Source: Tubiluchus corallicola (Eukaryota > Animalia > Priapulida). From it: DNA of 64,000 nt. Under the pieces are notes generated by a model. The model did not search any database, was not told the origin of the DNA, and saw nothing but the letters and a program-made list of their open reading frames with translations. The stretch lies in NCBI GenBank assembly GCA_030141605.1, contig JAQGDQ010000503.1, positions 70,703 through 134,702 on the forward strand, given 5' to 3'. Positions 1 through 64,000 of this stretch are shown here, piece by piece. The translations under genes were made by a program, and so were the position numbers. The stretch's first letter is position 1; the number at the start of each line of letters is the position of its first letter.

Positions 1-20
1 TAGGGAGAGAGCTGATAGTG

Positions 21-158
21 GATATGTATATATGTATATATAGATGTATATATATGTATGTATATATGTATATATAGATGTATATATGTATATATAGATG
101 TATATATATGTATGTATATATGTATATATAGATGTATATATGTATATATATATATATG
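21..158. repeat. (TA)n-rich microsatellite
   Basis: Run of tatatatg/tatataga units. Confidence 0.95.
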
Positions 159-529
159 CATCAGTAACGTATTTTGATTCAAAGTTAACCAGCCCTACCG
201 TAGAGAACTTTCTTTATCAGGAAGAGAGGAGTAAAGGAAAGCTGTGTTAAATAATGATTTTGATTATATTTTGATATATATATATATATTACATAAATAA
301 ATATTAAGTACACAAGTAAAATATTTAATTCAACAATAATCAGCATGCAGCACTAAACACAAGAACACAAGAATAAATAGACTTTAACCAAATTCTTTTA
401 CTGGATGTATACACACCAAAAACGAAATGTAGTACTTGTCCCTGTTTGAGATGCTACTTGCCGACGTGAGATTGTGGGGAGGGTTTATAAAGACTTAAAA
501 TAATGTATAACTACTAAAATAAGCATAGC

Positions 530-604
530 GTCCCTACTTCGCGGAAATTCACTTATCGCTGGTCGGCCTGGAATAGAACAACCGCGATAAGTGAGGGAAC
601 ACTG
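530..604. mobile_element. Terminal fragment of a Tigger/pogo-like element
   Basis: Ends GAGGGAACACTG|TA; its reverse complement TA|CAGTGTTCCCTC also occurs at ~10910. Confidence 0.5.
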
Positions 605-1749
605 TACCGTGTTCGTGTCATGTATTGTATTAGTGTACTAGTGGAAGTAATACTGTGTCATATTACCTACATTATCACCTACATTATAAAATAGGTCAAT
701 GGCCGAGAACTTGCCATGAGTTCATCAATTATGTCAATTAATTTTAGTCAGTTAATACAACGTAATTGCTTCAATTAAAATGAATGCCAATAATAACTTT
801 AAACGGCAAGCTGCGCTGCACGTGACAGCGGCGTGTTTTCATTTTTTGTTTTGCTTTATTTTGGTATTTTTATTGAAATTCAAAACAAGTAATCATATCT
901 TTATCTTACATAATTATTAGATAGCCAAAGTCCGTACTTCAGTTATCTGGATGTTAAATAAATTAGCATTATTATTTTAATAAAAATAATACTATTTGAT
1001 TTTCATATTATATTAGTTCCACAGTAGATGGAGCTTGGTGTCATAATCTATTTTCATATTTTCTCCCTGTTCAGTCCCTGTTAGTCTGCAGACTGTACAT
1101 GAACAATGTCTATGTGGATAATTCCCTTATTAAACTGTGTTTTACATCACTGCCTCTGCATGTGATGTCAAATGTAAAACAACAGTTATGTTCACAAACT
1201 CGTCAGGTTTACCCCTCGTTGCTCACATTTTATAACACCTGTTCACAGATGTACATTTAACAGCAGTGATTCCAGAATTTCAATTTACAGATTGCGTACA
1301 TCATTACTATCATGCAGGTGGTGACTTGACATGGCGGTGATCAATAAAACTGGCTACCATTTTGCAAATTCTGCAAGTTTTGTAGGCTATCTGCGCAAGT
1401 GACGATGGCTAGGCATTACTAGGCTAATAATACAGTAATGAGTAAGTGAATATAAACATATTATCTACTGTTGCATACTTTTCTTTGTTGCAGACATTAT
1501 TTAGTTATTTCATTTTCGATTTTAATTTCTTACCCTACAAATTTGTGTTAGCAGTTGATTTTCTTATCCTACTTGAAAATTATATTACACAGTTTAATTA
1601 GCAGCGCTACAATTTTTTTTTGCACTTTTTACCTGAGAAGGGTAAGTGACTTGATTAGTAATTGGTCTTTCGCTACCCTTTCTCCTGCATCTCATAACTC
1701 TTTCCTTTAAGCATAATTTATCTCGATTAATTAATCACTATAGCAATAA

Positions 1750-2210
1750 TAGTCTATTTGTATTCTGGTGTTAATGCGGAGAGAAATAAAATGTCTGTGT
1801 CTTTGTCTATTGGAACTACGACGCTTTAAAAATGTAAAGTGTCCTGAACGTAAGCTTAACTAGTTAAAGCTTTCAGACGATCACGTGGTCAGCTAACTGA
1901 TGTATACAAATTATGTATCTGAAGTTTACAGATGATGATGATTGCCCTGTCAAATTAGGAGGACTTCGCACAGCAAGATCAGGTCCTATTCTTCATAAAG
2001 AAAGAACTGCACACAAAACTGGTGAATACGACTATTTTTCTTGTACGATGCTAGTGATCTAGAATAGATAGCCTTGAGATGTGAGAACAGCAATATGTGT
2101 AAATTCATTTAATCAAAATTAGATAGACACTATGAACATCATCCATTGAAATTTAATCACCGTGCTAATTGGAACATGCCTATAGAAAGGACGCTGGATT
2201 ACATATTATA
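1750..2210 (+). mobile_element. Highly decayed CR1-like LINE 3' end
   Basis: Broken translation RRSRGQLTDVYKL ... YFS ... VNSF..LDRH resembles the CR1 RT C-terminus (RRLRGDLIxxYK...FFS...VNSFK.xLD); many stops. Confidence 0.5.
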
Positions 2211-2334
2211 GTTAGAAAACTTGCCAGTGGAGTCACCTAGGTGTTGATGACAATCTATTGTATGTGCAATTTGTCGCAATTACAGTCGAAGAACTATTTG
2301 TCTCAAAACTTATAACTATAATTACTTGAGATCT

Positions 2335-2392
2335 AATACTACTGCTGCTGTTGCTGCTACTGCTGCTGCTACTACTACTACTACTGCTACTA
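2335..2392. repeat. (CTA/CTG)n microsatellite just downstream of the LRR-Ig gene stop
   Basis: Direct inspection. Confidence 0.9.
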
Positions 2393-2447
2393 TCAGCCTT
2401 TTCTCCACGAATGGTTCTTAATTGACTTCAGCTTCATGGATTAACCA

Positions 2448-5400
2448 CTAGGAATCCCCATCTGCGGACTTCTGGGCAGCCGATAATTCCATAAATGGAA
2501 GAAGAGGCTCCTCAACTGTGTAAGTTCCCCTGTGGAGGGACGTTGGCCCTCGTGACTTTCCCTGAGTAGCAGTTTTCCTCCTATCAGCAGATGTCATTTT
2601 TCCTGAATCTGCCACGGTGAACCTACGCCTGTCAAGAGGTGTTTCCTCTGGTGAACTTCCCAGGGTATAAGTTCTTCTCCTGCTACTTTGCGAAACCGCT
2701 TGATTATGAATGTTTCTGTCAGATCCACTATTATCTGGCAACTGCTTTACAGTGAAAGTACCTCTATTATGACCTGTCTTTTCAGTACCAGATGACTCAT
2801 TAACACGCCGTGTTTGTCTTTCTGATTGGTTACTCTGTGAAACGGCTTGATTATGAATGTTTCTGTTAGGTCCACTATTATCTGGCAACTCATTTACAGT
2901 GAAAGTACCTGTATTATGACCTGTCTTTTCAGTACCAGATAACTCATTAACACGCCGTGTTTGTCTTTCTGATTGGTTACTCTGTGAAGCAGGTTGATTA
3001 TGAATGTTTCTGTTAGATCCACTATTATCTGGCAGCTCGTTTAAGGTGAATGTATTTCTATCGTGATCTGCCTTTTCAGTACTGGGTGACTCATTAACAC
3101 GCCGTGTTTGTCCGTCTGATTGGTTACTCTGTGAAGCAGGTTGATTAAATAACAGAAATGCTTTAGCTGAAAATAAGAGCAAAATTACCTTTAGCAAGTA
3201 ACGCAACTTAAATGCACGTTAAATGAGATAAATTAACTATTCTAGAAGCTTATAATGCATACATGAACTTACCACAAAGAAGTACCAATGTCAGACAAAG
3301 CATTATTCCTAATACAGCCTGACACTCCATGAACTGATGTCAAGTACTGCACGACAGAGCCTGCTCTATACAAATGTTTGTAGCGGGACTGGGACCTCTG
3401 TGATTGCATAAAGCGTAATATTAATTGGGCTGCTGAACAAGCTCAAGTATTTTGACCAAAATCAGATTCGTATCGATCGTCCTCAACGAGTTAAATAGTC
3501 GTGGAGACTGTGGCAAATGAATGACACAAGAAGCAGTTTTTAGAGGGCCATGGTCACCCATCCAACCACTACCCAGGCTTAGTGTTAGTTAACCTAGTCG
3601 CCGAGAGCACAAAACTTTTGTATTTTACTTCTTTTTTTCTCTTAATTAGATAGGTTTTAAATAAATAAGCAATTAAAATAAGCAACGTGGTCAGTCCATT
3701 CATCATCATCATCTACTTTCTAGAACAGGTCGCATTCCACCGACCACCAGTTGAAGCCACGTGTTTGTGTACAAGCGCACCGCCCACAATACATCATCCA
3801 TCGAATCTAGAGATGTATTTCAATAAACGTCACCCTCTCGGTTTTCTTCCTGTTTCAAGAGTTTTAGGTAATACTTCGGGAAGAACAGATTCTTGAGGTG
3901 GTCGCAGAGCATGCCCACTCCAATACAATCTCCTTATTTAACTCGGTAACCGTAATGTGATAATATACCTGAGCAGACTAAGCAGATAAACTAAGCTAAT
4001 TTAAACTAACATGATATAATATCTTTTACTGATGCAATTGATAAGTCTACCTGGTGGTGTTTCAGCATCTTTGCTTGTGCACGTGGGTTCAACCTTTGCT
4101 GGAATATTAAAGTAGCCATTACATGCGTTATAATGAGCCGAGGAAAACGGTTAATTATTGGTACATTAAAATTAGTCAAGTCTAGTATCAACAAAAATCA
4201 ATAATTATTGTTGGTTCATGATAACAAGTACAAAAACTTATAATATACTCATGTAATTTATGATAAAACGAGGATAATTTTTAACAATTTCGGAATGTCC
4301 CATAAAGAAAACAGAGAATTACTACTGCGGGATATTTTGGCTTTGATACTTCACAACCTTCGGATTTTGCCTACAAAAGACAAGCATGTAGCATCGAATA
4401 ACAAAAGAACGTATTTCTGGCTATTGACATAATTCTTTTCACCCCCTAATCAGAAATCAACAGAAATAAGTAGCGGCTTCTTTACCTGTTGATTTCGACA
4501 TGAAAACGGATCCAAGTGATTCATCTGAAAAATTAACGAAGACGTTTCTGCATCAGTGTGTTATAAAAATCTCCAATCAGCAAACTACGAAACACCTTAC
4601 TATGCTACTACTATCTTCAGTCAACTGTGTGAATGTTATACTGACTAAAAATTCAGAGAAGGGAGGTTTTTACTTATATTTTATCTTATTTTATTCACAC
4701 CCAATACTAAAATACAGTCTAGAATGAAAACAGTATAATATAAAACACGTTGGCAAAAATCGCGGGTAAAAAATTTGTCAAAATCAACATCAACTTCTAT
4801 ATGAATAATTTGATAACATAAAGCAAAATCTTTTTGAATGCATCTCTCCTCTAAATACTTTAGATTTATTGTCTAGATTGTCTAGAATCTCAAGGATTTG
4901 GCATGTACATTAAATTACATCTATAAAACAGGCGTCGAGTACAGTAACGCTGTACACTTTCTATACGGTCTACATTACCCAATAAAGCTGGATTCCAGAC
5001 TGGTGAGCAATACTCCACACAATACTCCATGTGGAAGTATTATAACAGCAGTGTGATCCAGTGTTTACAGTAACCGACTTTGAGAAACATACAATTTCTA
5101 CTTCTGTACAGTGTATTCTCTATGGAGTTCTTAAATTTTAGAATACTAGTTAAGGTATAGCTATCGGAGATACATAATTATACATTAATACATGTGTAGA
5201 CATATTTACAATATGCATGTTTGCAATGTTCGCCAAACATGGACGAAATTGTCATATTTGTCAACAATGCGTGGGCGAAGTTGTTTTTACAGGTAAAACA
5301 TCTTATAGACCTAAATCAGGTAACTAATTTTTGCTCTTTTCATTCAACTATTGAGGTGAAACCGCTTTTATTTTACAATATTTAATTTGTGCTTTTAATA

Positions 5401-8400
5401 TTAAGCAGATAATGTAAATTTGATATCAGAAAACGCGTTTAATGTTGAAGACTTCTCTACTCACCTTCACTGAGCTTTTTGTACCTCTTATTCAGTGCAA
5501 AGATGAGACAGGGAATTACAGCAACTAGCAGCACTATTACAGCTGCCATTGGCTTGACAAGAATTTCTGAGAGAGTTTGTCTGTCTGAAATACAAATTGA
5601 CACGAATTAAAGAAGTAGACTCAAATCACACCTTCCTGAGCGAGAATAGAGGAGGTGCATCTAAGTACCCGCTGTCCACTCTTAGCGCCATTTCTAACTT
5701 TTGTTGCCAAAACATTTCCAAGACCTCTGAGGCAATCAACTGCGTTTTATATTTCAGTGTTAAATGTTAACATTTCTTTCTTATTCGTTATTTCTCGCTG
5801 ATATAAGATAAATAGCCAGATCTTGTCATACATACTATGGATTGGTGGAAGAATTTCCACTTGATGTCACATTCTAAGCAAAGAACTTTATTGAAATCAT
5901 TTGACACACTTTCGTTTAAGCGCTGTCAACTCACTTTTGTTCATTCTATGAACTAATCATCCAAACGTTTTAGATAATTATAAGTATCTGCTCTTTCATG
6001 CAAGTGAGTGATAGAAATATCTATGGGAGTTTCACTTGGATTTGGTAAAACGTTTTTATTAGAAGATGTGACTAATATTAATGTTTTCCTTTCATGTTAA
6101 ACCTCCATCTGCGAGTGTGAGCCATCGTAAATCAACAGGCCTGATGACTCATGGCCAATGACCTATTACCTCACTTCCAGCATTATAGCCTACACCAGCA
6201 GACACACATTTGATTGTCATTTTGATTAAACATTTAAAATAAATCAATTTTAAAATTTAAAACTTGAAACGTACCGCGTAAACGTGTATATGGTACTTCT
6301 CGAATTTCAATATTAGCATGACGAGTTTTCGTATCATTTCTGGTAATGACAGTCAACGTATGAAATCCGGCATCATCTATTTCCACCGAGTCTATGGTTA
6401 GCGTAGCTGTATAACAATTTGTTACATTAGCAGATGTTAGAAGTGATTGAACGCTACCACTAAAGCGGTCGTCGGCAATAGAGGGTGTTGTAATATCAAG
6501 ATTTCCATCATCCCACTCCCACACGACTTCGTCTATTTCATCCTCAGTGCAGAAATCCAAGGTAATGTTGATATCAATACCTTCATATGCAATAACTTCT
6601 TTTATTGTGTCTGTCATTATGAAACGAAACAATAATAATAGTACTAATAATATAATATAGTAAAGATATAATAATAAATGTTACTACTTTTTATAAAGAG
6701 AGTTTACTGCCGCAGTGTGTGTCCAAATTTAGTATTATGCGCCTGCAGTGGGTTTCTCGCTTGATTTTCCCGTTAAGCTGTTCCTTATTAATTTTGGGCC
6801 TCCTTTAGATGATCAATATTAATTATTTAGAATGTAGGATTACTGCAATTGACAATGGTAGGTCAAATATGCAAAAATGTTGTTCAGAGATTTAATAACC
6901 AATAATAATGAAGTTTTGTGAGCAGGATGTGTATAATACATAATTTGACAGAAAAAATTTCCATGTTTTATTCAAACCATAAAAGACTTAAATCACACTC
7001 ACATAAATTATTTCATTATATTTATTGGAAAAATTCAATGAAATTAAACTTTATTATAATGCTGGATCAGTTACGAAACCGATATTATACATGTTATAAA
7101 GAATTTTGAAAACTTTACCTAAACCAGTTTTTCATTTCAATGCAACACAAGAATTTTAATTAATCAAAAACGAGGTGTTTCATTGCAGGCCGTACAAGTC
7201 TTTGATGCTAAGACATTAGATCACGATTGTGAATGCTTTTTCGCTGTTAAAGCGTTATGATTGGTTAAATTGCAAGAACAAATTAAAAGTAAACAAAGTT
7301 TGCATTAATTAGTCATTTTCCCTTTGAAATTTTGGACACAGTCACTGCTATACCTGGATTCAACAGTTAAAAATGTAACAATCTTATTAGACCCAAGTTT
7401 ACCTTGTGGATCTGTTGATTCTTTCTCTGCTAAGTATGATGGCACTTCTATACATTCAGTAGAAAATTCGCTTAGTTCAATATCATTTACTTGCAGTGGA
7501 TAAGTACAGTCAATTCTGCTCTCTTTCCAACTTTCATTCTTTGACCATATTAGGTCACAGTCACATATAAAATTATTTCCTGGTAAAATTAAATTAAAAC
7601 CCTCAACAATTTTATCATAATTGTTACTCAGAGCATTAAGTTACTTACATAATTCTTAAACGAACAAAAAACTTGCTAAAATCATTATTTAAATAATATT
7701 TGATACATATTAGTCAAGATTTGAATATGATATTGTTTTCTAAATTGTTAAATGGTGTACACAGGGCTGCCGACAGTCATAATCAGCGTAATTAAATTTT
7801 TGTATCATTTTTTATCTAGAAATTATATTATTTACTGCTTGGCATAGAGTTCTAGATGATAAGTTTCCTTACCATTTAATAAAAGAGTTACATCTTCGGT
7901 TAATAGTACATCATGAAATTTCGGTTTTTGTAAACGTCTTAGGTTGTTGTTGACGATTTCGAGTAGTTTAAAATTTTGTAAATGTGACAAATCCAACTGT
8001 CCTACTTTCCACAAATTGCAGTTATCATGAATAATAACAGAATGAAGATTTAAAATGTTGCTAAAAGCTTCAGCACTTATACTTGTGAGTCTATGATTGC
8101 AGACTATGTTAAGTTGCTTTATGGAGCCACCTATAGCGTTTTTTCTGATGTATTTTAATTGCTTTGATGATTTGATTGTGACGTTATCAAAGTTTCCTTC
8201 CTCCAAGAATCTCTCAGGAAGTTCACTATCTTCATACCGGACTACAGCAAAATGATCCATTGACACTCCGTCTTGCAATAGATTTGACATTTCTGCTAGC
8301 TGGATTTTGCTAGGATTATAACAAGAAATGCCACATAAACCGTTCTTGAGCACCGTACCTAAACACACATCACTTGCAGACTCAGCAAAAGTGTCATTCA

Positions 8401-8509
8401 ATAACATTGAATCATTGCACAGAAGCTGGGAGAGGCAAATTTGTAACATGGAGAAAACGCAAATGATTGAATATACTATTCTCGTAGAATAAAATTTTTG
8501 GAGCATCAT
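2448..8509 (-). CDS. Five-exon single-pass LRR-LRRCT-Ig receptor (~662 aa); exons 8509-7873, 7579-7403, 6610-6275, 5584-5465, 3166-2448
   Basis: All four introns GT-AG, phase 1, and the joined frame stays open (1989 nt). Exon 1: hydrophobic leader, Cys cap, LRRs (LTSISAEAFSNILNLHSVIIHDN). Exon 2: LRRCT GNNFICDCDLIW. Exon 3: Ig-like (VVWEWD...ATLTIDSVEIDDAGFHTL). Exon 4: TM MAAVIVLLVAVIPCLIFAL then NKRYKK. Exon 5: S/T/R-rich tail. Confidence 0.85.
2690..3150 (-). repeat. 147-bp (49-aa) coding tandem repeat, ~3 copies, in the receptor tail
   Basis: tgatta anchor recurs at 2701, 2848, 2995, 3142; protein unit NQxxSQSNQSERQTRRVNExSGTEKTGHNxGTFTVxxLPDNSG. Confidence 0.92.
3700..3990 (-). mobile_element. 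RTE-like LINE 3' fragment (intronic)
   Basis: Minus translation RLYWSGHALR...GRKPRG matches the RTE RT C-terminus; ends in a (TGA)n tail. Confidence 0.6.
4770..5020 (-). mobile_element. LINE RT fragment (intronic)
   Basis: Minus translation VEYCSPVWNPALLGNVDRIESVQRYCTRRL, typical of the CR1/Jockey-group RT thumb. Confidence 0.65.
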
Positions 8510-9065
8510 CAGCAAATATAGAGTAATAAAATTATATGAAACTTCGCAAAGCTCAAAATAAAATGTTTATGCTATGCTATTGTTTTTATGTAGATTGTCT
8601 TTGGCACAGAGTTGGCTGGTCTATGAATTCTATTTATATTTTCAAATTTCGTTCTTGTGTCGTGCATGTATGCAGGACAATGTGATTTATGTTCCAAAGA
8701 GTTGGGGAAAGCTTTGTTAACATGTTTTATTATTATTACGAGAAAATGAAGTCTAGCAAAGCACGACAATTTCCTCAAAAACATTTTGAGCAAATTAAGA
8801 GAAGCACAATTATTTATCTGTAAATAATTTATAATGAGCAAACATTATACACATTGTTTTGTTGATGCAAAATTTAAATTAATCAAATCAGAAACGATTT
8901 AGTTCGCAGCATCTTATAGGCGGGACTGCTTCAACAATAATTGTTTGCTCTCATTAATTAAGTGAAGAGTAATGTCAGTTTTCATCTTCCTCAAGTTTGC
9001 GCAATTGTAGAAAATCTTGTTTCCACTGTTTGTAGTAACAATATGAGACTCGATTCCAATGAATG

Positions 9066-9450
9066 TGACGCAGTTACACCAGAACTTATAGTGCAGCACA
9101 ACCACGAATGAAGTATGATAGTTACGCAGATACACCAGAACTTAAAGTGCAGCACAACCACGAATGAAGTATGATAGTTACGCAGATACACCAGAACTTA
9201 AAGTGCAGCACAACCACGAATGAAGTATGATAGTTACGCAGATACACCAGAACTTAAAGTACAGCAAATGCATGAATGAAGTATGATAGTTACGCAGATA
9301 CATCAGAACTTAAAGTACAGCACATGCATGAATGAAGTATGATAGTTACGCAGATACACCAGAACTTAAAGTTTAGCAAATGCATGAATGAGTATGATAG
9401 TTACGCAAATACACCAGAACTTAAAGTGCAGCACAAGCACGAATGAAGTA
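9066..9450. repeat. 56-bp minisatellite, ~7 copies, ~550 bp upstream of the LRR-Ig gene
   Basis: gttacgcagatacaccagaactt recurs at 9121, 9177, 9233. Confidence 0.93.
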
Positions 9451-10499
9451 CACTACTTCTGCTCAGTTTCCCAAAGGTTTCACACTGTATAATTTGTAGC
9501 ATTCGTTTAGAATTGTTTATAATTAAATAATATACAAAAAATTTAGTTGTGTTGTTTAATGACTAGTAAAGCAAACAGACATAAAATATATGATTTGACT
9601 CCATCAATATGGTGTAGGCATCCTTTTCATTTCAGTATTTCTAGTATTCTGTATTCTGGATGTTTTCTAGTATTTCATTAAGTTCTACTTTTTTGATCGG
9701 CAGTTTTAACTGTTTTTTATTTGAAAATTAAAATAGCTTATAACAATTGTTTTCCAAATTTAACCATTATAAATGTATTTGTAGTTTTGTGCTTCTGTCA
9801 CATATCTCCAATTAGCTTTTTTGTTGTAGACCTTTTTAATTGTAGTTGCGATGGCTGATGGTTTAACAAAAGAGTTTTACAGGACATGTCATTGTGGTGG
9901 TCGTTGAAGAAAAGCAGAAATTCTAAAACAGCCTCTGGACTGCGTAAAGTTTGCGCTTTTTGACTACGCCTCGTGGTTTGGGTCTTAATCATATTTAGGT
10001 GTTTTTTGAGAATTTTGAATGTTTCCAAGTCGTTTGTATTGCTAAGCGGTAGGCGTAAGATTGAAATGGAAAAGCAGAAAGAGCTGTATAACGAAATCAA
10101 ACTTAAAATGCGGTGAGTTCTATTGACGAGCTGAAAGGGATTAGTTAGACTCGGTCATTCGATGTGAATGAAAACGTCAATTTGACGTTTCATTTCTTCA
10201 AAGTTCGATTGCAAGATTTGCAATAAAAGATAAAGTTATAAATAAAAAAGCAAGGGTGATTATCTTGTTGCCTAAAAAAAACTACAGTAGGCAAATAAGT
10301 TCTAATAAAAAGAGTTTGTTTACCCGTTGAACTATAGAGACTAGAGTACTGGCCATAACAAATTTCAGTCAGTTAAGTTTTCTGTCGTTTTATATTAAAC
10401 TAGTGTAGGTTTAAACGTTTTATCAATTTTTCAGCAATAATAATAATTTCTACAAGGTGTTCATTGAGTAATGGCACTCCCCTACTCATTGTGCCATTA

Positions 10500-13240
10500 G
10501 CAACAGCTTCACATTCGTCAAACAACCTATCAAATTATCTTCCAATTTCTCACCAGTATTCAAAATTTTTGAAAATATTATTTGGGCACTATTACACTTT
10601 CGCACCTCCTAGTTTTTTCTGGCCTATTGTTTGTTTTCATGTCTGCAGGCCAGAAAGCAGACCAACAGGCGTAATATATACCCTAGTCCCATAATATTAT
10701 TGGTTTTTAGGCCTTATAATTCCAGGTTAAAGTCATACATTACTTACTGTCACCAACACGCAAGAAGCTCCACGTGAATAACTGTGTTTACACCACTCAA
10801 GCGCAATCGCTCTCGCGCAGAGACGTATGTGGCCCTTAACCTGTATTTTTAGTTTCTTCGCATAATTTATGATTATTATGGTTGCAGCCACGGGAGTTTG
10901 TTTCGTAATACAGTGTTCCCTCGCTACTTCAAAAATATTAATGTAAAATATTTATCGCGGTATCTTCGCTGTTTCGATGGCATCAGAATAGTGGTAGTGA
11001 TGACGATAACGATAAAAATAACATTGCAATAATGGTGGTGATAATGAGTATATAAACCTAAAATGCCATTATAATCCTGTGCCAGTCATTGTCTTTTTTG
11101 TCAGACCCAGTGTACAGTCAGACTCAAGCTGGCATATACGAGGAAATTATTTTAGACGACTACAGTTATTTATTATTAATTTCATTTATTACTGTAGTAT
11201 TATTAGATTATAAAAGTAAAGGTTTTTTCTTTATTTCGTAAATGCGGTTAAGATAAAAGTGTGTCACGTGCCTTTTAAGCTAAGCCCTGATAATGCATAA
11301 ACTAGTACGAAATTCGTCACGTGACTACACACACAAACATGATGGCGATACGAACTGTATAGTGTAGAACTGTGAATACAACGTAATTATTGGTAATTAT
11401 ACACTAAATATATGAGTAAATTACCACGAGATTAGCGGAAACATTCACTGATGACGTGAGAATAATAGAATAATGACCAACGAGCCTAGAAACGAGTAAT
11501 AACCTAGAAAAAACCAGGAGGTGCGAAAGTGTAATAGCGCCTATTATTTGTAATCGCATTAACAATTTTCTCACTTCATGTAATATACTAACAAAATTTC
11601 AATTTGGTTTTCGCAAAACTTACTTCTCTTCGTTAGCTTACTTCCGAATTTGTTGAAAATATGCTTCTAAATTTAGACAAAGAACTTTTCACTTGTGCAA
11701 TATTCTTAGATTTATCTAAAGCTTTTGACACAGTCCAGCATGATATTCTACTACATAAATTACATTATTATGGCATCAGAGGCCCTGTCTTGGAACTTAA
11801 ATGTTACTTAACTAACTGACAACAGTTCACCACTATTAACAATACATACTCTGATGTGCTAGACGTAAACTGTGGTGTACCTCAAGACCTTTGGGCCGCT
11901 GCTTTTCCTGATCTATATCAATGACCTACCTCTTGCTACTAATTTTAACACTCGTCTTTTCGCTGATGATACAAGTCTCTTCCTCACATCTACTAACCTT
12001 TCAACTTTACAACATCGCACTAACATCAAACTAAAAAAGATTGATGACTGGATGAAAGCAAATAAATTAACTGTTAATTACACTAAAACTAAGTATATGT
12101 TAATCAGTAGGAACCTTTCACAACAAGACTCTTCCACTTTCGAACTCAAAATTGGCGACATAATTTTAACACAAAGTAGTAGTATAAAATACCTTGGGTT
12201 GCACATTGACAGCAGTATGAAGTGGTCTACCCACATATCCTCTACAGCAACAAAATTAAACCAAACAGCTGGCATTTTTGCAAAGTTAAGACATTTTATT
12301 AATTTGCATGTTTTGAAAATGATCTACCATGCATTAGTCTATCCGTACCTCCAATACTGTGTGTTGTCATGGTGGCAAACAAAAAAATACTTATTACAAT
12401 CACTATTAACAGTTCAGAATAAAATAGTTAAATACATGACTTTCGCCAATTACAGAGACCATGCAACACCATCGTACATACACCTTAGTTTATTGAAAAT
12501 AGAAGATATTTAGAATCTTGAATTATTTAAATTCATGTATAAGTGTAATACTGGCAGTTGCCTGAATTATATACTAACTACTTTACCTTAATCAAAGATG
12601 TTCACTCTCACTATACTAGGTATTCCAGTATGGGACACTATTTTCAAACACGATTTAACACAGCGTATGGCTTAAATACCTTACAGCACAATGGAGTTAT
12701 TTTGTGGAATAGTGTACCCAATACAATCATTTCCTCTCCTTCTTTAAAAATAGCTACCAAGCAATATAAGATATTTTTACTTAGTAAATATTCATTGGTT
12801 TAGAAAACCAGAGGTTTTTTCTCTTTTTTGTGCACGTGTTTCTTTTTGCACTAATGTTTTTCTTTTACTAATAGGTACCATTGCGACCTTTGTTACTTTA
12901 TTAGTAAAAGGTATAAATCAATTTAAATGAAATTATTCATTCATCGCAGCCTATATCAAAATTGTAATTACATATTATGTCTTCCTTTCTTAATGTTTTC
13001 CTTATGTTTCCTTGCTATTATTACATCATTTACTTTATTACATCAATTACAGTAAGTCATCTACAAAAGCACGCATAGCACTCATAACTATAATAATATT
13101 TTCATTAAAGCAAGGTGAGTGTGTTAATGACCGTATGGCCGTACACTCATCTCGCACTGCTCAAATCATTTTATTTATTGTTTATTAATGTGTACGATAT
13201 TGTATTTTGATGTGTGAAAATAAATTCATAGTTCATAGTT
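10500..13240 (+). mobile_element. 5'-truncated CR1/L2(Crack)-like LINE, interrupted by a MITE
   Basis: NYLPIS..KIFENII (10530-10583) resumes after the insertion as CNRI...[39 protein letters not shown]; frameshifts and stops; 3' UTR with stem-loop and (TTCATAG) tail. Confidence 0.9.
10585..11541. mobile_element. Non-autonomous TIR element (Merlin- or MULE-type) with 9-bp TSD
   Basis: ~36-bp TIRs GGCACTATTACACTTTCGCACCTCCT / AGGAGGTGCGAAAGTGTAATAGCGCC; TSD TATTATTTG at 10576-10584 and 11542-11550. Confidence 0.88.
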
Positions 13241-14149
13241 GAGTGAGGATTGACAGGTTCACCTTGAGCATGCTCATTAATTACTGACTGCAATTGTATT
13301 AACTTACATAATCAGCCGCTTATCTAAGAAAGCTAGCTAGTGTGCTGTATCAGTTACTGTCAACACCACTGTACCAAATTGTTGTGTCAATAAAGACTTA
13401 AGTGCTTATGTACTAGTACGCCTTCTAGTTACTGCGCAATTAATATTACAATTGATTTTGAGTAGGCCTATTTTAAATTACCATTAAACTTCAGTCTCAC
13501 AAAATATTTGAAAAATTGAGTAACAGTCAATTCAGCACCTAGATTTTGTGGTTAAAGTGCAATTTTTGGTAGTTTTTGTGGCAACCTTCATAGATGGCGA
13601 GTAGTCATGTGAATCGTGTTTTATTGTTTAAATCTCAGCTTAAAATAAACTATTGCTTACTTACTCACTTTTTCAAAAAGGTTTCGAAAAAGAAATAATT
13701 TTAAGCTTCGTGTTAGAAAATCAGTGTTATGAGTTTGGATGTAAGTATGTCATTGAAACTGTATTAAATTGTTACTAATGTAGTGTGATTATTATATAAA
13801 TTACTTTAGAATTTAATGTCACCAGTAAATTAGATTTAAAAAACTTTCCCTTTCGTAAATAGACTAAGTATTTCAATGGTGTGATTCGTATTGTGGTATT
13901 CGTGAATCCACGGCGCCCAGACAGCTTAGTGGTGCCATCATGTAGTTAAAATGTTAGGTGTTAATTAAAACAATTAAGAAATCATAACAATTAATTCTTG
14001 TGAAAGTTAAATGTCTCTAAAGTACAGTCAACTAGTCAGAAGGTTTATGTTATTTTCGTCTTCCTGGTCAGAGTGTCGTGAAGCTCGTGATTACATCATC
14101 CTGTTTAATTGATTATTAGTTTGTTATAATTAATCATAATTATAAATAG

Positions 14150-15075
14150 CATTATTGTGCTTGCATTTGTTCTTTGAATGATCAACAGCATTGTTGTGCA
14201 TGCCTTTGTTCTTTGAATGATCAATAGCATTGTTGTGCATGCCTTTGTTCTTTGAATGATCAATAGCATTGTTGTGCATGCCTTTGTACTTTGAATGATC
14301 AATAGCATTGTTGTGCATGCCTTTGTACTTTGAATGATCAATAGCATTGTTGTGCATGCCTTTGTTCTTTGAATGATCAATAGCATTGTTGTGCATGCCT
14401 TTGTTCTCTGAATGATCAATAGCATTGTTGTGCATGCCTTTGTTCTCTGAATGATCAATAGCATTGTTGTGCATGCCTTTGTACTTTGAATGATCAATAG
14501 CATTGTTGTGCATGCCTTTGTTCTTTGAATGATCAATAGCATTGTTGTGCATGCCTTTGTTCTTTGAATGATCAATAGCATTGTTGTGCATGCCTTTGTA
14601 CTTTGAATGATCAATAGCATTGTTGTGCATGCCTTTGTTCTTTGAATGATCAATAGCATTGTTGTGCATGCCTTTGTTCTTTGAATGATCAATAGCATTG
14701 TTGTGCATGCCTTTGTTCTTTGAATGATCAATAGCATTGTTGTGCATGCCTTTGTTCTTTGAATGATCAATAGCATTATTGTGCATGCCTTTGTACTTTG
14801 AATGATCAATAGCATTGTTGTGCATGCCTTTGTACTTTGAATGATCAATAGCATTGTTGTGCATGCCTTTGTTCTTTGAATGATCAATAGCATTGTTGTG
14901 CATGCCTTTGTTCTCTGAATGATCAATAGCATTGTTGTGCATGCCTTTGTTCTCTGAATGATCAATAGCATTATTGTGCATGCCTTTGTACTTTGAATGA
15001 TCAATAACATTATTGTACATGAATTTATCCTTTGAATGATCAATAGCATTATTGTACATGCATTTATCCTTTGGA
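14150..15075. repeat. 39-bp minisatellite, ~24 copies
   Basis: Unit atgatcaatagcattgttgtgcatgcctttgttctttga; 13-aa periodic ORFs. Confidence 0.97.
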
Positions 15076-15349
15076 TATTCATAATATTATTATTACATTC
15101 TGTTGTTAAAATATTAGATTAAAATCTCATACAAAGAACTCACTATACTTTCAGCTATAAAACTGGTTTATTTCTCTGTGTACGGACAGTATAAACTTCG
15201 ATCATTGTACACAACCTTGAACTAGGATGTATAACATTTACCTTTAATCAATTGCTGGCTTCTTTTCACTTCCTGTATGCAAAGTTTCACCTTTCAGTTG
15301 GCTTTGCAGAGCTTTAGATAGAACACTTTTGCATTATTGCTGGCTTAAA

Positions 15350-15585
15350 AATAAGTAAGTAAGCAATTTATTGTTATGCATACAATGAAATTTATGTGGT
15401 TTGATGTGCTGCAGTAACTTATAGAAATAACAAGGAGATTAACACAAATAATTCAATCAGTTGTACAGTGACATAAAGAATTAATATCGAAGATTTACTG
15501 TTCGTGGTATGAATTGCAACGGGATAGAAAGAATTTAAAGTTCTTGTGGTTTTAGCGTTAATTGAGCGGAATCTACGATGAACAA
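15350..15585 (-). mobile_element. Rex1/Babar-like LINE 3' end
   Basis: Minus translation RRFRSINAKTTRTLNSFYPVAI; (TTAC)n tail at ~15352-15362. Confidence 0.5.
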
Positions 15586-15824
15586 CTTACCTGCATTCTG
15601 CCTTGTTTATGGAAAAGTTTTGTTCTTCCAGGGAAGCACTCTGTTAGCACATACCTTTAGAGTTTTTCATATTGGAAAAGTTGAACCAGTTCAACAGCTC
15701 TGTTCCTAGTTAATGTTTCATATCCCAGTCAAAATTTCATCCCAATCAAAGCTGATTTAATTGGGAGTTGTATTTTTCTATTGAAAATCAGTAAGGCTTG
15801 CACATATTGATACTACAGCCCTTA

Positions 15825-16340
15825 TCTTATCTCCACCACTTTAAAAAAGAAATTAAAAGAATATCAATATAACAGGTTTCAACTTCCAGATTATGCATCT
15901 GATCTTAATTACTCAGACTCAACTTTCATCTACCCCTGCCGCTGACTCCGTAAAATGATTAAACATGTAAAATTTTTAAAAAATTATGTAATGTAATGAG
16001 TGAAATTTATGTAATGTAAAGCATTACATAAATTGTGTCATGTCAAATGTATATATAGTGTAAAATACGTCATGTAAAATTTAATGTACTTTCGTAATAT
16101 TGTTTTCTAAAAATATTTTAATATGGTGTTTGCAAATATGTTCATTTATGGTATATAATTAGAACTTAGTTTTGCACTTTAGTTTTTTTAGTCTGCACTG
16201 GACGCATTTGTTTTGAACAGTGCTGTTATGTTAACATTACGCTGAGGCTTACTGAATTTTACTATAATGAGTGAATAATTTTAATGACATATAAAAAATT
16301 AATATATAATATATATACATATATCATAATAATAAACAAA
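15825..16340 (+). mobile_element. 3' fragment of the LINE family at 24100-26275, opposite orientation
   Basis: Encodes LHHFKK..KEYQYNRFQLP.....DSTFIYP, and its 3' UTR is homologous to the reverse complement of 24100-24570. Confidence 0.85.
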
Positions 16341-16869
16341 CAGATGCGTTTTTGTTCTCTGAAGCTCATAAGCTTTGCATTTGCTACATCAACGATGACT
16401 CAAAAGTGTAAAATGTAAATGCAATGTGTATTATTCTTATATTTGCAGGTTTGCGACCTCCTTTTGACACTTTTTGACCATGCAGGCAGTATGTTGTCTT
16501 ATTTTCTGTTATTGTCACTTCTTTGAAGTACAGAATCATTTTTGTGCCTGTTTCAGAATGGTGCGTATTCACTACCGCTTGCTTATTGGTAAGAAGGATA
16601 AGATTTGCGATATATCCACTCGTCCAAGTGCTCATCCGGAAATGTAAATCTCAATTGGGAATCTGGAAATATGAATTCATAAAATTCTGCTTCACTTTGG
16701 GAACTCCGGCTGTTCAGATTCTGGGTAAGTAATGGATAATAAATTAAGTTTTTGTAACATAAATTTATAATTTTAATAATAAATCTGAATAGTAATAATA
16801 ATATTAAATTTGAATAGCATAAATTTCTTCATCTACCCTGTGCCACTGTATATGTCACTACATTACTTG

Positions 16870-17602
16870 TAGGTTTTGTTTAAAAGCTCTATGCTTCTAA
16901 TGAACAGTATTTTGTGGAGAAATTTTTTACCCGACATGGTTTCAATAGCTTAAAATCACGAGGAGTTAAATTATGGAACTCGTTGCCAAAAGATACCTTT
17001 GGAGGTAGCTTATTTTCTGCTTCCAAAAAATACACAAAATTCTTACTAAATGAATATACCTGTAATACATAACTGGTAAGACTAATAAGCAAACTATCAA
17101 GTTTTTTTTCTTCTCATCTCCTAAGTAATTGTTGCTCTTTCTTATACTTACTTTTTCTCTTAAATTTTCTATATTACACTTTTTTGATACTTATTTTATC
17201 TCTCCATACTCTCAGTTTTTTAACTTTACTCACTAACCTTGGTCAAAATCCCCTGTCAATAAGGCCCCAATTTGAAAATATATATAATAATCATAATTAC
17301 TTGTATTAATTGTATTGTTTTGTTTAGATTTAGGTGTCATCTAACTTTATTATTTTTTGTTTTCACTTATACTGTTTTCATTTATACTGTTTTTTATTAT
17401 TATTTTTTTCCTATTTGATTTTGTTATCCGCAGTCTCACCATTTATTTTTAATATACTAATTTAATTATAAGAAAGGGCAGGAGACTAGATGACCCTATG
17501 ATCCTTCCCTGCCCTGCTCCACTACTATAATTAAGTAATATTTAAAAAAAAACTTGTCATATCAAACGAATTGGAGAAAATACATGTTCTATGTCTATGT
17601 CA
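16870..17602 (+). mobile_element. L2/Crack-like LINE 3' end
   Basis: YFVEKFFTRHGFNSLKSRGVKLWNSLP...KKYTKFLL aligns with ORF 12558-12803; 3' stem-loop gggcagg...cctgccc and (CTATGT) tail. Confidence 0.7.
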
Positions 17603-17743
17603 ATGCAAAATTCAAATACTTGGTAAATAAGCATTGTAACGGAGCGTTACGGAGGTCCGTGCTTAGCATATATTTTCCTGTACATTTTGAAAACTTGTAC
17701 TAAATCAATTGTTGCTGTCAAAATTTCTAGCAATTTGTTGATA

Positions 17744-18160
17744 CAGTCAACCTCGGGTATAAGGTACTCGCTTATAAGGGACCAGCAACACAAGACCCGA
17801 TTTTTTGTAACGTTTTTCCTATGTAAACGTCTTTGTATATAAGGATATAAGGGACCTTTGGTTATAAGGGACGGTATCTACAGGTCCCGCATAATTAAAA
17901 CCCAGGTAAATTACCTCCCACATAAGGGACCTTATGATCAAAGCGAAATTGTTCTATTTTTAACCTCAATTTTTCGCATTACTGAAGGAGCTTCCTACAT
18001 ACCGTTTACACTGAACGTGTAGCAATAATCCATAAAAATATGGATAAAAGTACAAGTCCAGATACACCCTCGGTCTGACTCAACTTTGGCTATAAGGGAC
18101 ATCGGATATAAGGGACGCTTTTTCCTGTCCCGAGGTGTCCCTTATATCCGAGGCTGAATG
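17744..18160. mobile_element. Tc1/mariner(pogo/Tigger)-type MITE
   Basis: TA|CAGTCAACCTCGGGTATAAGG ... CCTTATATCCGAGGCTGAATG|TA; repeated internal ATAAGGGAC motifs. Confidence 0.85.
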
Positions 18161-18469
18161 TAGTTCGGAAAGATCTTACATATATCTAAAAAGAGCAGTG
18201 GTTAGAACTGACCACTATTGGTTTTTTATCTAGTTAGTTTGAGTTTAAAGTGTGACTTTATCTTAGAGTTAGAGACGACATCTAATTTTTCAAGTCTTTA
18301 CCTGGTGTGTTGAGCTCTACAAATATACTGTAGATACCAGATAGAACTTTAGAAAGATATTCACCTTCTAATATAATATAATAAAAAAATATAATAATGG
18401 TTGCATATCTGTAATTTTGCAAATTTAAATTTTTGTTTTGTTGGTACCTTTGTTTCTAAAGTTTTATAG

Positions 18470-19735
18470 TACGACTGTGTGTAAATCACCAAGAAGTTAT
18501 GCAACCGTGAGCTTAGTTTTACGTTTTTATGGTACGACTGTGTGTAAATCACCAAGAAGTTATGCAACCGTGAGCTTAGTTTTACGTTTTTATTGCACGA
18601 CTGTGTGTAAATCACCTAGAGGTTATGCAACCGTGAGCTTAGTTTTACGTTTTTGTTGCACGACTGTGTGTAAATGACCAAGAAGTTATGCAACCGTGAG
18701 CTTAGTTTTACGTTTTTATTGCACGACTGTGTGTAAATCACCTAGAGGTTATGCAACCGTGAGCTTAGTTTTACGTTTTTGTTGCACGACTGTGTAAATG
18801 ACCAAGAAGTTATGCAACCGTGAGCTTAGTTTTACGTTTTTATTGCACGACTGTGTGTAAATCACCTAGAGGTTATGCAACCGTGAGCTTAGTTTTACGT
18901 TTTTATTGCACGACTGTGTGTAAATGACCAAGAAGTTATGCAACCGTGAGCTTAGTTTTACGTTTTTATTGCACGACTGTGTGTAAATCACCTAGAGGTT
19001 ATGCAACCGTGAGCTTAGTTTTACGTTTTTGTTGCACGACTGTGTGTAAATGACCAAGAAGTTATGCAACCGTGAGCTTAGTTTTACGTTTTTATTGCAC
19101 GACTGTGTGTAAATTACCTAGAGGTTATGCAACCGTGAGCTTAGTTTTACGTTTTTATTGCACGACTGTGTGTAAATGACCAAGAAGTTATGCAACCATG
19201 AGCTTAGTTTTACGTTTTTGTTGCACGACTGTGTGTAAATCACCTAGAGGTTATGCAACCGTGAGCTTAGTTTTACGTTTTTGTTGCACGACTGTGTGTA
19301 AATGACCAAGAAGTTATGCAACCGTGAGCTTAGTTTTACGTTTTTATTGCACGACTGTGTGTAAATGACCAAGAATTTATGCAGCCGTGAGCTTAGTTTT
19401 ACGTTTTTATTGCACGACTGCGTGTAAATCACCTAGAGGTTATGCAACCGTGAGCTTAGTTTTACGTTTTTATTGCACGACTGCGTGTAAATCACCTAGA
19501 GGTTATGCAACCGTGAGCTTAGTTTTACGTTTTTATTGCACGACTGTGTGTAAATCACCTAGAGGTTATGCAACCGTGAGCTTAGTTTTACGTTTTTATT
19601 GCACGACTGTGTGTAAATCACCTAGAGGTTATGCAACCGTGAGCTTAGTTTTACGTTTTTATTGCACGACTGTGTGTAAATCACCTAGAGGTTATGCAAC
19701 CGTGAGCTTAGTTTTACGTTTTTATTGCACGACTG
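18470..19735. repeat. 63-bp minisatellite, ~20 copies
   Basis: Unit cgactgtgtgtaaatcacctagaggttatgcaaccgtgagcttagttttacgtttttattgca. Confidence 0.97.
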
Positions 19736-20027
19736 GCACAAATTGTCCACTGTGGTTCAAAGTACCTAGAAATAAATGGATGTTGAAAGCTACTGCATAA
19801 TTACTGGAAATTGTGAAGATTGTTTAACTTTATACAATAAAAATAACTTCTTTAGTCAACAAACTTTTTTACTTCTATGTTACTTTTTAACAAGTTTAGT
19901 CAATGAACTTTTTTACTCACATGCAGTATGTTTTTGTTTTGCCAAAATTTGCATTTTGTCCTTGTAGGACTCAAAGCAAAACTGATGTATTTTATGAGTT
20001 GTTTCTCATTATACTTTCCTTGTGTTT

Positions 20028-20840
20028 CAGCAGTAATGAGCACTGTACTTTCTGCTTGTTGGAGCTGAGGTGTTGCAGTAATGAGCACTGTACTTTCTGC
20101 TTGTTGGAGCTGAGGTGTTGCAGTAATGAGCACTGTACTTTCGACTTGTTGGAGCTGAGGTGTTGCAGTAATGAGCACTGTACTTTCGACTTGTTGGAGC
20201 TGAAGTGTTGCAGTAATGAGCACTGTACTTTTGGCTTGTTGGAGCTGAGGTGTTGCAGTAATGAGCACTGTACTTTCGGCTTGTTAGCGCTGAGGTGTTG
20301 CAGTAATGAGCACTGTACTTTCGGCTTGTTGGAGCTGAGGTGTTGCAGTAATGAGCACTGTACTTTCGGCTTGTTAGCGCTGAGGTGTTGCAGTAATGAG
20401 CACTGTACTTTCGACTTGTTAGCGCTGAGGTGTTGCAGTAATGAGCACTGTACTTTCGGCTTGTTAGCGCTGAGGTGTTGCAGTAATGAGCACTGTACTT
20501 TCGACTTGTTGGAGCTGAGGTGTTGCAGTAATGAGCACTGTACTTTCGACTTGTTGGAGCTGAGGTGTTGCAGTAATGAGCACTGTACTTTCGGCTTGTT
20601 GGAGCTGAGGTGTTGCAGTAATGAGCACTGTACTTTCGGCTTGTTAGCGCTGATGTGTTGCAGTAATGAGCACTGTACTTTCGGCTTGTTAGCGCTGAGG
20701 TGTTGCAGTAATGAGCACTGTACTTTCAGCTTGTTGGAGCTGAGGTGTTGCAGTAATGAGCACTGTACTTTTGGCTTGTTGGAGCTGAGGTGTTGCAGTA
20801 ATGAGCACTGTACTTTCGACTTGTTGGAGCTGAGGTGTTT
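20028..20840. repeat. 45-bp minisatellite, ~18 copies
   Basis: Unit cagtaatgagcactgtactttcggcttgttggagctgaggtgttg; 15-aa periodic ORFs on both strands. Confidence 0.97.
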
Positions 20841-21390
20841 GTGGAATAAGGTGCAGACGAAGTAGTGCTGAATCTTCCCTGTTGGATAAACCTTACATAA
20901 TTGTTCGCATGCATTGGCTTTATGGTGCACAGAACTAGAACGTTTACTCTGGATTTGAGAAGGAATTTCTTAACTCATTGTCATAAGCTTAGATTTTAGT
21001 ACTGGACGAAGACCATGGACATCTGGCGCTCTTAGAACGTTCTGAAAGCAAGTTGGTAAGGTTGAACATCAGTTACATTTTCAAGAGTTGGGTAAGTACT
21101 GAATTTATTTTTTTGTGATCTGATGATGAGATTTGTACAGTGGTTATATTAAGCATCATTGCTGGGGCTTCATTACTGATTGATTAATGAATAATTAATA
21201 AAAACTGAAAGGGAGTTTGATTTTCATTGTGTTGGGATAAGAAGTACTAACATCAGTGGGAGTTTCTACATTATGGCTTGGAAACCACATAACTTGCTGT
21301 TGTCTTATCAGTTAATGCTTGTCATACAGCTGGATGTCCAGCACCTGCCTTTCAGCTTCCTGCACTTTAGACAGCAAATATTATGCTTAA

Positions 21391-21847
21391 CCCTTTCAGT
21401 CCCAAATTATTTTTTTAATAAGAAAAAATTTTTTGGCTTGGTACTTTTGTTCAGTATGTCCATCTTATTTACACATAATTATTATTTTTTCTACCTGTGC
21501 CCGGGTCCTAAATATAACCTGTATCCCACGGGATACATTGGGATTCAATGCAAGCATAAAATGTGCTTCATTTTGCAACTGCTGTTAAGTTTTTAAAGTA
21601 TTTAAGACATTTAGTATTCATACTATGCTGATCTGTACAAAGTCGACTCTAAACTACTGTACCTTGCGCAGTTTTTATGCTATGTAGATTTTCTAGTTTG
21701 CCATTTTATCACAATTTTTAGTCTATTGTTATTGGCTTAAATCAAAATAACTATTAACAGATCAAATAACCGTCAGTTTTAAAATTTTATTAATTTAAAG
21801 GCAGAAAATATTCTCGTATCCCACGGGATACAACGGATATGAAAGCG
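21391..21847. mobile_element. piggyBac-type MITE
   Basis: TTAA|CCCTTTCAGTCC ... GGATATGAAAGCG|TTAA; subterminal palindrome GTATCCCACGGGATAC near both ends (~21521, ~21816). Confidence 0.75.
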
Positions 21848-22454
21848 TTAAAGCAAAACCGGACCCAATCTTAAGCTGTAGGTCTAAACAATCTGCTCTT
21901 TAAAATATTGAAAGGGAACACACTGTTTTTTCAAGAATGACTTGCATGAAAGAATGAGCACTAACGCTCGCATTTTGGAAACGCATTGCCCAGAAACAGG
22001 TGCTGTATTTCTTAGTTCAGATGTGTTAGTTTGTGACGAACCACACACGTTTGACAGCGCATGCGTGAGCATAGCAGTACATTTGAAATTTGAATTTTTT
22101 TCTTAAAACTTGCCTAGTTTTAGTACAACACACTGAATATCTTGCAATAGTAATAGTACTGTACTTCAGTTTTCGCTTTCGCAAACACGTTCGTGGAATA
22201 TTTTTGCAGTTCAAAATTATGTTAGTTTGTGATGTCCTCAGTAGTTGGGCTCGCCCTCCATTAATTAGTTTTTCATCTATTTTTTAATTATCAGAAACGC
22301 TTTTGCAGTATTAAGTAGTATGTGAAAAATCATCCTGTCTTCCTTTAAATTAAAGGTTTGTGACTGAATTAAAGTCAATCTGGGGAAATTTTAATTAAGA
22401 CTCCAGTTTTCTTTTCTACAAGACGAAAATTGCAACGTTTTCTTAAACTTTTCT

Positions 22455-22850
22455 TACTGATTCCAAACATGGGCAGTCTTGTCTTGGGAGAGGTATAGAG
22501 GACATTGGCTAGTTGAAGAACAGATGCTAGGTTCTGGACATTGGCTAGTTGAAGAACAGATGCTAGGTTCTTGACATTGGCTAGTTGAAGAACAGATGCT
22601 AGGTTCTGGACATTGGCTAGTTGAGGAACAGATGCTAGGTTCTGGACATTGGCTAGTTGAAGGACAGATGCTAGATCTTGTCATGTGAGAGGTGTAGAGG
22701 ACATTGGCTAGTTGAAGAACAGATGCTAGGTTCTGGACATTGGCTAGTTGAAGAACAGATGCTTACTGATTCCAAACATGGGCAATCTTGTTTTGGGAGA
22801 GGTGTACATGACATTGGCTAGTTGAAGAACAGATGCTAGGTTCTGAATGT
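22455..22850. repeat. 36-bp tandem repeat with a larger internal duplication
   Basis: Unit ggacattggctagttgaagaacagatgctaggttct (minus: EPSICSSTSQCP). Confidence 0.9.
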
Positions 22851-23029
22851 TCACTAGATGCTCAGAAACTGTTCCTGTTTTCCACCACCTGGCTTCCTGT
22901 GTCCATTGCAAAATCTCTGATTTCATCACTCATTGGCAATGTACACGCTCCGTTTTCTTTTTCATATGCCACACACCGGATGTTTTCGTGCTCCATAGGC
23001 ATCTGTTATTAAAGGAAAACTGGATATTC

Positions 23030-23415
23030 ATATAAATTCTTCCATTTATCGCATTTCTTCCCAAACGTTATAAGCTTTTCGATTGTTTTAATTTTGAGGA
23101 ATGGTTTTTCTAAGAAAACAAATTGTCTGGTAATTCAGAATCTTTGTATTCAAGTATTTCTATAGAGTATTCCATATCACTATAAATCTGCAATAATTTC
23201 GTTGATTTTTCAAGTTCAGACTTCGTATTTCTTTCACAAAATACCTCTCATTTTATCGCCTTGTAGCGTTGTTGCAGTACACTTGTGTTTTGAGTCTGTT
23301 AGAGTACAGCGCAGATCTGACAAGCAAACAGTTAATAAAGCTAAGGCACATACTGCCAATAACAAAGTGATGATTATGCCAAAGTGAAATTCGATAAAAT
23401 ATCTCTTCTGAGCAT
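23030..23415 (-). pseudogene. Truncated paralog of LRR-Ig receptor exon 1
   Basis: LLTVCLSDLRC...LLQIYSDMEYS...YKDSELP...LGRNAINGRI vs LQICLSQLLC...LLQDGVSMDHF...YEDSELP...IRKNAIGGSI in the intact gene; frameshifts and stops. Confidence 0.75.
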
Positions 23416-24099
23416 AAAATATGAGGTAAGAAGATCGACGTTGTTATGCTTAACATCATTCAGTTTCTTTCAAAAACAGAGAAAGAGTTTATCAACAATA
23501 CATTTTCACATAGTGAGTAACAGCATTGTGATGTACATGTAATAAGCAGATTGTTCATTGTGTAAATAAGCCCTATACGTTTTAGTAGCTACATTGTTGA
23601 AGATTAGTAGCCATTGTTATTATAAGGAACAAATTATTTTGTGCCTATGTGTAATAAGGAAAAGCAAATCCTGTTTATCTTGTTCAGCGATTACTGCAAG
23701 TCCAAATCGCAGACCACTTCAAAAAATGAGCCATTCTTCATCTTTCTCCAGGTAACTTAAAGCATGTCACAAGCTAGACTTGTGCAAAAAATCTGAGATT
23801 CCTCAAACGAACTCTCGGGTCTCTCCATAACAATAATTTTATTTGTCCATTGTTGACTATTATTTCACTACCTCGTGCATCCAGCAATTTAATGTTATTA
23901 AAAGTAAGAGTCGCCGACTGTCTAAACGTCTCGTCTATTTAAACCCACAAAAATTTCTGTTATATCATTAAATTTCACTGCACCTCAAACTGGTCAGGTA
24001 AGTACTAAACAGGTGGGTAACTTAAAAATGAAAAAGGTTTCTAGTCGAAAATTAGAAGATTGTAGAAGCAAAACAACAGCAGATGAAACAATTAAAAAA

Positions 24100-26275
24100 T
24101 TAATGATGTATATATATATATATTAATTCTTTATTTGTCATAAAAACGGTTCCCTCATTATAATAAAATTGAGTTAGCCTCAGCGTAATGTTAAAATAAC
24201 AACACTGTTCAAGACAAATGCGTCCAGTGCATACTAAAAAAACTAAAGTGCAAACTATATACAATATAATGAACATATTTACAAATACCATATTAAAATA
24301 TTTTCACAGACAATTATAGGAAAGTACATTAAATTTTACATTACATAGTGCACACTATTTATACATTTAACATTACGAAACACGAAACTAACATAACACG
24401 TATTACATTACATAATTTTTTTAAAAAAATTTCATTTTTAATCATTATATGGAGTCAGGGGCGGGGGTATATGAAAGTGGAGTCCGTGTAATTAGTATCA
24501 GATGCACAATGTGGAAGTTGAAACCTGTTATATTGATATTCTTTTGATTTCTTTTTAAAGTGGTGGAGAGATTCTATTTGTTTTATTTCACTGGGTAGTA
24601 AGTTCCATAAATGTATGGCCTGTTTTGATATAGAGTTATTTCCAAATTTATTGTTTACTGTAATTTGCTTTAAATTGTATGTTCTAGTGTTCAATGTGGT
24701 ATCAGGAATAAATGCTAAGGGATTGTTTATAAATGGAATGCTCAGTTTATTTATATATTTATAAAGAAATATCAGTGTTTTGTAATCTCGATAGGCTTCT
24801 AATATTGGTATTTTTGTGGACGTTCTTAAGCTTGTTGCAGAAGCAGCATGTTGTTTAGCAGTTTTGTTAGAGTAGCCATGAATTAATCTAAGTGCGTAGT
24901 TTTGCATCGTATTTAGTTTTCTAAAGTTTTCATATTTAACGTTTTGAAGTAAAGTGCAACCATATAGATAATGTGGTAATATTAGACTTTTGTAGATGCG
25001 AATTTTTGTTTTCTTGGTTAGATGGCCTCTGGTTTGGCGTAAGAATGTCGTGCTTAATGCCATCTTGTTGTGTATTTGATGAAACTGTTCATCCCAAGTG
25101 AGTTTATTGTCGACAGTAATGCCTAAAAATTTTACAGTTTTTGCTTGTTCTATGGAACAGTCACCTACTTTTAGTGTTGCATTAGAAGTAATGTCATTGG
25201 ATTTGGGTGATATTACCATAAATTCTGTCTTATCATCATTCATTTTTAAACCAAAATAGTTAAATGCTGCATTTATATTTGTTATGTCTTTTTCTAGATT
25301 ATTTTTTGATGTTAGAAAGTCTGCGTGTGCTGTATAGAGTGTTGTATCATCGGCATATTGTGTTAAGTCTGAATTATGTAAAACTAAATGAATTTTATTA
25401 ACGTATAAACAAAAGAGTAATGGACCTAATATCGTACCTTGTGGGATGCCTCTCTGTGGTGTGTCCCATGTTGAAAAAGTGTGTTTGTTCAGTTTGACTC
25501 TTTGTTTTCTATTGTGTAGGTAATTATTAATTAGTTTGAGAGAAGTATAATCGAATCCTAGTTGGCGTAAGTTGTCTAGTAGTAAATTGTGATCGAGGCT
25601 GTCAAAAGCTTTACTTAGATCTAAAAATGCTGCTGTTATATATTTATTTTTATTTAAGTTGTAACGCCACTTTTCAGTGGCATCAATTATCGCGTCTATT
25701 GTAGAATGTAGTTTTCTAAAACCAAATTGATGATTTGACAGTAACTTATTATTTTCAATGTAATGGTTTATTTGGTTGTAGATAACTCTTTCAAATACTT
25801 TGGCTAGTACGTGCACTACTGAGATTGGTCTGTAGTTTTTAGCATCATCTTTAGCATCTTTCTTGTGTATTGGAGTTATGTTTGCTTGTTTACACACTGC
25901 TGGAAATTCTGAGCGCATTAAGACTTGGTTTGTGATATATGTTAAATGAGGAGTAATGATGCTGGCACAGTCTTTTAAGATCTTTATTGGCATGTCTGAG
26001 GGTCCACTTCCTTTATTTATATTTAAACTGTTTAATATTCTAAAGATGTCGTATTCTGTGACGCTAGTAAATGAGAAAGTGGATTGTATTACTGATTGGT
26101 TTTTGTATATATTGTGTATATTTGCATTATGTTGGTGTGGCAAGTTGTCAAATTTTCCAAGATTGATAAATGTGGAATTTAATTTGTTAGCAATGTCAAC
26201 TGGATCAGATATTATACTGTCATTTTCTCGTAAACTATTTATTTGTAATTGATCGTTTCTGTATCTGTTAAGTAA
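24100..26275 (-). mobile_element. 5'-truncated CR1/L2-group LINE with uninterrupted RT ORF (24455-26143+)
   Basis: [40 protein letters not shown]; 3' UTR ending in a TA-rich tail. Confidence 0.95.
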
Positions 26276-26278
26276 CAG

Positions 26279-26600
26279 TTATCTGTTATGTGACAGCTTA
26301 AGGTACTTCCTTGATTTTCGACGCATGCTTTGAAATTCTTGATTGACAAATTTTAAGGTGTAGTAGATACGAACTTTGACGAAGAGTTCCACAAGGTGGC
26401 GCACACCATCTTTGCAGAGTTTCATGTTTTGACATGTAACGTTGGATATTATTGTTTCCTTAATGACATGAGACACATTCTGTGCAGTACAGTATTGGTC
26501 AAATGTAGCTCTAAATTGATTTTCTGCCAGACTAAACCACGTTATGAAGTTGTCAGTTGGCACACGCAATCGCCTATAAAACTCATAATCGTTTATATGG
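26279..26600 (-). mobile_element. P-element/THAP9-like transposase C-terminal remnant
   Basis: VPT..F......AE..F...LVELFVKVRIYYTLKFVN...RKYLKLSH resembles P-superfamily C-termini. Confidence 0.5.
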
Positions 26601-27256
26601 TTTCTAAAAGTGCTGATTAATACACATTTGCACAGCTGTATCTCTATTTTTCCATATATTTATTTTGGGCAAAAAACAATAAAAAACTGACAATCATAAA
26701 TGTGGATGTTTCCCTTCTTTCCGATCAGTCTTGAGCCTCGTTCTGTGCCTGGTCTCAGATAACAAAAATATCCTACAGAAGTAACTATGAACGTATCGAA
26801 AAATTTGAATGTTTGTTTGGTACCGGAAGCTGTACACAAATAAATGTACTACTTGACCAGGTATTCGCAAGCTTTCTCTATAATCAACTTTCTTAACTTC
26901 TTTTGTAAATAAGCCTGTTAATTTTCATGAGATATGAATATAATAATTTTTATTTTAACTAATAATTCTAAATAATATTAAAAAATATCACAGCTGCTAT
27001 AAATCGGCAAAGACAGATGTAGGCCTTGCAGTCTTTGGTTAGTGTACAAAAAATTAATGATATCTTAAATTGTAACAAAAGTTACAAAACTGTGCTATGA
27101 TTAACATTTTAATGTAATTACCTGGCGGCATCCTTGGGAAATTTAAAAAAAGATATTCTAGCGTTTATATCTGTATTTTTAAAATTCACTGCGGCGCAGT
27201 AATGAGTGCCTGCCGACTGGCCATGCTTTGGTGAAGGCATCTCATAAATTCGTCTG

Positions 27257-27750
27257 CTAGATACCGGTGCGCGAACTACTGCGCAGTAGGACTTTCCCCC
27301 GCTTTCTGTAGTTTATTGTACATTTCAGTATTTTGTTTTCCTCTTCTAGGTTTCTCATTTTTTCCTCATTTTGCTTATTCCGTTCTTGCAGATCTTCATA
27401 TTGCTTTGAAATGAATTCCTGACTTTTCACAAGTCCGCCTATTTGTCTGTTTACTTCTGTAAGTTTTGAATCTATTGCTGCAGAATTGTCATAAATCCTC
27501 TTACCCAATCGTTCCTCCATTGCTGTCAGTCGTTTCTCAAAAGCGGAAAGAAGTGCCTGCGCTGTATCCTCGTTTAAGCTGCTATTAGATGAGGCCATAT
27601 TACTCCCAGTGTTACTATCTGTAGCTGTATGCTCCTTATGTGACTTTTTAAGAGTATTTACCATCTCACGGTTTTAATCAAAATCTACAGTAAGTTTTCA
27701 TACCTCATGGTCTTTGCTTCACGTTCTCCGACAAATATTTCATCTAAAAC
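27257..27750 (-). mobile_element. LINE ORF1 coiled-coil fragment
   Basis: IDSKLTEVNRQIGGLVKSQEFISKQYEDLQ...LEEENKILK, typical of CR1/L2-group ORF1 N-termini. Confidence 0.65.
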
Positions 27751-28004
27751 ATCCGATTCCTAGTTTTTCGAAGAGAGCTAGCGTTTTGAAACTTCCGCCT
27801 CAGCAGCAGTACGGGGAATCGATTGACGGCTGAGTGTCGAACTTTTCTTTGTTTACGAGTTCGCGCCAATGTCCATACAGCATACGAGATACGATGTTTT
27901 TTCGTTCCAACGTATTTGGTAGCGTAACACCGAACCGGACTGGTTAACTTCCTAGTCCTCACTTCGCGACTGATTACTTGATCGAAAAACAAAAAACTTA
28001 CTCA

Positions 28005-28225
28005 AATATGAGGTGAGAAGATCGATATTGTTATGCTTAACATCATTCAGTTTCTTCCAAAAACAGAGAAAGAGTTTATCAACAATACATTTTCACATAG
28101 TGAGTAACAGCATTGTGACACACATGTAATAAGCAGATTGTTCATTATGTAAATAAGCCCTATACGTTTTAGTGGCTACATTGTTGAAGATTAGTAGCCA
28201 TTGTTATTATAAGGAACAAATTTAC
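28005..28225. repeat. Third partial copy of the segment upstream of the LRR paralogs
   Basis: Near-identical to ~23418-23635 and ~29698-29915. Confidence 0.85.
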
Positions 28226-28639
28226 TCTTTTCTTGTTGATTAATTTAGTGTTTGTGTAATAATACTGTACAAGCATTAAAAAAACATTTGGACGCGAGGA
28301 CTTTTAGACACATAAGACATTTAATTGGACATATAAGACATTTAGACACGGTAATTTGGATGCATGGGTCATTTTGAAACAATCACGGTGCCGGTGGACA
28401 TACCAATAAAATTTATTAAAGCCTGTAGCATTATTATATCAAAACACATTAGCTATATTTTTAATCAAATGACTATGCGTAGTAAGTTCCCAGATTTATG
28501 CAAAACTATTATTATTATTATTATTTATTTATTGACCATGGTCAAAGATATATACAAAAAGTCATAAGAATCGTTCCGAGATAGTTGCAACATTTAAGAA
28601 ATTTAGGCTGATCATAGTCCATAGATCACTCAATGTATG

Positions 28640-29110
28640 GTGTAGTAACAATTAGAGACCAAAAATGGCTAGAGCATCGTGTACAAAATTACAAATATCA
28701 GCGGGATTTCCGCTGAAAAAAGTCACTAAATCATCAAATATTAAATCGGAATTGTTTCTTAAGATACTACAAACCCATGCACAAACGCGGAGAGATAGAT
28801 GATCCGAATAATTATCGTCCAATATCCATAAATCATGGAATTTCAAAATTTTCAAAAGTATTCTATACCAGCAATTAAGCGATTATTAAGGAAAACAATG
28901 ACCTCATACTTTGTTGCCTCGCTACTTCGCAGTTCATTTATCGCTGACCCGCTGTTCACTACCAGCATTACCAACCAAGAAAACTTTATCTGTGTTTTTG
29001 TGCAGTCTTCTATCTGCCATTTGCCCATATTGTTCCATATTGCCCACATTAAACTGCTGATGAAAGCCGTAATGAATTTCTAAATGAAATATCTATTTTT
29101 CTGTTTTTCA
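28640..29110 (-). mobile_element. Decayed LINE (L1/Tx1-like) C-terminal remnants
   Basis: FISSLMWAIWNN resembles the post-zinc-knuckle W.IW motif; weak. Confidence 0.35.
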
Positions 29111-29397
29111 ACAGAAAGAACAAAACTTTACAATCCACGAATCCGTTTATGATTTTTGTACTGATATTTTCAATGATGGATGCCAAATCGTTAAAAATCT
29201 GTAAGTTGAGTTATCACAGTCCTTGATGGTCAGCTACATCTAGAGATCCGTTGGCAATGTCATACAAACAGTTTTTACATAAACACAATACATTTTATTG
29301 TGTAATTAAAAAAGTGTAAATTCAATTCATAAAAAGCACACATAAAAATATTTACAAAATTGATTACTACAGCTAGCATTAGTGATATCGAATTATT

Positions 29398-29695
29398 TTA
29401 CAAATTATTTGGTAATTCAGAATCTTTGTATTGATATACTTCAATAGAGTATTCCATATCACTATAAATCTGCAATAATTTCATTGATTTTTCAAGTTCA
29501 GACTTCGTATTTCTTTCACAAAGTACAATGCATTTCTCGCCATGTAGCGTTGTTGCAGTACACTTGTGTTTTGAGTCTGTTAGAGTACAGCGCAGATCTG
29601 ACAAGCAAACAGTTAATAAAGCTAAGGCACATACTGCCAATAGCAAAGTGATGCTTATGCCAAAGTGAAATTCGGTAAAATATCTCTTCTGAGCA
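29398..29695 (-). pseudogene. Second truncated paralog of LRR-Ig receptor exon 1
   Basis: ORF 29398-29646 LLAVCALALLTVCLSDLRC...CIVLC...LLQIYSDMEYSIEVYQYKDSELPNNL; close copy of 23115-23415. Confidence 0.75.
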
Positions 29696-30046
29696 TAAAA
29701 TATGAGGTAAGAAGATCGATATTGTTATGGTTAACATCATTCAGTTTCTTCCAAAAACAGAGAAAGAGTTTATCAACAATACATTTTCACATAGTGATTA
29801 ACAGCATTGTGACACACATGCAATAAGCAGATTGTTCATTGTGTAAATAAGCCCTATACGTTTTAGTAGCTACATTGTTGAAGATTAGTAGCCATTGTTA
29901 TTATATGGAACAAATTTACTTATTTTTTGTTGATTAGCTTTTTTATACAAGTCAGCATAATTCTGGTAGAGTTCTACCTGGTTTTTCTGTCTGACAGTAA
30001 TGCTCATTCAGGGAAATCATTTGATTGTTGTTATCCCTGCTGACAC

Positions 30047-32145
30047 GTGTGCGGCGTACTGTTGACTGATTAAATTTGTTCGTTTGCGGCATACTGTTGA
30101 CTGATTAAAGTTGTTCGAGTGTAGCCTACTGTGGACTGATTGAAGTTGTTTGTGTGCGGCCCACTGTTGCCTGATTGAAGTTGTTCGTGTGCGGCCTACT
30201 GTGGACTGATTGAAGTTGTTCGTGTGCGGCCTACTGTTGACTGATTAAATTTGTTCGTTTGCGGCCTGCTGTTGACTGATTAAAGTTGTTCGAGTGTAGC
30301 CTACTGTGGACTGATTGAAGTTGTTTGTGTGCGGCCCACTGTTGCCTGATTGAAGTTGTTCGTGTGCGGCCTGCTGTGGACTGATTGAAGTTGTTTGTGT
30401 GCGGCCCACTGTTGACTGATTAAAGTTGTTCGAGTGTAGCCTACTGTGGACTGATTGAAGTTGTTTGTGTGCGGCCCACTGTTGCCTGATTGAAGTTGTT
30501 CGTGTGCGGCCTACTGTGGACTGATTGAAGTTGTTCGTGTGCGGCCTACTGTGGACTGATTGAAGTTGTTCGTGTGCGGCCTGCTGTGGACTGATTGAAG
30601 TTGTTTGTGTGCGGCTTACTGTTGTGATTGAAGTTGTTCATGTGCGGCCTACTGTGGACTGATTGAAGTTGTTTGTGTGCGGCCCACTGTTGCCTGATTG
30701 AAGTTGTTCGTGTGCGGCTTACTGTGGACTGATTAAAGTTGTTTGTGTGCGGCTTACTGTTGTGATTGAAGTTGTTCATGTGCGGCCTACTGTGGACTGA
30801 TTGAAGTTGTTTGTGTGCGGCCCACTGTTGCCTGATTGAAGTTGTTCGTGTGCGGCCTACTGTGGACTGATTGAAGTTGTTTGTGTGCGGCTTACTGTTG
30901 TGATTGAAGTTGTTCATGTGCGGCCTACTGTGGACTGATTGAAGTTGTTTGTGTGTGGCTTACTGTTGTGATTGAAGTTGTTCATGTGCGGCCTACTGTG
31001 GACTGATTGAAGTTGTTTGTGTGCGGCCCACTGTTGCCTGATTGAAGTTGTTCGTGTGCGGCTTACTGTGGACTGATTGAAGTTGTTTGTGTGCGGCTTA
31101 CTGTTGTGATTGAAGTTGTTCATGTGCGGCCTACTGTGGACTGATTGAAGTTGTTTGTGTGCGGCCCACTGTTGCCTGATTGAAGTTGTTCGTTGCGGCT
31201 TACTGTGGACTGATTAAGTTGTTTGTGTGCGGCTTACTGTTGTGATTGAAGTTGTTCATGTGCGGCCTACTGTGGACTGATTGAAGTTGTTTGTGTGCGG
31301 CCCACTCGATTGAAGTTGTTCGTGTGCGGCCTACTGTGGACTGATTGAAGTTGTTTGTGTGCGGCTTACTGTTGTGATTGAAGTTGTTCATGTGCGGCCT
31401 ACTGTGGACTGATTGGTTGTTTGTGTGCGGCCCACTGTTGCCTGATTGAAGTTGTTCGTGTGCGGCTTACTGTGGACTGATTGAAGTTGTTTGTGTGCGG
31501 CTTACTGTTGTGATTGAAGTTGTTCATGTGCGGCCTACTGTGGACTGATTGAAGTTGTTTGTGTGCGGCTTACTGTTGCCTGATTGAAGTTGTTCGTGTG
31601 CGGCTTACTGTGGACTGATTGAAGTTGTTTGTGTGCGGCTTACTGTTGTGATTGAAGTTGTTCGTGTGCGGCCTACTGTGGACTGATTGAAGTTGTTTGT
31701 GTGCGGCACTGTTGTGATTGAAGTTGTTCATGTGCGCCTACTGTGGACTGATTAGCCTACTGTGGACTGATTGAAGTTGTTTGTGTGTAGCCTACTGTTG
31801 ACTGATTAAATTTGTTCGTTTGCGGCATACTGTTGACTGATTAAAGTTGTTCGAGTGTAGCCTACTGTGGACTGATTGAAGTTGTTTGTGTGCGGTGGCT
31901 TATTGAAGTTGTTCATGTGCAGCCTACTGTGGACTGATTGAAGTTGTTTGTGTGTGGCTTACTGTTGTGATTGAAGTTGTTCATGTGCGGCCTACTGTGG
32001 ACTGATTGAAGTTGTTTGTGTGTGGCTTACTGTTGTGATTGAAGTTGTTCATGTGCGGCCTAACTGATTGAAGTTGTTCGTGTGCGGCCTACTGTGGACT
32101 GATTGAAGTTGTTTGTGTGTAGCCTACTGTTGACCTATTGAAGTT
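30047..32145. repeat. 35-bp satellite array A, ~60 copies
   Basis: Unit actgtggactgattgaagttgtttgtgtgcggcct with variants. Confidence 0.97.
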
Positions 32146-32149
32146 GCTA

Positions 32150-32700
32150 AGAACTTTTGCAGTCACAGTAGCTACACTTTTTTGTGACAGTACACAATTG
32201 TCGACAGTCTGTGCAAGCAATCGAGTTGCAGAATTCCATGGCATTAACCATGTTAGAGGCATTGTCACTTATTATCATAAATTCTTTCTCCCTGACATCC
32301 CAATGTTCAAATTGTGCTGTTGGATATCTGTGTGGCTGTCATACATTGGTAGTTTGTTGACTATAAAAGCATTTAGAATCATGGTCTGCACGAAAAATGG
32401 TTCATAATACTCAAAAATGCTTCTTCGTCTCTTGCAGACCAAATGCCGCATGTTATGTTTGCGTACTATGGTGATGCTTAGTTGACTTGGAATTTCAGTT
32501 TCTACCTTGTTGAAATTTCACGTTGGGGTTGCAGTTTACTTAAGAGTTGTCTAAATCCTGGCTTCTCAGCCAATTGGAGAGATTCTTCTTCTACAGCTAT
32601 AATAACCGAGATGACATTTGTTATTTGCATTGCATTTTCAGAATGCCGTGGTGACCTTTAAATCGATGTCTCCGAAATTGTTTTTTGCTTTAATGCCAAA
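32150..32700 (-). mobile_element. hAT (ZBED-type) transposase remnant
   Basis: Minus translation ITCGIWSARDEEAFLSIMNHF (TxDxWS) and IISDNASNMVNAM (xTDNAxNM); frameshifted. Confidence 0.75.
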
Positions 32701-34014
32701 GATTGAGATTCCCACATTTTACTTTTATGTTACCTTCTTCTTACGGCTTTAACTTCTGTGCAGTTAGACCTGATAAGAAAATTAAAAACACTTGGTTAGG
32801 AATTTATGTCACGTGTTCTGTCGACTTGTATTATAGTAGTTGTATTGATGTTTTGAATAGCAATATAAGCTTTTTGGAGTTCTTCCATATGTGTATTAGA
32901 TTATGGAATGCTATTTTCATAAATTTATATATAGACTAATTCAATTCAATTCACTTCAGTGTAATTCAATTTATTTATCTCTTTATGGTGTTACAATAAA
33001 ACATGATTAATAAAAGAATCTCTAATAAGTTTTGAAGAATGGTTAAAATGTATAGATAGATCTAGAACTAGAGAAAGGATTGCAAAAAGACTATAAAGTC
33101 ACCTAGTCTGCTATCCTTTACCGAATATAGATAAAAAGGTTTTTTAGGCACTGGTGGACATTAATGTTATCAGTTCAATTTACGAAACATTAGTGATTTT
33201 TAAAATCATGAGATTTTCTATATAATCCAGAGAGAAGAATATACATGTAGTTTAATTAGCGGGCAACAAAATAAGGTCAATCTTGATTAAACTAAAAATT
33301 GCATTTAGATTTTATGTGAAATACAGGTCAAAATTCTTATGAAATGATAAAAACACTTTGAGTTAATAATGCTATTGATCAATGTAATTGTAACTATGTA
33401 ATTTACACATGCATAAATTATTCATAAATTGAACGAAGTCTAGGAATCTCACAGTGACCTCATGAACGGCTCTTTCGTTCCTCTCATTTCTCGGCTGATG
33501 GGTTATCAAACATTTCATTAGTCAAGCAAATGTAAAGAATAATACAGTTAATGGCTATTTCACTGTTTAGCATCTTCGGGATTTTATTCACAGCATTATA
33601 CCCAAATTTAGATTAAGTTATAAATTTGACGATACTTCAGAGCAGCTCACGTAATCATTCACATATTAGCACATAACTAAATTTCATCGTAGGACTGAAA
33701 TAGAAACAAAAAAGGAGAGAAATTGAATGCAGTAAATATGGAAAATCAATAATTATTACAAATTTAGATATGGAAAGACAAAAGTTATGCCTAGCACCTT
33801 TAGTGCTGTTCTTTTATTTTACAAAGATCAGGTAGCTATTGAGATGGAAAGCATATAGAAACCCCATTTCAAAATATGTATAATTACTACTAGGTCCCCA
33901 TCTGTAACCAAACTAAATGCTGTAAAATAAACTAATTTAATTACATTCTAATTTATTGTAATAATTTACCTCGTCACCCTTGGTGCCATCGGAGGCACTC
34001 CCCCTTGTGCTAGA

Positions 34015-37000
34015 GTGTGTAGCCTACTGTTGGCTGATTGAAGTTGTTCATGTGCGGCCTACTGTTGGCTGATTGAAGTTGTTCATGTGCGGCCTACTGT
34101 TGACTGATTGAAGTTGTTCATGTGCAGCCTACTGTTGGCTGATTGAAGTTGTTCATGTGCGGCCTACTGTTGACTGATTGAAGTTGTTCATGTGCAGCCT
34201 ACTGTTGGCTGATTGAAGTTGTTCATGTGCAGCCTACTGTTGACTGATTGAAGTTGTTCATGTGCGGCCTACTCTTGCCTGATTGAAGTTGTTCATGTGC
34301 AGCCTACTGTTGGCTGATTGAAGTTGTTCATGTGCGGCCTACTGTTGACTGATTGAAGTTGTTCATGTGCAGCCTACTGTTGACTGATTGAAGTTGTTCA
34401 TGTGCAGCCTACTGTTGGCTGATTGAAGTTGTTCATGTGTAGCCTACTGTTGGCTGATTGAAGTTGTTCATGTGCAGCCTACTGTTGGCTGATTGAAGTT
34501 GTTCATGTGCAGCCTACTGTTGACTGATTGAAGTTGTTCATGTGCGGCCTACTGTTGACTGATTGAAGTTGTTCATGTGCAGCCTACTGTTGACTGATTG
34601 AAGTTGTTCATGTGCAGCCTACTGTTGACTGATTGAAGTTGTTCATGTGCAGCCTACTGTTGACTGATTGAAGTTGTTCATGTGCGGCCTACTGTTGACT
34701 GATTGAAGTTGTTCATGTGCAGCCTACTGTTGACTGATTGAAGTTGTTCATGTGTAGCCTACTGTTGGCTGATTGAAGTTGTTCATGTGCAGCCTACTGA
34801 GGGCTGATTGAAGTTGTTCATGTGTACCCTACTGTTGACTGATTGAAGTTGTTCGTGTGCAGCCTACTGTTGACTGATTGAAGTTGTTCATGTGCGGCCT
34901 ACTGTTGGCTGATTGAAGTTGTTCATGTGCGGCTTACTGTTGGCTGATTGAAGTTGTTCATGTGCGGCCTACTGTTGGCTGATTGAAGTTGTTCATGTGC
35001 GGCCTACTGTTGACTGATTGAAGTTGTTCATGTGCGGCCTACTGTTGACTGATTGAAGTTGTTCATGTGCAGCCTACTGTTGACTGATTGAAGTTGTTCA
35101 TGTGCAGCCTACTGTTGACTGATTGAAGTTGTTCATGTGCAGCCTACTGTTGACTGATTGAAGTTGTTCATGTGTGGCCTACTGTTGACTGATTGAAGTT
35201 GTTCATGTGCAGCCTACTGTTGACTGATTGAAGTTGTTCATGTGTAGCCTACTGTTGGCTGATTGAAGTTGTTCATGTGTAGCCTACTGTTGACTGATTG
35301 AAGTTGTTCATGGAGCCTACTGTTGGCTGAGAATTCATGTGCGGCCTACTGTTGACTGATTGAAGTTGTTCATGTGCGGCCTACTGTTGACTGATTGAAG
35401 TTGTTCTTGTGCGGCCTACTGTTGACTGATTGAAGTTGTTCATGTGCAGCCTACTGTTGACTGATTGAAGTTGTTCATGTGCAGCCTACTGAGGGCTGAT
35501 TGAAGTTGTTTATGTGTACCCTACTGTTGACTGATTGAAGTTGTTCGTGTGCAGCCTACTGTTAACTGATTGATGTTGTTCGTGTGCGGCCTACTGTTGG
35601 CTGATTGAAGTTGTTCGTATGTGGCTTACTGTTGGCTGATTGAAGTTGTTCGTGTGCGGCCTACTGTTGGCTGATTGAAGTTGTTCGTATGTGGCTTACT
35701 GTTGACTGATTGAAGTTGTTCATGTGCGGCCTACTCTTGCCTGATTGAAGTTGTTCATGTGCAGCCTACTGTTGGCTGATTGAAGTTGTTCATGTGCGGC
35801 CTCCTGTTGACTGATTGAAGTTGTTTGTGTGCGGCCTACTGTTGACTGATTAAAGTTGTTCGAGTGTAGCCTACTGTGGACTGATTGAAGTTGTTTGTGT
35901 GCGGCCCACTGTTGCCTGATTGAAGTTGTTCGTGTGCGGCCTACTGTTGACTGATTAAATTTGTTCGTTTGTGGCATACTGTTGACTGATTAAAGTTGTT
36001 CGAGTGTAGCCTACTGTGGACTGATTGAAGTTGTTTGTGTGTAGCCTACTGTTGGCTGATTGAAGTTGTTCATGTGCAGCCTACTGTTGACTGATTGAAG
36101 TTGTTCATGTGCGGCCTACTGTTGACTGATTGAAGTTGTTCATGTGCAGCCTACTGTTGACTGATTGAAGTTGTTCATGTGCAGCCTACTGTTGACTGAT
36201 TGAAGTTGTTCATGTGTGGCCTACTGTTGACTGATTGAAGTTGTTCATGTGCAGCCTACTGTTGACTGATTGAAGTTGTTCATGTGTAGCCTACTGTTGG
36301 CTGATTGAAGTTGTTCATGTGTAGCCTACTGTTGACTGATTGAAGTTGTTCATGTGCAGCCTACTGTTGGCTGATTGAAGTTGTTCATGTGCGGCCTACT
36401 GTTGACTGATTGAAGTTGTTCATGTGCGGCCTACTGTTGACTGATTGAAGTTGTTCTTGTGCGGCCTACTGTTGACTGATTGAAGTTGTTCATGTGCAGC
36501 CTACTGTTGACTGATTGAAGTTGTTCATGTGCAGCCTACTGAGGGCTGATTGAAGTTGTTCATGTGTACCCTACTGTTGACTGATTGAAGTTGTTCGTGT
36601 GCAGCCTACTGTTAACTGATTGAAGTTGTTCGTGTGCGGCCTACTGTTGGCTGATTGAAGTTGTTCGTATGTGGCTTACTGTTGGCTGATTGAAGTTGTT
36701 CGTGTGCGGCCTACTGTTGGCTGATTGAAGTTGTTCGTATGTGGCTTACTGTTGACTGATTGAAGTTGTTCATGTGCGGCCTACTCTTGCCTGATTGAAG
36801 TTGTTCATGTGCAGCCTACTGTTGGCTGATTGAAGTTGTTCATGTGCGGCCTACTGTTGACTGATTGAAGTTGTTCTTGTGCGGCCTACTGTTGACTGAT
36901 TGAAGTTGTTCATGTGCAGCCTACTGTTGACTGATTGAAGTTGTTCATGTGCAGCCTACTGTTGACTGATTGAAGTTGTTCATGTGCAGCCTACTGTTGG

Positions 37001-37420
37001 CTGATTGAAGTTGTTCATGTGCAGCCTACTGTTGACTGATTGAAGTTGTTCATGTGCGGCCTACTGTTGGCTGATGGAAGTTGTTCATGTGCGGCTTACT
37101 GTTGGCTGATTGAAGTTGTTCATGTGCGGCCTACTGTTGGCTGATTGAAGTTGTTCATGTGCGGCCTACTGTTGACTGATTGAAGTTGTTCATGTGCGGC
37201 CTACTGTTGACTGATTGAAGTTCTTTGTGTGCGGCCTACTGTTGACTGATTGAAGTTGTTCATGTGCGGCCTACTGTTGGCTGATTGAAGTTGTTCATGT
37301 GCGGCCTACTGTTGGCTGATTGAAGTTGTTCATGTGCGGCCTACTGTTGACTGATTGAAGTTGTTCATATGCGGCCTACTGTTGGCTGATTGAAGTTGTT
37401 CATGTGCAGCCTACTGTTGA
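34015..37420. repeat. 35-bp satellite array B, ~97 copies, same family as array A
   Basis: Unit actgttgactgattgaagttgttcatgtgcagcct. Confidence 0.97.
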
Positions 37421-37854
37421 CAGTTGGAATAACAACTGTTAATACAGCCAATCACGAGAGTTCCTTTCCTAATGTGTTCACTGCAGTCATTCTCAAAACA
37501 ACTAAGCGTGAATTATATTTGTGATACGCACATTTGAATTGCAAAATAACTGCAGTCATCTGAGTTCCATAAAATACAAATGCTGCCAACTACAGGCATC
37601 AGTGAAAGTTATTTACCTCTGACATTTCTGGCAGCATCTATATTAACAAATCGCAACTTGTATTAAATCTCATCAAAATTTAAAATAATTCAGTGCAGCT
37701 GGGTCTATTCAAAATAGGAATGTAAGAGAAATACAATGTTTAGCTCATAAAAGACAAATCAGTATAAGTCAAGAGTTAACTAGTTTGGCATGATTACAAC
37801 AGTAGCTTTTATTGAACTGAACATTTTGCACAAATTAAAGTAATGCAATATTAC

Positions 37855-39127
37855 ACACCTGTGTATTTTCCTGGTGCTTGATATGAAGAATCATAATCGC
37901 ATCCAAAAACCTTCCTGTTGAGCTCATTCACTGTCTGCTTCAATTCTCTCTTTTTCTCAATGCACCTGTCTGAGTTTAGAGCTGGTAGTTTGGTGGATCT
38001 TGCAGACATTTCACACGACGTTTTTGTTGAGCCCATTCTGCCATCATACGCTGACTGTCGACAAGGGAACGCACATGGTGTCCTTGCCTTGTTCTCCAGA
38101 AAAGACTTCGATTATTCTGTCTAGAAGGCAGGTCATTTCCTCCACTCCTTGTGTCGCACGACGACAGTGCCGAGCTAGCTCGTGTCTCGTCAATTGTCTT
38201 CTGACGTTAGTCCAGCAGTCCAGCGGCCATCTCCGTCAATCCAGCACCTTCTGCACACGTGGCAACAGATATGAGCACTTGTCCTAGTTCATTACCCACA
38301 TTCGTACTGTGGCCAGCCAACTTCTTCACGACCTTCTTCGTGGAATCCATCTTCAGTATTTTGCCAAAAGTCGATGTAACCTTAGCCTTCACCTCAACTA
38401 GCCTCTGAAGAGCGTCGAGAGCATATACACTCAAAAGCCATTTTGGAGTTGGTACGGATGGCATTTGGGGAATAGCCACAATCCTCACTGGTGTTATCAT
38501 GGCTGAAGCAAATGGCTCGCATGCTGTCAGGTATTGTGCTGTTTTCACTAAGCATGCTTCAGTGTGAGATGCCAAGAGTTTATTGTATAACTGCGCTGAT
38601 GTATTCCCCTTGCTTCTCTCTCTCAACAATATCAGAAGACGCTTGCTACATGCATACCTGTATGTTAGTAGTGCAGGAAACTGCGAACGCTGGCCTACAT
38701 CGATTTGCTGCAGTATTCCTGGGCACCATGCTGCAACTTTGATATGGCATACTCTACATTCCAGATAGTCAGTAGCAAGAAGAAAGGTGCCATCCACATC
38801 GACTACTTGGCAAACTGTCTTTTAATATCCACAAAGAGCCATTTGTCCTACGCAGTCAGGTTTGACACACTGCAGTCTCACCTTCCAGAAACGAAGTGGC
38901 ATCCAAAGAAATAATGGTCTTGCAAAAAACAGAGCCGTGGATGCTGGTGGCTGATTATGAATCATTAGAGGTTGTGGTGGATGAACCCACATCTGGATGT
39001 TCGGCTTCAACTGCCGTTTACCACCAGGTTCAATGATGGAAACAGCTTTAGAGATCCAGGCCTGTTCCCTCTTTGGTATGGCTTCTTTCGTTTGTATGTC
39101 CTTGGCATGGAGGACTGAATAGAACAT
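37855..39127 (-). mobile_element. Internally deleted DUF6729-type (Dada-like) DDE transposase
   Basis: FFARPLFLWMP, CVKPDC, YLECRVC, SQFPALLTYRYACS, LKMDSTKKVVKKL, TNVGNELGQVL, ELARHCRR, APGKYTG. Motif order recalled from this family; one stop and several deletions. Confidence 0.6.
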
Positions 39128-39160
39128 CAGGAATATAGAGAAAGCAATACCTAAAATGAC

Positions 39161-39545
39161 AGTGGGGTAAGTTGATCACCTGATCAAAATACCCCACTAT
39201 GGCAAGATCATTTTACCCCATCCCATGTCACTTCACAAAAACTTCAACACACAAAAATCCAATCGCCAGAAAAGAATTTAAATTGTCACAATTAAAGCAT
39301 AAATATAACCGGTTGCTATATGCAAATGCAAATAACAAGCTATAGTAATATTAACACATACCTGATTCGCTGATTTTATGACCTATTTCTCTCCCTGTTC
39401 TACAGAACGCTTCTGCACAAAAATGGCGGATAGGCTATCAGTGGAGTCATTGCCTAATGATTCATGGAACATCTGAAAGACCTTATGGCACCACTAGTTT
39501 AGGATGATCAACCTGCCCCACTGTTCAACTTACCCCACTCTCCCC
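39161..39545. mobile_element. MITE-like element with AGTGGGGTAAGTTGA inverted ends
   Basis: agtggggtaagttga at 39161 vs tcaacttaccccact at ~39525; right end CTCCCC|TA. Confidence 0.6.
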
Positions 39546-39723
39546 TATTAATAAACAATATATTTGAGCATGTTATAAACCAGGTCACAGCTTCTTTCAT
39601 GTAGGTGGATGCATACCTTTAGTTCAATAATGATACTAATGGCAGTATATTATTGTGAACGGTTAGTGCTCTATAAGAACTAATTTATTCACATTGCAAC
39701 AAGTGTATAATAATGTAGCGTAC

Positions 39724-39891
39724 CTTGTCACACGGAGCGGAGCCGGCGGAAGCACCACGCCCTGCTCAACAGGGCAGCAGGAGTGCTTCCTCGCGGCCCC
39801 AAACCTAGCGTTTCCTAGGCCCTGACAGCCAATGTTGATCAACCTGAAGCCAGGCCCGATACCGGGCCTGTCGAAATTTCTGCAGCATCGT
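39724..39891 (-). CDS. Orphan 168-bp symmetric exon (RCCRNFDRPGIGPGFRLINIGCQGLGNARFG...EQGVVLPPAPL)
   Basis: tttttcag acceptor and gtacgc donor; paralog at ~41395-41565 differs mostly at synonymous sites. Confidence 0.5.
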
Positions 39892-40292
39892 CTGAAAAAC
39901 AAGCATTTACTATTAGTAAAAAGAATAAATGACTCAAATAAACTGACAATGAGAATAAACAATTCATGACCTCCAACATTAATAGAAAATCCAACTAGAA
40001 AATAATCCATATTAAGCACATTAATTAGTTTCAAAATATTTCAAATTACTATTTATTAGGAAACTGACAATTTAACTTTTGCTCATTTTTGCAAAAAAAT
40101 TAAATTACAGTGTGTTTAAACGTAACACCGCTCGCGACAATGCACTGCACCTTTAATATAAAACGTGTCGATGAATTATTTTGGGTGCTAAAGTCTTATA
40201 TGAGAACACAATGTCTCCACCGTTTCTTTCATTCTGCACATTTTGTTGTTACTTTATTATTTTTATACTTTATATTTTTTACTCTATTAATC

Positions 40293-41285
40293 CTATAAAG
40301 CCATTCCTTTCTTCCCAATGCCAGTCTCGTCATTTATGTAATACAAAAACTTTGGCATTTACTCATTGTGTAACTCTATAAAGCCATTCCTTTCGTTGCG
40401 ATGCCAGTCTCGTCATTTATGTAATACAAAAACTTTGGCATTTACTCATTGTGTAACTCTATAAAGCCATTCCTTTCTTCGCAATGCCAGTCTCGTCATT
40501 CATGTAATACAAAAACTTCGGGCATTTACTCATTGTGTAACTCTATAAAGCCATTCCTTTCGTTGCGATGCCAGTCTTGTCATTCATGTAATACAAAAAC
40601 TTTGGCATTTACTCCTTGTGTAACTCTATAAAGCCATTGCTTTCGTTGCGATGTCAGTCTCGTCATTCATGTAATACAAAAACTTCGGGCATTTACTCAT
40701 TGCGTAACTCTATAAAGCCATTCCTTTCTTCGCAATGCCAGTCTTGTCATTCATGTAATACAAAAACTTTGGCATTTACTCATTGCGTAACTCTATAAAG
40801 CCATTGCTTTCATTGCGATGCCAGTCTTGTCATTCATGTAATACAAAAACTTTGGCATTTACTCATTGTGTAACTCTATAAAGCCATTGCTTTCGTTGCG
40901 ATGCCAGTCTTGTCATTCATGTAATACAAAAACTTTGGCATTTACTCATTGTGTAACTCTATAAAGCCATTGCTTTCGTTGCGATGCCAGTCTTGTCATT
41001 CATGTAATACAAAAACTTTGGCATTTACTCATTGTGTAACTCTATAAAGCCATTGCTTTCGTTGCGATGCCAGTCTTGTCATTCATGTAATACAAAAACT
41101 TTGGCATTTACTCATTGTGTAACTCTATAAAGCCATTGCTTTCATTGCGATGCCAGTCTTGTCATTCATGTAATACAAAAACTTTGGCATTTACTCATTG
41201 TGTAACTCTATAAAGCCATTCCTTTCATTGCGATGCCAGTCTTGTCATTCATGTAATACGAAAACTTTGGCCTTTACTCATTGTA
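40293..41285. repeat. 83-bp minisatellite, ~12 copies
   Basis: ctataaagccatt recurs at 40293, 40376, etc. Confidence 0.96.
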
Positions 41286-41394
41286 AGGTGAATAATGCGA
41301 ACTAAATTTTCATCATGACAACCGTAAATGGATATGAATGACCATATTAATTGTTACCAAAATGTCAGGAGCGGAAAGCAGACTATGTAGACTA

Positions 41395-41565
41395 GGAGCG
41401 GAGCTGGCGGAAGCACCACGCCCTGCTCTAAAGGGTAGCTGGCAAGAACGTAGTGCACGTAGCAATCCGCACGGGCCCAAAACGAACATTTCCCAGGCCC
41501 TGGCATCCTATGTTTATGAGGCGGAAACGAGGCCCGATACCGGGCCTGTCAAAATTTCTACATCT
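41395..41565 (-). pseudogene. Frameshifted paralog of the 39724-39891 exon
   Basis: CRNFDRPGIGPRFRLINIGCQGLGNVRFG, then a 47-nt (out-of-frame) spacer before EQGVVLPPAPL. Confidence 0.55.
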
Positions 41566-44500
41566 TGCTGCACACTAAATGCTGTAAAATAAACTAATTT
41601 AATTACATTCTAATTTATTGTAGTAATTTACCTCATCACCCTTGGTGCCACCTGATAATGTTCATCTTTGTTGAATTAAAATTACAAAATAGTAGCAAAT
41701 TAAACTCACATTGGTTTGTGAACCTGTGCCTCCATTACATCCCAGTATGGTGGGCGTACCCTGGCTGGGGGAGCCAAACCTTGGGCTCTGGCTGTCCCAC
41801 AAGCCTGCTCGTGCCGTTTGTCTGTGCCGTAGTGGAACGGGCATGCTGCGGTGGTCCGATGCCGATTGTATTGCATATTCATGTTGTCAAGACCACCGCA
41901 ATGAGCAAAGTAGAAGCATCTGAAATGCAAAAGTAAAATTTAGGCTTCATTTCACATTTCATTTTCTTCAAACTATTTCAGATTTCACCAGCATCCTAGA
42001 TTTGGCTTTATGAATTCATAAACTTGAATTTATGTCGAATTCAAGAATATTTTTCCTTTTATGTAAGTTTATAGCCATTTTATTTTACAATATTTAGGCA
42101 CTTCCTAGCAAACCGAATGACATTTCAATTCCACCCCTATAGCACTGCACGTCTGCTAAATTGAGGCGGAAATTTACTTCCCCATATTCCCCAAGGTTGT
42201 ATTTCGTGTACAGTCTCTTTCGTGTGGATTTTCACTGTCTAGGAAGAAGTTTTATGCTCAACTCAACTGCCGGGCTGGGGCTGTCTGCCTCTTATATACG
42301 TGCACAGCGTGACCGTGGTACCACTCCTTAGCTGGCTTCATCGAGCGAGCATCTTATTAACATAATTATTTAACATAATCTCCTGCTCTTAGTCTATAAT
42401 TTAACAGGTTCTCTTTACTATCACCTTTGACCTTTATGTTCTTTAGTTTTAGTGGAATGTGAATACGGTTGGACCCGACTTGCTTGTAAAAAAGAATTTA
42501 AAATAATTAGCTAAGTATAGAGTAAATCATGGTTGGCCACATCACTGGAACACTCACCTATCCAGGATGTGACCAGACCTTCTGATTTACATCTTTATTA
42601 TTAACTCTTGAACGGCATTTGCACTTGTAAATTGTATTTGCCTTTGTATAAAATAGAAGCACTTGTGAGGCAATAGTGAGAGGTTCACCTGGAGGAACAA
42701 TGTGATGTTTAAGACATAAGACACCAGAACCTTATTTCACACATGTAACCTTTTACAAGCAAGTAATGGAGAATTAGACGAAACACTCCTGCTATAGAAT
42801 GAGCAAAAGTTGCGAAATCTGCCACCTAAAAGTGAGTACTCCCAATAGCGCGACACTTTTGTAAAAAGAGAATGTCAACTATTGTTGGCAGGCCTCAACA
42901 AGAACAGAACCCCAGTCGTAGGTGTAAAAGAGTTTTGAACACTAAATTTGGACTATAATCCTCAATCACAGTTAGTAAGGCAAAAATAGACCTCCACAAC
43001 CTGTACTCTTAAACCACTACAACAATTTCAATCGGGGCACGTTATTGTTGGCTTGATAAGGCTTATCCTAGGCCGAATCTTACAAAAATAATTCCTCAAC
43101 TCGATCATCTATGATTTAATGTGTTAATTTAAAAGTCGAAGAGCCAGTATTTGTTGAGAAGAAAGCTTTTATTGTGAAGAATCTGGCGTGTATTTTAAGG
43201 CCTGTTTGGGCTTTACGGTGACAAACAAAGTCATCATTTTGCTCAGCATAACTGTTTATTGTTTGTGTACCATTTTCACGTCACTTGCCCCTTAGTCATT
43301 TACTTCATCATATCTGACACTGTGACGCCATTACCCAAAATATTACATTTTATCTGAAACAAGATATATAAATTCCTTTAATAAACTAACTCATTTCTAT
43401 CAAAGGGTCGATTACGATTACGTGAAATTAATGAGAAACTTGCAGTAAATAAAATAAATAACTAAATATTACATACATTGTTGGCATTAAATCGTGAGTT
43501 CACAGAAACACGTCATCACATGAACACATTGAAACTTAAATGACCGGAAATTGACTAGGATGCAAATATTGAGGCCAGGTGTCGCCACTTGTAACTGTAA
43601 AACGCTATATTGAATTTAACAAAACAAAAATCCTTGACAAGGCCTCTGTAAAAGAAGCTTTGGAATGGTACATTGTGCGACTTACCGCTAACAGAAATCT
43701 CTGATATAAATGTAACTCCCCCCCCCCAACACCTAAATTATCAGTAATGAAGGTAGATGTGCTTGATTTGGCATCAAATAAGATGAATACAGCAAGTTCA
43801 ACTCTGAGATAAGTAGCGTAGATATGTTTTCGATACTAGAATGAAGCAAAGCGTGCAACGTATTTCTAATAGTTCCTGGTTAAACGCTGCCTTCTAGTCA
43901 AATCTTTCTGTAATGTGTTGTTAGGCAACATGAATATGTATATATATCATTTTTATTCGCACTCGTGGTACAATCACATCAAATCAACAAATAGTTCAAC
44001 ATGCAAAATAACATTAATTAATAAGATTAGTAAGCAGTGTGAATATATACAATTAACTGACACAAGTAAAATAATTGTTTGTCTATTTGCTGTTTTGCAT
44101 TGCTAGCTGTATATTGGTGTTTTTGGGATGGCAAAACTATTAAGACTCAAGTTAAGAAACGTTTATTAAACATTTTAAAAGTAAATATCATAACAGATAG
44201 TCATGCCAAGCCCCCTGATCTGATCCGCTCTGATCTGGTCTCTGGTCTGATCTCCTGAGGTGCGGGCATGACAAAGATTTTCTAGGCTATCAAGCTCCGG
44301 AAGCTTCGGGCGCATCGACCGCCTGCGCTAAGTTCGATTCTGAATCACTTGATCACGTGATACCACACCTTAACTGGTCTTCATGCCAACATTTCATCAG
44401 AATTATTGTTTAGCATAATTTAACACTTTTAACACAATTTAACAGCTCTTCTTTACTCTACAGTAAGATATGTTAGCATGGCGTACAACTCATTCCTGTC

Positions 44501-46290
44501 AAAAAATCAAAACAATTACATTCCAGAGCCCATGTAACTTCTTTAATGAAATTTACAGTATGTATTTGTTCATCGCCAGCATTACCTCTTACATCTAATG
44601 TACAAGAAAAACTTTAGAAAGAAAATTTTCATTTCTGTAAAAAGTTTTGTACTCATTACAAATAGATAACAAATTATAACCCATTATAGAAGAGGTATGA
44701 AATTCGTGCAAAGAAATGGCTATATGGTTTTCACTATATAAGCCACTGTGGTAAAATTTACCAAATCGTTTTTATAGTTGTTTAAGCAGGGGAACAATAT
44801 CACATATAAAAAGAAGACAGTATTTGTGTGATCTAAATGGCAAATTCTAAAGTTTTTCAGACTAGATGTCACTAGTCACTCACTTCTTTCTTTTTCTCCT
44901 CTCTACTCTAGTATCACTGTAGTCTAGTATCACTGTAGTCTAGTATCACTGTAGTCTAGTATCACTCTAAGTGTGTAGTGATACTAGGCTCAATTGTGTG
45001 ACACGTAGAGCATTTATATAGGTAGTGTTAACTAATTAAGTGGTCAACAGAAGTCCAATAGGTAATGTTAAAAATAACAAAAACTTTATTAAAACTTTTA
45101 CATTAAAAAGTAAAAAGGTAAAATCATGCCAAACGCCTCGACTAGTATGTCTGCTGAAATTGTGCCATTGGTCACGACAACGGTTGACGGTGGCTCCATC
45201 AAAACAAAAAAGCATAGGGAAAAAAACGTTAAAAAACTTGTTAACTGAGAGCAGTTCCGAAGATGAAACTGATTATTGAATTAGGATAACTCGAACACTT
45301 GGTTATTATGCTAGAATAACTCCAAAAGCTCCTAACTAGTACATCAACGTGGAACCGATAAACGTTGATATCCAGTGAACACTAAGTGAAAATTAAGAGA
45401 AATGTAGTTAACATATACAATAAGATTATTCAGATTAATATAATGCACACAAAATCTGTATTCATTGTTCTTTTCACATTTTATGCACTCACTTCAAGGC
45501 ATTAAGATCACACTGCAAAGAAAGAGTGTTTAATGCTGGCAACTGTTGTACTGAGTCACAATCATTTTTTATTTATCTAGTTACTATCTGGCATCTCAAT
45601 ATTATTTTGGCATAGATTCTTATCTATCTTAACCTAAGTTATTTTGATTATTTGCATCTCATGATGTCTAGTGACCTTTTTATGTCTAGATTTATTTGTT
45701 CTTCATTTCTAATTAAATCTACAATTTACTGATTAAAATAAAATACACTTGGTACTTTACACAGAACTCTGCTAGTTAGTGCATTAACTATTATGTCTTG
45801 CCAATGGATGGTTTGCCAATTGTAGCCGATTTGCATAAATGTGTTGCTAAGCAACTTACTTTTTTATCCCTCTGAAGCAGACATGTACACATTGCAGAAA
45901 CCGTATACATAGCTGAACAGTCATAATCTATACAGGATAGCTCCCTCAACCTTTATTAATGACTGTGTATCTTGCATTCACCGTTGTTGCACTCAGTCAG
46001 AATGAGTCATGCTGCGAGGTTTTTGGTAAGCTATTTCGCCTAGCAAAAAATGACACTATGAAGAAAAAGTCAAAAAAGAAGAAAAAGCAACATTGGCTGA
46101 TAGGTTTCATTCTTTCTGCGATACAGTGTTAAAGGATCATTATTTTCTTGTTAGCCCCTATTTTTAGAAGAATCTTTCTAACTTGGAGTTTTTCTTACCT
46201 TGACGCCCTGGTTATTACTGAAGTCTGTTATACCAGCAAAGCTTCTTTCGTGGTAACCACGGATTATCGCGTTCATGTGGAGTTTCTGTG

Positions 46291-46504
46291 GAAATGGATC
46301 TCTGTTATAGTTGGCTTCACGAACAATCCTTTAAAAAGATAAAGCCCTTCCTCCTCAGCTTCAATGTTTGGGAGATATACTTCAGCATCAGTGGAGTTCT
46401 GGGGAAGGTTTAGTGGTGCTGATGTGCATTTATCTGGGGCGGAGGCAAGAGGGGTGGTCTCTTCCTAATTGTTCGTGAAGCCAACTATAACAGAGATCCA
46501 TTTC
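46291..46504. repeat. Perfect 37-bp inverted repeat with 140-bp loop
   Basis: gaaatggatctctgttatagttggcttcacgaacaat (46291-46327) is the exact reverse complement of 46468-46504. Confidence 0.95.
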
Positions 46505-46546
46505 TGCAAGAGTTCAACATAAGTGATAGAGTTATTTTAGTCTTCA

Positions 46547-48140
46547 TTTTTATTTTATTTTTTTATTTTTATTTTTTTATTTTTTTTATAAGTAAGACAA
46601 CATATTATCAAAGGCACCTGGTCTTTTGAGCGCCATTTGGGTCAGTGTCCTAATGATAGTTCTTCCATATCTATTGGGCCACTCCTCATTTTGTTCGCTT
46701 AAACCATGCCCCACCCATTTGGGTTGGTGACAAATACATTTTGTTTCAAACAGTCTGCATCTTGCACAAAGATTTCTACAGTATGATCTCCAATTTCTCA
46801 CATTGTAGTGGAAATTGTGCTTTTTGGACTTCACTAAGACATAAAAAACCCACATAGCCTGAAAATAGGAGTTAGTCCCTGGATAGAGTAATGATCCGAT
46901 TCCTTTTAATGCAAACGTCCCCAAGGGGTCAGTTTCATCAAACCAGATTTCTTTGAATCTAACTTCTTCAATCGGATCAATGATCCATGTGCTTGATGGT
47001 ATACATCGGAGGCTGGAGTAAGTTTCAGACAACCTAGAGTGCAATTCCAGCATAACCTCAGTATAGTTGTGAGGTTCTTTTCCTGCATAATAGAAATTAA
47101 TGATGTCATTTATTCCTTGGGCGGGTGTGATGTTTACAGTGTCTGCACAGGCTAGCCTATCACAGTAAAAGATACATTCAGTGTTTTCTAGAGAACTTGA
47201 CCATGGTTTCATTATATAGTATGTGGCATATTGGAATCCTAGTTGAGTTAGTCTAGATATTGTTTTATCTGATAGATTTTCTGCAATCAGTTTAAGTAGG
47301 ACCTTTTTAGGTTTATACTCAAAACAGAGGTCTATTGCAACATCGACAAGATCACAGTAATATGTCGGATTCATGACTTCAGCATCAAAAGTCAACACTG
47401 AGATTTCACCTCGTCTGAACTGATGTTTTAATGAATTGATTGTCTTTGGGTTAAATAGATCACCGTCAGTAAGGTTGTTCCTTAGGATCTGTTCCCAGTA
47501 TTCGACACAATGACGACAAAATGTGTTCAAAGGCTTAGAATTGAAAGTGTCCTCTAAAAGGGACATATTGGTTTCTACTAAACTATTATAAACTACATAC
47601 AATGGGTTCATGAGATGCAAAAACCCTGATAAAATTGATCCGTCTCCTTCAGCTAGGCACACAAGACCCCCTGGTTCGAAGTGAGTACTTCCTAATACTT
47701 CTAGAAATTTGTTTATACTAGTGCTGGTTATTCCAAACGGCCTAGCAATGTGGTGTAAATAGTGGCCTTTCCTTCTGGCTTTTGTGCTTGGTTCCATCCT
47801 AGGTAGTCTCACCGTACCCATGGGCGGTCTGATTCTAGATGTTGTTGCTGTTTGCCTGGTCTTGATGTTGATGTTTTTGATATCTTCAAACTTGTGGGCA
47901 ACTATGATCCTAGAAGATAGAAACTCAGATAGTGGAGGCAAGTTGATTGTTTCGTTCACTTGGGTGAGTTTAATCCTACCCCTACTAAGGTGTTTGATTG
48001 CTCTTCTCAAATCTGAATAAGTGATATCAGCAGGGATGTAGAGAATTGGTGCTAACTTATTTTCTAAGTATATCCCTACGCAAGAAGCGTACAATACACA
48101 CAACCAATACAACGAATTATTGAAATTCCGGCAATTCTTA
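46547..48140 (-). other. Endogenous viral element: C-terminal part (cap methyltransferase + CTD) of a Mononegavirales/Jingchuvirales L protein, ORF 46586-48112, with A-rich tail
   Basis: RPFGITSTSINK (K), CLAEGDGS (SAM-binding GxG), VYNSL, TFDAE (D), LLKL (K), KPWSSSLENTE (E): K-D-K-E 2'-O-MTase layout of negative-strand RNA virus L proteins; intronless; stop followed by TAAAAAAAATAAAAAAAT... Confidence 0.85.
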
Positions 48141-48254
48141 AACTAAGTCCAACTATATTAGTGTCCAATAAAAGGGCAACAAAACGTTTTATAAAAGTGA
48201 ACTGCAAACAATTGACACTAAAAAATTGTATCACCTAACATCAATCTATATAAC

Positions 48255-50940
48255 TTACTTGCAGAGAGATACCGCTTTGCTTAAAACTTGAACGAGCTCG
48301 CCAACTCTTCCCAAAGCTGGGTGTTCCCTATAGAGGCTGCTAATGTCCTCCCAACCGAAACCTACATTTGCCTTGATGACGGCGAAAAAATGCTTGCACA
48401 GCATTCTCGAGTGTTGGAATGAAGGGCAAGAGCAAGAACAGCACTCATCACCATTACCAAATTTTACGGTATAAATAGTGGAGGCATCTTGTTCGCTGGA
48501 GACATTGAACGTCTTATGTCCAATTACTGTAACTAAGGCTACCTAAGAATATGAAACAGTAAGTACTTAACCTGAAAATACAAGGCATTATAGCAGCAAA
48601 TGGTGCCTATTGAAGATTCACTTATATGGAACTACGTTTATTGTATCGCTAACCTGTACAGAAAGCACATTACATCAACAACATCATGTATTGCAATATA
48701 TTGCCGAACACTAAGAAATGTGATGTAATACTTATAAACCGAAATCCATTATTGCTGGTAATTTCTGATTCAAGTATACCATACATGTACCTGTGACGGC
48801 TTCACTTTCTCCATTTTGTCCCACATATCCTCAAAAATTGTTCTTGGCCTGTTCTGCAGCCAGGATGGGACTTCCACAGACCAACTTCTGTACAAGTGAG
48901 AGCTCTTCACATTCATCTGCTCATAGCTAGAAAATGTATGAGATCTGAATTAAAAATACAGTTTGCAAATATATTGGACTGCTCTCCGCTGTCAATGGAG
49001 GCAGAACGGATGGCACCGCGGCCTACACCGTGCGGCATGTCTCAACTAACATGTCAATGCCAAACCAAAACCAAAATGAATAATAAAATCAAAATGACAA
49101 TTTATTACAAAAAAATATTCCAAATAGCTTACCGAACAGAGTAGAATAGAGCAAGCCTGAAGTGTGAACAGAGCTGAGGTGAGACGACCACTGACCAGGA
49201 TCTACAGCAGACCTACCCTTTTTATAAGCTCAGGTGTGCACGTGACTAGTGGCTCCTACTAACACAAAGTCAGAATAAGAGTCGATGTGCTAGTTAAAGC
49301 CACGTTCACACGCACACCTGAGAAGTCTGCTGTATTCCCCTGCCAGTATTACACTATCTCATCACAGCCCTGCAGTACAATATTTTAGATATTTTCTTTA
49401 CCAATAAATAACATACAACTTTAACCGTTGTAACTTCAGAGAACTACACAAACAAGAATACTTGAGAAACTAGCAAAAGCTTCTCCAAGCCGAATAACAA
49501 CCTTATTACAAAATAAACAAATTTAATATCCTGATTTGGTCACCCTGTCTCTCATAAAGGTGCTGCTAATCTGAAAATCAGGAAATTATGTTAGAAAATA
49601 ATTTTCCACTTTAATAATCTCAACTGTTTGTTTACAAATGTAACTGTAACTTTCTGTTATTGTTCAATGAAAAATAATAACAGATATGGTAGATGAACTT
49701 TTGAAAAATAGTACCGCTGGTATTTTGCTGGCAGCAAGTGTGTTATTAGAACATCCAGCAGTTCACTGCCGCCTCTTGCTGAGAAATCCATATTTCAGAT
49801 CCTCGTTCATCCTCTCTACACCGTTATTCGTGTTCACAGCCAAGAGGAGTTCTTCTGGCCTAACAGAGCACTGCCGCCTCTTGCTGAGAAATCCATATTT
49901 CAGATCCTCGTTCATTCGCTCTACACCGTTATTGGTGTTCACAGCCAAGAGGAGTTCTTCTGGCCTATAAGCATTGCTCCATTTCTGAAACGTATTATCT
50001 TAACATAGTGGACATGTTAGCTATACTGAACGGTACCGTACAAACAACTTTACGAAAAAAAAGCCTACTTGGTTAGTAAATTGTGACATTTTACATAAAC
50101 TGACACAATGCTTATCAGATGGTATTTTGTCAAGTTTTAGAGTTTGCACATTAACATGAACAATTCATTAATTGCTACCCAATTAAAAGTTTAAAGTTGT
50201 TATCCAATTATGGTTTAACCTGTAATATAAAAAATTAATAGAACGTGTAAAACTAATTTATAAATTTAGCTGATTTAAAAATATCTAATAGGTTAATAAC
50301 ACTCACGTAAATTTCAGTTATACTCACCTTGATTTCTGGCAGCCAGGTTTTACCAAACCAGTGCTGAAGTTTGGAGCTCTCTTGGTATATCTTGCAGGAC
50401 TGGAGAGCTCTCAGGGAAGCTTGCAGCTTTGCATCAGAGCTAGCTCTGGCAACTTGTCTTAAGCGGCACTTTATTTCCTCAACATGTTCTGGATTAGCTG
50501 CCACCCCATTTGATCCCTTACTGAGCCATCTTACCCAGGTTTGCTCACGGTGGAAATCACATAAAAATACTTTAATGCCTAAAATGCAAGGAACAAAGTT
50601 ACGCATAGTAAAAGAAGCTGATAATCATGACCACATTAGCATGATTACGTCTTCACCCAACAAAATAATACTCGTTTTTCAGAAATCTGTACCAATTACA
50701 TTAACCCCTCCCAAAAACATTTCACTAGTAATGACAGGTTGAGTATTCACTTTTGCACATTGGCACATTTAAGGGCATGTTCTCACAGGTAAATGTGATC
50801 TACATGTAGATATCCTATTGTTTACCTAGAAATGTTTCTTCCAGAGCTAAAGTTTCTTCTGATGCAAAATCCACCATTGCAAACTGATGCAAAGGAGTCC
50901 AGCTTTTTACAACAGCCAAAGCTTTTGCGATGGTTGTTCT
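48255..50940 (-). mobile_element. Intron-containing MULE (Mutator-like) transposase with SWIM finger, decayed
   Basis: AMVDFASEE (~50860), VFLCDFHREQTWVRW (CxxH), NTNNGVERMNEDLK (catalytic E), VPSWLQNRP, SWIM CSCSCPSFQHSRMLCKHFFAV (~48380-48440). Confidence 0.85.
49763..49968. repeat. ~105-bp tandem duplication inside the MULE catalytic exon
   Basis: AVNTNNGVERMNEDLKYGFLSKRRQ encoded twice in frame. Confidence 0.9.
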
Positions 50941-51469
50941 TGTTGCAAATGAAACAGTTGAAAGAGCTTATCGTTTTTGAACTGAAATGAATAATGGCAC
51001 TAATCAGAGTGTAACTAGCAACACCTTTATACTCGCAACTGCATTTTTCAGCAAATTCTTTATAATTATTGGACTCATCATCATTGTTCTAAATATGCTT
51101 GTTGTCACTGCTATTCTCAAATATAAAAAGTTGCAAACATCGTCGAATTGACTGGTGCTTAATTTGTCAGTGGGTGATGGATTGTTTGGCAGCATGGCAT
51201 TGATGCTTGTAGACGGTTCTTGCACATGAATGTTATTTCTGCAAATAAGTGCTTATTTATTGTTATGCAAAAGTTTTAGTTATGCAAACTAAATTAACGA
51301 ATGCATCCATAATCGAAAGTAAGTAATGAATCACTAATGCATTTTAGTTTACTGAATAGCGCTCCAAACTGAGTTTTGCGAAACTCTGTTTCTACTTGTC
51401 AGAAAAATTGTCAACTAGTTTACAGCTACAATTTCTTACAATTTTTATTCGTAGCAGCATTCTACACCA

Positions 51470-52024
51470 TTAAAATTGTTGTTGAAAGTGACGATAATGT
51501 AATTTGCCAAAGATATGCCGAGATGTCACGTGTCTCTTCGAAAAACATAATATATGGTGATCGTCATCATCACTATCATCATCTCTCTCGGTCAAGTCAG
51601 TCTCGTTGGTAGCCAGCTCCGAATCACAACTCACATACTTCTCGAACGTTGTTTCCGATAAGTTTAGTTCACAGTGGCGATGAAGTCCCAAATGTTTCTT
51701 TCTTGTACAGACATCTCTGCGAGTAAGATATTCCCTCCGCTCGGCAGGCCTTTACACACCGCATTTGCATGTACCAGATAGTCAGAGCTTTCTCCGGTGG
51801 CTCTATATCTGATGTTCGCAATTCCTTCCATTTGTTTGTGACTTGATTTTTTCGTAAGCTTCCTTCAGTTTCTCCTTAGACGCGAAAATGCTGGATACCG
51901 TCTGTTTATTTAGGCCGTATTCTTCATAAATTTTGCTTTGTTTTGCACCAGTCTTGATTTTTTCGATAATCTCGATTTTTGTGACGAGCTCAATAGCTTT
52001 CCACTTCTGCTTGATACTGCTCAT
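51470..52024 (-). mobile_element. Internally deleted Tigger/pogo (CENP-B-like) transposase
   Basis: HTH_psq-like KAIELVTKIEIIEKIKTG...YGLNKQTVSSI, then EKALTIWY, joined to C-terminal FEKYVSCDSELAT plus an acidic tract; DDE core missing. Confidence 0.8.
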
Positions 52025-52369
52025 TGTGCCGTTTTGGTGGTGAGCAAAGGGCAGAAAAATGGCGAAACAATGTTCGTCTCGTCCATAAACAATACCAACC
52101 TCGTTCCCAGCAGGGTTGCCAGTATGGCATTTTCTTCCAGATCCAAAACCGAAATGCTGCTAGTAGAGTAGTAGTAAAATCTTTATTTGCCATTTTAAAA
52201 CATTGACCATCATATTAAAAGACAGACAATCAGTGTTAGTTCATATAAAAAACATACACTGTTCTGGGCAAATGCGTCTGGTGCAAGCTAAACTATAAGT
52301 GCAACTAGAAATTCAAAAATAAAATATAAACTAGTTTTGCAAGGTCTAGGAAAAAGGAAATTATGATTT

Positions 52370-52880
52370 GAGTAAGTATCATCGTGTTCGTATGTCGGAT
52401 ATTCAAAACGAGTCATTAAATGTTTTTTTTAATTTAGACTTGAATATTGATAAAGAGCTGCTGTGTTTTAGTGATGTCGGTAATGAATTCCTAGGTTGTA
52501 TTGCTTGCTTAGTTATGGAATTCTTTCCACATTGGTTGTTCGTTTTAACATCATTAGAATGTACATCGTTCTATTAGTTATTTAGAATGTACATCGTTCT
52601 ATTAGTTATACAGAAGTAAAATTGATTCAAAGTCCAAAATTCTGAATAGGTTACAATTCAATTACATTTACATGCATAGCAAATGTTTAGTAGACCTTGT
52701 GTAGTTCTGCAACAATTTTAGGAGAATTCCACTCATGAGTTATGTGCTGATAATAACAAAGCTGATTCAATGATGGTGTTTTGTGTATGTCATAGTTTGA
52801 ACACTCACAAAAATAATGGCGGGGGCTCTCAGTCGAACTGTTGCAGCTACAAGAGGGGTCATCGATGTATTCCTAGAAAA
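52370..52880 (-). mobile_element. Two LINE 3'-end remnants
   Basis: IDDPSCSCNSSTESPRHYFCEC (CCHC knuckle, ~52800-52865) and NSITKQAI..NSLPTSLK..SLSIFK (~52440-52530). Confidence 0.6.
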
Positions 52881-53883
52881 CTTGTGAAAAATTGGCAATG
52901 AACATATTTGTTCAAATCTGTTAAATTAAAACTATAAATAGCTGCCATACATAATTTGATGTTGAGTTTTAACAGCCTGTAAAACAGACGTTTTATACAG
53001 CAAATGTGCTGGCGGAAAGTATTATGGCAATACACACCTACATATGAACAAACGCACTCTCTCCCTATAACTTGCTAAATTTGGCTTAATTGTACACATG
53101 GATCTGCACTTATAAATTATTGTTGGTCTTCAAGACTGACAAATGTGTGTGTGCCCTAGACAAGCATACGTAACACCACCATACACCAAGTGTGCCACAC
53201 TACAGTACTCTATATTTACAAGTTTCAGATTTTCCATCACTGAATTTCCTTAAGGCAACTAAGAAGTCGTATTCATCCGGAATGAAGCGCCAATTTTCGC
53301 GCCAGATGAAGAACTTCCTACTGATATAGGAAAACAATTAAACTCCTTTTTGGTATCACCAATTTCCTGGCAAGCTGACTGTACAACAGAAAGTTTCCTA
53401 AAAAATTTTATTTCCAGCATGCCAGTGATTTTCTTACATCCTGCTATGTCTTCTTCGTTAGGTGTTCTCTTCAGTGGTTTACACTCTTTGTGCATCTCAG
53501 GTATGTACAATAAGTGGCCCACTGTTTCTTTATACTCGTCGTTCATTGTTATTACGTTCACTAAATTGTGTATATCCAGTGCTGTCAGCCCTTTATTGTT
53601 TGGCTTTTCAAGGCAGACTCCATGCTAACATTGTGTAACGTCACTTCTTGTACCTGTGTGTGAATGCGCAGCTGCGTATAGTGGAATGTCACCTTCTTTA
53701 TTACAAATGTCAAGACCACTTCCGTACAGCAGAGCTGTGTTGTCAAACTTACCATTTTTATTTATAAAATAATGTAGGCTTAGCTCAGACCTCTCTATTG
53801 CAGCAATCGACTTATTGCTAGAGCCAGGAACTCCTAACAGATGTTGGAGTAAAACACGTAGTGTTTCTGTGCTTCCAACTTTA

Positions 53884-54218
53884 ACTACAGCTATAAGAGC
53901 TGTCTGTTCATCCTTATTGCTAGAGCTGGGACTACAGCTATAAGAGCTGTCTGTTCGTCCTTTTATGCTAGAGCTGGGACTACAGCTATAAGAGCTGTCT
54001 GTTCATCCTTTTATGCTAGAGCTCTGACTACAGCTATAAGAGCTGTTTGTTCGTCCTTTTATGCTAGAGCTGGGACTACAGCTATAAGAGCTGTCTGTTC
54101 GTCCTTTTATGCTAGAGCTGGGACTACAGCTATAAGAGCTCTCTGTTCATCCTTTTATGCTAGAGCTCTGACTACAGCTATAAGAGCTCTCTGTTCACCC
54201 TTATTGCTAGAGCTGGGA
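53884..54218. repeat. 48-bp minisatellite, ~7 copies, derived from part of an ankyrin repeat
   Basis: actacagctataagagc at 53884, 53931, 53979, 54027, 54075, 54123, 54171. Confidence 0.93.
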
Positions 54219-55079
54219 ACTCCTGACAAATGTTGCAGTAAAATGCATAGTGTTTCTGTGCTTCCACCTTTAATTAGCACCATGACAAAGTAATAATTCC
54301 AGCGTTTCATGATGCCCGTGTGCAGCTGCAGTCATTAGAGCTGTCACATCAAATGCATCACAACCATTACAATCAGTATTGCGGTCAAGAGCCAAGAGAC
54401 ATTCAACAGTAACATTGCCATGGGAAAAGTCTGTTTGTTATCCTTGTTGTTACATGATGTTAGAATGCAACTTCTCTGCCATAACAAGTTTATGGCTTGT
54501 TCATCTCTGTTACCAGCAGCAATCAAAGGTGCAGACCAGCCGTCTTTGGATTTGGCATTACAAATAGCACCAAAAGCCAGAAGAATCAATATGGTTGCAT
54601 AATTGCTAGCACGTGTAGCATACATAAGAGGCGTCCATGTATCTTTATTACTGACATTACAGTCAGCATTACTTCTAAGCAGCAATTTAAGTCAGCAACA
54701 CCAGCGACTTAACTCCTTCCCTACATTCGAGTCTCCCTTCTTAGCTGCCCAGATAAGAGCAGTCTGTCCAAGCCTGTCACTGACATTACAATCAGCTCCA
54801 TTAGCTAGTAAGAGCTGAACTACATTCAAATGTCCTTTATAAGCTGCTAGCATCAGAGCAGTTTGTCCATACTTGTCACAGACATTACAATCAGCTTCAC
54901 TAGCTACTAAGAACTGAACTACATTCACATGTCCTTTAAAAGTTGCTTTCATGACAGGAGTCCATCCATTGTTGTCACTTACATTACAATCAGCTCCACT
55001 AGCTAATAAGCTCTATAAGCTACTAGCATCAGAACAGTTTGTCCATGCTTCTCACAGACATTACAATCACCTCCACTAG

Positions 55080-56460
55080 CTAGTAAGAGCTGAACTACAT
55101 TCAAATGTCCTTTATAAGCTGCTAGCATCAGAGCAGTTTGTCCATACTTGTTACAGACATTACAATCATACAATCAGCTCCACCAGCTAGTAAGAGATGA
55201 ACTACATTCAAATGTCCTTTATAAGCTGCTAGCATCAGAGCAGTCTGTCCATACTTGTCACAGACATTACAATCATACAATCTGCTCCACTAGCTACTAA
55301 GAGCTGAACTACATTCACATGTCCTTTATAAGCTGCTAGCATCAGAGCAGTTTGTCCATACTTGTCGCAGACATTACAATCATACAATCTGCTCCACTAG
55401 CTACTAAGAGCTGAACTACATTCACGTGTCCTTTATAAGCTGCTTTCATAAGAGTCGTCCATCCATCATAATCAGCTCTACTAGCTAGTAAGAGCTGAAC
55501 TACATCCACATGTCCATTGTAAGCTGCTTTCATGGCAGGTGTCCATCCATTGTTGTCACTTATGTTACAATCAGCTTCACTAGCTACTAAGAGCTGAACT
55601 ACATTCAAATGTCCTTTATAAACTGCTAGCATCAGAGGAGTTTTTCCATACTTGTCACAGACATTACAATCATACAATCACCTCCACTAGCTAGTAAGAG
55701 CTGAACTACATTCACATGTCCCTTATAAGCTGCTAGCATCAGAGCAGTTTGTCCATACTTGTCACAGACATTACAATCATACAATCAGCTCCACTAGCTA
55801 GTAAGAGCTGAACTACATTCACATGTCCTTTATAAGCTGCTAGCATCAGAGCAGTTTGTCCGTACTTGTCACAGACATTACAATCATACAATCAGCTCCA
55901 CTAGCTAGTAAGAGCTGAACTACATTCAAATGTCCTTTATAAGCTGCTAGCATCAGAGCAGTTTGTCCATACTTGTCACAGACATTACAATCATACAATC
56001 ACCTCCACTAGCTAGTAAGAGCTGAACTACATTCACATGTCCTTTATAAGCTGCTAGCATCAGAGCAGTTTGTCCGTACTTGTCACAGACATTACAATCA
56101 TACAATCACCTCCACTAGCTAGTAAGAGCTGAACTACATTCACATGTCCTTTATAAGCTGCTAGCATCAGAGCAGTTTGTCCGTACTTGTCACAGACATT
56201 ACAATCATACAATCAGCTCCACTAGCTAGTAAGAGCTGAACTACATTCAAATGTCCTTTATAAGCTGCTAGCATCAGAGCAGTTTGTCCATACTTGTCAC
56301 AGACATTACAATCATACAATCACCTCCACTAGCTAGTAAGAGCTGAACTACATTCACATGTCCCTTATAAGCTGCTAGCATCAGAGCAGTTTGTCCATAC
56401 TTGTCACAGACATTACAATCATACAATCAGCTCCACTAGCTAGTAAGATCTGAACTACAT
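55080..56460. repeat. 107-bp tandem repeat = 99-bp ankyrin unit + 8-bp duplication
   Basis: cttgtcacag at 55651, 55758, 55865, 55972; each unit contains tacaatcatacaatc. Confidence 0.92.
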
Positions 56461-57591
56461 TCAAGTGTCATTTATTTGTTACAGTAAAGTACGTATAACT
56501 CAAAATTGTTACATTAAAGTAAAGTATTTGTTACTATCTTACGCTGATATTAAATGTTTTAAGATTACACATAGACAAGTTAATCTCTGTACAAATATCG
56601 CTATAGCTTCTAGGTGGAAACCATGACATTTTTAATACATATAGGACAGTAGGATCAGAGCGATATATTATGTATGCATTTGTAATCACCCTTAATTACG
56701 ACTGCTAAATATGTTTTGATTCACTAAGAAAACTCAACTGTTTTACAAAAACATGCAATAGTGTTTGAAACAAAGCATAATTGAAGCAAAGTAAATCTGA
56801 GTTTTTTTAAGCAAAGTAAAGCAACATGGGCTGGCTTTGCAATATATCGGTAAACTGACTTTCGAAGGTGCTGAAAATTGACTCAAGACTGTGTAGAAAA
56901 AGCGTTCTAACAAAACTAACTCGTAATATCCATCATTGCACATGCATTAAAAATAGTAATACACAATCGTGCAGCACGGTTTCTTTTTTTCGACAGCAAA
57001 TTCTCCAAGACCCCTACTGTTAACACAGCAAAACACGACAGTTCCTTTCATAAGGTGTTTATTGCAGTCTTTATTTTCTAAAGGAGAAAAACAAAAGAAT
57101 ACATAAAATTTTCAGTAATGCAATTTGAACAAAACTACAGAAATTTGAACAAAAAAAAATTACACAGAAAATTGCTTTCTAATTAATAAACTTAGATTTA
57201 CAAAAATCACTTACTTCGTTTGGCTAGAGAGCGCACACTGTTTATGGTTGAAGCATGACATTAAATTTCTCACATAAAAATTGCATTATCCACATTACAA
57301 GTCTCTGCTATAACCAGTCAACTCTTTTGGCTCCCTCATGCGGGAAAAAAACAAATTATATGGGTAATTTGCCCATAACACCTACCAAGGGTCATTAGAA
57401 GTTTTTTTATACCCTGTGTTCAACTGTTGGGTTATTTTTCTGTTTTGAGATCACAATTCAGAATCATTTCACTGTGTACAAGTATGCGCTGCACTGACTT
57501 GGTATTCGAGTGTCATTAAACCAACTGAGGATAGCCGGTATTGCATGAAAGAACAACAACAAAAATATTTAAATGTCCTTTTTTAGTTTAA

Positions 57592-60351
57592 CCTTTATCT
57601 TACCGCGTATACTTCTAGCTGTCCGTTTTATTCATTTTTACATGGATGTGTTCTATTAACATACCTATTGTATGTAACAAGTTTCAGGCAAATCCCTTCA
57701 CGGGTTACGGAGATATGGAATGTTCCATTTATGGAACATTGGGAAGATCAGCACGTATTACTTACAAAAGGACACACTGAAGATTGATGCATGTTGCATT
57801 GCATTTTCGATGTTTATTTACAGCAATACATGACAACACAATGTATGTATACAACACATGATATTTCTTCATGTGCACGACTGAACATGCACATGCCTAT
57901 CACACTGCATGTGCATATACACCTCGCCCTAGCGGCGGTGGTACACGATAAAGCAGTCCTTCTGCCTCTCACTGTGGAGCCGCACTCCGCACTTGTTGCA
58001 CATTAGTTTCGTGTTTGTTTTACATACTTTACATCGTCCCTGAGTCGTTGTCACAGCCTGGTGATTTCGACCATCAAACCTCGCGTCGACTGGAAGGCCC
58101 ATAGGCCCGTGACCTACGCCTCGAACAGCAAATGGTTCAGTGTCCGCTTTTAGTAGGCACAAAGCCACATTCCGCCGAAAGTCCAAATGAGTCATCACTG
58201 TCACGATGAAGGACACAGTAAAGCCGCCACGCTGCAACAATGGATACGTTCACTGCATTTAGGAAGAGTGGCCAGTACCACTTTTTTCCTCTGATCATTG
58301 GCCTGTACGATCCTAGAAGGCGATCAAATAGGTCCACTCTGCCCATACCCTGATTGTATGCATTGACAAGGTGAGGCTGGGCAACGTCCTTCTCTCCCCC
58401 TTTTGTTCTCCTTTTCACCTGGTGAATCGGAAGATGGGTTTGATAGTTGCTAGCTACCGCTACAACTGAATTGTCGGTCCACATTGTTACGTAGACATTG
58501 CCATCAAATGTGTAATCAAATGTGCCCCTATCCTTCTTGGCAAGTTCTTTCTTGGAAATCATAGATTTCGAAGCACCACGTGTTCTGTTTTCTTGGACAG
58601 TTCCTGTTGCTTTCAAGTTTGCCGCATACAAATCACTCAACAGATCATACGAAGTAAAAAAATTATCAAAGAACAGTTCGTGGCGGTGAACGTCCGAGTT
58701 TTCCGAAATAACCTTCACCATATTCTGTACAACTCGAGTTCCTAACGGGATGTCACGATCTGCACCCTCTTCCTTCCCTTGGTACAGTCGCATTGCATAT
58801 GGGTAGCCGTCAGCACCGCAGAAACACCATATTTTGTACCCAAATCTAATGGGCTTTCGTTTTATGTACATCTTGCCCCCGTGTCGCCCGAAATAAGGCA
58901 CCATGCTTTCGTCTACGCTCAAAAGATTGTGGAACACACCAAACCGAACAATGTTGGCATTGAGAACGTCATATAACGGCATTACTTTTGCGAACTTATT
59001 TCCACGAGCAAGGTTCTGATTATCGGCGAAGTGAATATACCTTTTTATTTCCTGAAACCTGTTTCTGCTCATTGCGTTGGAAATGACTGGAACTCCCAAA
59101 TCAGGCTGTGTTGACCAGTAGTGGTGTTCTTCAGGAAGACTGTGGTAACCCGACACAACTAGACATCCGATGAACCGTCATACTTCTGACTTTGTGACTG
59201 TAAAGCTGGGCTTGTTTTTATCCCGACGTGCGTAGAGTAGTGTCTGCTCAACAACATCATTCATCAAATTGTCGGAAAAGATTTCTCTCCACAACTCGTA
59301 TGGAGTCTCGCCTTCCAATGCATTCAGTTCATGAGACAACGTGATATCAGCAGTGGATAATATCTTGTCGAAGTCAGTCTTCTTTCTCCAATTTGGAAGT
59401 TGTCTTCGTTCTCCACGACGGGCGGATTTACTTGGTGGTTCTTCATTCTCGACTACATCGTCATCCGCTTCCTCCTCCACTTCCATCTCTCCCGCCGGCT
59501 CGAAGTCAACATCTTCTTGGCTGTCCTCCAAATCACTGTCTTGATCAGCTTCGTCTCCTGCGGCGGGAGGAAGCAGGACCACATTGACTGGGTGTTCACT
59601 CTGTTCCAGTGTGTCGCGTGCCTCCGCTAGAGTACGAACACGTGAGGACTTTCTCCCGTAGAAGAACGTGGTATCGATAACCTAGAAAAATTTGGTCGAG
59701 CTCTATTTAGGTCAACTTACAACACACTATGCTAATAACGTAACACGCTAAATTAGATAAATTACAATTTACATTGACTACAATAGCTAGAACAATAGCA
59801 AAAATACGTGTTTTGTAACGCTGGTATCCACAAAATGTTGTGTTTCACTCAACTTGTTAGGAAAGTATCAAGAACAATGGCAGTGAGCGCTACGCTACTT
59901 GGCAATAAGCTGCACACTGTAAGCATGACTGTGGGGAGCCACGCTCCACTGTACACTGCAACCTAAAACGTGCTGATCCTACCAATGTTCCATAAATGGA
60001 ACATCAAAATATTACAGTATTTTTTTAGTACTTAGCAACCGAATGTACGATCTGTTATATTGCCAATCAATACCTTGGAGTGTAAGCTTTTAGGCAGTGC
60101 AGCCAATTTCCACTGAAGTTCACTCTGCACTTTTTCAGGCCAATTTGAAATTGCGCGGTCAAATTTCGTATTTTTAGGCCTTAGTTGGGCAACCATGAAA
60201 AATTTGAATCTCAATATAAAAAGTTCAGTTTCCCAACAAAGTAAGAAACATGTCAGGACATCACGATAGAGGTAGAATTGCCTCGATAAATTAAGCATGT
60301 GAGCTGCGATGGCGCCATAAAAAGTATGTTCCATTTATGGTAAGATAAAGG
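57592..60351 (-). mobile_element. Full-length piggyBac transposon (PGBD2/3-like transposase, two frameshifts)
   Basis: TTAA TSDs (57588-57591, 60352-60355); perfect 13-bp TIR CCTTTATCTTACC; ORFs 59178-59582, 58137-59156, 57929-58240 with SVDESM, KPIRFGYK, FFDNFFTS, YNQGMGRVDLFD and a C-terminal Cys/His finger; internal palindromes ATGTTCCATTTATGGAACAT. Confidence 0.96.
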
Positions 60352-60544
60352 TTAAGAAGCTTTATTAAGTTTTTATAATAATTTTGTGAAAGTTATTTAT
60401 GAAGTTGAAATTGAACACTTGTAGAAAACAACTAAACACAAGATTACATGTTTGCACAAAACTAAACACTTTTATTGCACTAAATACACAGTAAAATGCA
60501 CAAGTAAAATGAAGATCACAACTGCTGCACAGCACTGAGTGTGT

Positions 60545-60648
60545 GACAGAGAGACAGTGTGTCCCATGAGTTGCACGACTGCACTGCCTGAGACAGAGAG
60601 ACAGTGTGTCCCATGAGTTGCACGACTGCACTGCCTGAGACAGAGAGT
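60545..60648. repeat. ~50-bp direct duplication
   Basis: gacagagagacagtgtgtcccatgagttgcacgactgcactgcctga twice. Confidence 0.85.
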
Positions 60649-60989
60649 GACTAGCAGTGAAATCTAGCCAGTTTATATAGGTAGAGAACTATGCAAAAAC
60701 TTGGCTTCACATATCCCATTACAGTGAAATAGGGGAGATACAATGAGTTTGAATATTCACTGGACCGAACAATTGTACTAAGGGTGAGTTGAACTAGTAA
60801 ATGTTAAAGTAACTAATCAATAGTTGGCAGCACCTAAAATATACAGTTACAACTTTCACAAATTTCAAATACAATTAATAACATGCAATATAGCCCTCTT
60901 CAGCTGATAAGTTATATATAACTCCATATAATATTGCCTATATGACTATTTCTGTTTTATGATTTTCTGCTTTTCCGCTGTAGTTACTA

Positions 60990-63847
60990 TTATGATTAGA
61001 TGGCCAGCAGAAATTTCCCAAATTAATGAAAGTAGCGTTAAGAGCATTTGCAATGTCTTTAGTTTACTTTATTACTTTATTGTCAATTATAAGTTCCGTG
61101 ATATGGGTTCGCTTGTTTGTATATCTGTTAATGACATTATTAATTATTTCCCATTTATCTTTAGAAGAGGTTGCCTTATTACATTTTTGCTGTATATATT
61201 TGTTTTTTAAAGATTTGTTTAGATTATTAAATGCATTTCTCGCTTTTTTATAATTATGTTTAGATTTGGTAGTTGTCCACAATTTATTTAAGTGTTGTTT
61301 CGTTGTTCTTAGTAAATCCAGTTCTTGAGTAGTCCATGGACTTTTAGTATTTCGCTTACGTTCGGGTTGAGCAAAAGTTTTTATACGTTTATAGGGGGCG
61401 TGCAAATTAAGACAGTATTCAATATTATTTGTAATAAGTTCAACTTGGGCATCAATATTAGTAGTGTAATAGATTTCTTTCCAACTCATTTTAGCTAAAT
61501 CGTCAAGAAAATATGTCTCATTGAATTAGTAGTGTCTTATGAGTTTGTATGATGGATTAGAGTCAAAATTTGATGAGGGGGATTTTTGACCCGCTATAAT
61601 AACAAAATTGTGATCAGAATAATCACAAGGGCAGCTGTCGTAGGACAGACAAATTTTGTATTGTCATTTGAGATGAAGTGGTCAATTAATGTAGATGATG
61701 TTTTAGATATTCTTGTCGGTTACATTTAGACAGAATTTATTTAATAGTTCAATGTATTGTTTGCATTCAGGACTTTTGGTATTATTAATGTCAATGTTAA
61801 AATCTCCCATTATAAGGATACGCTTGTTTTCGAAAACAGCTCGTCAAACTTCTACCGAAAAATGTTTTAGGAAGGTTTTATATATTTGATTTGGGGACCG
61901 GTAAATAATTCCAACTAGGTAATCTTCTATGTTGTACCATAAAGTTTCGATTTTATTAGTTCTTATGCCTTTTGCTTCAGTTGATTTGAAATGTGCTGGG
62001 ATGTAAATTGCTACCCCTCCTCCGTTTCTCGAATTGCATCTGTCTTTTCGCATTAGGATGTGCTTAGGTAATTGTAAAGATTTGCTTGATATTTTTTTGT
62101 TCAACCAAGTTTCGGTGATAACAATTACTAGGTTTTCCGATGCGTGTACATTATCTTTGAGAAGCCAGTGTTTTTTTTTGTTAAACTTTGAATATTAATA
62201 TTAAGAAATTTTATATTTTTCTTGAATTTATTAATAAAATTGTTTATTTCCAGAGTTAAATTATTGTGTGTGTTGCTGCTGCTGTTAATGTTGTTGTTAA
62301 TGGGCTTGGGTTTGACTCTATACAACCTATAATGAGTAATATACTTAAAATAATTAATTTGAAAGCCATTTAAGCATGTTTTGCACAAGCAGCAATGCAG
62401 CATTGAACGCATTTGCCTTTTCAGGAAATACACAGAGTTAAAAATATTTTTTACAAGTGGTTGAGCGTCATAATTAAAGTTGAAATTATTAAAATCAGAC
62501 CAATTTTTAAGTTTAAAACTATGATAATTCTTAATTATTACAGGTAAGTTGGTGTTGCCATTGTACAGCTGTAAGATGCATATCGAAGCAATAAATAAAA
62601 TTTTATGGGAATTACATTTAGCTTTTACACATATGAATTTTTTTGAAATATAAATTAAGATCTGTATTACAGTACTTATTAAGTCAAGACTATAAAGCAG
62701 AAAATCAGGATTAAGGCAACATGGGTCCACTAGTAAAATATATGAAGGTATTACGCTTAAATTTATCAGCACCATAATTAGTTTACTATTGTGTGACTTA
62801 GAAAGAGTAACGTAAATTATGAGAGTTAGACTGATTGCCAATAGGCTAATGTTGACGATAGGCCTATAACATGCACACATTTCATCATTAGTGCGTACAT
62901 TATATGAAGTACAGGCGGCACTAAATAGTAGCATAAATAGCAAAAACGTTATTTTTAAACTGAACATAAAAACGTCAATACCAATGAAATTCAATCGGGA
63001 AACTCGTAATAAATTTGTTTGCTACAACGGGAGTTTCTTAGATACAATTTTAATTACAGAAAACTGTTTAAGAACTTTTGCACAGCGTTGCTAATGAGCT
63101 CATTCAATTGTTCTTTCTTTTCAGCGTCACAATTTGATGCAGGCGAGCCAGTGGTTGGGGTGCTAATCTGTTTTGGTTGTTTGTGTAGGACCTGTGCGCA
63201 TGTGCTATTGTGTTGTTTATTATTCACGAGTAGGTCTTGATCAGTGGTTTTGTTGTTTGTTGTAGTGTAACAATCCTGATCAGGTACGGGCGTTGGCAGC
63301 AAAGCTGGTCTTCTCAATGTTCGCTGTAGTATAAAATTATCATTCATTTCCTTGCTTTGTGTGATTGATGCTGTTTGTCCTATAATGGGCTTTACTGGCC
63401 TACTATTATACCGTTTAGGCGCAATCCACCTTTTATTGTCACTGGTCAAGCAGTGAGAAATTACCTGGGTTAATTTATCAACACCTGTTCTACTTAGGTG
63501 TAATCCATCCATTGCTATCAATTCATTATTAATCCATCATTATTAACGAAAAATTTTGCCACTTCGCTCAATATCAAGTCCTCATTACTGGTTAATTTAT
63601 ACAATTCGCTTTTCAATTGATATACGGTCTTATTAATGGTATCCGTAATTTGAATTTTTCCAAAAACATATTTGTTGTTAAATATCACAGGAATGTCACA
63701 TATGAAAATGTTAGCTGGCGAAAAGACTTTCCTAATTTTACTTACGCAATATCTAAACCTTTCAATCGTTACAGCCGTAGTAGTAGTAGTAGTAGCAGTA
63801 GTAGTAGCAGTAGTAGTAGCAGTAGTAGTAGTAGCAGTAGTAGTAGT

Positions 63848-63879
<32 letters not shown>

Positions 63880-63900
63880 TACGACCACGAGAAATTTTTG
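60990..63900 (-). mobile_element. 5' half of a CR1/L2-group LINE: ORF1 with SGNH esterase and ORF2 APE endonuclease; RT missing
   Basis: ORF1 DGLHLSRTG (DxxH); EN motifs NINIQSL, ITETWL, RKDR..GGGVAIY, GIIYRSPN, IMGDFNID, TLIDH, YSDH; breaks after DIANALNATFINLG, homologous to the 5' end of the 24100-26275 copy. Confidence 0.88.
63778..63878. repeat. (TAG)n/(CAG)n microsatellite
   Basis: Direct inspection. Confidence 0.95.
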
Positions 63901-64000
63901 ATCAGTCTTCGATTTTCTGAAGCTTCACAACCAGCAGAATGGGGGCATTTGATTGGCTACTGTATTTAAGCACCAGTACCACTAAACATCGTCGATAGAA

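What the first reader, a model, noticed from the sequence alone, without database searches (positions are those of the whole stretch)
46547..48140. Intact-ORF endogenous negative-strand RNA virus L fragment with retroposition hallmarks
Seen: 508 uninterrupted codons with the K-D-K-E tetrad and LAEGDGS SAM motif, 5'-truncated (no RdRp), with the stop running directly into an ~40-nt A-rich tail. Most neighbouring elements are disrupted. Knowledge: Mononegavirales and Jingchuvirales polyadenylate at U-tract gene ends, and LINE RT can retropose such mRNAs (as for bornaviral EBLs). Inference: recent or selectively retained capture of the 3' end of an L mRNA from a probably undescribed virus. It could act as heritable antiviral memory (antisense piRNAs) or as a co-opted cap methyltransferase. 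No clear TSD was found.
Basis: partly seen in the sequence, partly recalled or inferred. Interest (0 to 1): 0.85.

Follow-up and report, generated by a model that had tools for sequence, protein, structure and literature searches.

The report
Viral polymerase tail fossil in invertebrate
An invertebrate chromosome carries the open, cap-methylating end of a polymerase gene from a distant negative-strand RNA virus, followed by an A-rich tail and lodged in a broken transposon; it is likely a young DNA copy of a viral messenger RNA that was then duplicated and rearranged, a known kind of viral fossil, and no host function is shown.

Summary
An open minus-strand frame (46586-48142, 518 codons) runs into the only 40-nt A/T tract of the 64-kb window. 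All 14 hits among 1.84 billion proteins carry Mononegavirales L domains; the best is a nematode nyami-like virus at 30% identity. K145-D253-K284-E322 and an HxxR loop are intact; no RdRp lies in the window. The virus family is unresolved. New here: the element is not one clean insertion. Read contigs show it as DNA in two samples, with a second 5' junction at 48088, a 112-nt frameshifting deletion in some copies, a break at 47370 and a head-to-tail joint of a 2.7-kb unit. It interrupts a decayed MULE/SWIM transposase gene, has no TSD, and has an inverted repeat beside the tail. Versions differ at 11 sites (5 silent, P about 0.15), so youth explains the open frame. Best reading: a young mRNA-derived viral fossil, duplicated with its flanks; piRNA memory and enzyme co-option are untested. 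New member of a known kind; interest 0.4.

The parts
46586..48088 (-). 3' piece of a viral L gene shared by all versions seen: linker, cap methyltransferase, C-terminal domain, stop (codons 19-518)
   Evidence: one 1479-nt contig 46610-48088 in X1
47156..47758 (-). Methyltransferase domain, residues about 129-329, with H131, R134, K145, SAM loop 163-169, D253, K284, E322; in-frame Met108 (47821) and Met116 (47797) lie upstream
46547..46587 (-). A-rich tail, 36 A in 41 nt, beginning inside the stop codon; likely a poly(A) tail from a U-tract gene end, broken up by single T
   Evidence: bridged by one X4 contig 46475-46626
48089..48318 (.). 230-nt unassigned segment between the L piece and the broken SWIM exon; it adds 18 in-frame codons (48089-48142). 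Other versions carry different sequence beyond 48088
   Evidence: (loose ends at 48088 in X1, X2, X3)
47811..47922 (.). 112 nt missing in some versions (codons 74-111, frameshift; removes Met108, leaves Met116)
   Evidence: joint 47810 to 47923 in X2 and X4
48319..48542 (-). SWIM zinc-finger exon of a MULE-like transposase gene, broken at 48319; other genomic copies continue differently there
   Evidence: PF04434 E 1.1e-6; loose ends at 48319 in 4 of 4 runs; acceptor at 48543
48791..50967 (-). Upstream exons of the decayed MULE-like gene (48791-48926, 49714-49990 with a 105-nt tandem duplication, 50328-50582, 50818-50967)
   Evidence: 48-74% identity to a Lingula MULE-domain protein
46275..46520 (.). 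Inverted repeat beside the tail (arms 46275-46327 and 46468-46520, 53 nt, 87%), likely a rearrangement scar at the 3' junction
46192..48864 (.). 2673-nt unit joined head to tail in sample X3; depth there is raised across most of it
   Evidence: joint 48864 to 46192 in one contig, depth 58.6, 75 letters on the shorter side

Best explanation
This is a chromosomal DNA copy of the 3' end of the L (polymerase) gene of a distant negative-strand RNA virus, likely made recently by a host reverse transcriptase from the polyadenylated viral mRNA, and likely kept open by youth rather than by use. Shown: L methyltransferase homology, intact catalytic residues, a tail at the stop, 5' truncation, presence as DNA in two samples, position inside a broken MULE/SWIM transposase gene, several rearranged versions. 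Inferred: the viral polymerase ended the mRNA at a U-tract overlapping the L stop codon; a non-LTR reverse transcriptase primed on the tail and stopped after about 1.5 kb or more; the cDNA was joined at a break in the transposon exon with loss of target DNA, filler sequence and an inverted duplication instead of a TSD; the insert was then duplicated with its flanks, and the versions are now decaying.
For: 14 of 14 hits among 1.84 billion representatives carry Mononegavirales Pfam domains, 9 with the RdRp; an L profile built without the query scores it at E 8e-44 (the members were picked as hits). Tetrad spacing is 108/31/38 against 111/33/38 in VSV (PMC6636387, passages). H131 and R134 lie 14 and 11 residues before K145, as H1659 and R1662 do before K1673 in hMPV (PMC4659945 section 6). 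196 residues follow the catalytic E, against 199-361 in the 9 hits that reach the C-terminus with an RdRp, which fits a natural L end. The tail is unique in the window. Both junctions are bridged in sample S1. Versions: second 5' junction in X1, X2, X3; 112-nt deletion in X2, X4; break at 47370 and tandem joint in X3. ORF contig depth 387.5 against 164.9 in the unique flank in X1; 14.6-20.4 against 4.4 in X2. Eleven differences, 5 silent against 3.0 expected, P 0.15; an ORF this long stays open with probability about 0.36-0.60 at 0.5% neutral divergence. Filler DNA and target deletions mark endonuclease-independent L1 insertions in humans (PMC1920257 abstract and section 11).
Against: No TSD and no empty allele were seen, so the insertion route is inferred. 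The two RT elements in the window do not end in poly(A) (read by eye), and no whole genome was held to look for an L1-type element. Divergence between versions dates the duplications, not the capture; the T-interrupted tail could mean the capture is older. No nonsense change among 11 differences, and the six private to the X3-type version are 4 silent of 6 (expected 1.9, P 0.076), which leans towards purifying selection or a second capture from a related viral variant. The deletion leaves Met116 and the whole methyltransferase in frame. Contig depth is not a copy number (tool warning). X1, X2 and X4 are one sample and may be the assembly's source. The Pfam score, 18.4 bits, is under the 25.2 cut-off.
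Confidence: 0.62

Rival explanations
1. The insert works as heritable antiviral memory: sitting inside a repeated transposon and amplified in tandem, it would be transcribed and cut into antisense piRNAs against the source virus.
For: It lies in a transposon-rich window inside a multi-copy MULE-like element; the unit appears amplified in X3. Antisense 5'U piRNA-like reads from a probable rhabdo-like EVE are reported in a dog whelk (PMC6085071, passages), and EVEs feed piRNA clusters in ticks (PMC6580184, passages). This role needs no open frame, so deletions do not count against it.
Against: The insert is in the same orientation as the host transposase gene, so read-through would give sense, not antisense, RNA. 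No small-RNA data were available, and the source virus is not known to circulate.
Confidence: 0.17
2. The piece is a co-opted cap 2'-O/N7 methyltransferase translated from Met108 or Met116 and kept by selection.
For: All catalytic and substrate-loop residues are intact; in-frame ATGs precede the domain; methyltransferase plus C-terminal domain is active on its own in hMPV (PMC4659945, abstract and section 6); a slight silent excess among differences; intact L capture with purifying selection is known in bats (PMC4865735, passages).
Against: Any 5'-truncated copy of a recent L mRNA of this length would look the same. Versions are rearranged, and the deepest X3 contig breaks at 47370, between D253 and K284. 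The silent excess is not significant (P 0.15). No promoter, transcript or ortholog was shown.
Confidence: 0.08
3. The cDNA was made by an LTR retrotransposon or as free viral DNA and entered by recombination or repair, not by a LINE priming on poly(A).
For: No TSD, filler DNA at the 5' side, rearranged target. LTR elements are the usual partners of EVEs in Aedes (PMC6580184, passages).
Against: The insert ends exactly at the stop and an A-rich tail, as expected for poly(A) priming. No LTR-element ORF was found in the 15 ORFs scanned.
Confidence: 0.1
4. The ORF is a cellular or giant-virus FtsJ-type methyltransferase retrocopy, not a piece of an L gene.
For: ESM Atlas features point to FtsJ-like clusters of Nucleocytoviricota (0.92-0.93, recognition below the reliable level; 0.76-0.79 for the C-terminal part). 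VIA-align ranks E. coli FtsJ first (Z 17.5, rmsd 3.0, 168 aligned) above Sudan virus MTase (Z 16.4, rmsd 3.1, 189 aligned).
Against: The fold is shared by the whole family. By sequence, 14 of 14 hits carry mononegaviral domains, the only Pfam hit at E up to 0.1 is PF14314, Foldseek's top 4 PDB and top 9 viral matches (8 named) are L proteins, and the HxxR and YNSL motifs align with L proteins.
Confidence: 0.03

Closest known systems
Endogenous bornavirus-like L elements, e.g. eEBLL-1 of Eptesicus bats (PMC4865735, passages read)
   Same: DNA copy of an L mRNA with an open frame, a termination-like signal and poly(A) after the stop, no viral start signal.
   Different: eEBLL-1 is 1,718 codons with the RdRp, has a 9-bp TSD, is over 11.8 million years old, transcribed and under purifying selection. 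This element holds only methyltransferase and C-terminal domain, has no TSD, exists in rearranged near-identical versions, and selection is not shown. The virus is not a bornavirus by its hits.
Non-retroviral EVEs (NIRVS) of ticks and mosquitoes (PMC6580184, passages read)
   Same: Mononegavirales/chuvirus-like fragments in transposon-rich DNA; duplication is common (46% of 276 NIRVS in Ae. aegypti have a copy at 98% identity or more).
   Different: The host here is likely not an arthropod (inferred); piRNA production is not tested; the neighbour is a MULE-like DNA transposon.
Soybean cyst nematode nyami-like virus L (AVK42865.1; PMC5839581, passages read)
   Same: Best sequence hit, E 2.5e-13, 30% over residues 118-357; shared LAEGxGSILSG stretch; a short similar motif 74 and 70 residues from the C-termini.
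   Different: Similarity is confined to the methyltransferase; the C-terminal motif is not significant (14 of 300 shuffles); the tree does not group the two with support.
Probable rhabdo-like EVE of the dog whelk (PMC6085071, passages read)
   Same: Negative-strand virus fragment integrated in a non-arthropod invertebrate.
   Different: That one is a nucleoprotein fragment with antisense 5'U small RNAs shown; here it is an L fragment with no RNA data.

Membership tests
Mononegavirales-type L cap methyltransferase (CR-VI) | K-D-K-E tetrad with L-type spacing | tested here: met
   K145, D253, K284, E322; spacing 108/31/38 against VSV 111/33/38
Mononegavirales-type L cap methyltransferase (CR-VI) | Glycine-rich SAM loop | tested here: met
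   LAEGDGS at 163-169; A164 and G166 invariant, G168 nearly
Mononegavirales-type L cap methyltransferase (CR-VI) | H and R of the loop 14 and 11 residues before the first lysine | tested here: met
   H131, R134; hMPV H1659, R1662, K1673
Mononegavirales-type L cap methyltransferase (CR-VI) | Pfam PF14314 above its curated cut-off | tested here: not met
   18.4 bits against 25.2, E 0.0014; several full-length L hits also fall under it
Mononegavirales-type L cap methyltransferase (CR-VI) | Rossmann-type FtsJ-family methyltransferase fold | tested here: met
   Model confident over about 141-333; matches L and FtsJ structures
Nyamiviridae (Mononegavirales) or Jingchuvirales | Supported placement in an L/RdRp tree | tested here: inconclusive
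   Methyltransferase-only tree of 15 rows: long branch 1.8, support 78/69 and 82/83 around it, no outgroup; RdRp absent
Nyamiviridae (Mononegavirales) or Jingchuvirales | Family-specific gene-end motif | not tested
   The motif stands in a figure of PMC5839581 that is not held; only the VSV signal was read
LINE-retroposed EVE of the EBL type | Poly(A) directly after a viral gene end | tested here: met
   TTAT then A8 overlapping the stop, 36 A in 41 nt; VSV gene end 3'-AUACUUUUUUU
LINE-retroposed EVE of the EBL type | Target-site duplication | tested here: not met
   No direct repeat of 7 nt or more between 46490-46560 and 48080-48350
LINE-retroposed EVE of the EBL type | 5' truncation | tested here: met
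   No upstream L domains in the window; another version may extend further
LINE-retroposed EVE of the EBL type | Integration in host DNA with supported junctions | tested here: met
   3' junction bridged by one X4 contig, 5' junction by an X4 contig (X1 and X2 contigs have 30 letters on the ORF side); one sample, possibly the assembly's source; ORF also in X3
LINE-retroposed EVE of the EBL type | A poly(A)-priming LINE in the host genome | not testable with these tools
   No whole genome held
Co-opted (exapted) EVE such as eEBLL-1 | Purifying selection among orthologous copies | tested here: inconclusive
   Only within-species versions: 5 silent of 11, P 0.15
Co-opted (exapted) EVE such as eEBLL-1 | Transcription | not testable with these tools
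   No RNA holder listed

The most novel reading that the evidence does not exclude
A non-arthropod invertebrate is capturing the mRNAs of a deep-branching negative-strand virus right now, and the one piece of L that works alone, methyltransferase plus C-terminal domain, is being amplified inside a MULE transposon and translated from an internal ATG as a host-encoded viral cap methyltransferase.
Probability: 0.08. Interest if true: 0.82.

Novelty: new member of a known kind. Interest (0 to 1): 0.4.

Why it matters
It records a negative-strand RNA virus lineage with no close relative in 1.84 billion protein representatives (30% identity at best, one domain), in a host group where such fossils are little described. 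Because versions differ within the species, it is a chance to watch capture, duplication and decay as they happen, and to test with small-RNA data whether viral memory by piRNA extends beyond arthropods. A host-used viral cap methyltransferase would be new, but nothing here shows use.

Tried and rejected
Word-index protein searches found nothing at longer or near lengths. No relative in viral contigs (23 pattern matches, none confirmed) or metagenome contigs (578, none confirmed); the alignment had no stretch conserved enough to search with. The single-sequence fold was unusable (pLDDT 37); the alignment model is confident only over the methyltransferase, so the N- and C-terminal parts have no tested fold. 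Linker and C-terminal domain show no significant similarity to any of 9 L proteins. 48089-48318 as a twin-priming inversion of upstream L: no L match on either strand, undecided at this divergence. X5 (third sample) and X6 (possibly RNA) do not hold the ORF, but X5 has no cover of the unique flank either, so this is no evidence of absence; no RNA holder listed. X3 as spliced RNA: rejected, its contigs run through the 48543-48790 intron and its repeat depths track X1. Assembly artefact or contaminating virus: rejected, DNA contigs bridge both junctions. No Rfam match in 44000-51500. No whole genome. Literature searches for a like case listed no methyltransferase-only L insert in a non-arthropod invertebrate; only listings were seen for most papers, and the library lacks most subscription journals. 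No supplements were read.

Full report
Observation. The minus strand holds an open frame at 46586-48142, 518 codons stop to stop; 30 shuffles of the window gave at most 173. The TAA stop supplies the first two A of a 41-nt tail with 36 A in runs of 8, 7, 5, 7, 4 and 5. This is the only such tract on either strand of the 64 kb.

Identity. An index-free search of 1.84 billion representatives gave 14 hits at E up to 0.001, all over residues about 88-371. All 14 carry Mononegavirales Pfam domains and 9 carry the RdRp. Of the 10 looked up, named ones are soybean cyst nematode nyami-like virus (best, E 2.5e-13, 30%), forcipomyiae 2 virus and a lispivirus. K145, D253 and K284 are invariant in 17 rows and E322 is in 16. 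Spacing matches VSV K1651-D1762-K1795-E1833 (PMC6636387, passages). H131 and R134 match hMPV H1659 and R1662 (PMC4659945, section 6). The model built on the alignment is confident only over about 141-333. Foldseek ranks L methyltransferases first in the PDB and the viral library. Against this reading: VIA-align puts FtsJ 1.1 Z above the Sudan virus domain, the Atlas points to giant-virus FtsJ-like clusters, and the Pfam score is under the cut-off. These reflect a shared fold and great distance; sequence decides for L. The family is unresolved: in a 15-row tree (two near-duplicates, P0016 and P0017, left out; no outgroup) the query is a long branch with weak support. The 196 residues after the catalytic E are just under the 199-361 of the 9 RdRp-bearing hits, which fits a natural end of L. 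No other L piece lies in the window.

Surroundings. The window is transposon-rich animal DNA: two RT elements, a piggyBac-type transposase, tandem arrays, ankyrin and LRR exons. Upstream and in the same orientation lies a decayed multi-exon gene, 48-74% identical to a Lingula MULE-domain protein, ending in a SWIM exon. Contigs of all 4 runs laid branch at 48319, so other copies of this repeat continue differently and the window's copy is broken there. Then come 230 unassigned nt, the L piece, the tail, and a 53-nt inverted repeat 26 nt beyond the tail. No TSD was found. That the host is a non-arthropod invertebrate is inferred from this hit and from unchecked earlier notes; transposons can move between hosts.

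Reads. Four of 6 listed runs hold the stretch, from two samples and two studies; none is on record as RNA. X1, X2 and X4 are one sample and may be the assembly's source. An X4 contig bridges the tail (46475-46626) and another the 5' junction; X1 and X2 contigs cover that junction with 30 letters on the ORF side. Several versions exist. A second sequence branches off at 48088 in X1, X2 (255 nt or more) and X3 (176 nt); whether it is more of L was left open. X2 and X4 show a 112-nt deletion (47811-47922, codons 74-111, frameshift). The deepest X3 contig covers 47370-48088 only and joins other letters at 47370, between D253 and K284. X3 also has a contig joining 48864 back to 46192. Depths are 387.5 over the ORF against 164.9 in the unique flank in X1, 14.6-20.4 against 4.4 in X2, and 9-86 across the unit against 1-3 beside it in X3. 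The tool warns that contig depth is no copy number, and amplification chimeras could explain the X3 joint; 49 pieces were not shown. Among the listed pieces no X3 contig bridges the window's own junctions.

Selection. Eleven substitutions were listed inside the ORF: 5 silent, 6 replacement, no nonsense. With transitions weighted, 3.0 silent are expected (P 0.15). The six private to the X3-type version are 4 silent (P 0.076; a subset picked after seeing the data). At 0.5% neutral divergence a 500-codon frame stays open with probability 0.36-0.60 under the two indel rates assumed. So the open frame needs no selection, but weak selection or two captures from related viral variants are not excluded. 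The deletion leaves Met116 and the whole domain in frame, so it does not by itself rule out a protein.

Mechanism. Established: these viruses polyadenylate by slippage on a U-tract (PMC6636387); bornaviral L mRNA was captured in bats with a termination signal, poly(A) and a TSD (PMC4865735, passages); endonuclease-independent L1 insertions carry filler DNA and target deletions (PMC1920257, abstract and section 11). Inferred: a host reverse transcriptase copied the L mRNA from its tail, stopped early, and the cDNA was joined at a break in the SWIM exon; the unit was then duplicated with its flanks and is decaying. The enzyme is unknown; the window's two RT elements do not end in poly(A) (by eye). 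I give this 0.62, piRNA memory 0.17, an LTR or free-DNA route 0.10, enzyme co-option 0.08 and a non-L origin 0.03. L origin alone is about 0.97.

Comparison and novelty. It works like an EBLL or an arthropod NIRVS; duplication of such inserts is common (PMC6580184, passages), and a probable rhabdo-like EVE with piRNA-like reads is known in a snail (PMC6085071, passages). It fails the TSD test for a classical LINE insertion and is not shown to be exapted. Other papers: PMC5839581 passages, PMC12282299 two passages, not informative on the hits, PMC10288550 abstract only. If true, it suggests repeated capture from one infection.

Verdict. Real, a new member of a known kind, from a distant undescribed virus. 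Interest 0.4.

Noticed in passing
window 48143-48185 (-): An AG with a branch-point-like CTAAT upstream sits exactly before codon 1 of the ORF, in the same phase as the donor at 48791; splicing would put the L piece in frame with the MULE exons. The pyrimidine tract is weak and the MULE gene is broken upstream.
   Followed up: partly
window 46192-48864: In run X3 this unit is joined head to tail and far deeper than its flanks; tandem array, circle or amplification artefact not told apart.
   Followed up: partly
window 46067: X1 and X2 contigs branch here and depth rises from 165 to about 270, suggesting the edge of a duplicated segment that includes the insert.
   Followed up: partly
window 30046-32146 and 34016-37421: Long arrays of a 35-nt tandem repeat (about 50, 12 and 97 copies) with strong strand skew.
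   Followed up: no
window 14105-15118 and 19992-20969 (-): Open frames of 337 and 325 codons made of 39-nt and 45-nt tandem repeats; the length follows from the repeat.
   Followed up: no
window 24455-26278 (-) and 11869-12513 (+): Non-LTR RT fragments (PF00078) whose 3' ends show short tandem repeats rather than poly(A).
   Followed up: partly
window 58137-59177 (-): piggyBac-like transposase frame, PF13843 E 2e-72.
   Followed up: no
window 38207-39175 (-): DUF6729 gene split by an in-frame stop at 38822-38824.
   Followed up: no
window 53625-56475 (-): Ankyrin-repeat sequence amplified as 107-nt and 214-nt tandem units that shift frame.
   Followed up: no
window 7832-8566 (-): Leucine-rich-repeat frame of 244 codons, PF13306 E 1.1e-6.
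   Followed up: no
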